A stretch of 64,000 nt of DNA, taken from positions 5,307-69,306 of the forward strand of contig JAJPJB010000031.1 in assembly GCA_021324465.1 (NCBI GenBank). The letters run 5' to 3'. Under the pieces are notes generated by a model that saw nothing but the letters and a program-made list of their open reading frames with translations, did not search any database and was not told the origin of the DNA. Positions 1 through 64,000 of this stretch are shown here, piece by piece (the stretch's first letter is position 1; the number at the start of each line of letters is the position of its first letter). The DNA comes from Hyphomicrobiaceae bacterium (lineage in GTDB: Bacteria; Pseudomonadota; Alphaproteobacteria; Rhizobiales; Xanthobacteraceae). The position numbers and the translations under genes were made by a program.

Positions 1-966
1 TGCGCTTAAACCTTCCTGCGGATCGAGGCACCAGATGCCTTCGAACAGGCCCTGGCGGCGCAAAACCTCGTGGCAGCCCGCGATGCAGCCGCGAAAGCCG
101 TTGGCGACGTCGAAGAAGGCCGCGTTGCAGTCGGTGACTTTGGCGGCGAGCGTGAGCATGTCGCGATCCACGACACCGCGGTCGAGCGACGCGCGAAGCC
201 GCGCAAACATGTCGACGGCGCCCTTGGTCCAGACGCTCCAGTGACCAAGCAGGCCGCCCTTGATGCGGATGGTCACGTCCTCGCCATCGCGGCGCACGAG
301 GAAAGGCGTTATCAGGTCGAACACGATGTTGTCGTCGTTGCCGGTATAAAGCGCAACGCGATCCTCAGCCCGCGCCGCGGCGACCCCCTGCACGACATCC
401 AGTGTCTTGTAGCGGTCGAATGGCGCGATCTTGATCGCCGTCACCTGCTCGATCTCGGCGAAGCGCCGCCAAAAACTTCGCGATAGCGCGATGCCGCCGA
501 CGGCAGGCTGCAGATAGAATCCAACGAGCGGGATGACCGAAGCCACGGCGCGGCAATGCGCAATAAGATCGTCCTCGCTTGCGCCTTGCAGCGCCGCGAG
601 GCTCAAGAGCCCGGCATGATAGCCCAGGTCCAGCGCTGTGTGCGCCTCGTGCCGCGCCTGGTCAGTCCGTCCGACCAAGCCGGCAATCAGCACGAGCGGC
701 CGCCTCGTCCAGTCTCTGGCGGTCTCGGCGGCAAGCCGCAGCACGGGCTCGTACAGGCCACACTCCCGAATTGCAAATTGCGTGGAGTGGACGCCGACGG
801 CGAGCCCACCCGCACCCGCGTCGATGTAATAGCGGGTGAGCGCGCGCTGGCGCCGCGCATCGAGCCTGCGGTTTGCGTCGAGCGCCAAAAGATGCGCCGG
901 AATGACCGTGCCATTGCGAAGGATGCGCGAGATCTCGCTGGGCCAGTCTTGCCATCTCAAGGGCAT
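1..966 (-). CDS. DapA-like class I aldolase (dihydrodipicolinate synthase family) protein, C-terminus cut by window edge
   Basis: Absent from the ORF track because the frame is open to the edge. Hand translation from ATG (comp. 966-964): MPLRWQDWPSEISRILRNGTVIPAHLLALDANRRLDARRQRALTRYYIDAGAGGLAVGVHSTQF...IPLVGFYLQPAVGG...VTAIKIAPFDRYK. TIM-barrel aldolase-like pattern with candidate Schiff-base Lys. No stop through position 1. Confidence 0.5.
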   Translation of the reverse strand, partial: MPLRWQDWPSEISRILRNGTVIPAHLLALDANRRLDARRQRALTRYYIDAGAGGLAVGVHSTQFAIRECGLYEPVLRLAAETARDWTRRPLVLIAGLVGRTDQARHEAHTALDLGYHAGLLSLAALQGASEDDLIAHCRAVASVIPLVGFYLQPAVGGIALSRSFWRRFAEIEQVTAIKIAPFDRYKTLDVVQGVAAARAEDRVALYTGNDDNIVFDLITPFLVRRDGEDVTIRIKGGLLGHWSVWTKGAVDMFARLRASLDRGVVDRDMLTLAAKVTDCNAAFFDVANGFRGCIAGCHEVLRRQGLFEGIWCLDPQEGLSA

Positions 967-1025
967 GCTATGTCTCCACGGGATTGAGCGGCATCTTCGG
1001 TCCCTGCCCGGTTTCCACCACCAAC

Positions 1026-1697
1026 TCAGTCGTCCGGCCTCAGAAAGCCCAAGACCACGTTGACCACATGCTTGCGATGTTTGCGGCGCGCGGCGGCCGC
1101 GTTGAAGTTGCGGCCGAAGATGGTCGATAGCGTGTGAATGTTGGAGAAATAAAAGAACGAGAGCGCCGCTATGGTGATGTAGAGTTCCGCTGCATCCACG
1201 CCTTTGCGGAAAATGCCAGCGTTTCGGCCACGTGCCAAAAGATCACCGATCACGTCCAACAGCGATGTATGCAGCGCGCGCACTTTGCGTGATCGCCGCA
1301 GATAACGCGCGCGGTGCACATTTTCGGTCAGCAGCAGCGATATGAACTCCGGGTGCGACTGGACGTAGCTGAGGTTGAATTCGATCAGGCGTCGCATGGC
1401 AAGCCTCGGCGCAAAGCGGCTGACATCGAGCTTCTGCTCGCTGCTGCGGATGTTCAGATAGGCTTCCTCCAGCACCGCGAGCCAAAGCGCTTCTTTGTCC
1501 CCAAAATAATGATAGAGCATCCGCTTGTTGATACGGGCTCGCCTGGCGATTTCATTGACGCGGCTGCCGGCCAGGCCCTTTGCGGCAAATTCGCTGGTCG
1601 CCGCATCGAGGATGCGGCGTCGGGTTGCGTCGGGGCGGCGACGGCGCATTCGTGTGCTTGACCACGGGCTGCGCGGGTTGATAGCCTTCATAGACAC
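1026..1697 (-). CDS. TetR/AcrR family transcriptional regulator
   Basis: 223 aa. N-terminal HTH RRRILDAATSEFAAKGLAGSRVNEIARRARINKRMLYHYFGDKEALW. Divergent from the binding-protein gene. Confidence 0.9.
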   Translation of the reverse strand: MSMKAINPRSPWSSTRMRRRRPDATRRRILDAATSEFAAKGLAGSRVNEIARRARINKRMLYHYFGDKEALWLAVLEEAYLNIRSSEQKLDVSRFAPRLAMRRLIEFNLSYVQSHPEFISLLLTENVHRARYLRRSRKVRALHTSLLDVIGDLLARGRNAGIFRKGVDAAELYITIAALSFFYFSNIHTLSTIFGRNFNAAAARRKHRKHVVNVVLGFLRPDD

Positions 1698-1712
1698 CTT
1701 GCTGATAGACGG

Positions 1713-1728
1713 GTAACCAGCCAGTTAC
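1713..1728. promoter_or_regulatory. Candidate operator: inverted repeat GTAAC-N6-GTTAC in the TetR/SBP divergent intergenic region
   Basis: Read directly at 1713-1717 and 1724-1728. Short arms, so weak. Confidence 0.2.
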
Positions 1729-1794
1729 AAGAAACCCTGCTCTTCCGCAATGAGCGAAGAGTCAGAGCTATTGGTGGCTGAGCGGGAGGATCTC

Positions 1795-2793
1795 ATGAAG
1801 TTGTTTTCGACTGTCGCAGTGGCGCTCCTGGGATTTGCAGTCCCCGCGCACGCCAACGAGTCCGTAAGCTTTCTCCTCAACTGGGTCGCGGGCGGTGATC
1901 ACGCGCCCTACTACTATGCGCAAAAGATGGGCTGGTACAAAGATGCCGGCATCGACCTCACGCTGCTTCAGGGCAAAGGCTCGATGGTCGCAGCCCAAGC
2001 CGCCGGCGCCGGCGCCAACACCTTCGGTCTCGCCGACATGACAACAATCCTGGTGGCGATCGGCAAAGGCGCCGATGAGGTCGCGGTGATGAACGTCTAT
2101 GCCAATTATCCGGGCGGATTTTATTGGCTGAAAAGCTCCGGCATCAAATCCATCAAAGATCTGGCCGGCAAAAGGATCGGAAACCCGCCTGGGGATGCGG
2201 CTCGCGCGCTGTGGCCGGCGCTGGCCAAGGCCAACGGCATCGATCCGAATTCGGTGACATGGGTGAATGTGGGGCCCGGCGCGAAGCTTGCCGCGCTGAA
2301 GGCCGGCTCGGTCGATGCCGTGACCGAATTCTACAACGAGCATCACACCTATAAACAGCAGCTGGGCGGTGACATGGGGTACCTGGCCTGGAAGGATGCC
2401 GGCCTCAATCCCTACGGCAATTCGATTGCGGTAAACGGCGCATTCCTCAAGGCTCATCGCGATACGGTCGCGGCCTTCGTCAAAGTGACGCAAAAAGCAT
2501 TCGGCGCATGCGTCGCCGCCGCCGATCCCTGCATTCACGCGCTCATCGAGGCGAATTCAGGGCTTCAATTCGATAGCCAAATGGTCAATTGGCACGAAGT
2601 GGAAGAACTGATGAGCGACAAGACCTCGCAGACGGTTGCGCTTGGCTGGTTCGATCCGCAGCGGATGGAGCAGACCTACGATCTGGTCAAGACTTATGTC
2701 GGGCTGGAAAAGCCGTTCCAGGTGACCAATGTCTACACCAATGCGTTTCTGGACAAGTCGGTCAAAATGAAGTCGGTGCCATCCACCGAATGA
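1795..2793 (+). CDS. NMT1/THI5-like (NitT/TauT family) periplasmic substrate-binding protein
   Basis: Signal peptide MKLFSTVAVALLGFAVPAHA follows GGGAGGA RBS. NESVSFLLNWVAGGDHAPYYYAQKMGWYKDAGIDL is typical of the family. The track ORF starts 45 nt upstream (1750). Confidence 0.85.
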   Translation: MKLFSTVAVALLGFAVPAHANESVSFLLNWVAGGDHAPYYYAQKMGWYKDAGIDLTLLQGKGSMVAAQAAGAGANTFGLADMTTILVAIGKGADEVAVMNVYANYPGGFYWLKSSGIKSIKDLAGKRIGNPPGDAARALWPALAKANGIDPNSVTWVNVGPGAKLAALKAGSVDAVTEFYNEHHTYKQQLGGDMGYLAWKDAGLNPYGNSIAVNGAFLKAHRDTVAAFVKVTQKAFGACVAAADPCIHALIEANSGLQFDSQMVNWHEVEELMSDKTSQTVALGWFDPQRMEQTYDLVKTYVGLEKPFQVTNVYTNAFLDKSVKMKSVPSTE

Positions 2794-2821
2794 CCGGTGA
2801 GGGCGGCAGCGAGACGACGCC

Positions 2822-3709
2822 TCAGCCGAGCTCCGGACCGGCAATCGCGAACAGGCGCGCGGAATCATCGAACGACGAAGAGCGTTGATAGACCATTCTG
2901 GTCAGCGGCCGTTCGGCTGAGAATCCGCGTTCGCCGAGCCACTGGATCAACGGCAGGTGACGATCGGGCACATCGACGGCCACCCGCCCGGAAATGCTCG
3001 ACAGCGCTGCCGCCGCGAGCGCGATTGCCGTATCTGCATCGACGGCCGCAACAGGCCCGAGTTGCGTCATGACGCGGCCGTCGCGGCCGAGAGAAAAGCC
3101 AACAATCCTCTCGTGCCGAATGGCGACCAGCGCCGCCTGCGGCAGGCGCTGCGCCAGCGAGCGAAGCAGCGCGCCGCGCGCGGCGCCAAACACGTCCTTG
3201 TCAAGGGCGATGAGCTGCGCCCAATCGCTTTCCTGCAGAGGGCGTACCAGAATCCCATCGCAAGCGCCGGCAGTGAACTGGCCGCAAGATCCGGTCCATC
3301 GGCGCAGGTCCCACGTATCGCGGAAGCCGAGCCCCAGATAGACGGCGCGGCCGGCAGGGGTTGCATCAAGAACGGGAACAAGACCGCGACCAAGAATGTC
3401 CTCGACGCGGTGGCGCAGGAGCCAGCGCGCCAATCCCTGGCGTCGCTCCGCCGCCGTGACCAGTACCATGCTGATCCAGGCAAACCGCGACGCGTAGGGC
3501 AAGCTTGCCGCGGTCGCGATGGGTCTGCTGTTGCGCGCAAGGCAGATCGCGCTGCCGAACTGCAGAAACAGACGCCAGTCGGCGATCGTTTGATTCCATC
3601 CTGCCTCCGCAGAGAGCGCGGCTGCCGCTTCCAAATCAGCCTCGGTGAGCGGACGCACCGACAGGCCGGCAGGCAAAGCGTGGTCAGAAGTTCCCATCGC
3701 GGCTGTCAT
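2822..3709 (-). CDS. GNAT family N-acetyltransferase (two-domain type)
   Basis: [26 protein letters not shown]...[12 protein letters not shown]...[14 protein letters not shown] acetyl-CoA-binding-like motif. Start at 3709 or 3697 avoids the 77-nt overlap implied by the track start 3760. Confidence 0.8.
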
Positions 3710-4760
3710 AATGGGTCTCTTTGCCGAGATTCGGCATGCCGCGGCTGACCCAGTCGGCAACCCAGTCGATCATGCGACCCAGCGGCACGGTCGGGTAGCC
3801 AAACAGCCGATGCGCCTCACCTGAATTGGCAAGCCAGCCCATGGTCGCCTCGGCGCCGCTCAGGCGCGGCACCTTGCCAAACCGCTCGCCGAACGCGGCG
3901 GCCAGCGCGCGAATGCTGACCGTCTCGGGACCACTTACGTTGAGCGGTTGCGTCGGCACCACGCAGTGACCCAGAGCGCGCAAAACCATGCTGTTGGCGT
4001 CGCCCTGCCAAATGACATTGACGTGCCCGGCGGTGACGTCGATCTCCCGGTCGTTCAGCACCTTTTGCGCAACCTCGTGCAGCACGCCGTAGCGCATGTC
4101 GACCGCATAATTGAGGCGGATCAAACGCCCCGGCGTGCCGTGCTTGCGCGAGAAATATTCGAACATGCGCTCACGTCCGACGCAGGAGACGGCATAGGTG
4201 CCGCGCGGATCCGGCGCGACAGATTCCGTGGCGCCGCCGTGCAATATATTGACGAACGGATAGACGTTGCCGGTCGAGAACGCCACGATGCGCGATTCCT
4301 TGAACGCCTCCGCCACCATTGAGGGCACCAGCGTGTTCATCGCCCAGGTCAAATCTTCGCGGCCGGTCGTGCCGAATTTTCGGCCGGCCATGAACACGAC
4401 ATTGGGCGCCTTTGGCAGGCGTTCGATTGCATCGCGATCGAGCAGATCGGCGACAATGCATTCGATATCCCAGGTCTCAAGCTTCTCGCGCAATCCCGTT
4501 TCGCTGAAGCGGGCGACGCCAATGACGCGGCGATTCGGCGCCGCGCGACGCGCCAGTCGCGCCAGGGTGGGTCCCATCTTGCCGCCGACGCCGAGGATCA
4601 AGATATCGCCCGGTACGTCGCGAAGCGCCCCGATCAATGCCGGCGACGGCGCAGTCATGTAGTCTTCGAGATGGGCCTCGTCGGCGAAACGATCCGGCCA
4701 GGCGGGACACGCGGCCGCGTCAGCGGCAGTTTGTACGGACATGCAGCAGGTCAATTCCAT
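3684..4760 (-). CDS. NAD-dependent epimerase/dehydratase family protein
   Basis: Rossmann motif [21 protein letters not shown]-extended-like body. Start ambiguous (4760 or ATG at 4742). Confidence 0.8.
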
Positions 4761-4836
4761 AAAGGACGAATGCTTCCAGGGCCAGTCGCCGGTCGATTTG
4801 ACGCCGGAAGTAACCGGATGGATACTTACGGCGTCG

Positions 4837-4851
4837 AGCGATAGTATCGCT
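4837..4851. promoter_or_regulatory. Candidate operator: 15-bp palindrome AGCGATAgTATCGCT in divergent promoter region
   Basis: Perfect 7-bp arms around a central G, between the epimerase (minus) and MetE-like (plus) genes. Confidence 0.3.
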
Positions 4852-4927
4852 GCGCCGCGCCCGCATCAATACAAGCAGCGGCCCGGCGGCGCGGATCGGA
4901 CAGAACACGGATGGAGAAGAAATTAAC

Positions 4928-5935
4928 ATGGCGGAACCCCGCATTAAGACGACCGTTGTCGGCTCCTATCCGATCCCGGATTGGCTTGCGCTGCTTCCGT
5001 CGGAACAGGCGCTGACCGACGCAACGCGCGTGGTTCTGCACATCCAGGAGAGCGCCGGCATCGATCTGGTTTGCGATGGAGAGCTTTACCGCTTCGATAT
5101 CGATCACCCCGAGACCAACGGCATGATCGAGTACTTCGTGCGTCCGCTGGGCGGCGTTCGCACCGCTGTGACCTTCGACGAGCTTGTCGCATACAGGGCG
5201 CAGCGTGGCATGGGCTTTCGCACGCGTCCGCCCGCCGTTGTCGATGCGCCGGTTACCGCCGGCATGCTCGATCTACCGCGCGCCTGCAGCCGCGCCAAGC
5301 GGCTCGCCAGCCGGCCTTTCAAGTTTACGCTGACCGGTCCGCACATGCTGGCGAAAACCCTCCTCGACAAGCACTACGGACGCACGTCCGATCTGGCGAT
5401 GGCGATCGCCGGCGTGCTTGCCGAGCAGGTCCGGTACCTTGACGCCGATGTCGTCCAAATCGATGAAGCCAATCTGCCGGGAAGTCCCGAAGAATGGCCG
5501 TGGGCCGCAGAGGCCATCAATTGCGTGCTCGATGCGGTCAAAGCCACGCCCTCCGTGCACCTCTGCTTCGGCAATTACGGTGGGCAGTCGATTCAGAAGG
5601 GCGGCTGGGCGCATCTGCTGTCGTATCTCGATGCGCTCCATGCCGACCATGTCGTGCTGGAGACGGCGCACCGGCCATTTGAGGAGCTGAAGGTCTTGCG
5701 TGATCTGCGGCCGCAGATCGGCATCGGATTGGGCGTCATCGACATCAAATCCACGGAAGTCGAATCCGCCGATGCTGTCGCGCGCTCGATCGAGCGGGCG
5801 GAAGGCGTCCTGGGACCCGGGCGGATCAAATACATCAATCCGGACTGCGGCTTCTGGATGCTCAAGCGCTCGATCGCCGACGGGAAAATTCGCGCGCTCG
5901 TCGCCGGGCGCGATCTCTACGAAGGCCGGCACTGA
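4928..5935 (+). CDS. Cobalamin-independent methionine synthase family (MetE C-terminal-like) Zn-dependent alkyltransferase
   Basis: 335 aa. KTTVVGSYPIPDWL N-terminus. Zn-ligand motifs VHLCFGN (His-x-Cys) and NPDCGFW (Cys) are retained. Confidence 0.8.
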   Translation: MAEPRIKTTVVGSYPIPDWLALLPSEQALTDATRVVLHIQESAGIDLVCDGELYRFDIDHPETNGMIEYFVRPLGGVRTAVTFDELVAYRAQRGMGFRTRPPAVVDAPVTAGMLDLPRACSRAKRLASRPFKFTLTGPHMLAKTLLDKHYGRTSDLAMAIAGVLAEQVRYLDADVVQIDEANLPGSPEEWPWAAEAINCVLDAVKATPSVHLCFGNYGGQSIQKGGWAHLLSYLDALHADHVVLETAHRPFEELKVLRDLRPQIGIGLGVIDIKSTEVESADAVARSIERAEGVLGPGRIKYINPDCGFWMLKRSIADGKIRALVAGRDLYEGRH

Positions 5936-5959
5936 CCGGACCGGACCCCAGGCCGTTGC

Positions 5960-7567
5960 ATGACGGACGATTTTGATTTTGTAGTGCTCGGCGCGGGTCA
6001 CAACGGCCTTATTCTGCAGGCCTATCTCTGCAAGGCCGGCCTGAAGGTGCTGTCGGTCGATCGCGCAGCCACGGCTGGCGGTGGACTGACCACACTCGAG
6101 GACCCGCGCTACCCCGGCTTTCTGCACAATACTCACGCCTTCTTCCAGCGCGCGATCACTGCGATGCCGTGGTATGCCGATCTCGAGCTGAAACGCCATG
6201 GCGCGGTGTATCTCGAGCCCGAGCTCAACGTGCTGCTGCTCACCAATGATGGCCGCACGCTCGAATGGTGGACTGATTCCGAGCGCACCGCCGCTTCATT
6301 TGCTCAGTTCAGCGCGCGCGATGCCGCTACTCTGCGGCGCTGGTGTGAGGAATTCGCACCGATTGTAACGAAAATCATCCGTCCGGAAGCCGCTTCCCCT
6401 CCTCTGCCGCCCGCGGAGCGCCGCGCGCTTCTCGAACGCAGCGCCGCTGGTCGCCGTCTCCTTGAGGTCAGCGCGCTGTCACCGCTGGAGTTCGTGCAAC
6501 AGGAGTTCGAAAATCCGACCATTCAAGCCGGCCTGCTATTTTTCAACGGCCTACGCGAGGTCGATTTGCGCGTGCGCGGCTTCGGTCATCACATCGCGGC
6601 GCTGCTGGCACAGCCGTCGAAGGCTCAGATGTCGCTCGGCGGCTCCGCTACCTTGGCGCGCGCGCTCGAAAGCGCCGTCCGCGAAGCCGGCGGCGTGATT
6701 CGCACCATGACCACGCCGCGGCGGATCATCGTGGAGAACAACCGTGCCGTCGGCGTGGAAACGGCGGTCGGCGAAGTCATTCGCGCGCGCCGTGGCGTGG
6801 TCTCCTCGCTCAATCCGCAGCAGACATTTCTTGAACTGCTGGACGCGGAGCAGCTTCCGGCGGAGGTTCGAAGCCGCGCGGATCGCTTTCAATATAATCT
6901 TCTGGCGCCGCTCTTTGCGCTCAACCTCAATTTACGCGAGGCACCTCATTACACCGTCGCCGCAAAACGGCCCGAGCTGGATCAGGCATTCATGGTGGTG
7001 ATGGGTCTCGATCACGTCGACCAGTTCGTTGAGGTGATTCGTCATCATGAGGCCGGCACGATACCGTCCACCATCATGTGGGGATCCTGTCCAACCCGCT
7101 TCGATCCGAGCCAGGCGCCGCCCGATCGGCATACCGGATTCATGTGGGAGAAGCTGCCGTATCGGCTCAACGGCGATCCACTCAACTGGGACAGCGCGCG
7201 CGGCGAGCACGGCCGCGCGATGCTGGACCTCTGGTGTCGCCATGCGCCAAATCTCGCCGCTGCGGTGATCGATTCCTTTACGCGCTCGCCACTGGACGTG
7301 GAGCGATCGCTGCCGAACATGCGCGAAGGCGATCTGCTTGTCGGCGCCTTTACCAATGATCAGATCGGCTACAACCGGCCTTTCCCCGGCGCCGGGCACT
7401 ATCGTGCTCATTTGCCCGGTCTCTATCTTTGTGGATCAAGCAGCCATCCGGGCGGCAACATCACCGGCCTGCCGGGCTACAACGCCGCGCAAATCATTCT
7501 CGCCGATCTGGGAATCAAAGCGGATTGGTTTCCGCCTCCCATCCGTGCTCAGCTTGGTGCTCTGTAA
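5960..7567 (+). CDS. FAD-dependent oxidoreductase, phytoene desaturase (CrtI)-like family
   Basis: Dinucleotide fold FDFVVLGAGHNGLILQAYLCKAGLKVLSVDRAATAGGG. 535 aa. C-terminal GLYLCGSSSHPGGNITG. Confidence 0.8.
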   Translation: MTDDFDFVVLGAGHNGLILQAYLCKAGLKVLSVDRAATAGGGLTTLEDPRYPGFLHNTHAFFQRAITAMPWYADLELKRHGAVYLEPELNVLLLTNDGRTLEWWTDSERTAASFAQFSARDAATLRRWCEEFAPIVTKIIRPEAASPPLPPAERRALLERSAAGRRLLEVSALSPLEFVQQEFENPTIQAGLLFFNGLREVDLRVRGFGHHIAALLAQPSKAQMSLGGSATLARALESAVREAGGVIRTMTTPRRIIVENNRAVGVETAVGEVIRARRGVVSSLNPQQTFLELLDAEQLPAEVRSRADRFQYNLLAPLFALNLNLREAPHYTVAAKRPELDQAFMVVMGLDHVDQFVEVIRHHEAGTIPSTIMWGSCPTRFDPSQAPPDRHTGFMWEKLPYRLNGDPLNWDSARGEHGRAMLDLWCRHAPNLAAAVIDSFTRSPLDVERSLPNMREGDLLVGAFTNDQIGYNRPFPGAGHYRAHLPGLYLCGSSSHPGGNITGLPGYNAAQIILADLGIKADWFPPPIRAQLGAL

Positions 7568-7605
7568 TATGCTGCACATCCTTCGACGGACGGTGTTCAC
7601 GGGGC

Positions 7606-8580
7606 TCATTCGATCTTCACTTGCGCCGCCTTGATGACCGCGCGCCATTTGGCCGAATCGTTGTGCAGAAATTCGGCAAATGCGTCGAGCGGTCCGGGAA
7701 GCGGCTGCACCGCAAAGCGCTCAAGATACTTCTTCTGGAATTCCGGATCGTTGACAATCCCTTCGACGTCGGCGTTGACCTTCTTTACGATCTCAGGCGG
7801 CGTGTCGGCTGCGGCAAACAGCCCGAATGATACGCTCGCCTCGTATCCCGGCACGGTCTCCGCGATGGTCGGCACATCGGGAAATTGCGGCACCCGCTTG
7901 TCGCTGCCGAAGGCCAGCATCTTCAGCTTTCCGTCCTTCACCGAGCTCAACGCCACCGACGGACCCATGATAACCGCATCGATGTGTCCGGCGATCAGAT
8001 CAGTCAGCGCAGGCGCCGCGCCCCGATAATGCACTGCTGTCATCTTGATACCGGCAAGATTCTCAAGCTCGAGTCCCGCGATATGGAGCGCGGTACCGAC
8101 GCCGGCCGTGCCGAACGTCACATCGCCAGGCTTCTTCTTGGCAAGCGCGATGAGGTCGCCGACCGAATTCGCCGGCACTGATGGATTGACCAGGAGCGCA
8201 GCCGGAATGGTGCCATAGCCGGCGACGGGGACAAAGTCCTTTTCCGCATCGTAGGTCAGCTTGCCCGGAGAATAGAGATACGGTTGGGTCGTGTAGAAGC
8301 CGGTCTCGGAAGCGAGCAATGTGTAGCCGTCGTGCTCGGCGCGCATCACGAACTGCGCCGCGATCGAGTAGCCGGCGCCGCCCCGGTTTTCGACGATGAC
8401 GCCCTTCTTCCAAATATCGGACAGCCGCTGCGCGATCGCGCGAGTAAGCACGTCGGTCAAGGCGCCGGCTGCCGAGGTCACAACGATGGTCACATTGCGG
8501 TCCGGATAGGTCTGTCCCAGGACGGCGGAGCTCCCGAGCAGGCAGGCGAGCAGAAACAAGCGGCCGAGCAAGGCGTTCAT
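7606..8580 (-). CDS. Bug/TctC family tripartite tricarboxylate transporter substrate-binding protein
   Basis: Signal MNALLGRLFLLACLLGSSAVLG after GGAGGGAG RBS. YPDRNVTIVVTSAAGALTDVLTRAIAQRL...VENRGGAGYSIAA family signature. Confidence 0.85.
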   Translation of the reverse strand: MNALLGRLFLLACLLGSSAVLGQTYPDRNVTIVVTSAAGALTDVLTRAIAQRLSDIWKKGVIVENRGGAGYSIAAQFVMRAEHDGYTLLASETGFYTTQPYLYSPGKLTYDAEKDFVPVAGYGTIPAALLVNPSVPANSVGDLIALAKKKPGDVTFGTAGVGTALHIAGLELENLAGIKMTAVHYRGAAPALTDLIAGHIDAVIMGPSVALSSVKDGKLKMLAFGSDKRVPQFPDVPTIAETVPGYEASVSFGLFAAADTPPEIVKKVNADVEGIVNDPEFQKKYLERFAVQPLPGPLDAFAEFLHNDSAKWRAVIKAAQVKIE

Positions 8581-8758
8581 GCTCCCTCCAGGTCCGGGAC
8601 GCACCCCAGACGCAGCTTAGCACGGGAAGCAACGGCCGATGCCTGCGTCAATGCGCCCGGCCGGATCGAAAGCCGGTCGGGCCAGGCGACGCTCGCTGTC
8701 AGGTCGATTGTGACCGGCTGCACACTCGGTGGCGGGCGGGTTCCCGTGGTTGCGGTCC

Positions 8759-9379
8759 CTAGCCGCCCGCAGCCGGGGTCGCCCACGCTCGCTCTTCTCT
8801 GTCCTTCACTCTGAAAGCGGCAATCTGCGCGCGATAGCTCTCTGTAAGGTCAATATCGTCCCAGCCGTTGAGAAGACGTGCGCGCCGAACCGGATCGACC
8901 GTGAAACGATACGTCCGATCGCCGCAGACGATGTCCTGATGTTCCAGGTCGACCCTGACGTGCAAGGTCGGCATCTGTGTCAACAAGACGATTATCTCGG
9001 CTGCTTCGTCGTCGGTCACCGCAGCGGTGAGCAGGCCATTCTGTACGGCGTTGCCGGCAAAGATGTCGCCAAAGGACGGCGCAATCACGCAGCGGATACC
9101 ATAATCGCAAAGCGCATAGACGGCGGCCTCCCGCGAGGAGCCGCAGCCGAAATTGCGCGCGGCGACCAGGATCTTGGCATCGCGCCATGCTGGTTTGTTG
9201 AGCGGAAAGTCCGGGTTCTCGTCCTCGGCGGCACGGAAGCGCAGGTCGTGAAACAAAACCTTGCCGAGCCCCATCCCGCGCGTCCATTTCAGATAGCGTG
9301 CCGGAAGAATCTGGTCGGTATTCACATTGCTTTGATTGATCGGGCACGCCGGGCCGGTAAGTGTCGTAAACTTTTCCAT
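8759..9379 (-). CDS. leuD: 3-isopropylmalate dehydratase small subunit family (LeuD-type; probable catabolic paralog)
   Basis: [31 protein letters not shown]...[21 protein letters not shown] typical LeuD swivel domain. Confidence 0.85.
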
Positions 9380-9385
9380 GATGAC

Positions 9386-10798
9386 TCACACCGTCCGGCT
9401 GCCAAGCAGCTTACGAACATCCGCAAGATGTCCGGCGACGGCAGCCGCCGCCACCATGGCCGGCGACATCAGGTGCGTGCGCGCGCCCGGACCTTGGCGT
9501 CCGCGAAAATTGCGGTTGGTCGTAGAAGCGCAGCGCTCGCCCGGTGCCACCAGATCGCCGTTGATGCCGACGCACATGGAGCAACCCGATTCACCCCACT
9601 CGAGGCCGGCATCGCGGAAGATGCGATCGAGCCCCTCCTGCTCCGCCTGCCGCTTGACCAGCGAGGACCCGGCCGAAACCAGGCCCGGAACCTTGCTGGT
9701 GCGGCCCGCCAGCACGGCGGCGGCGGCGCGTAGATCCTCAATGCGGGCGTTGGTGCACGAACCAATAAACACACGATCGACAGCAATGTCGGTCAGCCTT
9801 TTTCCGGGGGCTATCCCCATATAGTCGAGCGCATCGCGCAAATATTTGGCGCGCTCGGTATTGGGCTCGCGTGCCGGATCCGGCGCGCTGGCATCGATCG
9901 GCAGCGCATCTTGCGGGCTTATGCCCCAGGTGACGATCGGCGCGATCTGGCCGCCGTCGAGACTGACCTCACGATCGAATTCGGCGTTTTCATCGCTTGC
10001 AAGTTTCGACCAGACCTCGACGGCGCGGTCGAATTCTGCGCCTGCCGGGGCATAAGGCCGACCCTTCACATAGGCGAAGGCCGCAGCGTCGGGCGCAATC
10101 AGCCCGCAGCGTGCGCCCGCTTCGATTGACATGTTGCAAAGTGTGAGCCGCCCTTCCATCGAAAGAGCGCGGATCGCCGAACCGGCAAACTCGACCGCAC
10201 ATCCCGTCGCGCCGTCGGCGCCGATCTGGCTGATGATCGACAGTACGATGTCCTTGGCGGAGATTCCGGGCGCCGTCTTGCCGGTCACAGTGATGCGCAT
10301 GCGTTGCGGCTTCTTTTGCCAAATCGTCTGCGTCATCAGCACGTGCGCCACCTCGGAAGCGCCGATGCCGAAGGCATAAGCGCCGAGCGCGCCGTGGGTC
10401 GACGTGTGGCTGTCGCCGCAGACGATCAGCAGCCCGGGCAAGCTCAACCCCTGCTCCGGCCCGACAACATGCACGATACCTTGGCGAGGGTCATCGAGGC
10501 CGAATAGCCTGATGTCGTGCTTTTTGGTGTTGCTCTCAACCTGGCGCACCATGCGCGCGATTTCGGAATTGGCGATATCATAGCGCGAACCGCGCGTCGG
10601 CACATAGTGGTCTGCCACCCCGAAAGTCAGCCCCGGTTCGGCGACCTTGGCACCGCGCTGGTCGAGCTTGGCGAAGGCGTGAAACGAGCCCTCATGGACA
10701 TAGTGGCGATCTACCCACAGGAGGGACTCGCCGTCGTGGCGCCGTACAATTTCATGGCTGCTCCACAACTTGTCGATGATGGTCTGCGGCTGGCTCAT
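9386..10798 (-). CDS. leuC: 3-isopropylmalate dehydratase large subunit family (LeuC-type aconitase-fold hydro-lyase; probable paralog)
   Basis: Start moved to MSQPQTIIDKLWSSHEIV (ATG comp. 10798), giving 470 aa. Fe-S Cys motifs IGSCTNARIEDL and SGCSMCVG. VCGDSHTSTHGALGA. Confidence 0.85.
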   Translation of the reverse strand: MSQPQTIIDKLWSSHEIVRRHDGESLLWVDRHYVHEGSFHAFAKLDQRGAKVAEPGLTFGVADHYVPTRGSRYDIANSEIARMVRQVESNTKKHDIRLFGLDDPRQGIVHVVGPEQGLSLPGLLIVCGDSHTSTHGALGAYAFGIGASEVAHVLMTQTIWQKKPQRMRITVTGKTAPGISAKDIVLSIISQIGADGATGCAVEFAGSAIRALSMEGRLTLCNMSIEAGARCGLIAPDAAAFAYVKGRPYAPAGAEFDRAVEVWSKLASDENAEFDREVSLDGGQIAPIVTWGISPQDALPIDASAPDPAREPNTERAKYLRDALDYMGIAPGKRLTDIAVDRVFIGSCTNARIEDLRAAAAVLAGRTSKVPGLVSAGSSLVKRQAEQEGLDRIFRDAGLEWGESGCSMCVGINGDLVAPGERCASTTNRNFRGRQGPGARTHLMSPAMVAAAAVAGHLADVRKLLGSRTV

Positions 10799-10887
10799 GC
10801 CCGTAGGACCATACGCTCCCTGCACAATCAGGATAGTATAGCTACCGCTTTGGACCAATGTTAGGCTTGACCGATCAGGAGGGGCAC

Positions 10888-12123
10888 ATGTCTCGTCGAT
10901 CGTTGCATCTGAGTCGCCGCACATTCTTACGCAGCACCGCGCTGGGCGCGACGGCATCAATCGGCCTCTTGCATTCACCGGCCGTGCTGCGCGCGCAAGG
11001 AGCTGCAGTGAAAATCGGTGTGCTTCATCCCGTGTCGGGTGCGCTCTCCTATTCGGGGCAGCAGGGCCGCCTCGGCGCCACCATGGCCATCGACGACATC
11101 AACGCTGCCGGCGGCATCAAGGCGTTGGGCGGCGCCAAGATTGACCCCATGCTCGGTGATGCGCAATCGACACCGGACGGCGGCAATGCCGAAGTCGAAA
11201 AGATGAACGCCGCCGGCGTGTGCGCGGTGGTCGGCGGCTATGCCAGCGCCATCTGCCTGTCGGCGACCCAGACCGCGGCGCGTTACGACCTGCCCTATGT
11301 GGTCGATGTCGGCGTCGTAGACAGCATTGTCACCCGCGGCTTGAAGAACACATTCCGCTTCGGACCAGGCTTTGGCGTGATTGCCAAGACCGCGCTCGAG
11401 AATTTGGTGACGATCAATGATCAGGCCGGCAAGCCGGCAAAGACCGTCATGATCGTGCACGAGGATTCTGCCTTTGGCGCGGGCTTGGCCAAGCTTCTGA
11501 ACGCACAGCTGCCGGACCGCGGTTTCCAGGTCTTGGAGACCATCCCGCACCCGACCCCGATGCGCGAATTCGAAAGCGTAGTGCTCAAAATCAAGGCACA
11601 GAACCCCGACATCATCATCCCGGCGAACTACTATAATGAATATGTCCTGCTCGCCCGCACGCTACAGCAGCAGCGTGTGCGCCCGAAAGGCATCTATTCC
11701 GTGCTCGGCGGTGCCGCCTCATCCTACAAATTCGTCAAGGAATTTCCCGAGGCGGCCAAATACATCATGGACTGCAATCATTGGTTCGATCCCAAAAATC
11801 CCAAGGCTCTGGCCCTCAAGAAGCGGGTCGAGGACAAGGGCCAGTTCTATACCTATGAAGTCTACATGAACTATTCCTGCATGCTGCTGCTTGCCGATGC
11901 GCTTGAGCGCGCCGCGAGCACCGATCGCGCGAAAATCACCGATGCGCTCGCAACCTCGACCTTCAGCGGCCATCTGATGCCCTACGGGCCGACCAAGTTC
12001 GTCAACGGCCAGAACCAGGGTGCGGCGCCGGTAAATACTCAGGTGCTCGACAACGACATCCAGGTAATCCTGCCGGCACAGTTCGCCTCAGCGAAGCCGG
12101 TGTTCCCGATGCCGCCCGCCTGA
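10888..12123 (+). CDS. Branched-chain amino acid-type (LivJ/K family) ABC substrate-binding protein, Tat-like leader
   Basis: MSRRSLHLSRRTFLRSTALGA leader after AGGAGGGG RBS. VKIGVLHPVSGALSYSGQQGRLGATMAIDDINAAGGI. Confidence 0.85.
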   Translation: MSRRSLHLSRRTFLRSTALGATASIGLLHSPAVLRAQGAAVKIGVLHPVSGALSYSGQQGRLGATMAIDDINAAGGIKALGGAKIDPMLGDAQSTPDGGNAEVEKMNAAGVCAVVGGYASAICLSATQTAARYDLPYVVDVGVVDSIVTRGLKNTFRFGPGFGVIAKTALENLVTINDQAGKPAKTVMIVHEDSAFGAGLAKLLNAQLPDRGFQVLETIPHPTPMREFESVVLKIKAQNPDIIIPANYYNEYVLLARTLQQQRVRPKGIYSVLGGAASSYKFVKEFPEAAKYIMDCNHWFDPKNPKALALKKRVEDKGQFYTYEVYMNYSCMLLLADALERAASTDRAKITDALATSTFSGHLMPYGPTKFVNGQNQGAAPVNTQVLDNDIQVILPAQFASAKPVFPMPPA

Positions 12124-12140
12124 GCGCTGACCGTGTCGGA

Positions 12141-13028
12141 GTGCCGATCGCCGCCATGCTGTCTCCGGTCATTTTGTTGCCCGCCATACTCAATGGCCTG
12201 ATGACCGGTGCCATCTATGCGTTGGTGGCGCTCGGCCTCACGCTGATCTACGGCGTGTTGCACATCATCAATTTTGCTCATGGCGCACTGTTGACGGCCG
12301 CCATGTTCGCCGCGTTCTTTGCGTATACGCTGCTCGGCCTCGATCCTTATCTTGCCGTCTTTGTCCTCGCCCCGCTGTTTTTTGTGGCCGGTTACGCCCT
12401 GCAGCGCTTTGTCATCGGGCCTGCGGCACATGGCGAAGACCGCAATTTTCTCCTGGTCACGCTTGGGCTGGCGGTACTGATCGAGAATGCCCTGCTCTAT
12501 TTCTTCCGAGCCGATACGCGCACCATCGATTTGCCCTATGCCTTCAACGTAATCGAACTCGGTCCAGCCTTTATCGCCGTGCCGCGCATTGTTGCGTTCG
12601 TCACGGTCATTGTCGTTGCGCTGGCGCTGTGGGCAATCATGCAATGGACGGACACCGGCAAAGCGATCCGCGCGGTGGCCAGAGAGAAGCTCGGCGCTGA
12701 ACTCTGCGGCATTAATGTCACACATATCTTCGCCATTACATTCGGTCTCGGCACCGCTTGCGTCGCCGTCGCTGCCTGTCTCCTGATCCCAACCTACTAC
12801 GTCAATCCGACGGCGGGTGAAGCCTTCGTGCTCATCGCATTTACTGTCGTTGTGCTCGGCGGCATGGGTTCGGTCGCGGGCGCGCTCATCGGCGGCTTAT
12901 GTGTCGGCGTCATTGAAAGCCTGTCCAGCGTGTTTTTCGGCGAGTCATTGGGGCAGATCGGCATATTTGCATCATTTATCGTGACGCTGCTCGTGCGGCC
13001 GAGCGGCCTGTTCGGCGCACGGGCGTGA
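12141..13028 (+). CDS. livH: Branched-chain amino acid ABC transporter permease (LivH type)
   Basis: 295 aa, multi-TM. LNGLMTGAIYALVALGLTLIYGVLHIINFAHG signature. Confidence 0.85.
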   Translation: MPIAAMLSPVILLPAILNGLMTGAIYALVALGLTLIYGVLHIINFAHGALLTAAMFAAFFAYTLLGLDPYLAVFVLAPLFFVAGYALQRFVIGPAAHGEDRNFLLVTLGLAVLIENALLYFFRADTRTIDLPYAFNVIELGPAFIAVPRIVAFVTVIVVALALWAIMQWTDTGKAIRAVAREKLGAELCGINVTHIFAITFGLGTACVAVAACLLIPTYYVNPTAGEAFVLIAFTVVVLGGMGSVAGALIGGLCVGVIESLSSVFFGESLGQIGIFASFIVTLLVRPSGLFGARA

Positions 13029-14005
13029 AAACCTATCTGTCCATCATTGTCGTTGTCGCGCTGCTTGCCGCGGTGCCAATGGTCACGACGTCGAATGTCG
13101 TCCTGAATTTTCTGGTCACGGCATTACTGATCGCGCTCGCCGGCCAGGGCTGGAATTTGCTGGGCGGGTATGGCGGGCAATATTCGTTCGGACACGCCGC
13201 GTTCTTTGGCACCGCTGCCTATGCGACCGCCATCCTGCAAGTGCGCTACGGCCTCAACGCCTGGGTCGGCTCGTTCATCGGCATGGCGGCGGGCGCTCTC
13301 GTCGGCGCGGTTATCGGCGCGCTGACCTTTCGCTCCGGGCTGAGAGGCTCATATTTTTCCCTGGTCACGCTTGCGTTTGCCGAGGTGCTGCGCATCATCG
13401 CCAGTGTCGCTCCGATCACCGGTGCCGGAGTTGGTACTTTGATCCCGCTCGATTTGCATGCACGCGCCTTTCAGTTTCAAAGCCGCACACCGTTTTATTT
13501 CATCGCATTGGCACTGGTCGCAGTGTCCTTGACGGTCATTCGCGCCATAGAGAACAGCCGCTTTGGCGCGTACCTTGTCGCCGTGCGTGAAAACGAAGAC
13601 GCAGCGAGCGCACTCGGCGTTGATGCCTTCTCGGTCAAGCTCTGCGCCATCACCATCTCTGCGGCGATCACGGCGGCAGCGGGGTGTTTCTACGCGCAGT
13701 ATTTCTTGTTTATCGATGCGGGGATCGCCTATGGCCCGTGGATCTCGATCGACGCCCTGCTCGCTCCGATCGTCGGCGGCGCCGGCACTGTCTTCGGGCC
13801 GCTCCTCGGTGCGCTCGCCATCAAGACGCTTGGCGAGACGACCAAGCTGATAGCAGCTGACGCACCCGGCCTCGACCTCATGTTTTATGGTCTGCTTTTG
13901 GTCGGCATCGTCGGACTGGCGCCGCGCGGCATCGCCGGGCTGTCGAGAGCGATCTCTCGGCCGCGCCGCTCAAGCATCTCGACGCCGGACGGTAGCCGTG
14001 GCTGA
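13025..14005 (+). CDS. livM: Branched-chain amino acid ABC transporter permease (LivM type)
   Basis: ALAGQGWNLLGGYGGQYSFGHAAFFGTAAY signature. Start overlaps the livH stop. Confidence 0.85.
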   Translation: MKTYLSIIVVVALLAAVPMVTTSNVVLNFLVTALLIALAGQGWNLLGGYGGQYSFGHAAFFGTAAYATAILQVRYGLNAWVGSFIGMAAGALVGAVIGALTFRSGLRGSYFSLVTLAFAEVLRIIASVAPITGAGVGTLIPLDLHARAFQFQSRTPFYFIALALVAVSLTVIRAIENSRFGAYLVAVRENEDAASALGVDAFSVKLCAITISAAITAAAGCFYAQYFLFIDAGIAYGPWISIDALLAPIVGGAGTVFGPLLGALAIKTLGETTKLIAADAPGLDLMFYGLLLVGIVGLAPRGIAGLSRAISRPRRSSISTPDGSRG

Positions 14006-14753
14006 GACGCTTTTGAAGGTCGACAATATCTCGAAACGTTTCGGCGGCCTGCTCGCCGTAAACGAAGCATCATTCAGCGTCGCAGTCGGTCGCATTACCG
14101 CGTTGATCGGACCGAACGGCGCTGGCAAAACCACACTGTTCTCGATCATCGCCGGATTTCTATTGCCGGACGGCGGCCGTGTCGTTTATGACGGCACTGA
14201 CATTACGGGCGAGGCGCCGCACCGGCTCGCCCGGCGCGGCATCGCGCGGACCTTCCAGATCGTTCAGCCATTCGCCGGTCTCACTGTGCGTGAGAACATC
14301 GCAATCGGCGCGCATTTGTCGCGCCGCGGCCGCAGCGAAGCGCTTAGTGCAGCCGGTGAAGTTGCCCGGTCGGTCGGACTTGGCGCACAACTCGAAGCCC
14401 CGGCGGCGGCACTGACGGTCGCGGGCCGTAAGCGACTGGAGCTCGCCCGCGCGCTTGCAATCATGCCCCGGCTTCTTCTGCTTGATGAAGTGCTGGCCGG
14501 ACTGAACCCGTCGGAGATCCGCGACATGATCCCGGTCATCCGCGGCATTGCCGATGCCGGCGTAACGGTGCTGATGACCGAGCATGTCATGCAAGCGGTC
14601 ATGCGCCTCGCCGAGCAAGTGCTTGTTCTGGCAGAAGGTCGCATCATCGCGCAAGGCACGCCGCAGCAAGTCGCTGCCGACCAGCGCGTTATCGAGGCCT
14701 ATCTCGGTCATGGAGCCGCGCGGCGGATGGCGGTTGGAGCCGGTCATGATTGA
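13998..14753 (+). CDS. livG: ABC transporter ATP-binding protein (LivG type)
   Basis: GTG at 13998 overlaps the livM stop. LLKVDNISKRFGGLLAVNEASF, Walker A GPNGAGKTT, signature LTVAGRKRLELARAL. Confidence 0.85.
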   Translation: MAETLLKVDNISKRFGGLLAVNEASFSVAVGRITALIGPNGAGKTTLFSIIAGFLLPDGGRVVYDGTDITGEAPHRLARRGIARTFQIVQPFAGLTVRENIAIGAHLSRRGRSEALSAAGEVARSVGLGAQLEAPAAALTVAGRKRLELARALAIMPRLLLLDEVLAGLNPSEIRDMIPVIRGIADAGVTVLMTEHVMQAVMRLAEQVLVLAEGRIIAQGTPQQVAADQRVIEAYLGHGAARRMAVGAGHD

Positions 14754-15474
14754 ACCGCCGGCATCCGAGCCGCTTCTGGCCGTGAACGGCGTGCACGCAG
14801 GCTACGGCGGCAGCGAAGTCCTACGCGGGGTCGACTTTGCCGTGTATGCCGGCGAGATCGTCACAGTGCTGGGCGCAAACGGCGCGGGAAAATCGACCCT
14901 CAGCATGACCATTTCCGGCGTGATCAAGTCGTGGCAAGGCAGCATTCGCTTCAAGGGCGCGGCCATCGAGCGCAAGCCGCCAGCGGATATTGTCGCGCAA
15001 GGTCTTATCCATGTCCCTGAAGGCCGCCGAATCTTCCCGAACATGACGGTACGCGAGAACCTGGATCTCGGAACCTATCGCCGCGCCCGCAGCCGCCGCG
15101 CCGCCAATCGCGACAGGGTTTTTGCTGCTTTCCCACGTCTCGCCGAGCGACAGTCGCAGCGCGCCGGTACGCTGTCCGGCGGCGAGCAGCAAATGCTTGC
15201 CATCGGCCGGGGTCTCATGGCGGAGCCCGAATTGTTGCTGCTGGACGAACCGTCGCTCGGCCTATCACCGCTTCTTGTCGAAGAATTGTTCGCGCTGATC
15301 AAAGGCATTCACGCGCAAGGCATCGCGCTTTTGCTGATCGAGCAGAATGTGGTGCAAAGCCTCGAAGTGGCGCAGCGCGCCTATATTCTCGACAATGGCT
15401 GCGTCGTGCTCGAGGGCCCCGCGACCGACATTGAAAAGGATCCCGCGCTCAGACGCGCCTATTTGGGGTTATGA
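14746..15474 (+). CDS. livF: ABC transporter ATP-binding protein (LivF type)
   Basis: ATG 14746 overlaps the livG stop. GANGAGKST Walker A, LSGGEQQMLAIGRGL signature. Confidence 0.85.
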   Translation: MIEPPASEPLLAVNGVHAGYGGSEVLRGVDFAVYAGEIVTVLGANGAGKSTLSMTISGVIKSWQGSIRFKGAAIERKPPADIVAQGLIHVPEGRRIFPNMTVRENLDLGTYRRARSRRAANRDRVFAAFPRLAERQSQRAGTLSGGEQQMLAIGRGLMAEPELLLLDEPSLGLSPLLVEELFALIKGIHAQGIALLLIEQNVVQSLEVAQRAYILDNGCVVLEGPATDIEKDPALRRAYLGL

Positions 15475-16346
15475 AGATGGCTGAGCCCGAAACCCTGAAC
15501 TCGCGTCTTGCGCGCAAGCCGATCATCGTCGCACCTGGAATTTATGATGCCTTCACGGCGCTGCTGGCGCAGCAGGCGGGGTTCTCAACGCTTTATGTAT
15601 CCGGCGCCGCGATTGCCTATACGCGGCTCGGCCGGCCCGATATCGGCCTGGTCAGCATGTCGGAAGTTGCGCAGACCCTGGCCCTGATCCGTGAGCGCGT
15701 TACGGCCCATCTGATTGTTGACGCCGACACCGGCTATGGCAACGCACTCAATGTGAGGCGCACGGTGCAAGAATTCGAGCGGGCGGGCGCCAATGCCATC
15801 CAGATCGAGGATCAGGATTTTCCCAAGCGCTGCGGCCATCTCGACGATAAGACGGTGATCCCGGCGTCCGAGATGTGCGGCAAGATCCGTGCAGCGCTGG
15901 ATGCCCGGCGCAAGCGCGAGACGCTCATCATCGCACGGACCGACGCGCTTGCCGCCGAAGGCTTCGAACCGGCAATCGAACGCGCCGATATGTACCGCGC
16001 AGCCGGAGCCGACATCCTGTTTGTCGAGGCGCCGAAGACGCGCGATGATCTGCGCCGGGTGGCTGACACCTTCAGCGGCAAGGTGCCGCTCATGGCGAAT
16101 ATGGTGGAAGGCGGCAAGACGCCGCTAGTGCCGGCCGCGGAGCTTGACGCCATGGGCTTCGCGTTGGTGATTTTTCCGGGCGGCATCGTCCGTGCCCTTG
16201 GTCGGCTGGCCAGCGACTACTACGCATCCCTGGCGGCGCATGGCACATCCGAGCCGTTCAGCAACCGCATGCTCGACTTTAACAGTCTCAACGATCTGAT
16301 CGGCACACCGGAAATGCTCGCCCTGGGCAAACGTTATGACGCGTAG
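15471..16346 (+). CDS. Isocitrate lyase/PEP mutase superfamily protein (2-methylisocitrate/dimethylmalate lyase or carboxyvinyl-carboxyphosphonate phosphorylmutase-like)
   Basis: ATGA overlap with the livF stop. PIIVAPGIYDAFTALLAQQAGFSTLYVSGAAIAY...DADTGYGNALNV...IEDQDFPKRCGH superfamily motifs. Confidence 0.8.
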   Translation: MKMAEPETLNSRLARKPIIVAPGIYDAFTALLAQQAGFSTLYVSGAAIAYTRLGRPDIGLVSMSEVAQTLALIRERVTAHLIVDADTGYGNALNVRRTVQEFERAGANAIQIEDQDFPKRCGHLDDKTVIPASEMCGKIRAALDARRKRETLIIARTDALAAEGFEPAIERADMYRAAGADILFVEAPKTRDDLRRVADTFSGKVPLMANMVEGGKTPLVPAAELDAMGFALVIFPGGIVRALGRLASDYYASLAAHGTSEPFSNRMLDFNSLNDLIGTPEMLALGKRYDA

Positions 16347-16406
16347 ACCAGTCGCGGCAGATTAAAACCTTGATGCGAGCCGGCATTACGGAATGAGGGA
16401 AACTGC

Positions 16407-17882
16407 ATGTCGAAACCATTCGACCTTGTAATCAAAAATGTCCGTGTCGTGCGTCCAAAAAAAACATCGGTCGACTGCCTCGATATCGGCATCAAGGACG
16501 GCAAGATCAGCCAGCTCGCACCCAACCTGCAGCCCGATCAAGCCGGACAGGCTTTCGATGGCAGGAACCATCTCGCCTTCCCGGGCTGTGTCGACGCCCA
16601 CATGCATATCGGCATCTATTCGCCGCTTGCCGAGGACGCAATCACGGAAAGCAAGGCCGCGGCCATGGGCGGCGTTACCACGAGTCTCAATTACATGCGG
16701 ACAGGTCATTATTACTTGAATCGTGGCGGCCCCTATCGCGATTTCATGCCCGAAGTCTTTAGGCAATCCACCGGGCGGTTCTGGGTCGATTACGGTTATC
16801 ACATCGCGCCGATCGAGGCGGCGCATATCGATGAAATGGAGGATCTAGTTCGCGATCACGGCATCACGTCGTTCAAGATCTTCATGTTCTATGGCGGCTA
16901 CGGGCTGCACGGCCGCTCTTCGCACCAGAACGAATTTCTGATGATCAGTCCGGATGAGCGCTACGACATCGCGCATTTCGAATTCATCATGCGATCGGCG
17001 CAGCGCCTGATGGAGAAGTTTCCGGACAAGGCACCTTACATCAGCGTCAGCCTGCACTGCGAATTGGCGGACATCCTCAATGCGTATACAAAAATCGTCG
17101 AACGCGAGGGCAAGCTGACGGGTCTTGCCGCTTACAGCGCTGCTCGTCCGCCACACTCCGAAGGTCTCGCGATCTGGATCGCGTCCTATCTCGCCAACGA
17201 GACAAATTGCCTGAATATCAATCTGCTGCATCTGAGCTCGCGCAAGGCGATCGATGCGGCGTGGATCATGCAGCAGGTCTTTCCGCATGTCGCATTCCGC
17301 CGCGAAGTCACGGTGGGGCACTTGCTGCTGGATACGAGCTGCGACTGCGCCGTTCACGCCAAAGTCAATCCGCCGATTCGACCGCGCGAGGATGTCGAGG
17401 CCCTATGGCAAGCCGTGCTCGACCGCAAGGTCGATTGGATCGTCAGCGATCACGCGTGTTGTTCCGCAGAACAGAAATGGTCAAAGGACGACCCAGACAA
17501 TATTTGGCTGGCCAAATCGGGCTTCGGCGGCACGGAATATCTGCTTTCGGGCGTGATTAGCGAAGGCAGTAAGCGCGGCATGTCTTACAACCACATGGCG
17601 GAATTGCTGAGCTTCAACCCCGCCCAGCGATTCGGCTTGCTGGACAAGGGCGACATCGCGCCGGGCTATGATGCTGATATTGTGCTTGTCGACCCCCAGG
17701 CGAGCTTTGTCGTGCGTGCCTCCGAATCGGAATCGCATCAAGGCTACTCGCCGTTTGAAGGGGTCGAACTTACCGGAAGGGTCAAGAGTACCTTTCTCCG
17801 CGGGTCCTTGGTTTATGAGAATGGGAAGGTCGTGGGTCCGCCTCGAGGCAAATATCTACATCGGCCGCAGATGCGAAAATGA
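16407..17882 (+). CDS. Cyclic amidohydrolase (dihydropyrimidinase/D-hydantoinase/dihydroorotase family)
   Basis: 491 aa. FDLVIKNVRVVRP...PGCVDAHMHIG (HxH metal site)...SDHACCS. Confidence 0.8.
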   Translation: MSKPFDLVIKNVRVVRPKKTSVDCLDIGIKDGKISQLAPNLQPDQAGQAFDGRNHLAFPGCVDAHMHIGIYSPLAEDAITESKAAAMGGVTTSLNYMRTGHYYLNRGGPYRDFMPEVFRQSTGRFWVDYGYHIAPIEAAHIDEMEDLVRDHGITSFKIFMFYGGYGLHGRSSHQNEFLMISPDERYDIAHFEFIMRSAQRLMEKFPDKAPYISVSLHCELADILNAYTKIVEREGKLTGLAAYSAARPPHSEGLAIWIASYLANETNCLNINLLHLSSRKAIDAAWIMQQVFPHVAFRREVTVGHLLLDTSCDCAVHAKVNPPIRPREDVEALWQAVLDRKVDWIVSDHACCSAEQKWSKDDPDNIWLAKSGFGGTEYLLSGVISEGSKRGMSYNHMAELLSFNPAQRFGLLDKGDIAPGYDADIVLVDPQASFVVRASESESHQGYSPFEGVELTGRVKSTFLRGSLVYENGKVVGPPRGKYLHRPQMRK

Positions 17883-18080
17883 AATACGGGCGCAGAGTCC
17901 TTTCGGGTAAACATATTTGAAGCGCTTAGTGGACATAATTTGCCAGCCACAGGCGGCTGAGGCTGGGCCCGCCTCCCTCTACCATCTTGCCTGAGCGCTG
18001 CAAAAATCCTGAAATGGCATTGACGAGGGAGGTCCACATCATTGCCTGCTCGAAACGAATCGTTGCGCGATCGCCGCGAG

Positions 18081-19214
18081 ATGCACAACGCCAATGCGCT
18101 CAAAATTGGCTTCTTCGGGGCGAATTGCTCGTCGGCACGCACGGCGACGTTGGTGCCGGAGCGCTGGCTCGCGAATTGGCCGGACTGTCTCAAGCTCGCG
18201 CGCATTGCGGATGAAGCTGGCATTGACTTTCTCTTGCCGATCGGTCGCTGGAAGGGCTATGGCGGAAGCAGCGACTTCCACGGCACAACGCTCGAGACTG
18301 TGACCTGGGCTTGCGGCCTGCTTGCGGTGACGCAGCGGATCACAGTCTTCGGAACGGTGCATGCGCCACTGTTCCACCCGCTTATCGCTGCCAAGGAGTT
18401 TGTCACGGCCGATCACATCGGTGAAGGCCGCTTCGGACTGAACATCGTCGCCGGCTGGAACGAAGATGAATTCGCGATGTTTGGCGTGCCGCAGCGCGAG
18501 CACCCCGATCGCTACGAATTTACCCAAGAGTGGATCGATATAGTCAAGCGCGCCTGGTCGGAAGATGAATTCGATTTCGACGGCAAATTTTTCAAGCTTT
18601 CCGGAGTGCGCGCCAAGCCGAAGCCCTTTGGCGACACCCGTCCGGTCATCATGAACGCCGGCAGGTCCGGCGCCGGCCAGGCTTTCGCATTGCGTAATTG
18701 CGACGCCTTTTTCACATCGACCGGAGCGCTGCGCCTTGCACTTGCCGGTACCGCAGACGACAGGGCCGATGTGACTGCGTACGATCGCATTGTCCAGCAC
18801 GTCCGCGGCATCAAGAACGAGGCGCGTCAGCTTGGTCGGGAGATCGACGTCTTTACTCAGGGCCAGGTGATCTGTCGGCCCACGCAACGGGAGGCTGAAG
18901 ACTACTATCGCTATGCGAATGTCGAGAACGCAGACTGGGCTGCCATCGAGCAAATGCTCGCGCTTAAGAACATCACCCGGCAAAACACCGAGGCTCGCGA
19001 ATATTTGGCCAAACGGTCGTTGCAAGCGGAGAGCGGGATCGGCGGCTATCCCTTTGTTGGAACGCCGGACAAGGTCGCCGAGGAGTTTGCCGCCATCAGC
19101 CGCGCCGGCTTGCGCGGCATCGCGATCTCTTTCGTGAACTACCTCAAGGAGGCGCCCTATTTCTGCGCCGAGGTGCTGCCCCGCTTGGCACGGCTGGGGC
19201 TCAGATCGAATTAG
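18081..19214 (+). CDS. LLM-class flavin-dependent monooxygenase (RutA/SfnG-like)
   Basis: MHNANALKIGFFGANCS...GRFGLNIVAGWNEDEFAMFG luciferase-like pattern. The track start 18042 is an alternative. Confidence 0.8.
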   Translation: MHNANALKIGFFGANCSSARTATLVPERWLANWPDCLKLARIADEAGIDFLLPIGRWKGYGGSSDFHGTTLETVTWACGLLAVTQRITVFGTVHAPLFHPLIAAKEFVTADHIGEGRFGLNIVAGWNEDEFAMFGVPQREHPDRYEFTQEWIDIVKRAWSEDEFDFDGKFFKLSGVRAKPKPFGDTRPVIMNAGRSGAGQAFALRNCDAFFTSTGALRLALAGTADDRADVTAYDRIVQHVRGIKNEARQLGREIDVFTQGQVICRPTQREAEDYYRYANVENADWAAIEQMLALKNITRQNTEAREYLAKRSLQAESGIGGYPFVGTPDKVAEEFAAISRAGLRGIAISFVNYLKEAPYFCAEVLPRLARLGLRSN

Positions 19215-19238
19215 GCGCGGTCGGCAGTCAGTGGAGCC

Positions 19239-20204
19239 TTATTCCGCTTTGGCTCCGCTCGCGCGGATGACCTTACCCCAACGTTCGCGCTCCCTGCGGA
19301 GAAAGTCGGCCATCTCGGCGGGTGTGTCGCCCACGACCGCAGCACTCATGCCGGCGAACCGATTGGCCACATCCGGTTCATGGATCGCTTCGGAAACAGC
19401 TGACGCAAGCTTGTCGACGATCTCTGACGGCGTGCCCGCCGGAGCGACCATGCCGAACCAGGTTGACGCCTGAAATCCGGGCAGCACCTCAGACATTGCC
19501 GGTACGTCGGGCAGGAAGCGGTTGCGACTTTCACTACCTACGGCGAGGGCACGCAGCTTTCCCGCCCTGATCTGGCTGATCACGGTGCTGAGCTCGATGA
19601 ACATCATCTGCACTTGACCGCCAAGGAGATCGGTAAGTGCGGGCGTGCTGCCCTTATAGGGGACGTGAACGATCTCAACACCTGCCAGGGATTTGAACAG
19701 TTCGCCGGCGAGATGACCCGTCGTGCCATAGCCCTGTGAGGCATAATTCAGCTGGTTGGGATGCGTCTTTGCGAATTCGATCAACTGTCGGACGTCAGTC
19801 ACCGCCAAATTTGGATTGACGGCAAGCACAAGCGGCACGATCGCCACGAGTGAGATCGGAACGAAGCGGTCGGGATCATAAGCGAGCCTGGAGTACAGAG
19901 TCGCATTCACGACCAGGGGTGCCGGGTAGGAAAAAAGCAGATTGTAGCCGTCGGGTGCGGACTTGCTCGCCTCTTCGGCCCCGATATTGCCGCCGGCACC
20001 ACCGCGATCGTCGACGATCACCGGCTGGCGCCATTTCTCTTGAAGCTTCTCGGCAATGATGCGTGCCAAGGCGTCTGTCGTGGCACCTCCGGGCGACGGC
20101 ACGATGATCTTGATCGGCTTGGCAGGATAGGTCTGCCCGTAGCTGGAAGCCGGAACGCCAAATGCAATCGCAGCCGTTATCAAGACGTGTACGATCGTCT
20201 TCAC
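19239..20204 (-). CDS. Bug/TctC family substrate-binding protein
   Basis: GTG start (comp. 20204) after GGGGAGA RBS gives leader VKTIVHVLITAAIAFGVPASSYG. YPAKPIKIIVPSPGGATTDALARIIAEKL...DDRGGAGGNIGAE. Confidence 0.85.
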   Translation of the reverse strand: MKTIVHVLITAAIAFGVPASSYGQTYPAKPIKIIVPSPGGATTDALARIIAEKLQEKWRQPVIVDDRGGAGGNIGAEEASKSAPDGYNLLFSYPAPLVVNATLYSRLAYDPDRFVPISLVAIVPLVLAVNPNLAVTDVRQLIEFAKTHPNQLNYASQGYGTTGHLAGELFKSLAGVEIVHVPYKGSTPALTDLLGGQVQMMFIELSTVISQIRAGKLRALAVGSESRNRFLPDVPAMSEVLPGFQASTWFGMVAPAGTPSEIVDKLASAVSEAIHEPDVANRFAGMSAAVVGDTPAEMADFLRRERERWGKVIRASGAKAE

Positions 20205-20560
20205 AGGCGCTCTCCCCGTTGATTTTTTGCATGTGTGCTGGGCCGGTTCTCGGGGTCCAACAAGACTGGATGTTATCGCCGGGTGAAAAATTGTCCACGT
20301 TGAAGCAGATGGCAAAGGAGTAGATGGGCAAACGGCAATCGCACCACGCGAGATTCAAGCAACGGTGTGGGTGAATTCGGCATCGCATGACCGAGCGATA
20401 AGCTGAATTTCGGTGTGAGATCCGTACTGGCTGAACATAGGCGGGATAATTCGGGCCTCCGCACGCGGAATCAAATTCCCGCCACGGGGCAGGTCAACCC
20501 CGCCATCATAAAAAATAATTGCGCAAAAGCTTTGCCGTTTTCTGGAATGCCGAACGGCCG

Positions 20561-20947
20561 TTACTTCTTAATGTTGCCGCTGGAGTCGAACTGCCTGACA
20601 TAGGACCAGAGGTCATCGACCTGCTGCTCGTTCTTGATGCCGGGGAAGATCATCTTGGTGCCTGGCACCTTGGCACGGGGATCCTTGATGTACTCCTTAA
20701 AGTTCGTCTCATTCCAGACGATGCCAGAATTCTTGTTGGCGTCGGAATAGGCGAAATTGGGTGCGGTGCCGGCGGGACGGCCGTCGAGCCCGTTCAACTC
20801 GGGGCCAATCTTGTTTTGCGCACCCGGCCCGATCGCGTGGCAAACCATGCACTGGTTGAACAGGCTTTGGCCCTTTTGCACATCTTGGCCGAAAGCCGCT
20901 GCTGTCGAGACTGCAAGCACAACAATAGCAACGATCAGTTCTTCCAT
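20561..20947 (-). CDS. Class I c-type cytochrome (cytochrome c2/c550-like), exported
   Basis: 128 aa. Heme motif CMVCH followed by AIGPGAQNKIGPELNGL, and the GTKMIFPG Met-ligand region. Confidence 0.9.
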   Translation of the reverse strand: MEELIVAIVVLAVSTAAAFGQDVQKGQSLFNQCMVCHAIGPGAQNKIGPELNGLDGRPAGTAPNFAYSDANKNSGIVWNETNFKEYIKDPRAKVPGTKMIFPGIKNEQQVDDLWSYVRQFDSSGNIKK

Positions 20948-21344
20948 GCGCTGTCACTCCGGTGGCTTTAAGAAGCTGCGAAATCGGCCGTCTCGACTAC
21001 ATCGACGACCGGTGCGATGACCGCCTGAGGCCCTCCTTGCACACCCATTGCTTCGAGAGCCTAGGCGCGGCACCCCCCCGATCCGTGCGTTGCGGTGTCG
21101 CGAGGCATTTCGCTCCGCACCGACGGCTGGAAGCTTCTATCATTGGCAGTGAACACATGAAGCGGCCGCTGGACAAGCCAAAAATTTGCCCACAGGGCGA
21201 CTCGCGACGACAAGGGCACTGCCAGAGCCATTGTCGAGTCGGGCTCGATCAGTTTGTGGGTCGTCCTTGCTGCTCGGCAGCCGCAGAAAGAAGCACTTAG
21301 ACCGCAAAAAAATGTGCTGAGCTAAAATCATAACCTTCTGCTGC

Positions 21345-22148
21345 TCATCGCTTTCCGTCCGAAGATGACAAGCCTCTGACCGACGTGAGCACCGCGCTAG
21401 CAAAATTTGCCCCGGCGGTTTTGGCGTCAGAGAGATCCGCTTCAGTGAGGTCGGCGCCGGCGAAATCAGCATCGCTCAAGTCAGCCCCCGAAAAATTGGC
21501 GTGCTGAAGCTTCGCAAATTCAAAATTGGAATGCCCAAGAGCAGCACCGCTGAAATTTGCAGCGTCCAGATTAGCTCGCGAGAAATCGGCGCGGATCAAG
21601 CCCATGGACTGATTGCGCATGTCGGCGCTGGCATGCAAATAAGAGAGATTCGCACCGCGCATGTCGGCGAGGCTCAAGCGGGCCATCACCTTGGCTCCGG
21701 TGAGGTTCGCGCCGACAAAGCTCGCCGCTTCGGCCGGAAGAGTCTCTAGCCCGGTCGAAACGATAAGTGTTTCCAAATCGGCGCCAGAGAGATCGGCATG
21801 AGAAAAATCAGCGCGGATGATCCAGGCCAGATTCAGCCGCGCGTTCGGCAGCCTGGCCCCGACCAGCTTCGCCCCGACGAGCTTGGCGCCGCGGAGGTCG
21901 GCGCCCGACAGATCGGCGCCTGACAGATCGGCGCCCGATAGATCGACGCCTGACAGATCGGCGCCGCTGAAATCGAGATCGGCAAGGTCGAGACCGGCGA
22001 GTGACCGGCCGGCGAAGTTCGCCTTCTCGGCGGCGGGCGCGGCTGAGAGCATCGATTGGACTTCGGCTCGCGTAAGGTCGGCAGCCGAGGCGCGCGATAT
22101 CAGCAGTACCTGCGCAATGATCCATAGCAGCCGCATCAGCAAGCGCAT
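21345..22148 (-). CDS. Exported pentapeptide-repeat protein
   Basis: Signal [22 protein letters not shown], then runs of A(D/N)LSG-type pentapeptides ([42 protein letters not shown]...). Confidence 0.9.
   Translation of the reverse strand: [267 protein letters not shown]
21895..21969. repeat. Five tandem 15-bp near-identical units (AGATCGGCGCC[C/T]GA[C/T]) inside the pentapeptide-repeat gene
   Basis: Read directly. Units at 21895, 21910, 21925, 21940 and 21955, with weaker 15-nt periodicity continuing from about 21861. Confidence 0.8.
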
Positions 22149-22222
22149 GACCGCGCTCCCTTAGGCCGGCGGTCCAACCCGGCAAACACGCTCGTGCAGG
22201 CTGCAGTATAACTCGCCCGCGA

Positions 22223-22261
22223 GGTTAAGCTTAACATTAGTTCGAACGCCAAGGGTTAACC
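22223..22261. promoter_or_regulatory. Cluster of palindromes sharing GTTAAC half-sites (GTTAAGCTTAAC, TTCGAA, GGTTAACC) in divergent promoter region
   Basis: 12-bp perfect palindrome 22224-22235, TTCGAA 22241-22246, 8-bp palindrome 22254-22261. Lies between the pentapeptide gene and the methyltransferase gene. Confidence 0.3.
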
Positions 22262-22339
22262 TGCCGTGATACCTACTTCGCTGATGCCCGTCCGAGGCAG
22301 GGCTCCGCGGTTCCAGGGATCAACGACGAGGAGTCGTCA

Positions 22340-23035
22340 ATGTCGTTCTACCAACACGCCAAGCGGACAAGGCGCGCTTTGACCCATGCGCTTGTGGTCA
22401 ACTACGGGCGATACATGCCGTACAGCCCCACGATCGACCGAATAAATCGGCGCCCGCTCCTGCAAGACTTTGTCGAGAAGCATCACGACGCACCCTCCTT
22501 TGCCACACGCCAGTCTATGTGGTCGTTTATTGTCGACCGTTTGCCCGGGGCCATCGACTATCTCGAATTCGGCGTGCACGAAGGGCACAGCATTCTTTAT
22601 TTTGCCGCCCAGAACAGATCGGCCGACAGCAGATTTTTCGGGTTTGACAGTTTCAGGGGTCTGCCGGAGGATTGGAACAGCGACTTCAAGCGCGGCCACT
22701 TCGATACCGGCGGTCGCATTCCCGAAACGAGCGATGTTCGCATCAAATTCATCGCTGGTTTGTTTCAGGATACCCTTCCGAGATTCCTCTCGGCATTCAA
22801 GCCCGTCAACAGGTTGATTGTAAACATCGACTGCGATCTGTACACGTCGGCGCTCTATTGCCTGACTAAGCTCGATCCGATACTGCCCAAGGGGGCAATT
22901 CTGATATTTGACGAATTCGGCGAGTTGCTGCACGAGTTTCGCGCGGCCAATGACTACCTCTCAAGCTATCGGCGCAACGCCAAAGTAATTTGCTCGCACG
23001 ATAATTTCTACACGGTTGCCGTCGAGCTCCAGTAG
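22340..23035 (+). CDS. TylF/MycF-like class I SAM-dependent methyltransferase
   Basis: FDSFRGLPEDW and NIDCDLYTSALYCL resemble macrocin-O-methyltransferase family motifs. 231 aa. Confidence 0.65.
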   Translation: MSFYQHAKRTRRALTHALVVNYGRYMPYSPTIDRINRRPLLQDFVEKHHDAPSFATRQSMWSFIVDRLPGAIDYLEFGVHEGHSILYFAAQNRSADSRFFGFDSFRGLPEDWNSDFKRGHFDTGGRIPETSDVRIKFIAGLFQDTLPRFLSAFKPVNRLIVNIDCDLYTSALYCLTKLDPILPKGAILIFDEFGELLHEFRAANDYLSSYRRNAKVICSHDNFYTVAVELQ

Positions 23036-23053
23036 CTCCTCTGCCCAGAAGAG

Positions 23054-24070
23054 TTACGACGACAGCGCGGCCAGCGCGGCTGCCGGCGCGCAATAGCAAA
23101 CCGCAGCGCGCATTTGCGGTACGACGTCGAGCAATTCATCGAACTTGACGTATCTACACGCCAATCTTCGCGCAATTTCCTCGATTACCGTCAGACCTAT
23201 GCCTGCGGCAATGATGGGGGGTGCCGGACTGGCTGTATTGTTCGACAACACGAGCGACGCGGCGTCGGCGATGGCGCGGACCTGTGCTTCGGCAAACCAT
23301 CTTGCGACCAGCAGCCAGCTTCGATTGTCAAGATCCGCGGCATCGCATCCGAGCATGCGGGCAAGGCGACCGCGCGAAGCTTCAACGGACTTTTCGCGTC
23401 CATCGGCGGTCGCCATGACGTCCACACCTTTTGGGAGCGACCCGAGGATGCGGTGAACGTCGGCCATCGTGGCGAAATTCTCATTGATCAGCGGCGTCCA
23501 CGTGCCGCGCAAAGGCGCTCGATACGCTGTCGCCATGACGAAGCCCCGTACCAGACCGGAATAGACCAGCTCGCCGGCAGCCAGTCGTTCGGCATCAGTA
23601 TAGCCGCGCGCCGCCACCTGACCGGCTGCAATCGGAACGATGTCGGTCGTGGTCGATCCCATATCGATGAGGAGCGCGTCAGGGCATTTGCGCGCGATCA
23701 GCGTCGCGCAAGCATGCCAATTGGCCGAGGCGATATCGGCAGCGTGCGCTACCGCCTTGTCCGCTTGAACATAGCCCGCCCTACCCGCATAGACCGAAAT
23801 AGCTCCAAGCTCGCTTTTAGCAAGCGCGGTAAGGCGCTCCACGCCTTCCTTGCGGGAGGAAAAAGTATCGGCCAGCTCACCCGTCATTGTGATGACGTTG
23901 TGATCGGCCTGCCCCATGTCCGCTCGGGCCTGCGCAAAGGCGCGTTCCAATGGCTGCATTCCGGCGCGCAGCGGTGATGCATATTGTGCGACTTTGACGA
24001 TACGGCCAATTTCCGCGCGCGCCGCCTTGAGATGAACGCCGCCAATATCCCAGCCGACAACGCTGCTCAT
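23054..24070 (-). CDS. Hydantoinase/oxoprolinase-fold (ASKHA) H4MPT-linked C1 transfer pathway protein
   Basis: MSSVVGWDIGGVHLKAARAE...LIDMGSTTTDIVPI sugar-kinase/Hsp70-type ATPase motifs. This family accompanies H4MPT genes in methylotrophs. Confidence 0.75.
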   Translation of the reverse strand: MSSVVGWDIGGVHLKAARAEIGRIVKVAQYASPLRAGMQPLERAFAQARADMGQADHNVITMTGELADTFSSRKEGVERLTALAKSELGAISVYAGRAGYVQADKAVAHAADIASANWHACATLIARKCPDALLIDMGSTTTDIVPIAAGQVAARGYTDAERLAAGELVYSGLVRGFVMATAYRAPLRGTWTPLINENFATMADVHRILGSLPKGVDVMATADGREKSVEASRGRLARMLGCDAADLDNRSWLLVARWFAEAQVRAIADAASLVLSNNTASPAPPIIAAGIGLTVIEEIARRLACRYVKFDELLDVVPQMRAAVCYCAPAAALAALSS

Positions 24071-24126
24071 ATTGCCTCATGCACAATACTGAAGTAACTC
24101 AACCACGTACCGCGCGGGTTCTGCAC

Positions 24127-24819
24127 ATGGAAGTTATTCCCGTTCTCGATCTCAGAGATGGGGTTGTCGTCCATGCACGAATGGGACACCGCGACCAATA
24201 TCGCCCTATTGAAACGCCGCTATCCTCATCCAGTAAGCCGGCCGACGTCGCTCGTGGTCTGCTGTCGATTCATCCGTTTGAGACCTTCTACGTCGCCGAT
24301 CTCGATGCGATCGAGGGTTCGGGCGACAACAATGACGCGCTGGCGCATCTAAGGGCTGAATTTCCTTCTCTTGCATTTTGGGTCGACAATGGCATTGCCG
24401 ATTTGCATCGCGCACGGCAGTGGCTCGGCGCCAAGCTTGGTTGTCTTGTCCTGGGCAGCGAAACACAGAAAAACGACCGGCTTGTGTACCACTGCCGCGA
24501 CAATGATGACGTTATTCTATCGCTCGATTATCGAGACGACACATTCTTAGGACCAGCCGCCATAGCGGATGCTGTGGATACCTGGCCAAAAAGGGTCATC
24601 GTCATGAGTCTTGCCCGCGTTGGCAGCGCGGCGGGTCCCGATCTGCGCAGATTGGCAGCGATCAAGTCCAAGGCGCGCGAAAAGCAGGTTTACGCCGCCG
24701 GCGGCCTCCGCAACGCCGCCGACGTTGCTGCGCTTGCCGAAATTGGAATGGCCGGCGCACTGGTCGCCACCAGCCTGCACAAGGGCACGCTCACAGGCCC
24801 ACAAATCGCACGCCTGTGA
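24127..24819 (+). CDS. HisA/HisF-related (beta/alpha)8 barrel protein of H4MPT/methylofuran clusters
   Basis: MEVIPVLDLRDGVVVHARMG...FYVADLDAIEG...VYAAGGLRNAADVAALAEIGMAGALVATSLH. Confidence 0.75.
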   Translation: MEVIPVLDLRDGVVVHARMGHRDQYRPIETPLSSSSKPADVARGLLSIHPFETFYVADLDAIEGSGDNNDALAHLRAEFPSLAFWVDNGIADLHRARQWLGAKLGCLVLGSETQKNDRLVYHCRDNDDVILSLDYRDDTFLGPAAIADAVDTWPKRVIVMSLARVGSAAGPDLRRLAAIKSKAREKQVYAAGGLRNAADVAALAEIGMAGALVATSLHKGTLTGPQIARL

Positions 24820-24840
24820 GCGCTGATCATAGCCAACGCG

Positions 24841-25350
24841 CTACGCTGCAGCGAACGGGTGCTTGACTTGGTTGCGCTTGGCGACGACCTCGCCCGCCTT
24901 AGGTTCGCCGCTGACGGCACGCGCGATCGATTCCTTCACGGCACGATAATTGAAGTCTTGGATTTTCTTATCGTCGGCCGCGTCCCAGTGGATGAACACG
25001 CCGACGCAGATGAAGAGGTTGTCGGCTTCGTCCTGCGGGATGACGCCTTCGGCCACACTGTCAGCGACTGCTTTGGCGACGGCGTGCTGAGCGGGGCCGA
25101 ACATCTGGACCGCCTGCTTGGCACCCTTAATAGTGACCTTGTTGAACATAACCGTGGCCGGCTTGGCCATCAAATTCGGCGCCACCACCGCGAGCAGCGA
25201 CGTAAATCCATCCTTATTGTTCGTCAGGCAGTTCGCGAATGCGGTTTCGGCCGCGCTGCCGCGCGGGCCCATAATGAGATCGATGTGAGCAACTTCGTTG
25301 CCGTCACCGACGAGCGATTCACCGACACAGAGTCCATTAATCTTTGCCAT
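24841..25350 (-). CDS. fae: Formaldehyde-activating enzyme
   Basis: [60 protein letters not shown] is near-canonical Fae. ATG at 25350 has 6-nt spacing from GGGAGGAG. Confidence 0.95.
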
Positions 25351-25497
25351 CGCCATCTCCTCCCAAGGAAATCATAACGCGCGGAGGCTCAGGCCTCCGT
25401 CGTCCGGGTAACATCTATCCTTGTTGTCAGCGCCCGGCGTGGGTGGACCGGACCGGTTAGCCAGATAGCAGCGGGGCTTCGTCCCCGCTTCGCAAAG

Positions 25498-26361
25498 TCA
25501 ACCACCGTTGCGCAGTGACGGCAAGATGGTTCGCAGCCGATGCGCAAAGAGGGTAGCCACCGTGAGGTCGGCGCTGGTGCCCGGATTGACCCCATCGGAC
25601 TTGAGCGCAGTGTCCCAATCCAAAAGCTCGGGAAGAAGCTGCTCCGGATCCGACGCGTTTCGCAGCAATGCTCGAAATTTCGAGGCCTTTTGCATGACCT
25701 CGGCGGCAGTTCGGATGCCAAGTTTCCGCGAAACATGAGTGTCTGGGAACGCCGACAGGAAGCCCAGATAGGTCTCAAGCGTCGCCCATTTCACGTCACA
25801 GCGGCGTCGCATGGCCGCCTCCAAGCTGGGCAGGCCGATTTCGAACACATCCGCAAAATCGGTCGCGTACTGTCGGGCAATGCGATCGCGATCGGCCGCT
25901 TCAATCATGGCCTGAAGCAGGCTGACCGTCGCCGGCTCGAACACGTCATGGCGGGGGCTGTGCCCAAGCCCGGCGGGGGCGGCGCGGACTATGGCGCGAA
26001 ACGCCAATGCCGCATCGTCCTTATCAAGGTCGTGAAGGATTTCGACCAGAGCCGCCCGGAGATCAAAGCTCGCCGCTTCGGCTGCGGCGGCAAGAGGTGC
26101 GCAGAGCAAGATAATGCCAAGGTTGGTGTTGGCGCCGACGGCTGCGAAGGTCGCTTCGACAGCACCCAAGATACGAACGCCGATGCGTGCCGCGGGCGCG
26201 GACAACGGATTTGCAGCCACAGCGGCGCTGCGGACAAATTGCTCCGCCGACATGCGATGACCCGCCGAAAAGACGTGGACATTGCCGGGCTTGGGCGCAT
26301 CGAGCTCGACGAGGCACGCCCATTCGAAGGCTGCCGGAATCTGCTCGGCATACAAAGTCAA
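25498..26361 (-). CDS. Triphosphoribosyl-dephospho-CoA synthase (CitG/MdcB) family protein of H4MPT cluster
   Basis: ACLVELDAPKPGNVHVFSAGHRMSAEQF...NTNLGIILLCAPLA...NPGTSADLTVATLF. Confidence 0.75.
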   Translation of the reverse strand: MTLYAEQIPAAFEWACLVELDAPKPGNVHVFSAGHRMSAEQFVRSAAVAANPLSAPAARIGVRILGAVEATFAAVGANTNLGIILLCAPLAAAAEAASFDLRAALVEILHDLDKDDAALAFRAIVRAAPAGLGHSPRHDVFEPATVSLLQAMIEAADRDRIARQYATDFADVFEIGLPSLEAAMRRRCDVKWATLETYLGFLSAFPDTHVSRKLGIRTAAEVMQKASKFRALLRNASDPEQLLPELLDWDTALKSDGVNPGTSADLTVATLFAHRLRTILPSLRNGG

Positions 26362-27308
26362 GTTATCGCCCCCTGCCTGGCCCGGGCCGCGAGAGCCGAC
26401 TTGAGCGCATCAACGAAGATACCGGCGATGTTGGCAGAGGTGACTTTCTGCAGTCCCGACCAAGCCGGCATGCTATTGACCTCGAGGACGGTCGGCTGCT
26501 GATCCGCAGTATAAACGATATCAACACCGGCGAAGTCGGCGCCGACCGCCGCTGCAGCACGTACCGCGAGCGCGTTCATCTCGTCGTTGACGACGACGGC
26601 GACCGGACGCCCGCCGCGTTTCACGTTGGTGATCCAATGTGACGAACGCCGCTGCATCGCCGCGATCACCCGGCCCCGCACGACGAGCAGCCTGAAGTCG
26701 TGATAGCCGTCGCGCTCGACACCGACGAATCGCTGAAGATAATAGACACCTGTCCCGTTCCCGTCGCGCGACATGTCGTCGGGTTTGTGAATCAACCGCA
26801 AGCCGCGTCCCTGAGATCCGAACAGCGGTTTCAGGACAAGTCCGCCGGCTCCAGCCTCGCGTTGCACAATCGCGCGAGCATGCTCGAATGACTCCGTCAC
26901 CCAAGTATCCGGAGTCGCGATTCCGGCACGAGCCAGCAGAAAACTGGTCATTGATTTATCGACGCAGCGCTCAATAGCCCGCGCGTCGTTCCAAACAATG
27001 ACGCCGAGTTCGCGCAAGGCATGAAGAATACCCAAACGAAGCGTGACCACTTCGAAGGTCCCGCCTGACATTGTACGCACCACGACGGCATCGGGCAGAC
27101 TTTCGCCAAATCCATCGATGTGGAGTCCGCTGCGAGCCTGCGTGCGAAAGGCGCACAAAGACAAACGAATAGGTGCCGTACCGATGCCTCGCGCGGCGAA
27201 CGCGTCCGCAAGCTGCCGTGCGTGCCAATCCCAGTTGTCGACTACAAGACCGACAATCGGCTGTGGTCTCAGACTTCCGCTGCCGAGCCGTTCAGGCGAA
27301 GGACGCAT
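26358..27308 (-). CDS. RimK-type ATP-grasp alpha-L-glutamate ligase (H4MPT glutamylation type)
   Basis: LVLKPLFGSQGRGLRLI...YYLQRFV...FAGVDIVYTADQQPTVLEVNSMPAW. Start at ATG 27308 (17-nt overlap with mch) preferred over the track start 27371. Confidence 0.8.
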   Translation of the reverse strand: MRPSPERLGSGSLRPQPIVGLVVDNWDWHARQLADAFAARGIGTAPIRLSLCAFRTQARSGLHIDGFGESLPDAVVVRTMSGGTFEVVTLRLGILHALRELGVIVWNDARAIERCVDKSMTSFLLARAGIATPDTWVTESFEHARAIVQREAGAGGLVLKPLFGSQGRGLRLIHKPDDMSRDGNGTGVYYLQRFVGVERDGYHDFRLLVVRGRVIAAMQRRSSHWITNVKRGGRPVAVVVNDEMNALAVRAAAAVGADFAGVDIVYTADQQPTVLEVNSMPAWSGLQKVTSANIAGIFVDALKSALAARARQGAIT

Positions 27309-28263
27309 CAAGCAGGTCCAAATCAAGGTCTCCGGAGTGAAAGCTTTCGCCCGTTTCCAGCGCGGTGACAATGATCTCGGCGGGACTAAATAGCATCGGG
27401 TCTATGGCGTAGAAGTCACCTTTGACTTGTTTGAAAATTTCCGCAAAGGGGCGACCGTAGTCGCGCGATGCCTTGCTGGGAAGGCGCTCCGCCAGCGTTC
27501 GTGCTTCGGCCGCCGGACCGGTCACGAAGAGTTGAACTTGGCCGGCAAAGATGATCGCGTCGTTGGTTCGGCCCATCGCAGTGACAAGATCCGGATGCGG
27601 CGGACAAAGGGGCGCCGCCCCGACGCCTTCGATGATGCGTTCAAGCGGAAAGGCTAGCTCATGCGCCTTGTGGAGAGCGACTTCGAGGGAACGCGCGACG
27701 ATCTGGGTTCCGCCGGCGAGGCTCTGCGTGCGGGCGAAAATGATCGTCAGATCTTCGGCCTTGACCCGACAATCCGCGGCCACTTTGGCCACGACTTTCG
27801 CCGGCGGCGGCCGATCGCCTTCAATGATCAGCGTGGCCGTCGCGGCGTCATCTGCGTAAGACAATGCTTCAAACAGCTTCTCACGTCGGGCGAGCGCGCG
27901 CGCCGGTCCAGAGCCTAGCGCAACAAAAGGCCGCTTCGGTTCATCGTCAGTGAGACGCCAGCCGGCGTATTGGCTGGCGAGGCATGCAACGACCGGGTTA
28001 GAAGATTGCACCACAAGCGTCCATGGCCAGCGCGGCGCCGCCGCCGACGGCACGAGACGAATATTGCCTAGCCCACCCATGCAGATTTCAGCAATGCGAA
28101 GACCCGCCGCGATGCTGCCGAGGCTCTTGCTGCCGGCATCGATTAGCGTTTCGCCGAGTTCGCCCCGCGTAACCCCAATTCGCAACTCGGACGCATCGGC
28201 AATGAGTCGCGCAACGAGTCTAGCCGCGGCCTTATTCACGCTTATCGGCTGAATTGGTGTCAT
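27292..28263 (-). CDS. mch: Methenyltetrahydromethanopterin cyclohydrolase
   Basis: MTPIQPISVNKAAARLVARLIADASELRI...AEICMGGLG...SQYAGW. 323 aa from ATG 28263, which overlaps the upstream stop (ATGA). Confidence 0.9.
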   Translation of the reverse strand: MTPIQPISVNKAAARLVARLIADASELRIGVTRGELGETLIDAGSKSLGSIAAGLRIAEICMGGLGNIRLVPSAAAPRWPWTLVVQSSNPVVACLASQYAGWRLTDDEPKRPFVALGSGPARALARREKLFEALSYADDAATATLIIEGDRPPPAKVVAKVAADCRVKAEDLTIIFARTQSLAGGTQIVARSLEVALHKAHELAFPLERIIEGVGAAPLCPPHPDLVTAMGRTNDAIIFAGQVQLFVTGPAAEARTLAERLPSKASRDYGRPFAEIFKQVKGDFYAIDPMLFSPAEIIVTALETGESFHSGDLDLDLLDASFA

Positions 28264-29381
28264 CTTTGGCCGGCCTGCATCCAAGCAAGTACCAATGCGC
28301 GCCGCTTCTTCACGAGCTCGCGCGCACCGGTCGTCGTCGCCTCGTCGGCATAAACCGTGCACAGCGGCTCGCCTGCCTTTACCGTACTTCCGGCAAGGGG
28401 CCGATCCGCGGTCCAATCCGGCCAGTCCAACATCGGTACCGCCCGAATATTGCGCTCAGCATAAACGATCGCGGCTGCCTTTGCGCCATTGGAATCGTGG
28501 GCGACGGCATTCAATTTGCCCGAGCAAGCGGCGACGTGTAGTCCAAACAGCGATTCCCTCGGCGGCTCAAAAAGGTCGAGCGTCGCACCAGGCCGCGGAT
28601 TGATCTCCAAGAGCCAGAAGCGTTCTCCATCGACAATAAAATCAGCACTGTTCAATCCAAAGAGCGGGATCGCGGCGGCTAGCCGCTGAATGGCAGCGAT
28701 CAGCAACTCGCTAGCATGGGGCGTGATATTCGCCGGCCGCACGGCGCCACCATAGCGGTATGGCCGGCGCGATGCGGGCAAAGACCACTGCTCACTGAGT
28801 CCGAGCACAGTCGCGCGTGCGCCGTCGGAAAGAAACAGCGCCGATATCGAGGTCCCCGGCACTTTCCTCTGATAATAGATCTCGCGCCGCGATGGATCCG
28901 CGTACCGCGCCGCTCCAATATGGGCGCCGCCAGCACCCCCCTTGCGCTTGGCAAGCCAGCCGGCGGGTGACGTCGGCTTGATCAACGACAATTCGGGGAT
29001 CGGTATTTCCAGGGTGCCACACATTTTTGCAAGGAATTCCGGACTTTTGATCCTCGTCACGGTCTCCGCATCATTGCCAAACAGCCGCCAGCGCTGGGCG
29101 ATGCGCCGCAGGATCTGCGCCCTGTCCTCAAATCCGCTGCCATACACGACGCCCAATGGCCGATGTCGCTCGCTCAGCTCGGCCAAAGCATCAAGAAGGG
29201 CTTGCTCCTCGATGCCGCGCGCAAGATTGCCGGCCAGGCGGACATGGCCATGCGCCGCATGCAAGGTATCTTGATCGCCGAAGAAGTCTGTCACCAAGGG
29301 TAGATAGCCGCCGCGGCGCGCGGATGCCGCCAGCGCTCGACCAGAAATTGCGGCAATCAGGATCGCAGTCTGGTCAACCAT
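28260..29381 (-). CDS. ATP-grasp domain protein of H4MPT/methylofuran biosynthesis clusters
   Basis: GWLAKRKGGAGGAHI...YYQRKVPGTSISALF...FWLLEINPRPGATLDLF ATP-grasp motifs. Start ATG 29381 overlaps the mtdB stop. Confidence 0.75.
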   Translation of the reverse strand: MVDQTAILIAAISGRALAASARRGGYLPLVTDFFGDQDTLHAAHGHVRLAGNLARGIEEQALLDALAELSERHRPLGVVYGSGFEDRAQILRRIAQRWRLFGNDAETVTRIKSPEFLAKMCGTLEIPIPELSLIKPTSPAGWLAKRKGGAGGAHIGAARYADPSRREIYYQRKVPGTSISALFLSDGARATVLGLSEQWSLPASRRPYRYGGAVRPANITPHASELLIAAIQRLAAAIPLFGLNSADFIVDGERFWLLEINPRPGATLDLFEPPRESLFGLHVAACSGKLNAVAHDSNGAKAAAIVYAERNIRAVPMLDWPDWTADRPLAGSTVKAGEPLCTVYADEATTTGARELVKKRRALVLAWMQAGQR

Positions 29382-30270
29382 TGAGTTCGCGGGCGAGCGC
29401 AAAAGCGTCGCGAAAATCAAATTGCACTGGCTTGGACGCCTCGATCATTTTCCGGAACAAGCCAGATTCTGTCTTGTACTTGATGTTGCCTATTGCCAAG
29501 GGTCCCAGTCCCAACGCGCCATGAGGCGCAAGCTCTTGCCCGTTTGCCTGCATGTCCAGCCCCTCGATGCCAGGTGGCGGAACTGCATTGACGTCGGCGG
29601 CGACGAGCAGCTGAGTCGCCGCCGCAATCTGCGCCTTGGACAGAATTGTGACGCCGGCACGACCAGCGCAGAATGCCGCCTCGGTCGCCGCCAAGATCGC
29701 TGCCTTCTTGTTATCGTCGCTGCCGTCCGCCGCTTGCACGCCGACATTGAAGCGGCTTTTGATTTCGCTGGCACTGTCGCTGACACGTTTGATCCCGTCA
29801 TAGCCGACCAGCGTCACCTCGCTGCCCTCGATCGCGGCGATCACGGCAGCCGCGAAGCCGACCACGCCGGTCGCTCCGAAGACTGCCACCCGAAGTCCCC
29901 TGAGGCTGCGCTGCCTTTTGTCCTTAAGAATTTTTTCGACACAGGCCACCATAGCGGCGGCGGTCGTGAACGATCCGGCGGGATCGGCGAAAAGCGAAAT
30001 ACCGAACGGGGGAATCAGAGCCTTCTTGGCCTTGGCCAACATATCCAACGCGACACTTGCATTCTTTCCACCAAAGAACATCCCGGTCCTAGCGCCGACC
30101 TTCGGAGGACGCGAGAATATCGCGTCCTGCACCAGCCCCGTCACTTCGTCGACAGTCACATTGGTGTAGGTAAGAACCGCGTCGTAGCCGGCATCGAGCG
30201 CCATGTTCACGTCAAAAGGGCTCGCATGCTTGGTCGGGGTGACCATATGAAGGATGTTCTTTTCCGCCAT
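29374..30270 (-). CDS. mtdB: NAD(P)-dependent methylene-tetrahydromethanopterin dehydrogenase
   Basis: MAEKNILHMVTPTKHASPFDVNMALDAGYD...VAVFGATGVVGFAAAVIAA. 298 aa from ATG 30270 after GGGAGAC RBS. Confidence 0.85.
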   Translation of the reverse strand: MAEKNILHMVTPTKHASPFDVNMALDAGYDAVLTYTNVTVDEVTGLVQDAIFSRPPKVGARTGMFFGGKNASVALDMLAKAKKALIPPFGISLFADPAGSFTTAAAMVACVEKILKDKRQRSLRGLRVAVFGATGVVGFAAAVIAAIEGSEVTLVGYDGIKRVSDSASEIKSRFNVGVQAADGSDDNKKAAILAATEAAFCAGRAGVTILSKAQIAAATQLLVAADVNAVPPPGIEGLDMQANGQELAPHGALGLGPLAIGNIKYKTESGLFRKMIEASKPVQFDFRDAFALARELNG

Positions 30271-30293
30271 AATCGTCTCCCGCTTACAATTGG

Positions 30294-31349
30294 CTATTCG
30301 CCGACGCACTGCGACTTGGCGACAATCTCGGCGCCGCGATTGAGGCCTCTGCAAATTCGGATGTCCAGGCTTTGGCTGCTCGGATCTTCTCGGGCGATGG
30401 TTGCAAGGCGCAGTGCATCGTCCGGCGATGGCGCAAAGGCAAAGCCGGTGGGTCCCCAGGAGCTTTGGCCGATGCCATAGGCGCCGGCGCGATCAAGCGT
30501 GTCTAAGACAGCGGCAACGGCCGGACTACTGAACCGCAATCCGCCCTGCGCCTGCGCAAAGTAGTCGCCTATAAACATCTGCAATTCCTTGATGGCAGCT
30601 CCAAAGTTCGTGATGTCATGATCGGCGAGTGCCGGCAACGCCTTCATCAGAATGAGACGGCACATGCGCGCCGCGTCGGCTTCGGGCATGCGTGGAAGTG
30701 CCGCGAATGCGCTGGTCTCTTCAGCGCCGTGCAGGCCGCGGCGCGTCGGGTCAAGAATAACAAGAACACGCCAACGATCCGGGAATGGCAATCGGCTGAT
30801 AATCGGCGCCGGCCTTGGCTCATCGCCGCGACCGCCATCGACGAGCAAACCGCCATGATGAAACAGACCGATACCGATACCCGAACGCGCGCCCCGCCCC
30901 AATCTCAGTGCATCGCCTTCAACGTCGAGAGGTCGGCCGTGCAGGCGGCGTATCGCGCCTGCCACAGCGAGCGCAAGCTGGGTTCCGGAGCCAAGGCCGG
31001 AATGTGCAGGAACGATTTCGGCGATCTTTACACTGTGGCCGCTATCGAGTGCCAGCAATGCGACAGTGGCATCGAGCACGCGTCGTACGCGATCGCTTTC
31101 CGGTCCCGCCACTTCGGTAGTCTTGGTTTTTCGAATTGTCAGCCTGGTCTTTAGCTCGCTGAGCGCGAGGCCTACGCTACCGAAACGGCGGCCGAGGCCG
31201 CCATTCAGATCAAAAAAGCCGAGATGCAACCGCGCCGGGGCGGTAACCGTAACCCGTACCGCCTGCGAGACGCTGTCGTGCAAGCGCGAGTTCCCCAAGT
31301 TGCCACGCGTGGGTTTTTTGAACAACGATACGGGTCTACACTGCTGCAT
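30294..31349 (-). CDS. mptG: Beta-ribofuranosylaminobenzene 5-phosphate synthase (GHMP-kinase fold)
   Basis: VRVTVTAPARLHLGFFDLNGGLGRRFGSVGLAL...PAHSGLGSGTQLALA. Start uncertain (ATG 31349 or in-frame TTG near 31289). The 568-aa track ORF extension is rejected. Confidence 0.8.
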   Translation of the reverse strand: MQQCRPVSLFKKPTRGNLGNSRLHDSVSQAVRVTVTAPARLHLGFFDLNGGLGRRFGSVGLALSELKTRLTIRKTKTTEVAGPESDRVRRVLDATVALLALDSGHSVKIAEIVPAHSGLGSGTQLALAVAGAIRRLHGRPLDVEGDALRLGRGARSGIGIGLFHHGGLLVDGGRGDEPRPAPIISRLPFPDRWRVLVILDPTRRGLHGAEETSAFAALPRMPEADAARMCRLILMKALPALADHDITNFGAAIKELQMFIGDYFAQAQGGLRFSSPAVAAVLDTLDRAGAYGIGQSSWGPTGFAFAPSPDDALRLATIAREDPSSQSLDIRICRGLNRGAEIVAKSQCVGE

Positions 31350-31400
31350 CTCGCCCCCGATGGCAATCGGGGCGCAGCCAATTACACTCTGGGGACGTCC

Positions 31401-31784
31401 ATGACCGAAGTCAAAACAGAGCGAACCTATTCGGACGAAGAGATCAGACAGCGGCTGCAGCGTGAGCTGCCGCACTGGTATCTCGAAAATGGCTGGATTC
31501 GCCGCAAGTACCGCACCAACAGCTGGAAGGGTACCTTGATGGTGATCAATACCGTCGGGCATCTGGCGGAGGCGGCGTGGCATCATCCCGACATCACGGC
31601 CTCCTATGCCTGGGTCGAGGTGCGGCTGCAAAACCATGCCGCCAAGGGCATCACCGACAAGGATTTCCAACTGGCAAAGAAGATCGAGGACGTTGTGCAG
31701 TGGCAGCCCGCGAAAGAAGGGGGCGCACTTGAGGGCACGCCTGAGAAGGATCAGCGTTTTGCTTACATCAAGTACGACACCTGA
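31401..31784 (+). CDS. Pterin-4a-carbinolamine dehydratase (PCD/DCoH) family protein with C-terminal extension
   Basis: MTEVKTERTYSDEEIRQRLQRELPHWYLENGWIRRKY...LAEAAWHHPDITASYAWVEVRLQNHAAKGITDKDFQLAKKIE. The HHPD motif is typical. Confidence 0.8.
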   Translation: MTEVKTERTYSDEEIRQRLQRELPHWYLENGWIRRKYRTNSWKGTLMVINTVGHLAEAAWHHPDITASYAWVEVRLQNHAAKGITDKDFQLAKKIEDVVQWQPAKEGGALEGTPEKDQRFAYIKYDT

Positions 31785-31826
31785 ACACCGGATCGTCATT
31801 TGTCGGCTGTGATGGGGGGACCGTGC

Positions 31827-32936
31827 ATGGAGCAGGCGTGGATTGCCGGTAAGCCGGCAACGCTCGACAGCGCTGTTGCCGCGGCGGCAAAACTCCTCGC
31901 CGCAAGCCGCCAGCCTCTCATCGCTGGTCTCGGAACAGACGTCGCAGGCGCACGTGCAGCGATCGCCCTGGCGGAGCGAACCGGCGCAATTATCGACCAC
32001 ATGAATTCAGACGCGGTGCTGCGTGGTCTTGACGTCATGCGTTCGTCCGGCGTCATGTTGACGACGCCAAGCGAAGCCTATGCCCGAGCTGACACGCTTT
32101 TGCTGGCCGGAGAAATCTTCGGCGCCGGCGAGATCGGGTCGACAAAACGCCTATTCGATCAGTTGGCACGCCGCCAAGGCCAGCACGGGACCGCGCGCCG
32201 CGTTTATTGGCTTTGTCCCGGCGGCGAGTTGGCAAAACGCGCGCCAAATGAAATCAGCCTAACATTCGTCGGCAAGCAGCCAAGGGCCTTACCAGCGGTG
32301 CTCGCAGCGCTGCGCGCGCGCGTTGCCGGCCGGCCCACGACCGGCGCCGCCGCTTCGCAAAAAATTCTCGATGAAGCTGCAACCGGTTTGCAAGCGGCGC
32401 AATTCGGTGTCGCAATCTGGAGTCCGCAAGCGCTTGATGCGCTTACCATTGAAATGTTGTGCGGCCTGATCAGCGATCTGAACGCAACGACACGCTTTTG
32501 CGCGCTGCCGCTCACTCCTGGCGACAACGCGATCGGCGTCCTGCAAACCTGCGGCTGGATGACGGGGATGCCCATGCGAACTGGCCTCGGCAGAGGCTTC
32601 GCGGAGCACGATCCGTGGCTGTTTGACAGCACGCGACTGGTCGAGAGCGGCGAAACGGATTGCGTTGTTTGGATATCGGCCTATCGCGCGCAAGCGCCGC
32701 GGTGGCGCGGTCTGCCGCCAACCATTGCACTGACCGGTCGCGATGCAGGCTTTCGCTCGCGGCCGCGTGTTCACATCGCGGTAGGCCGCCCCGGAGTGGA
32801 CCACATTGCCGTAGAGCATGTGTCGCTGACGGGAACGCTGGCAACGGTGGAAGCGACGCAGCCGAGCGGCGCGATTTCGACTGCCGAAGCGATCAGGCGC
32901 ATTTGCGCTGCGTTGCCCGGAGAGCCTCCGTGTTGA
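31827..32936 (+). CDS. fhcB: Formyltransferase/hydrolase complex subunit B (FwdB/FmdB homolog)
   Basis: MEQAWIAGKPATLDSAVAAAAKLLAASRQPLIAGLGTDVAGARAAIALAERTGAIIDH. ATG 31827 lies 6 nt after GGGGGGA. Confidence 0.85.
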   Translation: MEQAWIAGKPATLDSAVAAAAKLLAASRQPLIAGLGTDVAGARAAIALAERTGAIIDHMNSDAVLRGLDVMRSSGVMLTTPSEAYARADTLLLAGEIFGAGEIGSTKRLFDQLARRQGQHGTARRVYWLCPGGELAKRAPNEISLTFVGKQPRALPAVLAALRARVAGRPTTGAAASQKILDEAATGLQAAQFGVAIWSPQALDALTIEMLCGLISDLNATTRFCALPLTPGDNAIGVLQTCGWMTGMPMRTGLGRGFAEHDPWLFDSTRLVESGETDCVVWISAYRAQAPRWRGLPPTIALTGRDAGFRSRPRVHIAVGRPGVDHIAVEHVSLTGTLATVEATQPSGAISTAEAIRRICAALPGEPPC

Positions 32937-34564
32937 CGCGCATTGCGAACGGCCGGGTCATCGATCCGGCCAACAATCGTGACGCCGTTGGCGATCTCTG
33001 GATACGCGACGGCAGGATCATCGAGGTGCCGCCGGGTGATCGTCCCGACGCGACCTACGATGCGACCGGAAAGATCGTCATGGCCGGCGCCATAGACATT
33101 CACTCCCACATAGCGGGCTGGAACGTGAATACGGCGCGGCTTCTGCTGCCGGAATATCATCGTGCCGCTGCACCGCGCCCGATCGCGACGCCCTTGTCAA
33201 AGGCCGGATGGTCGACTTTCGAGACGGGATGCCGATACGCGGAGATGGGTTTCACGACGGTGGTCGAGCCGGCGGTTTCGCCGCACTACGCGCTGCATGC
33301 CCATCTTGAGCTTGCCGATGTCCCGATCATCGACAAGGCAATATTGGTAATACTCGGCAATGATGATTATCTGCTTAGGCTTTTGCAGGCCAACGAGAGC
33401 GATGCGGCAATTAGCGATTACGTCGCGTGGACGCTCGAAATGTCGCGCTCGCTCGGCGTCAAGGTCGTCAATGCCGGCGGCGCGGCCGCCTTCAAGGAGA
33501 ATGTGCGCGCGTTTTCGTTCGACGATGTCGTTCCCTCTTATGGCGTATCGTCGCGGCGGATCGTCAAAGCATTGCAGCATGCCGTGACCGCGCTTGGCGT
33601 TCCGCATCCCCTTCATGTTCACTGCAACAATCTTGGACTGGCCGGAAATTTCGAGACAGCGCTGACCACGATAGCCGCCGCGGAGGACCTCCCCCTTCAC
33701 CTCGCGCATTTGCAGTTCTACGGTTATGGTAAGGAAGGCGATCGCGGATTCTCTTCGGCGGCTGCGCCGCTCGCCGCAGCCGTAAACGCAGCCAACACCG
33801 TGACCGCCGACGTCGGTCAGGTCATGTTCGGCCAGACCGTTACCATTTCATCCGATGTCCTGCGTCAATTCAATGCACGCAAACAGGCCAGCCCGCGAAA
33901 GTGGGTGATTCTCGACAGTGATGCCAACGGCGCTGGTATCGTTCCATATGATTACCGGCGCAACAATTTCTACAACGCCGTGCAGTGGGCGGTCGGGCTC
34001 GAATTGTTTTTGTTGATCGAGGATCCCCGGCGCGTTTTCTTCACAACCGATCACCCGAACGGAGCGCCGTTTACGGCATACCCGGAAATTTTCGCATTGC
34101 TAATGAGCCGCGAACGACGCGCACAGTGGCTGGCCGAACTGCCGCCCGAGGCGCTGGCGGTCACCACGCTGCCAGCCATCACGCGCGAATATTCCCTGGG
34201 TGAGATCGCGACGATGACGCGTGCCGCGCCGGGGCGTCTCCTTGGGTTGCGCGACCGCGGACATCTCGGAGCGGGCGCCGTCGCCGACGTCGCGGTCTAC
34301 GAGGATGATGCCGATCGCGCCAAAATGTTCCGTGCTGCTGCGCTGGTCTTCAAAGACGGCGAGCTGGTCGTGCGTGACGGTCGCGTCACGCAACATCGCT
34401 GGGGTCGCGCTCTGACAGTACGACCGGAACGTGATGCCGCTATCGATCGTCGCATGAAAGCCTATTATGAGGATCGCTACGGGCTATCCGATGACTTCGT
34501 CAAAGTCCCAGAGCACGTGCTCGGGCGCCCGGACCCGTTCGAGCGCGTGCCATGCGTGTCCTGA
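32930..34564 (+). CDS. fhcA: Formyltransferase/hydrolase complex subunit A (FwdA-like amidohydrolase)
   Basis: GTG 32930 overlaps the fhcB stop. LTRIANGRVIDPANNRDAVGDLWIRDGRIIEV...GAIDIHSHI...FFTTDHPNG. Confidence 0.9.
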   Translation: MLTRIANGRVIDPANNRDAVGDLWIRDGRIIEVPPGDRPDATYDATGKIVMAGAIDIHSHIAGWNVNTARLLLPEYHRAAAPRPIATPLSKAGWSTFETGCRYAEMGFTTVVEPAVSPHYALHAHLELADVPIIDKAILVILGNDDYLLRLLQANESDAAISDYVAWTLEMSRSLGVKVVNAGGAAAFKENVRAFSFDDVVPSYGVSSRRIVKALQHAVTALGVPHPLHVHCNNLGLAGNFETALTTIAAAEDLPLHLAHLQFYGYGKEGDRGFSSAAAPLAAAVNAANTVTADVGQVMFGQTVTISSDVLRQFNARKQASPRKWVILDSDANGAGIVPYDYRRNNFYNAVQWAVGLELFLLIEDPRRVFFTTDHPNGAPFTAYPEIFALLMSRERRAQWLAELPPEALAVTTLPAITREYSLGEIATMTRAAPGRLLGLRDRGHLGAGAVADVAVYEDDADRAKMFRAAALVFKDGELVVRDGRVTQHRWGRALTVRPERDAAIDRRMKAYYEDRYGLSDDFVKVPEHVLGRPDPFERVPCVS

Positions 34565-35460
34565 CCGTCAACGACGTACGGATTGACGACACGTTCGCCG
34601 AGGCCTTCGACATGCGCGCAACCGCCGTGGTTGTTACCGCTGACAGCGCGCGGTGGGCGCGTCAGGCAGCGCTGAGCATGACCGGCTTTGCCACATCGGT
34701 AATCGGATGCGGCTGCGAAGCCGGCATTGATCGCGAACTCACTGCCAAGCAAACGCCGGACGGGCGGCCCGGCATGCGCGTTCTGTTGTTTGCGGTATCG
34801 ACGACGGAACTGCAGAAGCAACTGCTGTCGCGCGTGGCGCAATGCGTGCTCACCAGCGTGGGCTCGGCCTGCTACGCCGGGCTTGACGGCGAGGAAACAC
34901 TCAAGCTCGGCAATGGCCTGCGCTATTTCGGCGACGGCTGGCAGATTTCCAAGCGCTTCGGCAAGAAGCATTTCTGGCGGATCCCGGTCATGGATGGAGA
35001 ATTTGTCTGCGAGGCCACGACCGGCCTTCGGAAAAAGGCCGTCGGCGGGGGCAATCTTCTCGTGATCGGCCGCACCGCGAAGGCGGCGCTTGCGGCCGCC
35101 GAGGCCGCCGCGGCAGCAATCGCCAAGGTGCCCGACGTGATCGCGCCGTTTCCAGGAGGGATCGTCCGCTCCGGGTCCAAGGTCGGGTCGAAATACAAGG
35201 GCGTGCAGGCGTCGACCAATGATGCCTATTGCCCGACCTTGCGCGGCGCGGTGAACAGCGCGCTCGATGGAGAGGCGGGCTCGGTTCTCGAGATCGTCAT
35301 CGACGGACTCACCTCGGAGGCGGTGGCTGCGGCGATGCGGGCGGGCATCGCCGCAATCGTCAAGCTTGGTCCCAAGCGCGGCGCGACGCGGATCAGCGCC
35401 GGCAATTACGGCGGCAAGCTCGGCCCGCATCACTATCATTTGCGACATCTGGCGCGATGA
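34552..35460 (+). CDS. fhcD: Formylmethanofuran:H4MPT formyltransferase subunit (Ftr homolog)
   Basis: MRVLTVNDVRIDDTFAEAFDMRATAVVVTADSARWARQAALSMTGFATSVIGCGCEAGIDREL. Confidence 0.9.
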   Translation: MRVLTVNDVRIDDTFAEAFDMRATAVVVTADSARWARQAALSMTGFATSVIGCGCEAGIDRELTAKQTPDGRPGMRVLLFAVSTTELQKQLLSRVAQCVLTSVGSACYAGLDGEETLKLGNGLRYFGDGWQISKRFGKKHFWRIPVMDGEFVCEATTGLRKKAVGGGNLLVIGRTAKAALAAAEAAAAAIAKVPDVIAPFPGGIVRSGSKVGSKYKGVQASTNDAYCPTLRGAVNSALDGEAGSVLEIVIDGLTSEAVAAAMRAGIAAIVKLGPKRGATRISAGNYGGKLGPHHYHLRHLAR

Positions 35461-36272
35461 AGCCGCTTGTCCTCACCTTACGCCAGCGGCCGAAACAGCG
35501 GCTCGATTTGTCGCCGCTGGTGCCGCATCTGCTCGCCGGCAAAACCGCCTCGCAAATCGAGCGCATCGCGCTGCAGACGACGCGCCAGTCTGTCGACGTG
35601 GCCGAGATATTTCGCGTGCGCATGGGCGACGTCGAAAGAATCCTTATCGAGGGCGCCTGTGAGAGATTTGACCACGTCGGCCAGTCCATGACCGGCGGCG
35701 AGATACGCGTCGACGGCGATGTCGGCACCCAAGCAGGCCGCCTGATGGCAGGCGGGCGGCTCGTGATCCGGGGCAACGCCGGTCCGTGGGCTGCGTCCGG
35801 CATGAGGGGCGGCGAATTCCAAATCCTCGGCGGCGCGGGCGACCATCTTGGCGCCCCATTGGCAGGCGAGATGACGGGCATGCGAGGTGGTGTGGTCGTG
35901 GTGCGCGGTCCCGCGGGCGAGCGCGCCGGTGATCGCATGCGGCGGGGCACGATGATCATCGAAGGTAAATCCGGCGCCTATACGGGAAGCCGGATGATTG
36001 CCGGCACGCTACTGGTATTGGATCAGGCCGGCCCCCTCCCCGGCTTTCTGATGAAGCGTGGCACCATTGTCCTGGCCGAAGGCTCCGGCGAGCTGTCACC
36101 GACCTTCCTGGACTGTGGACAGCACCAGCTTCTCGCCATGAAATTGTGGTCGGAATTTATCCGTCCTTATAGCAAGCGTGCAGCCTCGCTTCTAAAGCGA
36201 TCACTGCGACGCCTGGCCGGCGATATGGCCGTTCTCGGAAAGGGCGAGATATTCATTGGCAAACGGAACTAA
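35457..36272 (+). CDS. fhcC: Formyltransferase/hydrolase complex subunit C (FwdC homolog, beta-helix)
   Basis: ATGA overlap with fhcD. MKPLVLTLRQRPKQRLDLSPL... and repeated G-x-x-G-M-x-GG units (MTGGEIRVDGDVG, MRGGEFQILGGAG, MRGGVVVVRGPAG). Confidence 0.9.
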   Translation: MKPLVLTLRQRPKQRLDLSPLVPHLLAGKTASQIERIALQTTRQSVDVAEIFRVRMGDVERILIEGACERFDHVGQSMTGGEIRVDGDVGTQAGRLMAGGRLVIRGNAGPWAASGMRGGEFQILGGAGDHLGAPLAGEMTGMRGGVVVVRGPAGERAGDRMRRGTMIIEGKSGAYTGSRMIAGTLLVLDQAGPLPGFLMKRGTIVLAEGSGELSPTFLDCGQHQLLAMKLWSEFIRPYSKRAASLLKRSLRRLAGDMAVLGKGEIFIGKRN

Positions 36273-36341
36273 GCGCCGTCAGACCTGGTTTGCATGAAAA
36301 TTGCATGCAGGCACCTTAATTTGTTCGCCACGGAGCCACCG

Positions 36342-36578
36342 ATGGACCTGATAGCAATCGTTTTCACTGTATGCGCGCTGGCGCAGCCAAATGACTGCCA
36401 GCAGGAGCGCCTCGACTATCTATCGGGAGGCTCGCTGCGCGAGTGCCTGGTTTCGGCGCAGCCCTATATCGCGCAATGGATTGGCGAGCATCCGAAGTGG
36501 AGCGTCAAGAACTACCATTGCGAATATCCGCACAGGGAAGAGAAGACCGATGCGCGCGGATCAGCGCGCCCGGCGTGA
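36342..36578 (+). CDS. Small hypothetical protein (78 aa from ATG 36342; 94 aa from track start), hydrophobic N-terminus, four Cys
   Basis: MDLIAIVFTVCALAQPNDCQQERLDYLSGGSLRECLVSAQPYIAQWIGEHPKWSVKNYHCEYPHREEK. GGAG 6 nt upstream. The 3-prime end overlaps the folP-like start by 29 nt. No family recognised. Confidence 0.4.
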   Translation: MDLIAIVFTVCALAQPNDCQQERLDYLSGGSLRECLVSAQPYIAQWIGEHPKWSVKNYHCEYPHREEKTDARGSARPA

Positions 36579-37386
36579 CGCATTTCTCGGCAAGATCGGG
36601 ACGCGCCCGGTCGTCATGGGAATACTGAATCTGACGCCGGACTCGTTTTGGGATGGCGGCCGGTTCGTTACGGCGGAAGCGGCATTGTCGCATGCAAAAC
36701 AGATGGCGGCAGAAGGCTGCGACATCATCGATGTCGGCGGCGAGTCGACGCGTCCGGGGGCGGTGCCGATATCAGAAGCTGAAGAGCTCGCTCGCGTCGA
36801 ATCCGTTTTGAGCGAACTCGCCGGTTCGCTCGACGTCCCGCTCTCCATTGACACCTACAAAGCGAATGTTGCCGCACGGGCGATTGAGCGCGGCGCCGTC
36901 GTGGTCAATGACGTTTGGGGCCTGCAGCGGGATCCGGCGATGGCCCAAGTCGTGGCCGCCGGCGAAGCGGCCGTCGTGGTGATGCACAATCGCGCTGACA
37001 AGGATCCCGCCGTCGACATCATCGCCGATATTAGACGCTTCTTTGCCCGCTCGCTGATGCTCGCAAAGAACGCGGGAATTCCGCGGTCGCACATCATCCT
37101 CGATCCTGGCGTAGCATTCGGAAAGACAGCGCGCCAGAATGCCGAGGTCATTGCCCGCCTGGCCGAGCTATTGGACTTCGGTTGCCCAATTCTGGTCGGC
37201 GCCTCGCGCAAGGCGTTTCTTGGGTCGCTCACCGGCAACAAGGTCGAGGCGCAGCTGATCGGCACGATCGCAGCCAGCCTTGCCGCGTATGCCGCCGGTG
37301 CTTCGCTGTTCCGCGTTCACGATGTCGCTGAACATGTCGCTGCGCTGCAAGTCTTTAACACCATCCGCTCTGCGCCGGGGCAATGA
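36550..37386 (+). CDS. folP: Dihydropteroate synthase family protein (pterin-binding, H4MPT-cluster copy)
   Basis: VVMGILNLTPDSFWDGGRF...GCDIIDVGGESTRPGA...SIDTYKA...VVNDVWG...GASRKAF...RVHDV are canonical DHPS motifs. Confidence 0.85.
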   Translation: MRADQRARRDAFLGKIGTRPVVMGILNLTPDSFWDGGRFVTAEAALSHAKQMAAEGCDIIDVGGESTRPGAVPISEAEELARVESVLSELAGSLDVPLSIDTYKANVAARAIERGAVVVNDVWGLQRDPAMAQVVAAGEAAVVVMHNRADKDPAVDIIADIRRFFARSLMLAKNAGIPRSHIILDPGVAFGKTARQNAEVIARLAELLDFGCPILVGASRKAFLGSLTGNKVEAQLIGTIAASLAAYAAGASLFRVHDVAEHVAALQVFNTIRSAPGQ

Positions 37387-37394
37387 CCGCCTTT

Positions 37395-38054
37395 TTATGA
37401 AACGAATGTCGCAATCGCCAACGGCAACTCGTTCATGGCAGCGATTACCCGTCTCGCGCCGACCGCCGCAAGACGCTGCGCGAGATCGGCAGTCCCATGG
37501 CTGGCACCGGTGAAGCCGATCGCGATCATGCCAGCCGCAACCGCCGCGGCGACGCCAAGTGGCGAATCCTCGACAACGACGCAGTCGCCCGGCGCCGCAG
37601 CCATGGTTCTGGCCGCGAGCAGATAGAGGTCGGGCGCGGGCTTGCCGTGCGCCACCTGCGTGGCGCTGAAGATGTGATCGCCGAAAAATGGTGCAAGCCC
37701 GGTCACCTCGAGCGACAGCCGGATGCGCTCGAATGTCGACGAGGACGCCACACACCGCCGGCAGGTCAATGCGGCGATTGCCTCCTGGACGCCGAAAACG
37801 GGTTTGAGTTCGTAGCGCAACCGTTTCGACAGGCGCTGCGCGTAGCGCAGCCCCACATTGTCGGGGATTTTCCGGCCCAAGATGTCTTCAGCGAGCGCCA
37901 GAACATCCGACAGGCTTCGACCGCCAAATATCTGCAGCGCCTGTTCGGCAGTCATTGCGCGACCCAGTTCGGTCATCATCTCTGCGAGCAGCGCGTTGGC
38001 GAGAATTTCGGAATCGACCAGCACGCCGTCGCAGTCGAAAATAGCCAGAGCCAT
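37395..38054 (-). CDS. HAD superfamily hydrolase (phosphoglycolate phosphatase/beta-phosphoglucomutase-like)
   Basis: MALAIFDCDGVLVDSE (DxDG motif I)...VVEDSPLGVAAAVAAGM. Start moved to ATG 38054. Confidence 0.8.
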   Translation of the reverse strand: MALAIFDCDGVLVDSEILANALLAEMMTELGRAMTAEQALQIFGGRSLSDVLALAEDILGRKIPDNVGLRYAQRLSKRLRYELKPVFGVQEAIAALTCRRCVASSSTFERIRLSLEVTGLAPFFGDHIFSATQVAHGKPAPDLYLLAARTMAAAPGDCVVVEDSPLGVAAAVAAGMIAIGFTGASHGTADLAQRLAAVGARRVIAAMNELPLAIATFVS

Positions 38055-38175
38055 GGAGCCGCCATTCGGAACCGCCAGTTGCGCGACGCAACGCCCGTTG
38101 CCGTTGTCCGCGCCATGCGGATAATCATAGTTCAGAATCCAGGCGGCTACGAAATCGCCCGGCGTGGAGGAATGC

Positions 38176-38535
38176 ATGGCTCGGCTTGCCAAAACGCTCG
38201 CATCCGGCGCGGCGCTGATCTTTGCCTGCGCGGTCGACGCATCGCCGCAGGCGGCCGAACTCAACGATTATCCGACCTCCGCGCGCGTCGACTACGTGTT
38301 CGGCTGCATGAAGGCCAACGGCGAGACCCGGCGTTCGCTCGAACAGTGCTCGTGCTCGATCGACGTCATCGCATCGATCCTGCCATATGATCGCTACGTC
38401 GCTGCGGAAACCGTGCTGCGGATGGTACAGGTACCAGGAATGCTCGGCGGCGAGTTCCGCTCGACGGACATCGCCAGAAACGCTGTCGAGGATCTGCGCC
38501 GCGCGCAGGCGGAAGCGGAAGTACGCTGCTTCTGA
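38176..38535 (+). CDS. Exported hypothetical protein with conserved-looking Cys pairs
   Basis: MARLAKTLASGAALIFACAVDASPQAAE leader after GGAGGA. GCMKANGETRRSLEQCSCSIDV...VRCF. No family recognised. Confidence 0.55.
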   Translation: MARLAKTLASGAALIFACAVDASPQAAELNDYPTSARVDYVFGCMKANGETRRSLEQCSCSIDVIASILPYDRYVAAETVLRMVQVPGMLGGEFRSTDIARNAVEDLRRAQAEAEVRCF

Positions 38536-38654
38536 ATGCGACGGCCCGCGCCAGAGCATTTTCCGGAAAAGTGAATACCGGTCTTCCCTAAGAAAATGCG
38601 ACAAAACAAAGAGCTGGGACGTTTTCAGAATCCATCGAATCGGAAAACGAAGGC

Positions 38655-39479
38655 TTACATTGCCGGTTCAGCCGGCCACTCGCCTTTGAAGACATGACCT
38701 TCGGTGTCGATCGCCTCGGCGCGGAAACTGGCGGCGCCATTTGGCATATACGAAAACCGGATGTTCGGATCTTCAGAGATTGATATGCCTCCGTCCATCT
38801 CGAGCAGCAGTTGATCGCCCTGCCAGATCCGCAGGTCGCGAACGATATACAGCGGTATGTAGAGCAGCGACACCGGATCACGCTGCAGGCCGGAATTGTT
38901 GGGATGGCGGATCATGATCTGCGCTTCGCGCAGGCCGTTGGCCGGTTCCGCGCCGGTTGGTCGCGCAAATTGCCGGAAACGCATTTGGCCGATATTGGCC
39001 TTGTCCCCGTCGCCGTTCTTTGCCATGGGCGCCGAGCAGCCGCCGGAAGCTTTGACGTAGGTCTGCACCATGTAAAGCTTTCCGTCGCTCAGCTCCGCGA
39101 CAGCGTGGACATTGGTGTAGGAGTTCACCCGCACGCGCGTCGAGATCATCGTCACACCGGGGCCCACCTTGAACGTCGCCGCGACAGGCGCTGGATTTTC
39201 GTCAATCACCAATGTGAAGGCCTTGGGCACGCGCGTGTCACCGGCCGGCAGCGTTGCGCGCAACGTGACCGGCACGATCGCGGCATCTTCGGCGCGCGCC
39301 GGCATCTCGATTGCAGTGAGACCTGTGCCATCGGCGAGCGGGCGACCGTCGAAGACGTCGCGCGCGAGATCCGGCCAAGGGTCGTCAGCTTCGGCCGCCG
39401 GGACAGATCGCGCAGCACCGACCGCAAGAGCGACCGCAAGGCCAATCATCACGACAGTTTGCAAGCGCGTGCGATTCAT
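38655..39479 (-). CDS. Quinoprotein dehydrogenase-associated SoxYZ-like fused carrier protein
   Basis: Signal MNRTRLQTVVMIGLAVALAVGAARSVPA. SoxY-like half ending in the carrier-type motif VKASGGCSAP, followed by a SoxZ-like half (IMIRHPNNSGLQ...YIPLYIVRDLRIWQGDQLLLEMDGGISISEDP). Confidence 0.75.
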   Translation of the reverse strand: MNRTRLQTVVMIGLAVALAVGAARSVPAAEADDPWPDLARDVFDGRPLADGTGLTAIEMPARAEDAAIVPVTLRATLPAGDTRVPKAFTLVIDENPAPVAATFKVGPGVTMISTRVRVNSYTNVHAVAELSDGKLYMVQTYVKASGGCSAPMAKNGDGDKANIGQMRFRQFARPTGAEPANGLREAQIMIRHPNNSGLQRDPVSLLYIPLYIVRDLRIWQGDQLLLEMDGGISISEDPNIRFSYMPNGAASFRAEAIDTEGHVFKGEWPAEPAM

Positions 39480-39518
39480 CGCCCCTTCTCCACTTTCCGC
39501 AGGCCGACGCCGCATCCC

Positions 39519-40571
39519 TTACTCCCACTCCAATTCGGAATAGGCCGCCGTAGCATTGCGCGCATTATAGTCGTCGAACAGCTGCCAGAGGGATTTTTCC
39601 GAAAGCCCGGCCGTCTGCGCGGCGGCGGCCAGCGGGACTCCGCGCTTGATCAAATCGCGACAATCGCTGGCCAGATGCTCGAGATAACCCTGTTCTGGGG
39701 CGAGTGCGGCCGGCCATTCGGCCATCGGTCCGTGTCCTGGGATGACCCGTTTTGCGCCAATTGCCTTCAAATCATCGATGGTCTTGAGCCAGCCGCGAAT
39801 GCTGCCATCGAGAACAGGTACGTGCTGCAAGAATACCAAATCGCCGGCGAACAGGGTTCCGCTGGTCTCATCGAGGACCGTGAGGTCGCTGTCACTGTGC
39901 GCTGCACGCCACGCTTTCAGTGCAAGACTTCTGTGCCCCAGATCGAGTCGCATTTCGCTTTCAACCGTCAATGTCGGAGGGACGACTTTGACCTCATCAA
40001 GCAGGCCTCCCATGCTGCGGCGAAACGCATCGAGATAGTATGGCCCGCGCTGCGCGAGCGCCCGTGGCAAGTTGACGTGACCGATAAAGACCGCGCGCGG
40101 TGCGAATGCTGCATTGCCGAACACGTGATCCGGATGAGCGTGGGTATTGATGACGTATTTGATGGGCTTATGCGTCACGTGACGGATGGCGGCCAGGAGC
40201 TGGCGCCCCTCCCGCACGCTGCCGCCGGTGTCAACGACCGCGACCGCGTCGTCACCGATCACAAAACCGACGTTGGCGATCGCGCCCTCGTTCTCCGCAG
40301 TCATTAGCGCGATCGCGCCAAAATGCACGTAATCGCCGTCAGCGACTTCAACGACACGCAGCGGCTCGGCTTGATCCTGCGAATAGGTCAGCGTTGCTGT
40401 CCCGACCAATGCGATTATCACGATCGCGACCGCTACCCGCGCCAGGCGGCCATATGACGATTGGACGAGCCTTCTGCGCTGGCGGTCGCTGCCCACGGTG
40501 CAACACTCCGAATGCGACAACGCGGCGGAATGTCGGGACCGCCGGCCACTGCGAATTGCTATTGCCTGCAA
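39519..40571 (-). CDS. Exported MBL-fold zinc metallohydrolase (SoxH-related, quinoprotein-associated type)
   Basis: [17 protein letters not shown] (HxHxDH motif)...VIPGHGP. Hydrophobic leader [22 protein letters not shown]. Exact start uncertain. Confidence 0.75.
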
Positions 40572-40817
40572 AAAAACGCGGGCATACTATTTGCGGAGGT
40601 TTTCGGCTTCAAGGACGCCAGCTTTTTAGGGAGGGCTGACGTTTCTTCGAAGGCTCAGTCGCGTTACGAGAGAAAAACCATTCCTCGCAACAGGCTGAAG
40701 CCGTGACACGCTGCCGGAAATGCTTCCCCAGGCATGGGTTTGCGCCGCGAGGCCGAGCTTGCTGTGGGCTTATTCGCGTCGGTGCATTCCCAGAGAAAGT
40801 CGAAGGGAGGACGCACG

Positions 40818-42626
40818 ATGCGTTATGTTTCACTTCCGCTTGGCACCTGCATAGGCATGCTTGCGGCGCTCGCCGCAGGTCACGTCTATGCCGACAGTGA
40901 TCTCGACAAGGCGGCACAAAACCCAAACAACTGGGCGATGCCCTCACTCACCTACGATGCTCAACGCTACTCGACACTCAAGCAGATTAATACCGGCAAC
41001 GTCGGCAAGCTGCAGGTGGCATGGACGTTCTCGACCGGCGTACTTCGCGGCCATGAAGGCGCTCCGCTGGTTATCGGCAACGTCATGTACGTCCATACGC
41101 CGTTTCCCAATAATGTTTTTGCTCTGGATCTGAACAACGACGGCAAGATCCTCTGGAAGTACGAGCCAAAGCAGGATCCGAACGTCATCCCGGTCATGTG
41201 CTGTGACACGGTCAATCGTGGACTATCCTATGGTGCCGGCAAGATTTTCCTTTACCAGGCCGACACTACCTTGGTTGCACTCGACGCCAAAACCGGCAAA
41301 GTCGCCTGGACCGCGAAAAATGGCGATCCAACGAAGGCGCAGACCGGCACGTCGGCGCCCTTTGTGATCAAGGACAAGGTACTTGTCGGCATTTCTGGCG
41401 GCGAGTTCGGCGTGCAATGCCACGTCACCGCATATGACATCAATACCGGCAAGCAGGTCTGGCGCGCCTTCTCGGAAGGACCGGACGATCAAATTCTGGT
41501 CGATCCCGAGAAGACCACCGCGCTCGGCAAGCCGATTGGCAAGGATTCGAGCATCAAGACCTGGCAAGGCGATCAGTGGAAGATCGGCGGCGGCTGCACC
41601 TGGGGCTGGATGGCCTACGATCCGCAGTTGAACCTGGTCTATTACGGTTCCGGCAATCCTTCGACTTGGAATCCGAAGCAGCGCCCCGGCGACAACAAAT
41701 GGTCGATGACCATCTGGGCGCGTAATCCGGATACCGGCATGGCCAAATGGGTCTATCAGATGACGCCGCACGACGAGTGGGATTACGACGGCGTCAACGA
41801 GATGATCCTCACCGATCAGCAAATCAACGGCCGGCAGCGCAAGCTGCTGACGCACTTCGATCGCAATGGTCTCGGCTATACTCTGGATCGCGAAACCGGC
41901 GAGCTTCTCGTCGCGCAGAAATACGATCCGAAGGTGAACTGGACCACTGGCGTCGACATGAACAAGAACTCGCCGACCTACGGCCGGCCCACTGTCGTGT
42001 CGCAATATTCAACCGACCAGAACGGCGAAGACCACAACACCAAAGGCATCTGCCCGGCCGCACTCGGATCGAAGGACGAGCAGCCGGCCGCTTATTCGCC
42101 GGAAACGCAGCTGTTCTACGTGCCGACCAACCACGTCTGCATGGACTACGAGCCGTTTAAGGTGAGCTACACGGCGGGACAGCCCTATGTCGGAGCCACG
42201 CTCTCGATGTACCCGCCCCCCGGTGACTCGAACATGGGCAATTTCATTGCCTGGGACGGCAAGACGGGAAAGATCGTCTGGTCCGATCCTGAGCTGTTCT
42301 CGGTGTGGTCCGGCGCGCTTGCGACCGCGGGCGGCGTGGTGTTCTACGGCACGCTGGAGGGCTACCTGAAAGCGGTCGACGCCAAGACGGGCAAGGAACT
42401 CTACAAGTTCAAGACTCCGTCTGGCATCATCGGCAACGTCATGACCTATATGCACAACGGCAAGCAGTACATTGCCGTGCTGTCGGGTGTCGGCGGCTGG
42501 GCCGGCATCGGTCTTGCGGCTGGCCTGACGGACCCGCACGCCGGCTTGGGCGCGGTAGGCGGCTATGCGGCGTTGAGCAACTACACGGCGCTTGGCGGGC
42601 AACTCACAGTCTTCGCGTTGCCTTGA
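40818..42626 (+). CDS. xoxF: Lanthanide-dependent PQQ methanol dehydrogenase, XoxF type
   Basis: ATG 40818 after GGGAGGA. Signal, then [20 protein letters not shown], vicinal Cys [10 protein letters not shown], and [14 protein letters not shown] (extra Asp of XoxF versus Ala in MxaF). No mxaI small subunit follows. Confidence 0.92.
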
Positions 42627-42656
42627 GATTACGCGAAGCTGAGAGAAAAATCCGTT

Positions 42657-42685
42657 CCGGCACGCCGTCAAAGACGGCGTGCCGG
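42657..42685 (+). promoter_or_regulatory. Perfect 13-bp stem/3-nt loop hairpin between xoxF and xoxG (intercistronic stabiliser/attenuator; no U-tract)
   Basis: CCGGCACGCCGTC-AAA-GACGGCGTGCCGG read directly, 31 nt after the xoxF stop. Confidence 0.6.
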
Positions 42686-42726
42686 AGATTAATCTGATTA
42701 ACCGCTAGCTGCGTAAGGAACCCTCC

Positions 42727-43251
42727 GTGAAATCATTTTTCGGCGCGGCCGCATTCGTGCTGGCCGCAATATTGCTTTGGACGGGAGTAGCGCGTGCGGA
42801 CGGATCAGGCGATCCAAAGGCGGTCAAGCAGGAGGATGGCAAGTACTACGACAAGGACGGCAATCCCACCTACAACGTAAAGCCCGACGGCACGGTTGAC
42901 TGGTACACCTATTCCGGCTTCATCCGGTACCATTCTGAGTGTCACGTCTGCCACGGGCCGGACGGACTGGGCTCGTCCTACGCGCCGGCGCTGGCCGACT
43001 CGCTCAAGACGATCGGCTACACCGATTTTCTGAGCATTGTTGCCAATGGTCGCAAGAACGTGAATACCGCGAACGAAAATGTGATGCCTGCGTTTGGCAC
43101 CAGCAAGAACGTGATGTGCGTCATCGACGACATCTATGTTTATCTGCGAGCCCGCGCTAACAATGCGGTCGGCCGCGGACGGCCCGAGAAACATGACGAC
43201 AAGCCGAAGTCGGCGGCGGAGGCACAGGACGCCTGCTTCGGAACCCAGTGA
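42727..43251 (+). CDS. xoxG: Cytochrome c-L family (XoxG/MxaG-type electron acceptor)
   Basis: GTG start, signal, heme motif CHVCHGPDGLGSSYAPAL, NVMPAFG Met region. Confidence 0.85.
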   Translation: MKSFFGAAAFVLAAILLWTGVARADGSGDPKAVKQEDGKYYDKDGNPTYNVKPDGTVDWYTYSGFIRYHSECHVCHGPDGLGSSYAPALADSLKTIGYTDFLSIVANGRKNVNTANENVMPAFGTSKNVMCVIDDIYVYLRARANNAVGRGRPEKHDDKPKSAAEAQDACFGTQ

Positions 43252-43263
43252 AAGGCACGCGCG

Positions 43264-44151
43264 ATGGCGAGAACAGCCCGGCATCGCATCTCGATCTGCG
43301 CCGCGGTGGCCTGCGCAGCGGCGACCGTCATCGCCGTGCCGCTCCCTTCGGCAGCTCAGCAGGGGGGGCCGGGTGAAGCGCTGGAATTGATCGATCCGGA
43401 CGTGCTGCGGGTATGCGCCGACCCGAACAATCTGCCGTTCTCCAATGAGAAGGGCGAAGGCTTTGAAAACAAGCTCGCCGAGTTGTTCGCGGCCAAGCTC
43501 AACAAGCGGCTCGCCTACACGTATTTTCCACAGGCCACGGGCTTCGTGCGCATGACTCTTGGTTCGCATCGGTGCGACGTCATCATGGGTTACCCGCAAG
43601 GCGGCGAGCTGGTGCAAAATACGAATCCCTATTACGAGACGGCTTATGCACTCGTCGCCAAGGCGGGCGGTCCGCTCGACGGGGTGAGTACCTTGGCTGA
43701 TGCGCGGCTCAAGGACAAACGACTCGGCATCATTGCCGGCACGCCGCCAGCCACGTATCTTGTTGCCGACGGGTTGATGGCGAAGGCCAAGCCGTATCCG
43801 CTCATGGTCGACACCCGGTTCGACTCCTCGGCCGTAACCATGATGAACGATCTCGCCTCAGGCGACATCGATGCCGGCGTGCTGTGGGGACCAATCGCAG
43901 GATATTATGCCGCCCGCGCAAATCCTCCGCTGCATGTGGCGCTGCTTCTCAAGGACACCGGCGGGCCGCATCTCGTTTACCACATCACCATGGGCGTCCG
44001 ACCATCCGATCAGAATTGGAAGAGACAGCTGAACCGGCTGATCGCCGAGAACCAACCCGCCATCAACAAGATACTGTTGGATTTCGGCGTGCCCATCCTT
44101 GACGAGCATGAGCAGCCGATCAGCGGCCATTCACTGAATCAAAAGCCATGA
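43264..44151 (+). CDS. xoxJ: MoxJ/XoxJ family periplasmic binding-protein-like protein
   Basis: LRVCADPNNLPFSNEKGEGFENKLAELFA...CDVIMGYPQG...GIIAGTPPA type-2 PBP fold typical of MxaJ/XoxJ. Confidence 0.85.
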   Translation: MARTARHRISICAAVACAAATVIAVPLPSAAQQGGPGEALELIDPDVLRVCADPNNLPFSNEKGEGFENKLAELFAAKLNKRLAYTYFPQATGFVRMTLGSHRCDVIMGYPQGGELVQNTNPYYETAYALVAKAGGPLDGVSTLADARLKDKRLGIIAGTPPATYLVADGLMAKAKPYPLMVDTRFDSSAVTMMNDLASGDIDAGVLWGPIAGYYAARANPPLHVALLLKDTGGPHLVYHITMGVRPSDQNWKRQLNRLIAENQPAINKILLDFGVPILDEHEQPISGHSLNQKP

Positions 44152-44717
44152 CGCGCCACGCCGTCGCGCTGGTCGGATCTATCGTGGTGGGAACGTGCAT
44201 TGTCGCGATTGCCGGTACACACGCACTCGGTCAAGGCGCGCCGCAAGAGCCGTCCGAGTATCGCATGCAGAATTACCGCGCGCCGACGCCGGCAACGTTG
44301 CGCGGCGCCCGCGTGGTCTCGACGGCAGAGGCCGAGAGGCTGTGGCAGGCTGGCGCAGGTTTCATCGACGTTCTGCCGCACGCGCCGCGCCCAGCCAGTT
44401 TGCCGTCCGGCACGATCTGGCAGGAAAAAGTGCGGCTCGATATTCCTGGGAGCATTTGGCTGCCGGATACCGGATACGGTGCGCTGGCAGCAGCGACTGA
44501 GAATTACCTGCGCAAAGGTCTTGAACGCCTTAGCAACGGCGACCACGCGAGGTGGCTGGTCTTCTATTGCCTCAGGGACTGCTGGATGTCTTGGAACGCC
44601 GCCAAGCGGGCTCTGACCATGGGTTATGAAAATGTCGCTTGGTATCCGGACGGTACCGACGGCTGGCAGGCCGCAGGACTTCCGCTGCAACAAGCCAAAC
44701 CGGCCGATCTCGAGTAG
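44148..44717 (+). CDS. PQQ-dependent catabolism-associated CXXCW-motif protein (rhodanese-like domain)
   Basis: ATGA overlap with xoxJ. Leader, then FIDVLPH...IPGSIWLP...LVFYCLRDCWMSWNAAKRA (C-x-x-C-W). Confidence 0.8.
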   Translation: MTRHAVALVGSIVVGTCIVAIAGTHALGQGAPQEPSEYRMQNYRAPTPATLRGARVVSTAEAERLWQAGAGFIDVLPHAPRPASLPSGTIWQEKVRLDIPGSIWLPDTGYGALAAATENYLRKGLERLSNGDHARWLVFYCLRDCWMSWNAAKRALTMGYENVAWYPDGTDGWQAAGLPLQQAKPADLE

Positions 44718-44726
44718 AGTTCCGTC

Positions 44727-45347
44727 TTAGTTCAGATTTTGTCGGATCGCTCGCGCCAGCGCGAACAGGCGCTGCTCGATCGTGGTCGGCACTTCACACA
44801 CATAGCGGATGGTCTTGCGTCGATCTTCGAATATGCGCGTGCTCCATTCGACCCGACTGGCAAGGTCGTTGACCTTTGACGGGTCCTGGTTCGGCTTGTC
44901 CTCGAGCCGGTGCAGGCTCTCCACGTCCGATTTGATCTTGTCCGCAAGCTCCTTCTCGTTCCGCGACACCCGTTCGATTCCGTCCATGATCTCGCTGCGC
45001 TGCTGGTTCAAAGTGTCGAACAATCCCGCGAAGAGCTTTGTCGCAGCGCTCTGTTTGTCACTGGGAGCGATTGCGGCCAAAAACTCGTCGATTGCCTTTT
45101 TGGCGGCATCGAGCGGGGTCCGGCGCGCGGCCAACAGGGCGACAAGATCCTTGATCTTGGGATCGTCCTGCCAGCTGTTGCCGACATCAGCGATTGACGG
45201 ACCGTCCCACATCGCCCCGACCGACAGCTCCGGCACTTTGGCCTGCACACAAGGCCAGTCAGGATAACGTGGATCGGCGGCGCGCGCGGCTGACGGCATT
45301 GCCGTCGCGAATATGGCCGAAACGAAAAGAACGCCGAGGCGATTCAT
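44727..45347 (-). CDS. Exported hypothetical protein, predicted coiled-coil, last gene of SBP/propeller operon
   Basis: MNRLGVLFVSAIFATAMPSAARA after GGAG. PDWPCVQAKVPE...heptad-like charged C-terminal half...YVCEVP. No family recognised. Confidence 0.6.
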   Translation of the reverse strand: MNRLGVLFVSAIFATAMPSAARAADPRYPDWPCVQAKVPELSVGAMWDGPSIADVGNSWQDDPKIKDLVALLAARRTPLDAAKKAIDEFLAAIAPSDKQSAATKLFAGLFDTLNQQRSEIMDGIERVSRNEKELADKIKSDVESLHRLEDKPNQDPSKVNDLASRVEWSTRIFEDRRKTIRYVCEVPTTIEQRLFALARAIRQNLN

Positions 45348-45374
45348 CGTCCACTCCAGAAAGCGCGGCACTCG

Positions 45375-46343
45375 TCAGCGGTCGGAGATCGTGACTCCCC
45401 AAGGCTGCTCGCCGACCTGGATCGTGTTCACCACCTTCAAAGCCCCGACATCGATGACCGAAACATCGTTCGACACGCCGTTGGTCGTCAGCAGATATTT
45501 CTCGTCAGGCGTGAATGCCATGTGCCAGACGCGCTCTCCGACCAGGAGATATTTCTTGACTTCATGTGTCGTGCCGTCGACCACCGCGACATGGTTCGAC
45601 GGCCCGAGCGCAACAAAACCGATCTTGCCATCGCGGGTCAGGTTTATGCCAACCGCCTGGATCGGCTCCGGGCGCATGCCGGCGATCGCAAAGGAAATCT
45701 TCTTTTTGATCGCATGCTTGACCGGATCGATAACGCTGACAGTTCCGCCGATCTCAGACGATACCCAAAGCTCCGAGCCGTCCTGCTTGAAGGCAGCGAA
45801 CCGCGGGCGCGCGTCGACCAGCACGCTCGCCACTACTTGGCGCGTGGCTGTGTCGATAAAATGCGCCATGTTTGTGGTTTCGGACGTATTGATGAGGATC
45901 TTGCCGTCAGGACTTACTGCCATGCCCTCTGGCTCGACGCCGACTTGTACATCACCAACCTGCGCGCGGCGGGCGATGTCGATGATGGTGACAGTGTTGT
46001 CGTCCTCATTCGCGACGTAAAGGAATTTTCCGTCCGGACCCTGAGTAAAAAATTCCGGATCGGGGCCAGACGGCAGCTTGTCGACTACTTCATTCGTTGT
46101 GGTATCGATCATCTGAATCGTGTCGTCGTCGCCGACCGCGACGAGCACGTATTTCTGATCCTTGGTATAGGCGATGCCGCGCGGCCGCTGGCCGACTTTG
46201 ATAGTCTTCGTCACGGCCCATTTCTCGGTATCGATGACGGACACCGTGTTGCTCTTCTCGTTCGAGACATAGGCGGTGAAGGCGCCGGCCTCGCCCGCAA
46301 GCAGCGCGCTGAGTGCCATACCGAGTACAAGCCGAAGCCACAT
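45375..46343 (-). CDS. YVTN-type beta-propeller protein (PQQ-dependent catabolism-associated)
   Basis: MWLRLVLGMALSALLAGEAGA. Repeated YVSNEKSNTVSVID / YVANEDDNTVTIID / WVSSEIGGTVSVID / LLTTNGVSNDVSVID blades. Confidence 0.8.
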   Translation of the reverse strand: MWLRLVLGMALSALLAGEAGAFTAYVSNEKSNTVSVIDTEKWAVTKTIKVGQRPRGIAYTKDQKYVLVAVGDDDTIQMIDTTTNEVVDKLPSGPDPEFFTQGPDGKFLYVANEDDNTVTIIDIARRAQVGDVQVGVEPEGMAVSPDGKILINTSETTNMAHFIDTATRQVVASVLVDARPRFAAFKQDGSELWVSSEIGGTVSVIDPVKHAIKKKISFAIAGMRPEPIQAVGINLTRDGKIGFVALGPSNHVAVVDGTTHEVKKYLLVGERVWHMAFTPDEKYLLTTNGVSNDVSVIDVGALKVVNTIQVGEQPWGVTISDR

Positions 46344-46363
46344 CGTTCCGATCTCCCGCATGA

Positions 46364-47548
46364 TCACTTCAGCTGGCATTTGGTTTCCGGGCGATCAATG
46401 CCCAACGTGTCGAGTTCCGAAAATTGATGCAGAAATCCTTCCTGCGGCGACACTGAAACGACTGTACGCCCGTCGGCAAGCAGGATCGGCTGACGAAGTT
46501 GCAGGTCCCAGTCCCGGACCGTCAATTTGCGGCCCTTGAACGCGGCGATCGAAAAGTCCGGCCCCTTCATATAGTCGAGGATCCTCTCGGGATCGGCGGT
46601 GCCGATCCTTCCCACCGCCTCGCCGATCATGCGCACTGCGGTCCACGCCTGCATGTCGAGAGGGGTCATGCGCCGGGAAAATTTTCGTTCAAACCGATCC
46701 TGCAGCTGGATCGCACCCCATTGATCCAGCGCGGCGTCCCAGCTGGTCGGCTCAAGACCCGCAGACCCTGCTACGGGTCGCGGATCGCGTGTTCGATATG
46801 GCAGATAATCGGCGAAGACTTGACTTTCGTCAGCGGCGACCAGCACATCATAATCGGGTGCCGACTGCGTGAAGAGCGGTATCTGGCTTTGAATCTGCAC
46901 AAGGCCGCTGTCTGTGCGCCGGGCACCGCCGGTATCTTCGAACACGCGCTCCTGAACGATCTTGGCGCCGAACCTGGTGGCCGATCGGCGCAGCGCATCG
47001 GCATAGAGCTTGTCCGGCGCGTGGGAACCCACGACAAGGAGCCATCGCGTCCAGTGTTTCCACACCAGATACTGCGCGAGGCCGTCCGCAAGCATGGCGC
47101 GGCTCGGTGCGGTGTGAATCACATTGGCACGGCAGTCTTGCTGACGCAGACGATCATCGATTGCGCCGGCATTGAAGAAAATGAGGCCGCGCGCGCGCCC
47201 AGCGTCACTGGCCTTGAGCAACATGTCCGCGCGAAGGTCGGAGAGGAAAAGGGAGATACCGCGATCGGCGAGTTGCATTGTCGCGGCCGCGGGATCGTCT
47301 TGGTCTTTCAGTCGCACGTCCTCAACGGAAAACGACTGATTGAGGAATTTGCCGGTCGTATTGTTGTCGTCGATCGCGAGCTGGGCGCCGGCGATGCCGT
47401 CATTGCCCGGCGGCATTTCGACGAGCGAAATCGTCTCCGTTCTGTCGGCACGGCCGAGATAGCCGATCTTGACATCGAGGGGTGCCGCGCCGGCAGGCAG
47501 GGAAATTGCGCCGCATGCAACTACGGTCGCGCAAATAGCTCGGATCAA
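46364..47548 (-). CDS. LivK-like periplasmic substrate-binding protein of the PQQ-dehydrogenase-associated ABC system
   Basis: Signal MIRAICATVVACGAISLPAGA. KIGYLGRADRTETISLVEMPPGNDGIAGAQLAIDDNNTTG type-1 PBP pattern. Confidence 0.75.
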   Translation of the reverse strand: MIRAICATVVACGAISLPAGAAPLDVKIGYLGRADRTETISLVEMPPGNDGIAGAQLAIDDNNTTGKFLNQSFSVEDVRLKDQDDPAAATMQLADRGISLFLSDLRADMLLKASDAGRARGLIFFNAGAIDDRLRQQDCRANVIHTAPSRAMLADGLAQYLVWKHWTRWLLVVGSHAPDKLYADALRRSATRFGAKIVQERVFEDTGGARRTDSGLVQIQSQIPLFTQSAPDYDVLVAADESQVFADYLPYRTRDPRPVAGSAGLEPTSWDAALDQWGAIQLQDRFERKFSRRMTPLDMQAWTAVRMIGEAVGRIGTADPERILDYMKGPDFSIAAFKGRKLTVRDWDLQLRQPILLADGRTVVSVSPQEGFLHQFSELDTLGIDRPETKCQLK

Positions 47549-47833
47549 GCGTCCACTCCCGTCTTCGCGCCCCGCACTAACCCATTATAATACTTGGAAT
47601 TCTGGTTTGTCTCACATACTATCCGGAGGGCTGCGAGGCGGCCACCCAAGACGATTTGAACGCGTCAACACGTGCAACAAGAGCCGCATGCATCGCTGCC
47701 AAAAAAACAATCGTCGGCATTGGCCCGCGTCTTCCCCTGGGGCGGTAGCGCCCAAATTGTCGGCGGCAAATTGCGCCACTTGCCGGCTGAAATAGGTGCG
47801 CACGTCCTTATTCTTTAGGGGTGGAGTTTATTG

Positions 47834-49012
47834 ATGACTTTCATGCTTGCGAGCGTAGGCGGTCCTGAGGAAGCCGAAATTGCGATTCGGCATGGTGCCG
47901 ATATCATCGATCTCAAGGACGCCAACACCGCTTTCGGTGCCGTTCCGACCGCTGTGGTGCGGGCGACGATCGCCGCGTTGGCACGACGGCGCCCCGTCAG
48001 CGCGGTCGCCGGCGAACTTGCGATGGAGCCTGGCGCGATTGCGCGACGGGTCACCGAGCTTGCCGATGCAGGTGCAAGCTATGTCAAAGTCGGATTGTAT
48101 CCGGATGAGAGACGCAACGATTGCATCCGCGCGCTGTCATCGCTAGCTCACCGGGTCAGCCTGATCGGTGTGATGTTTGCCGACCACGGGGCCGACAAAG
48201 CTCTGCTGCCGCTCTTGGCGCGCAGCGGCTTCGCTGGCGCGATGATCGATACCGCTCATAAGAGCGGCGGCCGCTTGTTCGATCATATGGATATTGCAGC
48301 GATCGGACATTTCGTCGACACGATGCGTTTACACAGCTTGATGACGGGTCTTGCAGGATCTCTCGAAGCACCGGATATCCCCCGTCTGTTGTTGCTGTCG
48401 CCGGATGTGCTCGGATTCCGCCGCGCGCTGTGCGCCGGCGCGGATCGGGCGTCGCAAATCAATGCCGACGCAGTCGATGTCGTACGGGCGCTGATACCGC
48501 CGGATCAGCGGAAGCTCGACAAGGCGCCGGCGACCATCGCCAATGTCGATTACCGCTTGCTGGCGGCGCGCGGATATTCAGCCGACCCGCGCAAGGACGA
48601 TGGCGAGACCGATGGCATTTTCGTGCGCGATTTCGTCCTGCCGGTTCGCATCGGGGCCTATATTCATGAACGAAGCAGACCGCAAAATGTCCGGTTCAAT
48701 GTGGACGTGAAGGTGCTCCGCCCCGAGCACGTGCCAGAGGACATTCGCGACGTGTTCTCCTATGACGTGATCACCGATTCGATCCGAGTGATCGTCGCGC
48801 AGGAGCATATAGCGCTGGCCGAAACGCTCGCCGAACGGATCGCAGCCGTCATCCTGACTCATCCTCGGGTCGCAGCCGTGACGGTTCGCGTCGAGAAGCT
48901 CGAAGTCGGGGCCGGCGCGGAGATCACGCGCCGCCGACCCAGCGAGATCGCCAAGGTGCACCACCTTTATCCCGCTGCAGCAGCGGATACTGGTCCCAAA
49001 GTCGGAACGTGA
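47834..49012 (+). CDS. Fusion protein: (5-formylfuran-3-yl)methyl phosphate synthase (MfnB-like) N-domain + dihydroneopterin aldolase (FolB-like) C-domain
   Basis: N-domain: MTFMLASVGGPEEAEIAIRHGADIIDLKD...YVKVGLY...FAGAMIDTAHK (MfnB/DUF556-like). C-domain from about residue 260: IFVRDFVLPVRIGAYIHERSRPQNVRFNVDVKV...SYDVITDSI (FolB-like). Confidence 0.75.
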   Translation: MTFMLASVGGPEEAEIAIRHGADIIDLKDANTAFGAVPTAVVRATIAALARRRPVSAVAGELAMEPGAIARRVTELADAGASYVKVGLYPDERRNDCIRALSSLAHRVSLIGVMFADHGADKALLPLLARSGFAGAMIDTAHKSGGRLFDHMDIAAIGHFVDTMRLHSLMTGLAGSLEAPDIPRLLLLSPDVLGFRRALCAGADRASQINADAVDVVRALIPPDQRKLDKAPATIANVDYRLLAARGYSADPRKDDGETDGIFVRDFVLPVRIGAYIHERSRPQNVRFNVDVKVLRPEHVPEDIRDVFSYDVITDSIRVIVAQEHIALAETLAERIAAVILTHPRVAAVTVRVEKLEVGAGAEITRRRPSEIAKVHHLYPAAAADTGPKVGT

Positions 49013-49636
49013 ATGGGCAGCGGCAACGGCCCTGTTGTCGTCAAGTTTGGCGGCAGTTTCGCCCGCTCTGTGCATTTGCGCCATTGGGTAAAGGCCTTTG
49101 CCGCGTGCGCCGGCCGCATCGTGCTTGTGCCCGGCGGTGGACCGTTCGCTGACGCGGTGCGATCGGCACAATCCGAAATGGGATTTGACAACCGTGCCGC
49201 TCATCACATGGCCCTGCTCGCGATGGAACAATTTGGCCGGGCGCTGGCGAGCCTCGATGGAACGCTGGCAGCGGCGGATTCGACAGATGGCATTCACCGA
49301 GAACTTGCGGCGGAGCATGTTCCGGTATGGATGCCCACGCGCATGGTGCTCAATGCAGCCGACCTTGCGGCATCATGGGACGTAACCTCCGACACTTTGG
49401 CGGCTTGGCTTGCTGCCACGATTGGCGCGCGCCGGCTGTTTCTCGTCAAGCACGTGGAGTTTTCGTCGACCCGAGTACAATGTGACGAGCTGGCCGCGAA
49501 ACACGTCGTCGATAAAGGGCTTGCACGGCAACTCAGATCCGGCAACGCCGCCGCATTTCTCTTTGGCCCCACTGATCAGAACGCGCTGCTTGACGCAATT
49601 CAAGGCGTCGGCCACGCCGGAATCGAGATTGAATAG
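49013..49636 (+). CDS. Amino-acid-kinase fold protein (Asp/Glu/uridylate kinase family; MfnE-like candidate)
   Basis: Start abuts the upstream stop. VVVKFGGSFARSVHLRHWVKAFAACAGRIVLVPGGGPFADAVR. Confidence 0.65.
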   Translation: MGSGNGPVVVKFGGSFARSVHLRHWVKAFAACAGRIVLVPGGGPFADAVRSAQSEMGFDNRAAHHMALLAMEQFGRALASLDGTLAAADSTDGIHRELAAEHVPVWMPTRMVLNAADLAASWDVTSDTLAAWLAATIGARRLFLVKHVEFSSTRVQCDELAAKHVVDKGLARQLRSGNAAAFLFGPTDQNALLDAIQGVGHAGIEIE

Positions 49637-49672
49637 TGCCGGCTCAGGTCCGATGGGTTAGAATAGGAAACC

Positions 49673-50227
49673 ATGCCCAAGGTCAAAACACCGCGATGGG
49701 GCTGGGCCCTGACAGGTTCGGGACATTTCTTCAAGGAATGTCTGCGGATGATTGGTGAACTCGACGAGGTCGATCTGTTCGTCAGCAAAGCCGCCAGCGA
49801 AGTCATCCGCATGTACCGGCAGGGATTAAAGCTGCCGAAAACGGCGCGGGTTTTTCGTGATACCACCGCAAGCGCGGCACCGGTCGGATTCTTCTATTAT
49901 GGCGTTTATCATACGCTGATTTTGGCGCCGGCCACATCGAACACCGTGGCGAAATGCGTGTTCGGAATTTCCGATACACTTGTCACGAACGTGTTCGCCC
50001 AGGCCGGCAAATGCCGTGTGCCCGCGATCGTTTTCGCTTGCGACACGGCGCCCGAGCTCGAGACTGAAGCCCCCAAGGGCATGGTCAAGGTCTATCCGCG
50101 CGACATCGATCTGAAGAATACCGAGCGTTTGAAATCATTTGCCGATACCCTCGTGGTCGAAACGCTCGAGCAGCTGGAGACCAGTCTGGCGAGGCGCAAG
50201 CGCGAACTGCAAGCGCATTCTGCATGA
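49673..50227 (+). CDS. Flavoprotein (CoaC/AfpA-like fold), cofactor-biosynthesis operon
   Basis: WGWALTGSGHFFKECLRMIGELDEVDLFVSKAASEVI...LILAPATSNTVAKCVFGISDTLVTNVF homo-oligomeric flavoprotein motifs. Confidence 0.7.
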   Translation: MPKVKTPRWGWALTGSGHFFKECLRMIGELDEVDLFVSKAASEVIRMYRQGLKLPKTARVFRDTTASAAPVGFFYYGVYHTLILAPATSNTVAKCVFGISDTLVTNVFAQAGKCRVPAIVFACDTAPELETEAPKGMVKVYPRDIDLKNTERLKSFADTLVVETLEQLETSLARRKRELQAHSA

Positions 50228-51615
50228 CCCAGCGAACGATCTTCCTGACCGGCCATCTCGCCCGCGCCCGACTGGAAAAGGTCCTCAGCGGGATCGGCGA
50301 TCTCGATTTCGAGTGGTCAGTGGTCGACGTCGGAGTAAAGGTTGCCGCGCTAATGACGGAAGCGATCATTACGCGACGCCTGCCGCGGCCGGTCAAAGCA
50401 AGCCGGGTCATGCTGCCCGGTCGCTGTCGGGCCGACCTCGCACGGCTGAGCGCCGAATTCGGCCTGCCCTTCGTGCGCGGCCCCGATGAACTGAAGGACT
50501 TGCCCGCTTTTTTCGGAAAGCGCGCTCAGCGTGCCGATCTGTCGCACCACGACATGCGGATCTTCGCCGAGATCGTCGATGCGCCTGTTCTTGATGTCGA
50601 GAAAATACTTTCGCGCGCGGCCACGCTGCGAGCGGCCGGCGCCGACGTCATCGATCTCGGCTGCCTGCCGGATACGCCGTTTCCGCATCTCGAAGATGCC
50701 GTGCTTGCATTACGGTCGAGCGGCTATGAGGTGAGCGTCGACTCTGCCGATGTCGGCGAATTGTGCCGTGGCGCCAAAGCCGGTGCGCGATTCCTGTTGA
50801 GCCTGACCGAAGCGACGCTCTCTCTCGCCGGCGATACAGGGACGACCCCTATTCTGACCCCTGCAACTCACGGCGACCTGTCATCCTTGATGCGGGCTGC
50901 GGAAGCGGCCGACAAGCGCGGCATATCGGCAATACTGGATCCGGTGCTTGATCCGATCCATTTCGGATTCATGAGCTCGCTCGCGCGTTACGCGGAATTG
51001 CGGCGCCGTCTTCCGGCCGCGGAAATTCTCATGGGAACGGGAAATCTGACGGAATTGACCGATGCCGATTCCGACGGCGTAACGGCAACTCTGCTTGGCA
51101 TCTGCTCAGAACTCTATATCCGCAATCTGCTTGTTGTTCAGGTCAGTCCCCACACGCGGCGTACGATCCAAGAGCACGATGCAGCCCGGCGCATCATGTT
51201 CGCGGCGCGGGAGGACGCGAGCCTGCCGAAGGATTACAGTCGCGCCCTGCTCGCGCTGCACGATCGCAAACCGTTTCCCAATACGCCGCATGAGATCGCC
51301 GAGCTTGCCGCCGAGGTCAAAGATCTCAACTTCCGCATCGAAATTGCCGAGGACGGCATTCACATCTACAATCGAGACGGGCACTACGTGGCGCAGGACG
51401 CCATGTCCTTGTTCTCCAGGCTCGGCGTCGAGCGAGACGGCCCGCACGCGTTCTATCTCGGCACAGAGTTGATGAAAGCGGAGATAGCGTGGCGGCTTGG
51501 CAAGCGCTACGCACAGGATTCCCCGCTCGATTGGGGCTGCGCCGCCGACCCGCCAACCGAAGATCTCACCCACCTCGCAGAGGCAGGTCACACGTTGCGT
51601 GCAACCAAGCGATGA
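50224..51615 (+). CDS. Dihydropteroate synthase-related multidomain protein (archaeal MJ0107-like pterin-binding protein)
   Basis: 463 aa. Central pterin-binding-like LRAAGADVIDLGCLPDTPFPHLEDAVLALRSSGYEVSVDSAD, with extra N- and C-terminal domains. Confidence 0.7.
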   Translation: MTQRTIFLTGHLARARLEKVLSGIGDLDFEWSVVDVGVKVAALMTEAIITRRLPRPVKASRVMLPGRCRADLARLSAEFGLPFVRGPDELKDLPAFFGKRAQRADLSHHDMRIFAEIVDAPVLDVEKILSRAATLRAAGADVIDLGCLPDTPFPHLEDAVLALRSSGYEVSVDSADVGELCRGAKAGARFLLSLTEATLSLAGDTGTTPILTPATHGDLSSLMRAAEAADKRGISAILDPVLDPIHFGFMSSLARYAELRRRLPAAEILMGTGNLTELTDADSDGVTATLLGICSELYIRNLLVVQVSPHTRRTIQEHDAARRIMFAAREDASLPKDYSRALLALHDRKPFPNTPHEIAELAAEVKDLNFRIEIAEDGIHIYNRDGHYVAQDAMSLFSRLGVERDGPHAFYLGTELMKAEIAWRLGKRYAQDSPLDWGCAADPPTEDLTHLAEAGHTLRATKR

Positions 51616-51632
51616 CCGGTAAGAGATGACCG

Positions 51633-52202
51633 ATGCCGATGATTCGCGAGACCATCGTCTCAACGGTGGATCAGGCGGGCCGGGTTCATCTGGCGCCAAT
51701 CGGCATCGTTGCCGAAGGTGACGGATGGATCGTTGCGCCGTTTCATCCTTCCACTACGCTCGACAACCTGCGCAGCACACCGTTTGCGGTCGCCAATTTT
51801 ACCGATGATGTCCGTGTTTTCGCGGGTTGCCTGACAGGCCGCCGCCAATGGCCGACGACGCCCTGCGATGAATTCATTGTGCCGCGCTTCGCCAGTGCGC
51901 TGGCCCATGCAGAACTCGCGGTCACGCATGTCACGGAGGATGCGCAGCGGCCGCGCTTCCACTGCCGCGTGTTGCGCACTGTGATGCATGCTCCGTTCAA
52001 GGGCTTCAATCGCGCGCAGGCGGCCGTGGTTGAGGCAGCCATTTTGGTGAGCCGCCTCGGCATGCTGCCGCGCGAAAAAGTCGAGCGCGAGATTTCCTAT
52101 TTGGAGATTGCAATCAGCAAAACGGCATCTGCCGCCGAGGAAGAGGCATGGTCTTGGTTGATGGAGGCCGTCCGGAAATTCTACGCGGCCACGGAGCGAT
52201 GA
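51633..52202 (+). CDS. DUF447-type (FMN-binding split-barrel-like) protein of H4MPT clusters
   Basis: MIRETIVSTVDQAGRVHLAPIGI...FHPSTTLDNLR...NRAQAAVVEAAILVSRL. Start at 51633 or 51639. Confidence 0.65.
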   Translation: MPMIRETIVSTVDQAGRVHLAPIGIVAEGDGWIVAPFHPSTTLDNLRSTPFAVANFTDDVRVFAGCLTGRRQWPTTPCDEFIVPRFASALAHAELAVTHVTEDAQRPRFHCRVLRTVMHAPFKGFNRAQAAVVEAAILVSRLGMLPREKVEREISYLEIAISKTASAAEEEAWSWLMEAVRKFYAATER

Positions 52203-52280
52203 TCCTGATCACCTTGGCGACGGAAATTTGCGCGAGAGACATCAGGGAACCTGCACGCCTGCCCCCGCCGGGGCTAATGC

Positions 52281-52571
52281 CTACAATTCCAGCAGCTTCT
52301 TGTCGGCTAGCCCGCGCAAGAGCGCTGTTACGTCGGCGAGAATGCGTTCGCGCGGCGCTGAATAGGTTCGGACCAGATCGTCCACGATGTCGGCGAAGGT
52401 CGCTTCGCCGGTACAGCGCTTCACGATCTCGGCGGCTATGGCATCGGCCTTGAATACCCGTTCCGGCGCGAGCAGCACCCAACCGCCCTGCGCTTCATTG
52501 TGCACAAGCCGCACGCCGCGCGGCAGCCGCGGCCGCGCCTCGTCGGCAATGGCGGACGGGACATTGCTCAT
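52281..52571 (-). CDS. pqqD: PQQ biosynthesis peptide chaperone PqqD
   Basis: Start moved to ATG 52571, giving 96 aa: RPRLPRGVRLVHNEAQGGWVLLAPERVFKADAIAAEIVKRCTGEATFADIVDDL. Confidence 0.88.
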   Translation of the reverse strand: MSNVPSAIADEARPRLPRGVRLVHNEAQGGWVLLAPERVFKADAIAAEIVKRCTGEATFADIVDDLVRTYSAPRERILADVTALLRGLADKKLLEL

Positions 52572-52584
52572 CGAGCGCTCCTCG

Positions 52585-53313
52585 CTAGTCCCTCGGCACG
52601 AAGGCGCCAGGCGGAATATGCCCGGGCGCGACATAAGCATGATAAAGCGCGTCGAGCATCGCCCACAATACATCGCACTTGAATTCGAGCGCTCTGAGCA
52701 CGCTGTGTTGCGTCTCGGGCGTACGCGCATACTTCTTGACATAGTCCAGCGCAAATCGGGAGTCGCGCTCGGCCTGCGGCGGACGTTGTGAGAAATAAGC
52801 AAGCGTTTCCGGCGTCACGAAATCGTAGCTCTTCAGCATGCCTTCGATTCGTTCGCTGATAATCCCCGGCGAGAACAGCTCGGTGAGCGACGATGCAATC
52901 GCTTCGATGAGCGATTTCTCACGCACGAAATGCACGTAAGCGTCGACAGCAAACCGGGTTGCCGGCAACAGGCCGCGCAGCGATACGACGTAGTCTCGCT
53001 CAAGCCCGAGACCGCTGGTGAGCTTGAGCCAGCGCGCAATGCCACCTTCGCCCTCGCGCTCACCGTCGTGATCGACGAGACGGCTGCGCCATTCGCGGCG
53101 CGTCGACTGGTCTTCACATCGCGCGATCAGGCTCGCGTCCTTCACCGGTATCATCGCCTGATAGTAGTAGCGGTTGAGCGCCCAGGCTTGCACCTGTCCC
53201 TTGGTGCATTGACCGCCATGCAGAAGCTTGTGGAATGGATGGAGCCTATGGTAGCGCCGAGCACCGATGTCGCGCAGCCGCGCTTCGAGTTCGTCGGCGC
53301 TCAGTGCGTTCAC
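52585..53313 (-). CDS. pqqC: Pyrroloquinoline-quinone synthase PqqC
   Basis: YHRLHPFHKLLHGGQCTKGQVQAWALNRYYYQ...RFAVDAYVHFV...ALEFKCDVLWAMLDAL. Confidence 0.93.
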   Translation of the reverse strand: MNALSADELEARLRDIGARRYHRLHPFHKLLHGGQCTKGQVQAWALNRYYYQAMIPVKDASLIARCEDQSTRREWRSRLVDHDGEREGEGGIARWLKLTSGLGLERDYVVSLRGLLPATRFAVDAYVHFVREKSLIEAIASSLTELFSPGIISERIEGMLKSYDFVTPETLAYFSQRPPQAERDSRFALDYVKKYARTPETQHSVLRALEFKCDVLWAMLDALYHAYVAPGHIPPGAFVPRD

Positions 53314-54218
53314 AGCACGATCTCCATGCCATCCTCCGCAACCTCGAACCCGGCTTGCTCGACCTTGCGGCGTTCCGCGGAGCCTTCAATGAGGATCGGA
53401 TTGGTATTGTTGATATGAGTCAAAATGCGCCGCGCCTTGAGGTCTGCGAGCGCGGCGATCGTACCGTCTTCCCCGTCAAGCGGCATATGACCCATGCGCC
53501 GGCCAGACTTGATGCCGGTGCCGCTCGCTATCATTTCGTCGTCGACAAAAAGCGTGCCGTCGAACAGCACCACGTCGGCATGCGCGAACCGCTCGCGCAT
53601 GGCTGCCGTCACGCTCGCTGCGCCCGGCACGTAAGCGATCCGCTTTGGGCCATAAACCAGCTCGACACCTACGTTAGCGCCGTCTCCCGCAGCGAGCGCC
53701 GGGGCGGCGCCTTCGAGATAGAGAGCGACTTTGCCGGGAACGGCAAACAGCTCCGCTTCAAGATCGCCGCGCAGCCCGAACCGCTCGCCGAGCGCAACCG
53801 CTTTTCGCGTCACCACATCAGCGGCGAGAACTCCAAAGATTGGATTGGCGTCGAGCGCCGCGAGGGTTTCGGCGGTGCCGTGCAACGCAAAGCCTTGCCG
53901 CTCGCGCAATGTAAGCAAGCCGGCGGTCTGGTCGACCTCGGCACCGGTGAGAACAACGGCCGATATGGGACTGCCGCGCACCCCACAGCGCGGCCATAGT
54001 GCGGAGGTCGCCTGCACCTGTGCGCGCAAATCCGGCGAAGCATTGAGCAATGTCCAATGTTCGCCGTCCGCCGAGACTGCGAGGCTGGCCTGGGTGCGCG
54101 GCTTAACACGTGCGTCGCCGGCCCACGCGAGCCGGCACACCGCACACCGGCAGTTCCATTGCGGAAACCCACCTCCCGCCGCGGCACCGAGAACGATGGC
54201 GGTCAGGCGCCCTTTCAC
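53310..54218 (-). CDS. pqqB: PQQ biosynthesis protein PqqB (MBL fold)
   Basis: GTG start. VLGAAAGGGFPQWNCRCAVCRLAW...LTHINNTNPIL. Confidence 0.93.
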   Translation of the reverse strand: MKGRLTAIVLGAAAGGGFPQWNCRCAVCRLAWAGDARVKPRTQASLAVSADGEHWTLLNASPDLRAQVQATSALWPRCGVRGSPISAVVLTGAEVDQTAGLLTLRERQGFALHGTAETLAALDANPIFGVLAADVVTRKAVALGERFGLRGDLEAELFAVPGKVALYLEGAAPALAAGDGANVGVELVYGPKRIAYVPGAASVTAAMRERFAHADVVLFDGTLFVDDEMIASGTGIKSGRRMGHMPLDGEDGTIAALADLKARRILTHINNTNPILIEGSAERRKVEQAGFEVAEDGMEIVL

Positions 54219-54245
54219 AGGGTTCGTAGAGGTGAGCTAGGTCGA

Positions 54246-54323
54246 TCAGAATTCCGGCGGCAGGTAGCCGTTGATCTCAAGGCCGATGCAAATCTCCACG
54301 AGAACAGGCGTCGTCCAGGCCAT
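54246..54323 (-). CDS. pqqA: PQQ precursor peptide PqqA (25 aa)
   Basis: Too short for the ORF track. Hand translation: MAWTTPVLVEICIGLEINGYLPPEF with the E-x-x-x-Y crosslink motif (EINGY). GGAGGA RBS 5 nt upstream. 27 nt upstream of pqqB. Confidence 0.9.
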   Translation of the reverse strand: MAWTTPVLVEICIGLEINGYLPPEF

Positions 54324-54728
54324 AGAATCCTCCGTTCACGTCTACCGCTCTTTGCGACGGCGGTGCTGACATCAGCATATACCGTGGAAAGCGCGGCGCA
54401 AGCCATAATTGCTCAGATTTGGCGCGACTGGCAACGACCTCCCACCATAGCAGCTTTTCCGAAAAGTGGGATACCGCCTCCATGCCCGATCGGCGGATTG
54501 AAAAAATCGGCCGCGGCTGAGAGGATTGCCCCGGGCCCAGTGTGTGCTTGCCGGTCAAGGGGAAGGCACCATCAGCGCGGGCGCGCTGCCGGTTTCGACG
54601 CGGCCTACTGTTGTAGAGGGGGGACGATCATCAGCGCACAGCCTGCAGCTGCTCTCGCGGCACTGCCTGTTCCGTCGCGGTCGCGACGACAGGGTTGGCG
54701 CGGACTTTGGCAGAGCCGTTCGGTCCGC

Positions 54729-56114
54729 GTGCAGCTGCTGCTCGTGTTTGTGCTCATTGACCTTGTCGCGGTGTTCATTGCCGGTGCTGTCGCCATCCTG
54801 CGGGCCCGCGCCCAAACGCGGGTCGAAATGGCCGCGTCGATGCGTCTTGCCGGGCTTTTGGTGGGCGACGCTGTCACTCTGCTCCGTCAGGCGCTTCCGG
54901 CCGAGCAGTTCTTGACGGTCTTGCCGGCACAACTGCGGTCGATGCGCCACGTTCGGATCACAGTGAAGGACGGCAAGAGCGACCCCATCCTCGCGCCGCT
55001 GTCCGGTGCCGCCGGTCAAGGCCCTGACATTCACGCACCTGCGCCCGCGTGGTTTGCGGCCCTGGTCGCCCCGCCGACCGAGATTGTGGACGTGCCGGTA
55101 ATGGTTGAGGGCGAGAAGCTCGGCGAAGTCGAAATCGTCGGCGAGCCAGCGGATGAAATCGCCGAAGTCTGGCAAAACATGGTCGTGATCGGCGGGGTGG
55201 CCGTTGCGCTAAACGTTGCGGTTGTCGGCATTCTCTACGTTCTGTTTGGGCGCGTGCTCAATCCGCTGACTGCGCTTGCAAGCGCCCTCTCCGATCTCGA
55301 GCGCCAGAGCTACAATGTGCGATTGCCGCCGCCGCAGGCGCGCGAACTTTTCGTCCTTACCAGTCACTTCAATTCGCTCGCCGTCGCACTTGAAACGGCG
55401 CGCACAGAAAACCTGCAACTCAATCGTCGGCTGATTACCGCTCAGGACGACGAGCGAAGGCGTACCGCGCTCGAGCTGCACGACGAAGTCGGGCCTTGCC
55501 TGTTCGGGCTTAAGGCTAACGCATCGTCGATTGCGAGCACCGCCAGGCAGCTCCCCGACAAACCAAGGCAGACCGTGTCGGAACGCCTGCGCGAGATGCT
55601 GACCATCGTTGATCATTTACAGGCCATCAATCGCAGTATGCTTGACCGGCTACGGCCGATGGCGCTTGGCCATGTCCCGCTCAAGGAGGTTCTCCGCCAG
55701 CTCGTACATGATCGGGCACGCCAAAATCCGCAGATGTCGTTCGCCTTCATTGCCGACGAGCTCTTGCACAGCTACGGCGATTCGATCGACCTCACCCTCT
55801 ATCGCTGCATCCAGGAAGGGCTGACCAATGCCATTCGCCACGGGCAGGCGAGCACCGTCTCAGTCAAGCTTGGCTGCGAACAGCCCGAGGGTCCGCTCGC
55901 ATTGACTGTGAGCGACGATGGGTGCGGGATCAGCCCTGACGCGCCGGCCGGGCTTGGCATGCGCGGCATGCGCGAACGGGTCGAAGGCTTGGGCGGCCGC
56001 TATGTCGTCGACAGCGGGCCCGGCCGCGGCACATGTCTGCGCATCACTATTCCTTTGGCCGAACCGCAAGACGGCGGGACGGACATGAAGCCATGGAACG
56101 GTACGCAGGCATGA
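54729..56114 (+). CDS. Sensor histidine kinase, NarX/DesK-like (TM-HAMP-HisKA_3-HATPase)
   Basis: VQLLLVFVLIDLVAVFIAGAV TM...HAMP...H-box ELHDEVGPCLFG...GLTNAIRHG...DDGCGI...GLGMRGMRERV. Start uncertain (in-frame GTGs near 54540-54729). The 685-aa track ORF overlaps pqqA/pqqB and is rejected. Confidence 0.8.
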   Translation: MQLLLVFVLIDLVAVFIAGAVAILRARAQTRVEMAASMRLAGLLVGDAVTLLRQALPAEQFLTVLPAQLRSMRHVRITVKDGKSDPILAPLSGAAGQGPDIHAPAPAWFAALVAPPTEIVDVPVMVEGEKLGEVEIVGEPADEIAEVWQNMVVIGGVAVALNVAVVGILYVLFGRVLNPLTALASALSDLERQSYNVRLPPPQARELFVLTSHFNSLAVALETARTENLQLNRRLITAQDDERRRTALELHDEVGPCLFGLKANASSIASTARQLPDKPRQTVSERLREMLTIVDHLQAINRSMLDRLRPMALGHVPLKEVLRQLVHDRARQNPQMSFAFIADELLHSYGDSIDLTLYRCIQEGLTNAIRHGQASTVSVKLGCEQPEGPLALTVSDDGCGISPDAPAGLGMRGMRERVEGLGGRYVVDSGPGRGTCLRITIPLAEPQDGGTDMKPWNGTQA

Positions 56115-56746
56115 GCCGCGTCCTTGTCATCGACGACCACCCTATTGTGCTGCAAGGCTGCCGGCGCATGCTGGAAGACGCTGGCGTAACTGATGTACTC
56201 GAGGCGCGCGACGTCGTCTCGGGCTACCGGCTCTACCGCCGCCATCATCCCGAAATGGTGATCGTCGATCTCGCCATGCGGGACAACGGGCTTGGCGGCC
56301 TCCAATTGATCCGGCGGATCGCCGCGCACGACCGGCGCGTGCGAATTCTCGTATTCAGCATGCACAGCGATCCTATTATCGTGACGCGCGCGCTCCAGGC
56401 TGGCGCAATGGGCTACGTGGTCAAAGACACCTCGGCGGATAGATTCCGAGACGCATTCGAGAAGGTCCGCGCCGGGGAGCCGTATTTGAGCAACGAGCTC
56501 GCCATGCAGGTGGCGCTTGCACACGCGCCAGCGCGGCATAATCCGCTCGCCGAGCTGACGCCGCGGGAGCTGCAAACCCTCTCGCTCCTGGCCAAGGGCA
56601 GGCCTTACAGCCGCATCGCCGAAGAGCTTAATGTTAGCTACAAGACAGTGGTCAACGTCAGTTCGCAGCTGAAGCAGAAGCTTGATGCTCAGAATCTACC
56701 GGAACTGATACGCACCGCCGTGCAATTGTTGTCGGCGGCCCGATGA
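56111..56746 (+). CDS. NarL/FixJ family response regulator (REC + LuxR-type HTH)
   Basis: ATGA overlap with the kinase stop. MSRVLVIDDHPIVLQGCRRML...VIVDLAM...LTPRELQTLSLLAKGRPYSRIAEELNVSYKTVVNVSSQLKQKL. Confidence 0.9.
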   Translation: MSRVLVIDDHPIVLQGCRRMLEDAGVTDVLEARDVVSGYRLYRRHHPEMVIVDLAMRDNGLGGLQLIRRIAAHDRRVRILVFSMHSDPIIVTRALQAGAMGYVVKDTSADRFRDAFEKVRAGEPYLSNELAMQVALAHAPARHNPLAELTPRELQTLSLLAKGRPYSRIAEELNVSYKTVVNVSSQLKQKLDAQNLPELIRTAVQLLSAAR

Positions 56747-56879
56747 TTTGGGCTGCGAACGCCGTCTGGACGGAGACCTGCCCGGTTGCCAAAAGTTCCC
56801 GGTTCCATTTGGAAAAACCTTCCGTGACGGCGCGAGGAAATAGCCCCAGAATTCGGTCGGCCGTGGGGACCGGTCGCCC

Positions 56880-59378
56880 GTGCGCAATATCATTGGTGTT
56901 GCTGGTGTACGCTTGTGGGGGGTTCGGGCAGCGTTTTGCCGAGTAGTGACGTTCGCTGTCGCCGGCGTGCTTGCGACGGCGGGGATCGCGGCCGCACAGG
57001 ACAACGCGGGCACAAAGCCGAGCACCGTTAAGCTTCCAGAAATCCGCGTCATCGGCACCACGCCGGTACCGCCGCCGCGCCGGGCCGCCGCACGCCCGGC
57101 TGCGGCAAGAGCTCCGGCAGCGGCCCCGGTTACCGCCCCGGAAGCCGCCGCCAGTACCGCCGCGCCGCAGCCCGGAGCCATCGATCGCGACAAAGTTCCG
57201 GCGAATGTCCAGACGCTCTCCGCGCCCGATTTCGACCATGCCCAGGCCCCGAGCCTGCTGGACGCCATTGCGCGTGGATTGCCCGGCGTGGCGCTCGGCG
57301 ACCAGACCGGCAATGAATTCCAGCGCGATCTCAATTATCGCGGCTACATCGCCTCGCCGGTCATCGGAACACCGCAAGGACTCGCGGTCTATCAGAACGG
57401 GGTCCGCATCAATGAGGTCTTTGGCGACATCGTCAATTGGGACCTCCTGCCAGAGAACGCCGTCAATGGCATGACCCTGGTTCCGAGCAACCCGATCTAT
57501 GGGCTCAATGCCATCGGTGGCGCACTCTCGCTCGAGATGAAGAATGGCTTCACCTATCACGGCACGGAGGGAGAGGTGATGGGCGGCGCGTTCGGCCGGA
57601 TTGGCACCTCGGTCCAGGCCGGCGGCCAGGCTGGAAATTTATCCGGCTACATCACAGCCGATGCGATCAATGATGCCGGCTGGCGCAACGACTCGCCATC
57701 GTACCTGCGGCGCGTTTATGCCGACGTCGGCGCGCGCACCGACCAGACCGAATTTCATGTCGCCTTCACCGGCGCCGACAACGGATTTGGCGCGCTCGTC
57801 GCGACCCCGGTGCAGATGCTGCAGCGGGACTGGGCGAGCATCTACACCGCTCCGCAGACAACGCACAATCAATTGGCCTTCCTCACCGCGAGCGGAAGCT
57901 GGACGCCGACCGATGCGCTTACGTTCCAAACCAATCTCTACTATCGCGGATTTTGGCAGCGCCACATCGATGGCAATGGCACGGCTGCGCAGAATAGCGG
58001 ATGCCCGGATCCGGCGCTGCTGTGCTTTCCCAATCTCGACGGCACCTTGTCCAATCTTACGACAATCGGTGGCGGCACGGTCCCGGCGACCGGCAGTCTC
58101 GGGCCGCCCAGTATTTTGGCGGAGATCGATCGCACTTGGACCTCCGCCAATAGCTTCGGCGGTTCGGTACAGGCGAGTTCCTCGGCGCGGCTGTTCGATC
58201 ACGACAACAACCTCACCATCGGGGTGAGCGTCGACCGCGGCCTTGTGCAGTTCACGACCCTGAGCGAGCTTGGCACACTCAACGCCGACACGTTTCCGTT
58301 CGTAGTCCGCAGCGGCCTTTTCATCGACCAGCCCTCGGGCGACGTGGCGCCAGTCAGGCTGGGCGGCAAGACGCTCTATACCGGCGTCTACGCGACGGAT
58401 ACGTTCGATGTCACGCCGCGCCTTTCCCTGACTACTGGCGCGCGATTCAACCTCGCGCAGATCGGTTTGCAGGACGAATTCGGCGACAATCCCGGCCTTA
58501 ACGGCAGCCACGCCTATAGCCGCCTCAACCCCACAGTCGGCGCGACGTATAAGCTGACGCCCGACCTCATCGTCTATGGCGGCTATTCGGAAGCAAACCG
58601 TGCCCCGACGCCGCTTGAGCTCTCCTGCTCTGACCCGACACGGCCCTGCTTGATCGACAATGCACTGGTCGGCGATCCACCGCTTCAACAAGTGGTGTCG
58701 CATACATTCGAGGCGGGCTTGCGCGGACACCATGATACGGCGAACAGCTCGCTCGCCTGGACGATCGGCGCATTTCACGCGCTGAACACCAACGACATCA
58801 TCGATGTTGCAAGCCCCCTGCCCGGTCACGAGTTCTTCCAGAATGGCGGCCCGACGCTGCGGAAGGGAATCGAAGCCAGCCTGTCCTACAAATGGAATCG
58901 CTGGAACCTTTACGCCAACTACATCTGGGTCGACGCGACCTATCTGAGCGCGTTGACGTTGTCGTCACCGAACAATCCCTTTGCCGATGCCAATGGCAAC
59001 ATTCAGGTCACTCCCGGAGATCATATCCCCGGGATTCCGAACTACCGGTTCAAGACCGGCTTCAATTATCAGATCACCGATTCTTGGAAGTTTGGCGCGG
59101 ACATCTATGCGATCGGCAGCCAATGGCTGGTCGGCGACAGCTCAAACCTGAACCCGAAGGTACCGGCCTATTGGATCGCGAACCTGCATTCGTCTTATCA
59201 ACTGTCGAAGAATGTCGAACTGTTTGGCCTTGTGAAAAACCTGTTCAATCGCCACTACTACGTGTCCGGTACATTCTTCGATACCAATTCATTTCCCTAT
59301 CTCAACCTGACCGATCCGCGCACCTTCCTTCCGGGCATGCCGCTCGCCGTTTACGCCGGGTTGCGCGGTAGGTGGTAG
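56880..59378 (+). CDS. TonB-dependent outer-membrane receptor with Pro/Ala-rich N-terminal linker (LutH-like candidate)
   Basis: Signal ...VLATAGIAAAQD, TonB-box-like VKLPEIRVIG, about 45-aa P/A-rich linker, plug (LDAIARGLPGVALGDQTGNEFQRDLNYRGY), barrel ending ...AVYAGLRGRW. Start 56880 (GTG) or 56946 (GTG). Confidence 0.85.
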   Translation: MRNIIGVAGVRLWGVRAAFCRVVTFAVAGVLATAGIAAAQDNAGTKPSTVKLPEIRVIGTTPVPPPRRAAARPAAARAPAAAPVTAPEAAASTAAPQPGAIDRDKVPANVQTLSAPDFDHAQAPSLLDAIARGLPGVALGDQTGNEFQRDLNYRGYIASPVIGTPQGLAVYQNGVRINEVFGDIVNWDLLPENAVNGMTLVPSNPIYGLNAIGGALSLEMKNGFTYHGTEGEVMGGAFGRIGTSVQAGGQAGNLSGYITADAINDAGWRNDSPSYLRRVYADVGARTDQTEFHVAFTGADNGFGALVATPVQMLQRDWASIYTAPQTTHNQLAFLTASGSWTPTDALTFQTNLYYRGFWQRHIDGNGTAAQNSGCPDPALLCFPNLDGTLSNLTTIGGGTVPATGSLGPPSILAEIDRTWTSANSFGGSVQASSSARLFDHDNNLTIGVSVDRGLVQFTTLSELGTLNADTFPFVVRSGLFIDQPSGDVAPVRLGGKTLYTGVYATDTFDVTPRLSLTTGARFNLAQIGLQDEFGDNPGLNGSHAYSRLNPTVGATYKLTPDLIVYGGYSEANRAPTPLELSCSDPTRPCLIDNALVGDPPLQQVVSHTFEAGLRGHHDTANSSLAWTIGAFHALNTNDIIDVASPLPGHEFFQNGGPTLRKGIEASLSYKWNRWNLYANYIWVDATYLSALTLSSPNNPFADANGNIQVTPGDHIPGIPNYRFKTGFNYQITDSWKFGADIYAIGSQWLVGDSSNLNPKVPAYWIANLHSSYQLSKNVELFGLVKNLFNRHYYVSGTFFDTNSFPYLNLTDPRTFLPGMPLAVYAGLRGRW

Positions 59379-59444
59379 GATGCCTTGCGGAGGCATCTTT
59401 AGCAACATACCTGACAACAAAACTCTTATTGACGAGGATCCCCT

Positions 59445-59849
59445 ATGGTTTCCCGACGCAAGGTAATCGCGGTAGCAATCACGGGTCTAATCACCGCGGC
59501 TACCGCGGCCCGTGCATGGGCGAAATGGGCGTCGCCGGTCGCGCGCTTCGACACCGACAAGGACAATACTGTCGACCTCGCCGAGGCCAAGAAGGCTGCC
59601 GGCAATCTGTTCGACAGGCTCGACACCGACAAGGACGGCACTCTCGATGTCAGGGAATTGCGCGGCAGGCTGAGCCGCAAGGACTTTGCGGCCGCCGATC
59701 CGGACAAGGACAAGACCTTGAGCAAGGACGAATATTTCGCGATTGTCGAGCAGCGCTTCAAAGCTGCCGACGGCGACAATGACGGCAGCATCAGCGCGGC
59801 CGAGTTTCGTACGCCCGCCGGGCGGGCCTTGCTCCGGTTGCTCGATTAA
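59445..59849 (+). CDS. lanM: Exported four-EF-hand protein, lanmodulin-like
   Basis: Loops DTDKDNTVDLAE, DTDKDGTLDVRE, DPDKDKTLSKDE and DGDNDGSISAAE spaced by 12-13 residues. C-terminal FRTPAGRALLRLLD. Aligns by eye along its length with my recollection of M. extorquens LanM. Confidence 0.75.
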   Translation: MVSRRKVIAVAITGLITAATAARAWAKWASPVARFDTDKDNTVDLAEAKKAAGNLFDRLDTDKDGTLDVRELRGRLSRKDFAAADPDKDKTLSKDEYFAIVEQRFKAADGDNDGSISAAEFRTPAGRALLRLLD

Positions 59850-59866
59850 GCTCTGATTGCGCCGGT

Positions 59867-60610
59867 CTATTGCGGGCCCGTCATCGCCAGGAAAGCCTGC
59901 TCGATCGTGCTCGCGCCGCAGTCCGCAACAAGCCGGGCCGGAGTCGTATCGGCGAGCACCTTGCCATGATGCAGCACAATGACGCGATCAGCTCCGGCTA
60001 CCTCGTCGCAAAGGTGGGTGGCCCATAGCACGGCGACCGAGCGGTCGGTGCGCATGCTCAACATCAACTTGAGAAGATCGCTGCGGCTCGCCGGATCGAG
60101 ACCGACGGTCGGCTCGTCCATCAGCAGCACCCGTGGATCGTGCAACAGGGCGCGCGCGAGTTCGACCCGACGGCGGTTGCCGCCGCTCAGGTGCGCCGTC
60201 TTGTCGTGAGCACGTTCGGCGAGCCCAAGCCGCGCTAGCTCCTTCTCGATGCGTTGCTTGGCCATGGCGCGCGGAATTCCGTGCAACCCGGCGTGGAACA
60301 AGAGATTGCCGGTAACGCTCAATTCGAGGTCGAGCGTCGGCTGCTGGAAGACGATGCCCAGCTTTGCCAAAGCCGGCACCGGGTTACGCAGCATATCTTG
60401 GCCGACGATCTCGATGCGACCGGAATCCGGCACAAACAGACCAGATAGCATCTGAAACAGCGTGGTCTTGCCGGCGCCGTTTGGACCAAGAAGGGCGATG
60501 AACTCGCCGGCGAATGCGCGCAGGCTGACGCCGTCCACCGCGCGAATAGCGCCATAGGTCTTTACAACGCCATCGAGAAGAAGCGCCGGCGCGAGCTGTT
60601 CGGTGGCCAT
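59867..60610 (-). CDS. ABC-2-type transporter ATP-binding protein (PQQ-dehydrogenase-system/PedB-like)
   Basis: MATEQLAPALLLDGVVKTYG...GPNGAGKTT...LSGGNRRRVELARAL...LLMDEPTVGLD. Confidence 0.85.
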   Translation of the reverse strand: MATEQLAPALLLDGVVKTYGAIRAVDGVSLRAFAGEFIALLGPNGAGKTTLFQMLSGLFVPDSGRIEIVGQDMLRNPVPALAKLGIVFQQPTLDLELSVTGNLLFHAGLHGIPRAMAKQRIEKELARLGLAERAHDKTAHLSGGNRRRVELARALLHDPRVLLMDEPTVGLDPASRSDLLKLMLSMRTDRSVAVLWATHLCDEVAGADRVIVLHHGKVLADTTPARLVADCGASTIEQAFLAMTGPQ

Positions 60611-60695
60611 CTCGTTAGAGCCCCTGGCTTGCAAGCCGTCCTAATTAAGACTTAGGCTTAAGCGGATGCAATAAACGATCGCCAGCAGGTCGATC

Positions 60696-61538
60696 ATGGC
60701 AAAAACCCCGGCGGCGCCTGGACAGGTTACTCACACACTGCGCGCGCTGCGCGCGGTGACCACGCGCGAGATCCTCAAATTCGTGCAACAGCGTGGACGG
60801 CTCCTTTCTGCTTTGGTGCGTCCGCTGATGTGGCTCGCGGTGTTCGCCGCCGGCTTTTACAACGTCTTCGGTGTCTCGATCATCCCGCCTTATAAGGTGT
60901 ACATCACCTACCAGGTCTATATCGTGCCTGGGCTGCTCGGCATCATCCTTCTGTTTCACGGCATGCAATCCTCGCTCTCGATGGTCTACGACCGCGAGAT
61001 GGGGGTGATGCGCCTTCTTCTGACTGCGCCGCTGCCGCGATGGGTTCTGCTGGGATGCAAGCTCGCGGCCGGAACCGCGCTCTCTGTGATCACTTGCTAC
61101 GTTTTCCTTGCGATCTGCATTTTCTTCGACGTGACGTTCGACCCGATCGCCTGGCTCGAAGTGCTGCCGGCGCTGATCATGTCGGGGCTTATGCTCGGTG
61201 CGCTTTGGCTGTTTCTGTCCGTCTACATTCGACAGGTTGAGAATTTCGCAGGCGCAATGAACTTCGTGATGTTCCCGATGTTCTTTTTCTCCTCCGCGCT
61301 CTATCCGCTGTGGAAGCTGCGCGAGGGCGGCTCAGAACTCATTTACTACGTGGCGCTCGCAAATCCTTTCACCTACGCGGTCGAGCTTATTCGCTTTGCC
61401 CTCTACAGCCAGTTTGAGCCGGTTTCAGCCGCCGTCGTGACAGGCGCCACCGTGCTGTTCTTTCTGCTTGCAGTGCTCGGCTACAACCCACAACGCGGCA
61501 TGATCCGCCGGACCGGGCCGGCCCCGCAGCCAGCGTAG
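60696..61538 (+). CDS. ABC-2-type transporter permease (PedC-like)
   Basis: 280 aa, six predicted TM segments. REILKFVQQRGRLLSALVRPLMWLAVFAAGF typical ABC-2 N-terminus. Divergent from its ATPase. Confidence 0.8.
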   Translation: MAKTPAAPGQVTHTLRALRAVTTREILKFVQQRGRLLSALVRPLMWLAVFAAGFYNVFGVSIIPPYKVYITYQVYIVPGLLGIILLFHGMQSSLSMVYDREMGVMRLLLTAPLPRWVLLGCKLAAGTALSVITCYVFLAICIFFDVTFDPIAWLEVLPALIMSGLMLGALWLFLSVYIRQVENFAGAMNFVMFPMFFFSSALYPLWKLREGGSELIYYVALANPFTYAVELIRFALYSQFEPVSAAVVTGATVLFFLLAVLGYNPQRGMIRRTGPAPQPA

Positions 61539-61540
61539 CG

Positions 61541-62278
61541 TCAGGCCTGCTTGCTGCTGCGCGTGATCTGGTTGCGAATAGCGGCGAGCTCATCGGCCGA
61601 ACGCGTGCGGCGCGGATTCGCGATCGGCACGTCGGCCATGACACGCGCCGGCGACGCGGAGAGCAAAATAACGCGGTCGGCCAGCAGCACGGCCTCATCG
61701 AGGTCATGTGTGACGAGAAGCGTTGTCACCGGCCGGCGTGCGACCAGTTCGACGAGTTCGGTACGCAGTCGCGCCGCCAGTTCGGCGTCAAGTGAAACAA
61801 ATGGCTCATCGAGTACGAGCAGATCGGGCTCGACCGCCAATGCACGGGCTAAGGCGACCCGGCGGGCAAGGCCAAGCGAAAGTTCGCCCGGATAATGGCG
61901 GCAATGTGCGGTCAACCCGAGCGCTGCGAACAGCGCGCCCAGCACCGCCTCGCTCGCCGCCGGCGCCGCAAGCCGCACGTTCTCTTCAACGGTGCGCCAC
62001 GGCAGCAGACGCGGCTCCTGAAAGACGAAGCCAACACTCCCGCACGCTCGCAGGTGCACGCTGCCTTCGAAATCGCGCTCCAGCCCGACGATGATGCGCA
62101 GCAACGTTGTTTTGCCGCAGCCGGACGGCCCGACAAGCGCCACGACCTCCCCGTTCGCCAGAGTGATGAAAAGATCGTCAAGCACATGCAGCCTGCCGCC
62201 GGAGGCGGTGCGATAGGACTTGTGCTTGATATGCACATCAAGCCGGCTTGCTACGCCAGCGGGAGACGTATCGTTCAA
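61541..62278 (-). CDS. NitT/TauT family ABC transporter ATP-binding protein
   Basis: GPSGCGKTTLLRIIVGLE, LSLGLARRVALARAL, LVLDEPFVSLD. Start uncertain (TTG 62278 or GTG 62236; track start 62317). Confidence 0.8.
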   Translation of the reverse strand: MNDTSPAGVASRLDVHIKHKSYRTASGGRLHVLDDLFITLANGEVVALVGPSGCGKTTLLRIIVGLERDFEGSVHLRACGSVGFVFQEPRLLPWRTVEENVRLAAPAASEAVLGALFAALGLTAHCRHYPGELSLGLARRVALARALAVEPDLLVLDEPFVSLDAELAARLRTELVELVARRPVTTLLVTHDLDEAVLLADRVILLSASPARVMADVPIANPRRTRSADELAAIRNQITRSSKQA

Positions 62279-62984
62279 GCGGCTGCACCAGGAGTGTTTC
62301 GATGGCGAGCATAACAATTACGAACGCCAGAGCATAGCCGAGGATACGCGTGACGTCGAATAGTTGGAACGCAACGCCGATTTCGAATCCGACGCCATTG
62401 GGCCGGCCAAGCAGCTCGACGATCAACACGATCTTCCACACCAGTGACAGTCCGGAACGCGCGGCCGCGGCCAGATACGGCGCAAGCTGCGGCAGCACCA
62501 CGTGACGCAGCCGCGCCCATTTGCTCATGCGGAACACCGTCGCCATTTCGTCCAGTGTACGATCGAGCGCTCGCGCCCCTTCGCGCACCGTGACGATTGC
62601 AACCGGCAGCTTGTTTAAGGCGACTGCCGCGATTGCAGCGGTCTCCGTCAAACCGGCCCATATATAAGCGAGGACGATGATGACCAGCGCGGGCAGATTG
62701 AGGAGAACGACCAGCCAAGGGTCCGCGAACTGATCGAAAAGAGGAATGCGGCCCATCGCCAGTCCGATCACGGTTCCCAATAGCATCGCGATCGCGAACG
62801 AGACGGCAACGCGCGCCAGCGTCACGGCGAGATTGAATTCGAGCGCTCCGGAGCGTGCCTCTTGAACAATCGCAAGGCCGACGGCTTGCGGCTCGGGCAA
62901 AAGTCGCGCGCCGACAAGGTGCGAACCTAACAGCCACAGCCCGAGCAGCAGCGCCAGCGAGCCCAGCCGCATGACGAGATTCAT
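62238..62984 (-). CDS. NitT/TauT family ABC transporter permease
   Basis: 248 aa. TMD with an EAA-like loop (LDEMATVFRMSKWARLRHVVLPQLAP). Confidence 0.8.
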   Translation of the reverse strand: MNLVMRLGSLALLLGLWLLGSHLVGARLLPEPQAVGLAIVQEARSGALEFNLAVTLARVAVSFAIAMLLGTVIGLAMGRIPLFDQFADPWLVVLLNLPALVIIVLAYIWAGLTETAAIAAVALNKLPVAIVTVREGARALDRTLDEMATVFRMSKWARLRHVVLPQLAPYLAAAARSGLSLVWKIVLIVELLGRPNGVGFEIGVAFQLFDVTRILGYALAFVIVMLAIETLLVQPLERYVSRWRSKPA

Positions 62985-63967
62985 TCACTCGGTCCCGCGA
63001 TGTAATAGGTGCCAGGGTCGAGTTCGCGGGCCGGGCCGACGAGATCCGCGCCGCCGATCGCAGCCAGCACGCGATAGAGCGCCCGCGCATCGGCAAACTC
63101 CTCGCCCACGGAGCGGCGCGGAATGCCCTCGAGATAACGCCGTCGATAGACCTCGATCGCCGCCGCGTCGCTCACTCCGATCCGGCCGGCAAGCCGCTGC
63201 CATTCCCCTGGCGCGCTGCCGAGAATCTCTTTCGCCTCCTCGGCGGCGGCGAAGAATCGATCGAGCAGCTCGTGGTGATGTTCCGCCCACCGATTCTCGA
63301 ACACGTAGCCGACCATGGCGACCGGCCCGCTTGCGCCAAGCTGCCGCATGACGTCGGACATGGCGATTGCCTGCCGCATACCCTTGGCTTCGAGTGCGGC
63401 GCAAAAATTCCAAAAGGTCAGCGTGGCGTCGGTCTCGCCCTGCAGCGCCTTTTGCGTCAGCAGCGGCGGGGCGCCGTACGCAATCTCGGTCTGTGCCTTC
63501 AGATCGATCCCTGATCGGCGCGCCAACGCCTGCAGCAGCAGCCAGCTCTTGTCGAGGGGGCCGCCGGCAACGCCAAGCTTTTTGCCCTTCAGGTCGGCAA
63601 GGCCGTGGATCGGCGAGTTCGCCGGCACCATGACGCCGCCCAGCGCACTCGAATAGGGATAAAAGACAAGATCGTCGCCAAGCGCGCGCTCTCGCGCGAC
63701 CCACAGCCAATCGGACAGGATCAGGTCGGCGGAGCCTCCCCTGAGCGCTATTTGTCCGGCCTCGGTGCTGGCAAGCGCCGTGGTCTCGATAGTGAGATCG
63801 TGCTTGAGGTCGAGGCCGTGGCTGCGGATGACTTCGAGCTCCCATGCAAACGTGCCGGTCTTTTGCGCCGTAACGCGAATCTTTTCCGCCGCATCGGCGC
63901 GCGGCGCGGCAAGCGCGGCGCCGAGCGCGATCTGCAGCAAGAGGGCACGCCGAGTCGTCCGCCACAT
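62981..63967 (-). CDS. NMT1/THI5-like (NitT/TauT family) periplasmic substrate-binding protein
   Basis: Signal MWRTTRRALLLQIALGAALAAPRADA. KIRVTAQKTGTFAWELEVIRSHGLDLK. The alternative frame 62985-63965 is Arg-rich nonsense. Confidence 0.8.
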   Translation of the reverse strand: MWRTTRRALLLQIALGAALAAPRADAAEKIRVTAQKTGTFAWELEVIRSHGLDLKHDLTIETTALASTEAGQIALRGGSADLILSDWLWVARERALGDDLVFYPYSSALGGVMVPANSPIHGLADLKGKKLGVAGGPLDKSWLLLQALARRSGIDLKAQTEIAYGAPPLLTQKALQGETDATLTFWNFCAALEAKGMRQAIAMSDVMRQLGASGPVAMVGYVFENRWAEHHHELLDRFFAAAEEAKEILGSAPGEWQRLAGRIGVSDAAAIEVYRRRYLEGIPRRSVGEEFADARALYRVLAAIGGADLVGPARELDPGTYYIAGPSE

Positions 63968-64000
63968 GGCTCGACTCCTCCTCCCGAGGCGTTCCGCCCA

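Follow-up and report, generated by a model that had tools for sequence, protein, structure and literature searches.

Why are a SoxYZ-like carrier and an exported metallohydrolase encoded beside the methanol dehydrogenase gene xoxF, and what might they do there? We addressed this question in a window of 64,000 nucleotides from a Hyphomicrobiaceae bacterium (contig JAJPJB010000031.1), for which a sequence-only reading had proposed a periplasmic relay acting either on formaldehyde or on the vicinal cysteines of XoxF. Both open reading frames were found where that reading had placed them (Table 1), and the HMM scores of the locus proteins are far beyond chance.

Table 1. Features of the xoxF locus and of the lut-type genes in the window (positions of the window)
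Feature	Coordinates	Strand	Family model and remarks
Small exported four-Cys protein, 119 aa	38176..38535	+	no Pfam/NCBIfam family, no PDB fold
SoxY-SoxZ fusion carrier	38655..39515	-	TIGR04557; probable start Met13 at 39479
Exported MBL-fold binuclear metallohydrolase (predicted)	39519..40571	-	TIGR04559; probable GTG start 40496
Divergent intergenic region, hydrolase/carrier operon vs xoxF	40497..40817	no strand	
xoxF, PQQ methanol/ethanol-family dehydrogenase	40818..42626	+	TIGR03075, VMCCDTV, WDYDG
xoxG, four-Cys c-type cytochrome, methanol metabolism-related	42727..43251	+	TIGR03874
xoxJ, MoxJ-like periplasmic binding protein	43264..44151	+	TIGR03871
Rhodanese-like CXXCW-family protein	44148..44717	+	TIGR03865
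Exported 214-aa two-Cys protein	44727..45371	-	no family model
lutB-like beta-propeller of PQQ-ADH-associated ABC system	45375-46379	-	TIGR03866
lutA-like substrate-binding protein, PQQ-ADH-associated ABC system	46364-47548	-	TIGR03863
ABC ATPase of lut-type transport system	59867-60634	-	TIGR03864
PedC-type permease of lut-type transport system	60696-61538	+	TIGR03861

The carrier/hydrolase pair diverges from xoxF, as had been described, across a gap of about 250-320 bp. XoxF scores 782 bits against TIGR03075 and carries the lanthanide-type Asp in WDYDG as well as the vicinal Cys-Cys of VMCCDTV that the earlier reading had pointed out; its likely start is the ATG at 40818, preceded by GGAGG. 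For the carrier and the hydrolase the true starts are likely to make both genes shorter than the open reading frames: the gene calls of a MAG contig (GCA_037025345.1), on which the xoxF start is likewise based and which tblastn showed to encode products 100% identical over the stretch compared, would start the carrier at Met13 (274 aa, 38655-39479) and the hydrolase at the GTG of Val26 (325 aa, 39519-40496). Hydrophobic, signal-like N-terminal segments are visible in the products of all three genes. Blocks of the intergenic region 40497..40817 are kept across related loci, e.g. TTYCGGCTTCAA..GGAC and GTGACACGCTGCCGG, and promoter and terminator scans of the region gave results no better than chance. 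All four lut/ped ABC families (TIGR03863, TIGR03866, TIGR03864, TIGR03861) exceed their cutoffs in the window, with the ATPase and permease set about 12 kb away from the lutA/lutB-like genes; the lut-type genes were matched to named M. extorquens genes via annotation and synteny, not by sequence comparison.

The carrier reaches 245.4 bits against TIGR04557 (cutoff 140), with profile positions 1-226 of 226 covered, and contains the Pfam domains SoxY (53-160) and SoxZ (190-279) in one chain, which bears out the proposed SoxY-SoxZ fusion. Its AF2 model consists of two beta-sandwiches, and the top Foldseek matches are SoxY chains, with a TM of about 0.8 to the SoxY fold when normalised to the target. 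Cys160, in the sequence VKASGGCSAP, is the sole cysteine of the mature carrier and aligns with the substrate-carrying cysteine of solved SoxY structures; it opens a loop (160-165) with pLDDT below 50 between two well-modelled domains. Conservation of this cysteine in orthologs, which the earlier reading had made decisive for its proposal, is close to complete: it is retained in 102 of 104 diverse carrier representatives (less than 50% mutual identity) and present in 86/86 loci, and the motif is common to both subtypes as GGCSAP/GGCTAP. The cysteine is internal, GGCSAP leading into a linker and then the SoxZ domain, and does not sit on a free C-terminal GGCGG arm.

The neighbouring gene encodes the MBL hydrolase that had been recognised by its HAHPDH motif, here at residues 144-149. 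It scores 391.9 bits against TIGR04559, "quinoprotein relay system zinc metallohydrolase 2" (cutoff 280), and 198.5 bits against the sister model TIGR04558, below the cutoff of 300. The predicted binuclear ligands H144, H146, D148, H149, H225, D244 and H280 do not vary among 80+ homologues, and the family is without any conserved cysteine. The bridging ligand position is Asp244, at the place where B1 enzymes have a Cys ligand. Scores against the subclass B1 metallo-beta-lactamase model NF033088 (56.4 bits, cutoff 200) and the glyoxalase II model TIGR03413 (19.7 bits, cutoff 200.8) are both below cutoff, and the hydrolase appears by these comparisons to be nearest to B1/B2 beta-lactamase-like and Chd-like enzymes and far from glyoxalase II, an identity that neither family nor PDB searches supported. 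Among its NCBIfam or PDB matches at E<=1e-3 there was no model or structure of a persulfide dioxygenase, the ETHE1-type MBL enzyme with a mononuclear, three-ligand Fe site. SoxH of Paracoccus pantotrophus, from which the relay hydrolase families take their names, resembles it in being an exported, periplasmic MBL-fold protein encoded beside SoxYZ-type carriers. That SoxH-like MBLs hydrolyse thio-linked species had been taken as established; we do not uphold this, because SoxH has, to our knowledge, no demonstrated activity, and the hydrolase lies far from glyoxalase II.

These comparisons bear on the first proposal of the sequence-only reading, a protein-tethered counterpart of the glutathione route for formaldehyde. 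In the form considered here, the aldehyde product, be it formaldehyde or acetaldehyde, would bind to the carrier cysteine as a thiohemiacetal; oxidation by a PQQ dehydrogenase would give a thioester, which the MBL would then hydrolyse. The logic is that of glutathione-dependent formaldehyde oxidation (Gfa, FlhA, FghA), with thiol capture followed by thioester hydrolysis, although there the thiol is a small molecule and the reactions take place in the cytoplasm. Glyoxalase II, like the hydrolase an MBL-fold protein with an HxHxDH motif, shows that MBL-fold thioesterases exist; the module does lie beside aldehyde-producing periplasmic dehydrogenases, and a Gly-Gly-Cys arm, like that of SoxY, is made for reaching into active sites. 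However, the scores place the hydrolase closer to the beta-lactamase-like and Chd enzymes than to glyoxalase II, the rhodanese-like partner and two further Cys proteins have no role in such a scheme, and turnover of a carrier protein would have to keep pace with the catabolic flux. Formaldehyde also leaves the association with ethanol-type ADHs unexplained, and the trio is absent from the repeatedly-hit list of a selection that scores formaldehyde production (PMC7391723). We regard tethered aldehyde chemistry as quite unlikely, and its formaldehyde version as poorly supported.

The third family of the trio had been described as a rhodanese-like CXXCW protein at the end of the xoxFGJ operon. 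Its family and its linkage hold, with 227.4 bits against TIGR03865 (cutoff 128), 25.8 against Pfam Rhodanese (threshold 22.2) and a 4-nt overlap with xoxJ, but the motif in the window is actually C-X3-C-W (C141-LRD-C145-W146, in YCLRDCW). C141 aligns with the catalytic cysteine of the YgaP rhodanese, C145-W146 falls within the active-site loop, and C-X3-CWMSWNA is kept in both subtypes of the protein.

Taken together, the trio is an already catalogued, uncharacterised quinoprotein relay gene set and no new kind of system. The catalogued set (TIGR04557, TIGR04558/TIGR04559, TIGR03865) includes PP_2677, PP_2678 and PP_2666 of P. putida and META1p1703-1705 of M. extorquens. All three window proteins exceed the curated cutoffs, their architecture, motifs and neighbourhood are alike, and nothing essential differs, the window being of the xoxF type with hydrolase 2. 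The earlier statement that this set is known from comparative genomics alone agrees with a 2026 review, which describes the set as uncharacterised and has itself suggested the disulfide idea (PMC12997753), and our literature searches on locus tags and family names found no experimental study of the trio.

The likeness to SoxYZ/SoxB (PDB 2ox5, 4uwq) lies in the two Ig-like domains, the Gly-Gly-Cys at the same alignment position and the pairing of a carrier with a dedicated metallohydrolase. Unlike SoxYZ, the window carrier has both subunits in one chain and scores below the cutoffs for true SoxY (63.6 vs 125 bits, TIGR04488) and true SoxZ (34.3 vs 76 bits, TIGR04490), and unlike SoxB, a di-Mn 5'-nucleotidase-type enzyme, its partner has an MBL fold. 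The trio might nevertheless be a truncated unit for the oxidation or detoxification of sulfane sulfur, thiosulfate or sulfite, which protects the periplasm and whose tie to alcohol oxidation goes no further than shared location or regulation. All three families traffic sulfur, YeeE-like pmpAB adjoin the H. denitrificans homologues, and a Neorhizobium operon of the trio lies 2.3 kb from cysDN; thiosulfate reportedly impairs methanol growth of H. denitrificans, according to a passage of the review that cites this observation (PMC12997753). The low SoxY and SoxZ scores argue against such a unit, and our scan of the window ORFs, which covered part of the small ones, identified no soxAX, soxB or soxCD. 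Moreover, the neighbouring pmpAB of H. denitrificans do not respond to thiosulfate (PMC11582611), the carrier family is found in bacteria unable to oxidise thiosulfate, and the authors of a SoxY phylogeny judged a role in carbon metabolism more likely for it (PMC11237559). A sulfur unit of this kind therefore seems unlikely to us.

A search for related loci with a 15-sequence carrier alignment led to 80 loci being kept, mostly from Xanthobacteraceae/Bradyrhizobium, and wider lineage diversity was drawn from plasmid and chromid records. Among the 59 full 20-kb loci, which are not independent because most come from Xanthobacteraceae/Bradyrhizobium, the MBL hydrolase, the CXXCW protein and the small Cys protein were each found in 56, XoxJ in 55, the 214-aa protein in 54, the lut-type genes in 43-50 and XoxF in only 29. 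The co-occurrence of the three families with xoxF that the earlier reading had envisaged thus holds within the trio but extends to XoxF in only part of the loci; what is new here is that the carrier/hydrolase pair tracks xoxJ, the CXXCW gene and lut rather than xoxF, which also counts against tethered aldehyde chemistry. The lut linkage was found too in Azospirillum, Roseomonas and Thiodictyon. Linkage within methylotrophy islands says little about mechanism.

The hydrolase and carrier genes are adjacent in every locus, overlapping by 1-4 nt in type-1 loci. Their order is MBL then SoxYZ in the xoxF type (hydrolase 2) and SoxYZ then MBL1 in the P. putida/Paracoccus type, and a rhodanese-like gene transcribed divergently from SoxYZ-MBL1 is seen in type-1 loci of Paracoccus, Novosphingobium and Sphingobium. 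In Neorhizobium, MBL2, SoxYZ and the rhodanese gene form a stand-alone operon, likewise new here, with no PQQ-ADH within 9 kb and no pqq or PQQ enzyme gene nearby. This single operon, together with the adjacency in type-1 loci, strengthens the functional link between the three families that had been proposed, and the distance from any PQQ-ADH is a further point against an aldehyde-capturing carrier. In S. meliloti and Salipiger, genes of the glutathione-dependent formaldehyde pathway are kept beside the module.

MxaJ, the homologue of XoxJ, serves as the chaperone for PQQ insertion and keeps the active site open (PMC12276312). With respect to this assembly system (PDB 9ISM, 9ISO), no gene has a tighter linkage to the module than xoxJ, which overlaps the CXXCW gene and persists where xoxF is not adjacent. 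In the assembly pathway published for MxaFI, neither a SoxYZ-like nor an MBL or rhodanese protein is required. One explanation centred on PQQ would have the carrier cysteine bind the electrophilic C5 carbonyl of periplasmic PQQ reversibly, protecting the cofactor or delivering it to the XoxJ-apoenzyme, with the hydrolase salvaging dead-end adducts. PQQ is indeed common to all reported neighbours (Ln-type XoxF, PedH-like enzymes, the P. marcusii Ser-type ADH), a Pseudorhizobium neighbour is annotated as a membrane PQQ dehydrogenase (bioRxiv 10.1101/690347), and the review raises the protection of PQQ from nucleophiles (PMC12997753). The tight linkage of the CXXCW gene to xoxJ points the same way, and in several loci pqq genes lie between or beside the carrier/hydrolase pair, although this proximity is unspecific because all these genes sit in methylotrophy islands. 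The rhodanese-like protein would have no clear role, however, and the Neorhizobium operon stands apart from any pqq or PQQ enzyme gene. We consider the PQQ-centred explanation improbable.

Most ADHs neighbouring the module carry the Ln-type Asp, and the module might aid the release or insertion of Ln3+, e.g. by processing a metallophore, as a counterpart of the Ca-insertion factors MxaACKL/RS that are absent from xoxF clusters. Besides the Ln-type Asp, the linkage to lutA, lutB and the ABC genes and the open question of how XoxF matures favour this idea. The invariant feature of the module is a cysteine, yet thiolates have no affinity for a hard cation such as Ln3+. A strict lanthanide-only association was rejected because a type-1 locus of Paracoccus marcusii adjoins a Ser-type (Ca-type) ADH, which also weakens the idea of a lanthanide accessory. 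Finally, a La/methanol transposon selection in M. extorquens recovered lutABEFGH, and the trio is not among the genes listed there as hit at least 4 times (PMC7391723). A lanthanide accessory function is in our opinion very improbable.

Two exported Cys proteins for which no family model exists were recognised here as conserved members of the neighbourhood. The protein of 38176-38535, encoded convergently with the carrier gene, is all-helical and a conserved partner of the module, with invariant cysteines at C48, C62-x-C64 and C122 (numbering of the 123-aa ORF). It had no Pfam or NCBIfam match even at E<=1, and no fold in the PDB matched it (best E 2.9), so its fold gives no functional lead. 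The 214-aa protein of 44727-45371 is predicted to be helical and has two invariant cysteines (DWPC, YVCE); family searches yielded spurious coiled-coil matches only. Its gene keeps its position, after the ABC permease or beside the CXXCW gene, adjoins the hydrolase gene in S. meliloti, and may, by gene order only, correspond to lutG of M. extorquens.

Taking into consideration the gene identities, the conserved residues and the conserved gene linkage observed here, we tentatively favour a reading, possible rather than probable, in which a Sox-derived, cysteine-based periplasmic relay services the assembly or repair of PQQ dehydrogenases. We infer that the carrier, the hydrolase and the C-X3-C-W protein would form one Sox-derived module working through cysteine-bound intermediates, in which Cys160, on its flexible Gly-Gly-Cys loop, would pick up a group covalently. 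By homology, the adduct would most probably be sulfur-linked and exchanged with the two-Cys rhodanese-like protein; the binuclear metallohydrolase would then cleave it and reset the carrier, as SoxB does for SoxYZ. The target would be periplasmic PQQ alcohol dehydrogenases, for which the module would act as an accessory quality-control or repair factor, at the stage of XoxJ-assisted assembly, while the PQQ / Cys-Cys site stands open, and not in bulk catalysis. We place it at assembly because the CXXCW gene overlaps xoxJ and XoxJ is present in 55/59 loci against 29/59 for XoxF. Its accessory status is suggested by its absence from the list of repeatedly hit genes in the transposon selection and from the minimal RB-TnSeq phenotype of the P. 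putida relay genes (PMC12997753). In the xoxF-type version, the proteins of 38176-38535 and 44727-45371 may join the same thiol network.

Several observations speak against this relay. Thiol-disulfide exchange by itself would need no hydrolase, and the enzymes nearest to the hydrolase, beta-lactamase-like and Chd-like, act on C-N or C-Cl and not on S-linked bonds. The scanned ORFs of the window include no oxidising equivalent of SoxAX or SoxCD that could load or convert a sulfur adduct, and in H. denitrificans the genes that adjoin the homologues are not thiosulfate-responsive (PMC11582611). Ca-type enzymes, too, can have the vicinal disulfide, and do so in organisms without the module (PMC12997753). 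This last point likewise weakens the second proposal of the sequence-only reading, also raised in that review, that the relay maintains the vicinal Cys-Cys disulfide of XoxF; it is further weakened by published mutant screens, which reported no strong phenotype, and leaves the hydrolase unexplained, but we still find it plausible. The earlier interpretation is, as a whole, partly supported.

A bolder form of the favoured relay would have the trio and the two family-less Cys proteins mature or repair, as a dedicated pathway, the PQQ / vicinal-disulfide active site of lanthanide-type ADHs, acting through a protein-tethered covalent relay on the apoenzyme that XoxJ holds open and thereby supplying the so far missing equivalent of the Mxa accessory proteins; we think this rather doubtful. 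The stand-alone operon, the tracking of xoxJ and lut and the two Cys proteins are useful additions that sharpen the choice of experiments. Few accessory genes without an assigned function are linked as consistently as those of the trio, which bear on the assembly of XoxF-type, lanthanide-dependent dehydrogenases and on the maintenance of their activity in the periplasm. If a covalent SoxYZ-like relay does operate outside sulfur oxidation, it would extend the carrier-protein principle to quinoproteins and would be relevant to the heterologous production of lanthanide-dependent enzymes.

Both ORFs of the carrier/hydrolase pair lie where the sequence-only reading had placed them, and matches to domain and family models bear out its identification of the locus. 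The carrier, a SoxY-SoxZ fusion (TIGR04557), scores under the cutoffs of both the genuine SoxY and the genuine SoxZ models. The pair is transcribed divergently from xoxF, which encodes a PQQ methanol/ethanol-family dehydrogenase with a vicinal Cys-Cys (VMCCDTV) and a lanthanide-type Asp (WDYDG), and which is followed by xoxG (a four-Cys cytochrome), xoxJ and, overlapping xoxJ by 4 nt, the gene for the rhodanese-like CXXCW protein. Over the stretch compared by tblastn, the products were 100% identical to those of the MAG contig GCA_037025345.1, whose gene calls set the starts at Met13 for the carrier (274 aa), GTG Val26 for the hydrolase (325 aa) and ATG 40818 for xoxF.

The window is a methylotrophy island, with H4MPT-pathway genes, pqqBCD, a histidine kinase, a TonB receptor and all four lut/ped-type ABC families. 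At 54057-61538, the ABC ATPase and permease genes stand away from lutA/lutB, with H4MPT/methanofuran biosynthesis genes, pqqBCD, the histidine kinase and the TonB-dependent receptor in between, unlike most Bradyrhizobium loci, where the four transport genes are contiguous. Upstream of xoxF, the blocks TTGC..N..TAnnaT, TTYCGGCTTCAA-GGAC, GACGTTTCTTCG and GTGACACGCTGCCGG are kept across related loci; they may act as promoter, operator or leader elements of xoxF, the hydrolase operon or both.

Features of the window and number of loci with each partner, scored at most 10 kb from the carrier gene; genome assemblies supplied 59 loci of a full 20 kb (Xanthobacteraceae and Bradyrhizobium for the most part, and thus not independent)
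Feature	Position	Strand	Loci (of 59)	Remarks
94-aa ORF	36294-36578	+		In island, upstream of DHPS gene; gene call in the nearly identical MAG is 78 aa, no Pfam match
Small Cys protein, 119 aa, exported	38176-38535	+	56	Convergent with carrier gene
Carrier	38655-39515	-		TIGR04557, 245 bits (cutoff 140); SoxY domain residues 53-160, SoxZ domain residues 190-279
Hydrolase, 'quinoprotein relay system zinc metallohydrolase 2'	39519-40571	-	56	TIGR04559, 392 bits (cutoff 280)
Conserved blocks	40560-40760			Upstream of xoxF
xoxF			29
xoxG			30
xoxJ			55
CXXCW protein	44148-44717	+	56	TIGR03865
214-aa Cys protein, exported	44727-45371	-	54	Two invariant Cys: DWPC and YVCE
ABC genes (lutA, lutB, ATPase, permease)	45375-47548 (lutA/lutB); 59867-61538 (ATPase, permease)		43-50
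189-aa ORF	51633-52202	+		In island; no NCBIfam match at strict thresholds (E<=1e-5 and 1e-30)

Cys160, the sole Cys of the mature carrier, falls in alignments with solved SoxY proteins on the Cys that carries the substrate. Within the signature VKAsGGCSAP, it is kept in 102 of 104 full-length representatives sharing <50% identity with one another. The AlphaFold model (pLDDT 73, pTM 0.70) has two beta-sandwich domains, and SoxY chains rank first when it is searched with Foldseek; its Cys loop (160-165, pLDDT <50) is consistent with a flexible arm, which in the model would be internal and no longer C-terminal as in SoxY. A second, divergent SoxYZ-like carrier (motif SGQGACAAPP) occurs on Salipiger abyssi plasmid pPABY2 (L084 2365-3165). 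The operon of this gene also encodes a YncE-family propeller, an SRPBCC (MxaD-like) protein and a DUF3280 protein, and it adjoins xoxFGJ-CXXCW; this carrier may represent a third subtype of its family. In the rhodanese-like protein, C141 occupies the catalytic position of YgaP-type rhodaneses, and a second Cys follows four residues on in the active-site loop (C-X3-C-W-M-S-W-N-A), a motif kept in both subtypes of the system.

All seven ligands of the binuclear site of the hydrolase (H144, H146, D148, H149, H225, D244, H280) are kept in >80 homologues, among which no Cys is conserved. Its nearest solved relatives are 8d2z (an unnamed MBL-superfamily protein, E 1e-22), chlorothalonil dehalogenase and B1/B2 beta-lactamases, and it reaches only 19.7 bits against the glyoxalase II model (cutoff 200.8). 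The sequence-only proposal that an aldehyde is tethered on the carrier Cys, oxidised and released by the hydrolase leaves this distance from thioesterases unexplained. Nor does it account for the rhodanese-like protein and the extra Cys proteins, for the operon that stands alone (described below) or for a linkage that favours xoxJ and lut over xoxF; we consider it very unlikely.

In most Bradyrhizobium loci, a block runs lutA, lutB, ATPase, permease, 214-aa gene and then, convergent with these, CXXCW-xoxJ; hydrolase-carrier is transcribed divergently from it and is convergent with the small Cys protein gene, and xoxFG is located elsewhere. In many Bradyrhizobium loci (L020, L025, L031 and others, at ~16-18 kb), a second PQQ dehydrogenase is encoded 6-8 kb downstream of the carrier; it is 36-38% identical to XoxF, has Cys-Cys and likewise places Asp at the lanthanide position (FDYD[SA]V). 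Independent lineages came from plasmid and chromid records, where the same partners were found in S. meliloti, Salipiger, Azospirillum and Roseomonas. The second subtype, in which the carrier gene precedes hydrolase 1 (TIGR04558) with 1-4 nt overlaps and the rhodanese-like gene is divergent, adjoins PedF/PedG/PedH-like genes in Paracoccus, Novosphingobium, Sphingobium, Azospirillum and Dinoroseobacter. In Neorhizobium petrolearium, the genes for hydrolase 2, carrier and rhodanese-like protein make up one operon, and neither a PQQ dehydrogenase nor a lut gene lies within 9 kb of it; therefore, the trio is the functional unit. The lanthanide-type Asp is present in neighbouring dehydrogenases in all xoxF cases, the second Bradyrhizobium enzyme, Azospirillum lipoferum and Ralstonia; that of Paracoccus marcusii has the Ser of the Ca type. 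Lanthanide handling is a highly improbable role for the trio.

Two exported Cys proteins are partners absent from the sequence-only reading. Four Cys, two of them paired as C-x-C, are invariant in the small one (GCM..NG, C-x-C-SID, C-terminal CF), which is 53-78% identical in 80 genome loci and 41-63% in Sinorhizobium, Azospirillum, Salipiger, Roseomonas and Thiodictyon. Its gene is convergent with that of the carrier in ~56 of the 59 loci; several further families of Alphaproteobacteria and a plasmid from Chromatiaceae show it as well. Its thousands of homologues are all annotated hypothetical, no Pfam or NCBIfam model matches it, and its predicted four-helix bundle (pLDDT 76) has no PDB fold match. 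In Sinorhizobium, Salipiger and Roseomonas, a ~223-aa hypothetical gene without Pfam match, absent from the window, precedes it in the same operon (L081 13138-13809, L084 13086-13754, L089 22071-22745). The 214-aa protein, probably helical and without a family model, is encoded after the ABC permease or beside CXXCW, and in S. meliloti directly adjoins the hydrolase gene. By gene order, it might be the counterpart of M. extorquens lutG, whose loss reportedly slows La-dependent growth.

The gene set is already catalogued and named, and is widely distributed. In a review of 2026 on the ped cluster of Pseudomonas, PP_2666, PP_2677 and PP_2678 are given as uncharacterised, with minimal RB-TnSeq phenotypes without rare earths. 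The review points to META1p1703-1705 as homologues in M. extorquens, alongside a thioredoxin-like gene, and offers as speculation that the function is to form disulfides, stabilise the cofactor or shield PQQ from sulfur nucleophiles (PMC12997753). XoxJ is a homologue of MxaJ, the chaperone that opens MxaF for PQQ insertion (PMC12276312). That the trio itself carries or salvages PQQ seems unlikely. In a phylogeny of SoxY, fusions of this kind fall into clades tied to PQQ-ADH/soxH or xoxF, with a role in carbon metabolism inferred (PMC11237559), and H. denitrificans pmpAB, neighbours of homologues, show no response to thiosulfate (PMC11582611); we regard a true sulfur-detoxification unit as improbable. 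In an M. extorquens transposon selection on methanol and La, genes hit at least four times include xoxFGJ, lutABEFGH, pqq and ccm, and the trio genes are absent from that list (PMC7391723).

From homology and linkage, we tentatively put forward a cysteine relay derived from the Sox system as the most economical reading. The identities of the genes, their linkage and the conservation of residues are observations, from which we infer loading, adduct, hydrolytic reset and target. The two-Cys rhodanese-like protein and the single-Cys swinging-loop carrier would exchange a covalently bound group, the metallohydrolase would reset the carrier, and the module may be a conditionally dispensable accessory that acts at the XoxJ stage, in assembling or repairing PQQ dehydrogenases. 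Maintenance of the XoxF Cys-Cys disulfide, also proposed earlier, falls within this explanation but is not original, and by itself has no need for a hydrolase. The locus is an ordinary member of a named gene set.

Follow-up and report, generated by a model that had tools for sequence, protein, structure and literature searches.

Two operons meet tail to tail in this DNA, one that encodes a XoxF methanol dehydrogenase system and one of three genes on the opposite strand, and their meeting raises two questions: which system do the three minus-strand genes belong to, and has the last of them, encoding a 206-aa protein, been described before? The locus lies in a stretch of 64,000 nucleotides (the window), which carries the lutA-lutB-lutG part of a complete lut/xox island from an uncultured Xanthobacteraceae-type soil bacterium. 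We put the probability at about 80% that the operon at 44727-47548 is lutA-lutB-lutG, the periplasmic part of a lut/ped ABC system, and that the 206-aa protein is the LutG orthologue. Such a system would supply lanthanide to the XoxF enzyme encoded next door.

The xox operon and the convergent junction

The second-to-last gene of the plus-strand xoxF-xoxG-xoxJ-CXXCW operon encodes the xoxJ-type periplasmic binding protein (43264..44151, plus strand; TIGR03871, 296.8 bits against a cut-off of 212). It overlaps the last gene through the ATGA at 44148-44151, the coupling that a reading made from the sequence alone had pointed out. This last gene (44148..44717, plus strand) encodes an exported rhodanese-like protein whose sequence includes VFYCLRDCWMSW, and which belongs to the PQQ_CXXCW family since it scores above the cut-off of TIGR03865 (227.4 bits against 128) and carries the motif, YCLRDCW, inside its rhodanese-like domain (Pfam Rhodanese, residues 99-176, E 1.4e-5). 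The gene ends in a TAG at 44717 and the stop codon of lutG occupies 44727-44729 on the minus strand, so that the two operons are separated by 9 bp, as had been noted. An intrinsic terminator or stable hairpin was sought in this 9-bp junction, and none was found (z-scores -0.49 and +0.99). The CXXCW protein is part of the xox side, given its predicted co-transcription with xoxJ, and belongs with the 'quinoprotein relay' set that includes the SoxYZ-like and MBL proteins, and not with the transporter.

The binding protein, the propeller and the rest of the island

The minus-strand operon starts with a lutA/pedA1-type periplasmic substrate-binding protein of the LivK-like fold class (46364..47548, minus strand), preceded by a promoter-like -35/-10 pair on the same strand (47584..47613, GAGACA-18-TATAAT, 10/12 positions; a consensus match only). 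LutA matches TIGR03863 over its full length (profile positions 3-347 of 347; 483.3 bits against a cut-off of 413.6) and Pfam Peripla_BP_6 (E 4.8e-17), while its match to a true LivK-type model is negligible (E 0.0067). The second gene (45375..46379, minus strand) encodes a lutB/pedA2-type YVTN beta-propeller protein, which matches TIGR03866 over its full length (503.8 bits against a cut-off of 287.3) and shares 61-62% identity (tblastn) with Methylobacterium LutB. LutA and LutB from the lut cluster of the M. extorquens group match the same two models (498 and 528.8 bits, respectively), which bears out the proposal of the sequence-only reading that the binding protein and propeller form the periplasmic half of a lanthanide-handling system. 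The profile searches that it had suggested place both proteins above curated cut-offs, and leave the 206-aa protein with no Pfam or NCBIfam model. Together with the TIGR03865 match of the CXXCW protein, three of the four genes are thereby assigned by profile to curated families, which derive from comparative genomics and are annotated as PQQ-dependent catabolism-associated.

The two remaining transporter genes lie about 12 kb from lutA-lutB-lutG and are divergently transcribed: the lutE/pedB ABC ATPase (59867..60634, minus strand; TIGR03864, 315.8 bits against a cut-off of 302.25), the sole ABC ATPase above this cut-off among 116 matches in the genome, and the lutF/pedC ABC-2 permease (60696..61538, plus strand; TIGR03861, 353.8 bits against a cut-off of 241.35). 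Associated with them are a lutH-like TonB-dependent receptor (56880..59378, plus strand), which is matched by TonB-dependent receptor models and shares 40-47% identity with receptors encoded beside lutG in loci of Bradyrhizobium and Methylobacterium, and a lanmodulin-like EF-hand protein (59445..59849, plus strand), with 54-58% tblastn identity to genes in the lanM slot of lut clusters from Methylobacterium. Single-sequence searches of this genome, which very divergent copies could escape, detected no homologue of LanD or LutC.

In P. putida KT2440, the PedA1A2BC transporter is assembled from a binding protein, a YVTN propeller, an ATPase and an ABC-2 permease of the same curated families. Lanthanide-dependent growth at nanomolar La requires this transporter, as the sequence-only reading had correctly stated, and raising La 100-fold rescues the mutant (PMC6839425). 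The Pseudomonas ped operon consists of four contiguous genes without LutG, whereas here lutA/lutB (45375-47548) and lutE/lutF (59867-61538) are separated and lutG is an additional gene. In M. extorquens the order is lutF-lutG-lutH, while here lutG follows lutB, with lutE/lutF 12 kb away as the divergent pair; unlike the M. extorquens cluster, the genome has no detectable lutC or lutD. In both, lutG is found in the same transcriptional direction and at the end of an operon in a lut-type cluster.

Identity and conservation of the third gene

The last gene of the operon (44727..45347, minus strand) starts with an ATG at 45347 that has a GGAG 8-11 nt upstream; an alternative in-frame GTG at 45371 would extend the product to 214 aa. 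By BLASTP, the 206-aa protein is 42% identical over 182 aa (E 2e-53) to P0292, the near-AM1 protein in the LutG slot of CP029173.1. The latter locus consists of ten genes in the order published for lutA-lutI, of which an 80-aa gene matches landiscernin (LanD) 9c8w (E 1.3e-30) and a 133-aa gene matches lanmodulin 6mi5 (E 7.9e-63). Because LanD is META1p1781 (PMC11551332) and LanM is META1_1786 (PMC9260416), the gene for a 209-aa protein that lies between those for the permease and the TonB receptor corresponds to 1784, which is lutG (MexAM1_META1p1784; PMC7391723 Table 1). LutG of M. extorquens (Mext_1852 in strain PA1) is homologous to the protein here over the whole mature protein; the two differ slightly in length (209 aa in the M. 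extorquens group) and have in common the predicted signal peptide, the DWPC motif and a C-terminal Cys-Glu-x-Pro. Judged by sequence, this establishes the 206-aa protein as an orthologue of LutG.

The third gene had been taken for an undescribed accessory component, a claim that does not hold, because a 2020 study of M. extorquens AM1 gave lutG its name and reported both its knockout and the complementation (PMC7391723). On methanol with La, growth of the AM1 lutG mutant begins after a lag of 12 h and proceeds at 0.03 per h, compared with 0.16 per h for the wild type, and the mutant can be complemented (PMC7391723). Loss of lutG in AM1 thus causes a severe, non-lethal lanthanum-dependent growth defect, the same as loss of lutA or lutB (PMC7391723). 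The growth phenotype comes from a single organism, whose LutG is 42% identical to the protein here.

The family is large, with 1171 clusters at 50% identity. Given more than 6500 homologues at E<=0.001 and a dN/dS of about 0.12-0.26 in comparison with orthologues, lutG is not a chance open reading frame; by the dN/dS measure, the reading frame is under purifying selection. Its operon slot is likewise conserved, after lutF, or after lutB where lutEF has moved away, as here. In 80 loci of Xanthobacteraceae/Bradyrhizobium, lutG directly follows the permease gene in 52 cases and the propeller gene in 25 (77/80); one of these two genes likewise precedes it in 18 of 20 loci that belong to other families within the order, and in 12 of 15 loci from other alphaproteobacterial orders. 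The conservation and synteny of the 206-aa frame, which the sequence-only reading had singled out as a check, are therefore both found.

In the order-level sample of 401 genomes, LutG is present in 101, all of which also have a TIGR03866 propeller, and LutG alone occurs in none; conversely, 35 of 136 propeller genomes lack LutG. In one genome that has the full lutA-B-C-E-F operon, with propeller, and no LutG, no candidate for a divergent copy was found after the permease. No LutG-family match outside the Alphaproteobacteria was found in the phylum sample of 401 genomes. Since propeller genomes without LutG exist at this frequency and the four-gene PedA1A2BC system works, LutG is an accessory rather than a core part of the transporter. 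The LutG family has no curated model, yet its linkage to the propeller is at least as tight within the Alphaproteobacteria.

Features of the LutG protein

The N-terminus of LutG, as read from its sequence, has a basic end and a hydrophobic core and forms a signal-like segment ending in ARA/AD, which would leave a mature protein of 183 residues. All homologues have an equivalent N-terminal segment or a membrane anchor, and in some the cleaved signal peptide is replaced by an N-terminal membrane anchor and an Ala/Pro/Glu-rich linker; these anchored homologues were counted as support for membrane proximity. Longer homologues, considered as possible Rosetta-stone fusions, add only the membrane anchor and low-complexity linkers, and the Phage_integrase match at the far end of a 284-aa homologue is probably due to a mis-joined gene call.

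The two cysteines are C33 in DWPC and C184 in YVCE, and the C-terminal two thirds of the protein are helical. The AlphaFold2 model (pLDDT 92.7, pTM 0.82) places helices at residues 63-73, 79-91, 95-150, 156-183 and 186-203. The exported-type N-terminus and the WPC/YVCE cysteines described by the sequence-only reading stand, while its coiled coil was overstated, the model being a compact bundle of long helices. Family-wide, the invariant residues are W31, P32, C33, Q35, W47, G49, R75, R117, G123, R171, R176, C184, P187 and R193.

In the Pfam and NCBIfam searches, the sole match of LutG was ATG16 (E 0.005, below threshold), which we regard as noise from the long helices. Searches of the PDB by phmmer and with profiles returned only designed helical bundles and coiled coils. 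Foldseek searches of the PDB with two AlphaFold2 models gave best E-values of 0.05-0.19 and TM<=0.45 (BAR domains and designed bundles), and a Foldseek search of viral models gave nothing at E<=0.001.

Possible functions of LutG

A tentative suggestion, which draws on gene position and residue conservation, is that LutG, once mature, serves as a periplasmic adaptor, either soluble or close to the membrane, that acts with LutA and LutB in passing lanthanide to LutEF. The N-terminal DWPC-Q-KVP...W-GP segment may be pinned on the long-helix bundle by a C33-C184 disulfide, which the two invariant cysteines suggest, and LutG, LutA and LutB would together hand the lanthanide, probably not yet released from an anionic chelator, to the exporter-type LutEF permease. 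An anionic ligand or a partner protein fits better than bare Ln3+, because invariance across the family falls on Arg, Trp, Cys, Pro and Gly and not on a carboxylate cluster. More speculatively, LutG, as a family restricted to Alphaproteobacteria that has no model and no solved relative, might be the adaptor that lets the exporter-type LutEF act as a binding-protein-dependent importer, docking LutA and/or LutB, or an anionic lanthanide-chelator complex, via a conserved Arg/Trp surface and the disulfide-pinned N-terminal segment.

It is unlikely that LutG is instead a lanthanide-binding metallochaperone like LanD or lanmodulin, which would bind Ln3+ via carboxylates and hand it to LutA or XoxF. 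Such a role would suit a predicted periplasmic protein that is encoded in a lanthanide-uptake cluster and is mildly acidic in its mature form (pI about 5.6, roughly 30 Asp+Glu), and LutB and LutG have been termed, speculatively, 'alternative periplasmic binding proteins' (PMC8969499). The role might also fall to another protein in a genome where LanD and LutC were not detected. Within Xanthobacteraceae, conservation reaches 90% or more at E125, D155, E174, D175 and E185; across the whole family, however, E191 is the only near-invariant acidic position among invariants of the Arg, Trp, Cys, Pro and Gly type. LutG has neither an EF-hand nor a LanD-like ExxExE motif, and resembles no metalloprotein of the PDB, LanD and LanM included, in sequence or fold. 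Mutants of LanD and LanM, both known Ln binders, have no growth phenotype, whereas the lutG mutant is impaired as badly as the lutA mutant (PMC7391723).

LanD (META1p1781; PDB 9c8w), from lanthanide-uptake clusters, is a small Sec-exported helical periplasmic protein with one disulfide, features that LutG is predicted to share, but LanD is a three-helix bundle of 6.8 kDa and roughly 60 mature residues with a Glu-rich metal site, while LutG here is three times its size and has no conserved carboxylate cluster. LanD was considered as the identity of the 206-aa protein and rejected on the 6.8-kDa size of LanD (PMC11551332) and the absence of a match to 9c8w at E<=10; for comparison, the genuine LanD of one Methylobacterium locus matches 9c8w at E 5e-19.

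It is far less probable that LutG is functionally part of the thiol 'quinoprotein relay' on the xox side (CXXCW rhodanese, SoxYZ-like carrier, MBL hydrolase), where its two invariant cysteines would make it a partner in redox or persulfide chemistry. The lutG and CXXCW stop codons lie close together, the convergent pair recurs in 70 of 80 related loci, and two genomes of the order have lutG next to xox/relay genes and lack lut genes in its vicinity. Nevertheless, in the three sets of loci described above lutG is co-directional with, and directly 3' of, the lut genes, and never in the CXXCW operon, and the Methylobacterium/Methylorubrum loci have lutG between lutF and lutH and contain no CXXCW or xox gene. 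The AM1 lutG phenotype matches that of the transporter mutants (PMC7391723), and the cysteines are 151 residues apart, in the N-terminal segment and the last helix hairpin, an arrangement typical of structural disulfides in periplasmic proteins.

That the binding protein, propeller and LutG handle PQQ or an alcohol-derived substrate in place of lanthanide is equally improbable: the TIGRFAM entries are named for a 'PQQ-dependent alcohol dehydrogenase system', the Pseudomonas system is described in PMC6850437 as first tied to 2-phenylethanol metabolism, small-genome alphaproteobacteria have lutG followed by pqqB and pqqC, and the conserved LutG arginines could bind a tricarboxylate such as PQQ, but mutants of the orthologous transporter fail specifically in lanthanide-dependent growth and accumulate periplasmic La (PMC7391723), the P. 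putida mutant is rescued by La itself, and the window pairs the system with a lutH-like receptor and a lanmodulin.

Implications

Lanthanide uptake is an active field, both for the biology of this 'new life metal' and for rare-earth recovery, and lutB and lutG are the lut genes that have a strong phenotype and no proposed molecular role. Conservation of LutG extends much further than that of LutC or of the well-studied LanD, and LutG is linked to a LutB-type propeller in every LutG-bearing genome searched. This wide conservation and propeller linkage, together with a confident helical model that has no solved relative and the Arg/Trp-rich invariant residues, mark LutG as a well-defined subject for biochemical study and as a candidate family for curated modelling. 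If the more speculative adaptor proposal is true, LutG would represent a new class of ABC-transporter accessory subunit. For this window, the result is a correct annotation: the locus is a real, conserved and ordinary member of a known lanthanide-uptake system.

Gene layout at the xox-lut junction

The window carries xoxJ (43264-44151, plus strand) and a gene for a 189-aa CXXCW protein (44148-44717, plus strand), followed on the minus strand by genes for a 394-aa binding protein (lutA, 46364-47548), a 334-aa YVTN propeller (lutB, 45375-46379) and a 206-aa protein (ATG at 45347, preceded by GGAG; stop at 44727-44729). The ORF listing and direct reading of the window agree with the sequence-only reading on the sharing of an ATGA by the xoxJ end and the CXXCW start (44148-44151), the YCLRDCW motif, the 9-bp gap from the CXXCW stop to the minus-strand stop (stops and gap together, 44715-44729) and the three-gene composition of the minus-strand operon. 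The 206-aa protein likewise has a signal-like N-terminal segment (…MPSAARA, followed by ADPRY) and two cysteines, one in DWPC and one in YVCE.

The surrounding genes include xoxF, xoxG, those for a SoxYZ-like carrier and MBL hydrolase (TIGR04557, TIGR04559), and H4MPT/methanofuran and pqq genes. A candidate lut operon promoter, GAGACA-18-TATAAT (47584-47613, minus strand), precedes the lutA start by 36 nt and is sigma-70-like by consensus match only (10/12 positions). No terminator-like hairpin was detected on either strand at the convergent stops (z-scores -0.49 and +0.99). The 3' ends of the xox and lut transcripts must overlap, so that antisense interference is conceivable between these two operons, which are reported to respond to lanthanide in opposite directions.

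Translational coupling links the CXXCW gene to xoxJ, and in all loci compared it is found on the same strand as the xox genes. Databases define a 'quinoprotein relay' set to which its product belongs. The convergent junction that brings the gene close to lutG is conserved.

The lut ABC system in the window

HMM searches placed the three recognizable neighbours in curated families, each full-length and above the cut-off: the CXXCW protein in TIGR03865 (PQQ_CXXCW; 227 bits, cut-off 128), the propeller in TIGR03866 (PQQ-associated propeller; 504 bits, cut-off 287) and the binding protein in TIGR03863 (PQQ-ADH-system binding protein; 483 bits, cut-off 414). Of the genome's 116 ABC ATPase matches, only the product of lutE (59867-60634, minus strand; TIGR03864) scores above that family's cut-off; lutE is divergent from the permease gene lutF (60696-61538; TIGR03861). 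The pair is adjoined by a TonB-dependent receptor gene (lutH, 56880-59378) and a lanmodulin-like gene (lanM, 59445-59849). The earlier suggestion that the operon encodes the periplasmic part of a lanthanide (or PQQ/alcohol) handling system holds at the system level; the remaining ABC components, the receptor and the lanmodulin-like gene are all in the window. The stretch 44727-47548 is the lutA-lutB-lutG portion of a complete lut/xox island.

Compared with the Methylorubrum extorquens lut cluster, the system is split, with lutE and lutF 12 kb from the lutA-lutB-lutG operon as a divergent pair beside lutH-lanM, and lutC and lutD were not found in the source genome. The Pseudomonas putida operon has four genes, whereas the system in the window has LutG besides. 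The SBP-propeller-lutG order is common to the window and its closest relatives (L009-L028), while in Bradyrhizobium all five genes (SBP, propeller, ATPase, permease and lutG) lie within one operon.

Identification of the 206-aa protein as LutG

The lut cluster of M. extorquens AM1 comprises lutA to lutI (META1p1778-1787), in which the ATPase and permease are the products of lutE and lutF, the TonB receptor is that of lutH (1785), and the product of lutG (1784) is described as an 'exported protein' (PMC7391723); LanD is 1781 (PMC11551332) and lanM is 1786 (PMC9260416). A Methylobacterium-type genome in our order sample has a corresponding series of genes, encoding SBP, propeller, a cupredoxin-like protein (144-174 aa), an 80-aa protein matching landiscernin (9c8w, E 5e-19), ATPase, permease, a homologue of the 206-aa protein and TonB receptor. 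After lutH, one Methylobacterium bullatum-type locus (L170) has no lanM and instead an ORF (13155-14069) for a putative exported, Ser/Ala/Pro-rich protein with two cysteines; lanM occupies this place in its sister genomes (L173, L174).

With a sister genome's homologue as query, the hits included proteins of Methylobacterium and Methylorubrum, P0292 of CP029173.1 among them. The cluster around P0292 has ten genes (420, 335, 144, 80, 249, 297, 209, 839, 133 and 119 aa), of which the SBP, propeller, ATPase and permease match TIGR03863, 03866, 03864 and 03861. Its 80-aa protein aligns with all 61 residues of M. extorquens LanD (9c8w) with five substitutions (E 1.3e-30), and the 133-aa one is a lanmodulin match (6mi5, E 7.9e-63). 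LanD (1781) and LanM (1786) fix the identity of the four intervening genes as lutE, lutF, lutG and lutH, which makes P0292 LutG. The window protein shares 42% identity with P0292 over 182 residues (E 2e-53) and on this sequence evidence is LutG. It is therefore not the undescribed accessory component first proposed, lutG having already been named, mutated and complemented in AM1.

In AM1, lutG was recovered in a transposon selection; on methanol with La the mutant shows a 12-h lag and grows at 0.03 per h (0.16 per h for the wild type), resembles lutA and lutB mutants and is complemented in trans (PMC7391723). The PA1 study left lutG out (PMC6850437), and a later paper speculates that LutG is an 'alternative periplasmic binding protein' (PMC8969499). 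Our literature search for LutG biochemistry found none.

Conservation and synteny of lutG

The 206-aa ORF is a real, conserved gene, present in single copy in the source genome. It matched no family in Pfam or NCBIfam, and its homologues, numbering more than 6500 at E<=0.001 among 8000 candidates scored from a collection clustered at 90% identity, are nearly all named 'hypothetical protein'. When 1.84 billion cluster representatives (50% identity) were searched with a profile, 1171 family members came up, including 298 at E<=1e-30. When the gene is codon-aligned with orthologues that share 57-72% identity, mismatches pile up at third codon positions (dN 0.19-0.39, dS 0.9-1.75, ratio ∼0.12-0.26).

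Synteny is conserved in related loci, in other families and in other orders. Among 80 loci from Xanthobacteraceae and Bradyrhizobium genomes, the lutG homologue is invariably the last gene of the operon, directly preceded by the permease in 52 (order SBP-propeller-ATPase-permease-X) and by the propeller in 25 (SBP-propeller-X, as in the window); it is convergent with a CXXCW gene in 70 and with xoxJ in 5. In other families of the same order it follows the permease in 13/20 loci and the propeller in 5/20. The position after the permease also recurs in 12 of 15 loci from other alphaproteobacterial orders, several of them with small genomes, where identity is only 26-35%. In the small-genome loci L110-L121, 300-700 bp separate the end of the permease match from the start of the LutG match, a space that an extended LutG N-terminus or a further small gene may occupy, and pqqB/pqqC directly follow LutG.

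Structure and possible role of LutG

AlphaFold2 gave a pLDDT of 86.7 with 21 sequences, and of 92.7 (pTM 0.82) with 44 diverse sequences. The N-terminal segment of the model (residues ∼25-60) is extended yet confidently placed, and is followed by helices at 63-73, 79-91, 95-150, 156-183 and 186-203. Foldseek returned no solved or viral relative (the best hits, BAR domains and designed bundles, had E 0.05-0.19 and TM<=0.45), and a sequence-profile search for structural relatives matched designed helical bundles only.

Residues W31, P32, C33, Q35, W47, G49, R75, F106, R117, G123, R171, R176, C184, P187, E191 and R193 are invariant or nearly so across the family. Both cysteines are among them. 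A thiol-relay role for LutG is an improbable alternative reading. Direct metal binding by LutG is a further, less likely alternative, to be set against a family alignment in which we found no conserved carboxylate cluster of the Ln3+-binding kind present in LanD, LanM and XoxF. A PQQ role is the third alternative, likewise improbable.

In some homologues a long Ala/Pro/Glu linker with a membrane anchor takes the place of the cleaved signal, which suggests that LutG acts near the inner membrane. The long variants P0235, P0215, P0195, P0171 and P0239 (300-390 aa) have an N-terminal membrane anchor or signal and 100-200 residues of Ala/Pro/Glu/Gly-rich low-complexity linker ahead of the DWPC domain; none has a second folded domain fused to it. 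From the model, the invariant residues, the lack of a carboxylate cluster and the membrane anchors, we tentatively infer (probability about 0.3) that LutG would be a disulfide-stapled periplasmic accessory working with LutA/LutB and the LutF permease, and that it would probably recognize a partner protein or an anionic ligand, namely a lanthanide-chelator complex, rather than the bare cation.

Distribution of LutG

In a sample of 401 genomes of the order, LutG is present in 101 and the TIGR03866 propeller in 136; all 101 LutG genomes also carry the propeller and LutG occurs alone in none, a pattern rather than a statistic, as related genomes are not independent. In the propeller-only genomes inspected, the propeller is mostly associated with more distant PQQ dehydrogenases. 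One locus (L204, G350:C1:3762000-3781999) has a lutA-B-C-E-F operon with a high-scoring propeller and nothing LutG-like after the permease. Both presence and absence of LutG occur within genus g306 (G349, G477, G511 and G541 versus G438), indicating repeated loss or gain. In a phylum-level sample of 401 genomes, LutG matches were confined to Alphaproteobacteria.

The source genome (99.7% complete) has lanM, lutH and lutA/B/E/F/G, and single-sequence searches of it turned up neither a LanD homologue nor one of the cupredoxin-like LutC; LutG is the sole accessory gene kept beside lanM. Conservation of LutG is thus broader than that of LanD, which has been studied more closely.

What the first reader, a model, noticed from the sequence alone, without database searches (positions are those of the whole stretch)
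56880..59849. Lanmodulin-type four-EF-hand protein directly downstream of a TonB-dependent receptor (lutH-lanM-like pair), with a Pro-poor loop variant
Seen: 59445-59849 encodes a 134-aa exported protein with four 12-residue EF loops at residues 36-47, 60-71, 85-96 and 109-120. The loops are separated by only 12-13 residues, and the protein ends ...FRTPAGRALLRLLD. Established: this compressed spacing (versus about 25 residues in calmodulin) and the C-terminal tail match lanmodulin of Methylorubrum extorquens, whose gene neighbours the lanthanide TonB receptor lutH. Unusual: only EF3 keeps the LanM-hallmark Pro at loop position 2 (Thr, Thr and Gly elsewhere). Only EF1 and EF2 keep Asp at position 9. 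The leader carries an SRRKVI twin-arginine-like motif. The receptor has a roughly 45-aa Pro/Ala-rich linker after its TonB box. Inference: this is a rare-earth capture/uptake pair serving the XoxF at 40818. A natural Pro-poor LanM could have different lanthanide selectivity.
Basis: partly seen in the sequence, partly recalled or inferred. Interest (0 to 1): 0.78.

Follow-up and report, generated by a model that had tools for sequence, protein, structure and literature searches.

The report
Lanmodulin gene beside lanthanide receptor
This is an ordinary, uncharacterised member of the known lanmodulin family of rare-earth-binding proteins, sitting next to a LutH-like outer-membrane receptor inside a complete lanthanide-dependent methanol-oxidation island of an uncultured soil bacterium.

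Summary
ORF 59445-59849 encodes a 134-aa exported protein with four 12-residue EF loops at exactly the stated residues, spaced 12/13/12.

- **LanM identity:** it scores above NCBI's curated cut-off for the lanmodulin LanM equivalog model (156 vs 135 bits). It matches Mex-LanM in the PDB at E = 1.6e-30. Its AlphaFold model superposes on Mex-LanM 8fns (TM 0.96, 0.7 Å).
- **Receptor:** the upstream TonB-dependent receptor is 38% identical over its full length to the receptor occupying the lutH position in Methylorubrum.
- **Rest of the system:** the window also holds lutE, lutF, lutA, lutB and lutG homologues, xoxFGJ (XoxF with the DYD motif), pqq genes and a two-component system.

The "unusual" features are not peculiar to this gene. 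Few Pro residues at loop position 2, Ser/Thr at position 9 of EF3 and EF4, and the SRR leader are shared by a large clade. That clade comes mostly from soil metagenomes and MAGs, at least 120 clusters at 68-79% identity. Non-Pro LanMs have already been described and assayed.

The one point I found no paper on is the clade-wide twin-arginine leader (116/120, against 9/120 among Mex-type LanMs). Tat-signal profile models do not recognise it.

Verdict: new member of a known kind, low to moderate interest.

The parts
56880..59378 (+). LutH-like TonB-dependent receptor (832 aa; an alternative start 22 codons downstream is used in one public gene call)
   Evidence: Plug and barrel domains. 38% identity, 530 bits, full length, to the Methylorubrum receptor in the lutH position. 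No named NCBIfam receptor subfamily reaches its cut-off.
57027..57056 (+). TonB-box-like segment VKLPEIRVIG (residues 50-59)
   Evidence: Read from the translation. The equivalent 'LPEI.V' segment is present in homologues from L001, L007 and L031.
57057..57176 (+). Pro/Ala-rich low-complexity linker (residues 60-99, 65% P+A)
   Evidence: Its length varies among homologues: present in L001, L007 and L020, short or absent in L004, L018, L031 and L034.
59445..59849 (+). lanM: lanmodulin, 134-aa precursor
   Evidence: NF053806 LanM equivalog, 156.1 bits against a cut-off of 135. Mex-LanM 8fns/6mi5, E = 1.6e-30. Model TM 0.96 to 8fns.
59445..59522 (+). Signal peptide with twin-arginine motif (MVSRRKVIAVAITGLITAATAARAWA; the cleavage site is inferred)
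   Evidence: [ST]RR is found in 116/120 clade members against 9/120 in the Mex-type set. pLDDT is below 55 for residues 1-30. No Tat profile hit.
59550..59585 (+). EF1 loop DTDKDNTVDLAE (Thr at position 2, Asp at position 9)
59622..59657 (+). EF2 loop DTDKDGTLDVRE (Thr at position 2, Asp at position 9)
59697..59732 (+). EF3 loop DPDKDKTLSKDE (Pro at position 2, Lys at position 6, Ser at position 9)
59769..59804 (+). EF4 loop DGDNDGSISAAE (Gly at position 2, Ser at position 9)
59867..60634 (-). lutE homologue: ABC ATPase of the PQQ-dependent alcohol dehydrogenase system
   Evidence: TIGR03864, 315.8 bits against a cut-off of 302. 51% identity to the Methylorubrum gene in the lutE position.
60696..61538 (+). 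lutF homologue: ABC-2 permease (PedC type)
   Evidence: TIGR03861, 353.8 bits. 59% identity to the Methylorubrum gene in the lutF position.
54729..56114 (+). Sensor histidine kinase with a LapD/MoxY-type periplasmic domain
   Evidence: Pfam PF16448, HisKA_3 and HATPase_c. Lies beside lanM in L001, L003, L005, L007, L010 and L011.
56093..56746 (+). LuxR/NarL-type response regulator
   Evidence: Response_reg and GerE domains. 73-76% identical copies lie next to lanM in related MAGs. A 39% identical regulator lies between the receptor and lanM on the M. nodulans plasmid.
46364..47548 (-). lutA homologue: periplasmic binding protein of the PQQ-ADH ABC system
   Evidence: TIGR03863, 483 bits. 45% identity to the Methylorubrum gene in the lutA position.
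45375..46379 (-). lutB homologue: beta-propeller protein
   Evidence: TIGR03866, 504 bits. 61% identity to the Methylorubrum gene in the lutB position.
44727..45371 (-). lutG homologue: exported protein
   Evidence: 39% identity to the Methylorubrum gene in the lutG position by tblastn, E = 7e-48.
40818..42626 (+). xoxF: lanthanide-type PQQ methanol dehydrogenase
   Evidence: TIGR03075, 782 bits. DYD motif in [11 protein letters not shown].
42727..44717 (+). xoxG (cytochrome c, 42727-43251), xoxJ-like (43264-44151) and the CXXCW protein (44148-44717)
   Evidence: Gene calls with Pfam families. TIGR03871 and TIGR03865.

Best explanation
Genes 56880-59849 are a lutH-like TonB-dependent receptor followed by lanM. 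They form the outer-membrane and periplasmic part of a lanthanide acquisition system.

By analogy with Methylorubrum extorquens (inferred, not shown here), the system would work in three steps:

1. The receptor brings Ln(III), free or chelated, into the periplasm using TonB energy.
2. The exported LanM folds from a disordered state into a three-helix bundle on binding Ln(III) at its EF loops. It buffers or shuttles the metal in the periplasm.
3. LutA/LutE/LutF (all in the window) carry the metal across the inner membrane. This supports expression and metallation of the XoxF methanol dehydrogenase encoded 17 kb upstream.

The 66-nt gap between the two genes holds no terminator-like site, which suggests co-transcription. 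The adjacent MoxY-type kinase and LuxR-type regulator are the likely controllers.

The LanM belongs to a distinct clade found mostly in soil metagenomes and MAGs. Members have Thr at EF1 position 2, Pro mainly at EF3, Ser/Thr at position 9 of EF3 and EF4, and a conserved SRR leader.
For: **Shown**

- LanM equivalog HMM above its cut-off.
- Mex-LanM E = 1.6e-30, with Hans-LanM and Ancylobacter LanM next in the PDB list.
- 12/13/12 loop spacing.
- Model pLDDT above 90 over the mature domain. Foldseek's best hit is 8fns, TM 0.96, rmsd 0.7 Å; other EF-hand proteins reach TM 0.63 or less, most at much higher rmsd.
- Receptor 38% identical over its full length to the Methylorubrum receptor in the lutH position. 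Gene order in that locus matches the published lut cluster (PMC7391723).
- Homologues of lutE (51%), lutF (59%), lutA (45%), lutB (61%) and lutG (39%) are present.
- Receptor-lanM linkage recurs in Methylorubrum, the M. nodulans plasmid, Methylocystis, Bradyrhizobium and several MAGs.
- A 36% identical receptor sits inside a Sphingobium PQQ-dehydrogenase cluster.
- XoxF carries DYD.
- No terminator-like site between the receptor and lanM.

**From the literature**

- lutH, lutE and lutF are needed for La-dependent growth and uptake in AM1 (PMC7391723).
- LanM is periplasmic and its expression depends on MxcQE and the Ln receptor in M. aquaticum (PMC9260416).
Against: - No biochemistry or genetics exists for this protein or this clade.
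- lanM knockouts in M. extorquens PA1 and M. aquaticum have no methanol-growth defect, so the shuttle role is not established even in model strains (PMC9260416).
- The receptor is almost as similar (35-36%) to receptors of Sphingobium and Burkholderia as to the Methylorubrum receptor. Its substrate is therefore inferred from context only.
- Only EF1 and EF2 have the full Asp-1/3/5/9 plus Glu-12 set. EF3 and EF4 resemble ordinary Ca-type loops at position 9.
- The all-Pro-to-Ala variant of Mex-LanM responds well to Ca (PMC9907080).
- Many lanM loci have no receptor within 6 kb.
Confidence: 0.85

Rival explanations
1. The EF-hand protein is a general periplasmic Ca(II)-binding or buffering protein that has lost lanthanide specificity. 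Three of its four loops lack Pro at position 2, and EF3 and EF4 have Ser at position 9 as in ordinary EF hands.
For: - Position 2 is T/T/P/G and position 9 is D/D/S/S.
- The 4P2A variant of Mex-LanM responds well to Ca(II) (PMC9907080).
- LanM-like proteins with no Pro at position 2 (Rhizobiaceae, clusters C2/C3) show flat rare-earth selectivity (bioRxiv 10.64898/2026.01.22.699517).
Against: - It scores above the LanM equivalog cut-off.
- It keeps the 12/13/12 spacing, Asp at positions 1/3/5 and Glu at 12 in all four loops, Thr at position 7 in EF1-3 (Ser in EF4), and one Pro at position 2. That meets all three published LanM criteria (PMC10232371).
- M. aquaticum LanM, with T and K at position 2 of EF1 and EF2, changes conformation on La binding (PMC9260416).
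- The gene sits between lutH and lutE/F homologues in a XoxF island.
Confidence: 0.08
2. The receptor imports something other than lanthanides, such as PQQ (PqqU/YncD type) or an iron siderophore. On this view its position next to lanM is incidental.
For: - The best solved-structure matches are YncD and the PQQ transporter PqqU.
- The best NCBIfam model is PqqU.
- The pqq genes lie 2.5 kb upstream.
Against: - Those matches are weak and cover only the C-terminal part of the receptor: 47 bits in the PDB search, and 96 bits against a cut-off of 1200 for PqqU.
- The receptor in the lutH position gives 530 bits over the full length.
- Receptor-lanM adjacency recurs across families.
- The organism encodes its own PQQ synthesis genes.
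Confidence: 0.07

Closest known systems
Lanmodulin of Methylorubrum extorquens AM1 (Mex-LanM; PDB 6mi5, 8fns)
   Same: - Four EF loops with 12/13/12 spacing, about 134-aa precursor with a signal peptide, and a C-terminal PAG..L..L tail.
- 51% identity to the near-identical (97%) M. rhodesianum precursor, and 56% over the core aligned to 8fns.
- Predicted three-helix-bundle fold, TM 0.96.
- The gene lies directly downstream of a TonB-dependent receptor.
   Different: - Mex-LanM has Pro at position 2 of all four loops, Asp at position 9 of all four, and Gly at position 6.
- Its leader is Sec-type with a single Arg (MAFRLSSAVLL...).
- The window protein has T/T/P/G at position 2, D/D/S/S at position 9, Asn at position 6 of EF1, Lys at position 6 of EF3, and an SRR leader.
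LutH, the TonB-dependent lanthanide receptor of the M. extorquens lut cluster (META1p1785)
   Same: - Plug plus barrel receptor of about 835 aa, collinear alignment at 38% identity.
- Placed immediately upstream of lanM.
- lutA, B, E, F and G homologues are also present.
   Different: - The comparison used the receptor of M. rhodesianum identified by its position, not the AM1 protein itself.
- The lut genes here are split into two blocks 9 kb apart, with lutE on the opposite strand.
- No lutC or lutD homologue was found at E < 1e-3.
- The Pro/Ala linker is mostly absent from the Methylorubrum receptor.
Lanmodulin of Methylobacterium aquaticum 22A
   Same: A natural LanM with non-Pro residues (T, K) at position 2 of EF1 and EF2. 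It still responds to La, and its expression is controlled by a two-component system (MxcQE) and the Ln receptor (PMC9260416).
   Different: The 22A gene is not clustered with lut genes. No sequence comparison with it was run here.
Hans-LanM (Hansschlegelia quercus; PDB 8dq2) and Ancylobacter lacus LanM (9pi2)
   Same: Same fold and loop spacing. Non-Gly residues occur at loop position 6 in the Hans cluster (Lys or Gln), as in EF3 here (bioRxiv 10.64898/2026.01.22.699517).
   Different: Only 36-37% identity. The Hans cluster has Asn at position 1 of EF1-3 (bioRxiv 10.64898/2026.01.22.699517) and shows metal-dependent dimerisation (PMC10232371). The window protein has Asp at position 1 in all four loops, and no test for dimerisation was possible.

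Membership tests
Lanmodulin (LanM) | Four EF-hand loops in a protein shorter than 200 residues (criterion of Mattocks et al. 2023, PMC10232371) | tested here: met
   Four D-x-D-x-D-x6-E loops at residues 36, 60, 85 and 109 of a 134-aa protein.
Lanmodulin (LanM) | Adjacent EF hands separated by 12-13 residues rather than about 25 | tested here: met
   Spacing is 12/13/12, identical in 106/106 clade members and 109/111 of the Mex-type set.
Lanmodulin (LanM) | At least one EF hand with Pro at loop position 2 | tested here: met
   EF3 is DPDKDK... (Pro86). Only one of four loops has it.
Lanmodulin (LanM) | Score above the curated cut-off of NCBIfam NF053806 (lanmodulin LanM, equivalog) | tested here: met
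   156.1 bits against a cut-off of 135, covering model positions 3-131 of 132.
Lanmodulin (LanM) | Three-helix-bundle fold with the metal sites on the periphery | tested here: met
   AF2 model has pLDDT above 90 over residues 31-134. Foldseek best hit 8fns, TM 0.96, rmsd 0.7 Å. This is a prediction, not a solved structure.
Lanmodulin (LanM) | [quoted passage not shown] | not testable with these tools
   Needs purified protein and chelator-buffered titrations.
LutH-type TonB-dependent lanthanide receptor | Plug plus beta-barrel TonB-dependent receptor with full-length homology to M. extorquens LutH | tested here: met
   Pfam Plug and barrel domains. 38% identity over 834 columns, 530 bits, to the Methylorubrum rhodesianum receptor in the lutH position.
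LutH-type TonB-dependent lanthanide receptor | Closer to LutH than to receptors of other known specificity | tested here: inconclusive
   All named NCBIfam receptor models fall far below their cut-offs, and PDB matches are weak. However, receptors of unknown substrate in Sphingobium and Burkholderia are 35-36% identical. No phylogeny with characterised receptors was built.
LutH-type TonB-dependent lanthanide receptor | Genomic association with lanM, lut ABC genes or PQQ alcohol dehydrogenase genes | tested here: met
   Window gene order. Recurs in L001, L003, L005, L007, L011, L018, L020, L027 and L031, on the M. nodulans plasmid and in a Sphingobium PQQ-dehydrogenase cluster.
LutH-type TonB-dependent lanthanide receptor | Required for Ln uptake and the lanthanide switch; expression repressed by Ln | not testable with these tools
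   Genetic and expression data exist only for AM1, PA1, M. aquaticum and M. trichosporium (PMC7391723, PMC9260416, PMC12482762).
Twin-arginine (Tat) signal peptide | S/T-R-R-x-hydrophobic-hydrophobic motif before a mildly hydrophobic h-region, with basic residues near the cleavage site | tested here: met
   The leader has SRRKVI, then a 16-residue uncharged stretch, then ARAWA-K. RR-type LanM leaders have lower hydrophobicity (2.19 vs 2.36), more Gly/Thr/Ser, and 2.6 vs 1.1 basic residues after the h-region.
Twin-arginine (Tat) signal peptide | Recognition by curated Tat-signal profile models | tested here: not met
   Four clade leaders scanned against the whole Pfam and NCBIfam libraries at E <= 10 gave no Tat-signal family. 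Short models and HMMER's filters make this a weak negative.
Twin-arginine (Tat) signal peptide | Export depends on TatABC and is abolished by RR to KK | not testable with these tools
   Needs an experiment.

The most novel reading that the evidence does not exclude
This LanM represents a distinct subfamily, found mostly in soil metagenomes and MAGs, that is exported by the Tat pathway rather than Sec and has only two fully LanM-type sites (EF1 and EF2). Tat normally carries folded proteins. Tat export would therefore raise the possibility that these LanMs fold, perhaps metal-loaded, in the cytoplasm and carry lanthanide out to periplasmic XoxF. The Sec-exported Mex-LanM could not do this. Alternatively, these LanMs could be a natural case of Tat export of an intrinsically disordered protein. 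Either way, stoichiometry and selectivity could differ from Mex-LanM.
Probability: 0.3. Interest if true: 0.5.

Novelty: new member of a known kind. Interest (0 to 1): 0.25.

Why it matters
As a gene-finding result it is routine. It shows that an uncultured soil alphaproteobacterium carries the full known lanthanide toolkit (XoxF, Lut transport, LanM, PQQ synthesis) on one 25-kb island.

Its modest value has two parts:

- **A defined natural LanM subfamily.** Members have Thr at position 2 of EF1, Lys at position 6 of EF3 and Ser/Thr at position 9 of EF3 and EF4. This subfamily could be added to the ongoing selectivity surveys aimed at rare-earth separation.
- **A clade-specific twin-arginine leader.** If it is functional, it bears on the open question of where and how LanM and XoxF acquire their metal.

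Tried and rejected
- **Tat profile check.** I scanned four clade leaders and a Methylorubrum LanM leader (M. rhodesianum) against Pfam and NCBIfam at E <= 10. No Tat-signal family appeared, only chance hits (DUF2749, TrbK, BRANT). The Tat reading therefore rests on motif conservation only.
- **Supplement search.** I looked for clade peptides in the supplements of the two large LanM surveys, to learn whether this clade had been assayed. No supplement is held for the 2026 preprint, and there were no matches in the 16 files of the Nature paper.
- **Literature search.** A search for "lanmodulin" with "twin-arginine" returned three papers. The one I opened discusses Tat only for PedH; the other two are broad reviews with one mention each.
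- **Promoter and terminator scan of 56600-60800.** No sigma-70-like promoter was found. The two terminator-like sites both lie inside genes on the minus strand and number no more than expected by chance.
- **Receptor as PqqU, YncD or siderophore type.** Rejected as the primary reading, because those matches are weak and cover only the C-terminal part of the receptor.
- **RR leader as an artefact of a GC-rich genome favouring Arg.** Rejected. XoxF, XoxJ, the CXXCW protein, LutA, LutB and LutG in the same window all have non-RR leaders. High-GC Methylobacterium LanMs have a single Arg.
- **lutC and lutD.** No homologue was found in the window by tblastn at E < 1e-3.
Full report
**1. The observation**

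ORF 59445-59849 (+) starts at an ATG preceded by GAGGA and encodes 134 residues.

- A loop search finds exactly four 12-residue EF loops: DTDKDNTVDLAE (36-47), DTDKDGTLDVRE (60-71), DPDKDKTLSKDE (85-96) and DGDNDGSISAAE (109-120). The linkers are 12, 13 and 12 residues.
- Position 2 reads T, T, P, G and position 9 reads D, D, S, S.
- The leader is MVSRRKVIAVAITGLITAATAARAWA and the tail is FRTPAGRALLRLLD.
- The upstream ORF 56880-59378 (+) is an 832-aa TonB-dependent receptor with Plug and barrel domains.
- The receptor has a TonB-box-like VKLPEIRVIG, then a 40-residue stretch that is 65% Pro+Ala.

The only corrections are the linker length (40 residues, not about 45) and an uncertain receptor start (one public gene call begins 22 codons later).

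**2. What the small protein is**

- It scores 156.1 bits on NCBIfam NF053806, "lanmodulin LanM", an equivalog model with a cut-off of 135.
- Against the PDB, the best matches are the two structures of M. extorquens lanmodulin (8fns and 6mi5, E = 1.6e-30). Ancylobacter lacus LanM (E = 8e-19) and Hansschlegelia LanM (E = 3e-18) follow. Ordinary EF-hand proteins appear only at E > 1e-4.
- An AlphaFold2 model from a 64-sequence alignment has pLDDT above 90 over residues 31-134.
- Foldseek puts 8fns first (TM 0.96 on the target, rmsd 0.7 Å, 56% identity), followed by Hans-LanM. Other EF-hand proteins reach TM 0.63 or less, most at much higher rmsd.
- The field's three criteria for a LanM are four EF hands, 12-13-residue spacing, and at least one Pro at position 2 (PMC10232371). 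All three are met.

**3. What the receptor and its surroundings are**

I retrieved the lut cluster of Methylorubrum rhodesianum through its LanM, which is 97% identical to Mex-LanM. Its gene order matches the published lutA-H-lanM map of AM1 (PMC7391723).

| Window gene | Identity to the Methylorubrum gene in that position |
|---|---|
| Receptor (lutH position) | 38% over 834 columns, 530 bits |
| lutE homologue (59867-60634, −) | 51% |
| lutF homologue (60696-61538, +) | 59% |
| lutA homologue (46364-47548, −) | 45% |
| lutB homologue (45375-46379, −) | 61% |
| lutG homologue (44727-45371, −) | 39% |

- NCBIfam places the lutE, lutF, lutA and lutB homologues in the "PQQ-dependent alcohol dehydrogenase system" families TIGR03864, 03861, 03863 and 03866.
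- lutA, lutB and lutG lie next to xoxF (40818-42626, with the lanthanide-type DYD motif), xoxG, a xoxJ-like gene and a CXXCW protein.
- Tetrahydromethanopterin-related genes, pqqABCD, a MoxY-type histidine kinase and a LuxR-type response regulator lie between the two blocks.
- The window is therefore a complete lanthanide-dependent methylotrophy island.
- It is identical, over the stretches fetched around lanM and lutB, to contigs of a soil MAG (GCA_037025345.1) and of JGI metagenomes.

**4. Is the receptor really LutH-like?**

- No named receptor subfamily in NCBIfam reaches its cut-off. The best, PqqU, scores 96 bits against 1200.
- The only solved-structure matches, YncD and PqqU, are weak and cover only the C-terminal part of the receptor (47 bits).
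- In the plasmid collection the best hit is a Methylobacterium nodulans receptor (44%). A response regulator and an EF-hand LanM (48% identical to ours) follow it.
- A 36% identical Sphingobium receptor sits inside a PQQ-dehydrogenase cluster.
- Among 27 genome loci with a LanM relative, a homologous receptor lies within 6 kb in 9 of them (L001, L003, L004, L005, L007, L011, L018, L020, L027). The same holds in the Methylorubrum lut loci L031/L032, fetched separately. These loci span Methylocystis, Bradyrhizobium, Methylorubrum and MAGs.
- Context therefore supports the assignment.
- Sequence identity alone does not separate LutH from the 35-36% relatives, and I built no phylogeny. The substrate is inferred.

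**5. The "unusual" features**

The 120 best homologues (68-79% identical, from 1943 hits) form one clade, drawn mostly from soil metagenomes and MAGs.

- Within the clade, EF1 position 2 is Thr in 98% and EF2 is Thr or Ala. EF3 is Pro in 89%, and EF4 is Pro in 47% or Ala in 36%.
- Position 9 is Thr/Ser in 95% of EF3 and Ser in 92% of EF4. EF3 position 6 is Lys in 89%.
- Proteins in the clade have 0, 1 or 2 Pro residues at position 2 (11, 45 and 50 proteins). In the Mex-type set the counts are 4, 3 or 2 (42, 53 and 15 proteins).
- A neighbour-joining tree shows the clade as one group next to Bradyrhizobium LanMs.
- The window protein is thus a typical member, not an outlier.

Natural non-Pro LanMs are already documented:

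- M. aquaticum LanM has T and K at position 2 of EF1 and EF2 and responds to La (PMC9260416).
- The 621-orthologue survey describes position 2 as weakly conserved, and finds that EF-loop features alone do not set selectivity.

**6. The leader**

- [ST]RR occurs in 116 of 120 clade members (typically MISRR[KNS]A[IVM]) while the h-region varies freely.
- Only 9 of the 120 top hits to Mex-LanM have it, chiefly a group that includes Tardiphaga proteins with TRRTVL.
- RR-type leaders are slightly less hydrophobic and richer in Gly/Thr/Ser. They are followed by more basic residues (2.6 vs 1.1).
- In this window XoxF, XoxJ, the CXXCW protein, LutA, LutB and LutG all have non-RR leaders.
- These are the expected properties of Tat signals.
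- Against this, no Tat-signal profile matched, and the n-region is very short.
- I found no paper in the library that links lanmodulin to Tat.
- This is the only aspect that may be new, and it remains a hypothesis.

**7. Mechanism**

- **Shown:** family membership, predicted fold, gene content and recurrent linkage.
- **Inferred from M. extorquens and M. aquaticum work:** the receptor admits Ln to the periplasm. LanM binds it there. LutAEF import it. XoxF uses it. The neighbouring two-component system may regulate the pair.
- **Caveat:** lanM deletions have no methanol-growth defect in model strains, so LanM's exact role is open even there.

**8. Verdict**

It is a new, uncharacterised member of the lanmodulin family with a LutH-like receptor, and its "variant" features are clade-wide. 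Interest is low to moderate (0.25). The most novel reading not excluded is a Tat-exported LanM subfamily with two high-affinity sites (probability about 0.3).

Noticed in passing
window 54729-56746: A MoxY-type sensor kinase and a LuxR-type response regulator lie directly upstream of the receptor and lanM. Copies with 57-76% identity lie next to lanM in six related MAG loci (L001, L003, L005, L007, L010, L011). A 39% identical regulator lies between the receptor and lanM on the M. nodulans plasmid pMNOD02. This may be a dedicated lanthanide-responsive regulator; MxcQE controls lanM in M. aquaticum.
   Followed up: partly
window 59445-59522; proteins P0002-P0120 and P0160, P0166, P0169, P0173, P0185: A twin-arginine leader is conserved in this LanM clade and in a separate group that includes Tardiphaga proteins (TRRTVL). 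Methylobacterium, Methylorubrum and Bradyrhizobium LanMs have single-Arg Sec-type leaders. I found no paper in the library that mentions this.
   Followed up: partly
window 38655-40571 and 44148-44717: Three accessory genes of the "quinoprotein relay system" flank xoxFGJ: a SoxYZ-like carrier (TIGR04557), zinc metallohydrolase 2 (TIGR04559) and a CXXCW-motif protein (TIGR03865). The same set surrounds the 36% identical receptor on the Sphingobium indicum plasmid.
   Followed up: partly
window 44727-47548 versus 56880-61538: The lut genes are split into two blocks (lutG-B-A beside xoxFGJ; lutH-lanM-lutE-lutF 9 kb away). lutE is convergent with lanM with only 17 nt between the stop codons. No lutC or lutD homologue was detected.
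   Followed up: partly
window 61541-63967 (-): A second ABC importer (ATPase, BPD_transp_1 permease, NMT1-type binding protein) lies just after lutF. Its binding protein has a TRRALL twin-arginine-like leader. The substrate is unknown.
   Followed up: no
L002, L006, L008, L009, L012-L017, L019, L021, L024, L025: Many lanM relatives in genomes and MAGs have no receptor, lut gene or two-component system within the flanks fetched (up to 6 kb). lanM is therefore often uncoupled from the uptake genes, as reported for M. aquaticum 22A.
   Followed up: no
window 57057-57176; L001, L007, L020: The Pro/Ala-rich linker after the TonB box varies in length. It is present in some LutH-like receptors and nearly absent in those of Methylorubrum, Bradyrhizobium and M. 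nodulans. It looks like low-complexity spacer sequence rather than a conserved element.
   Followed up: partly
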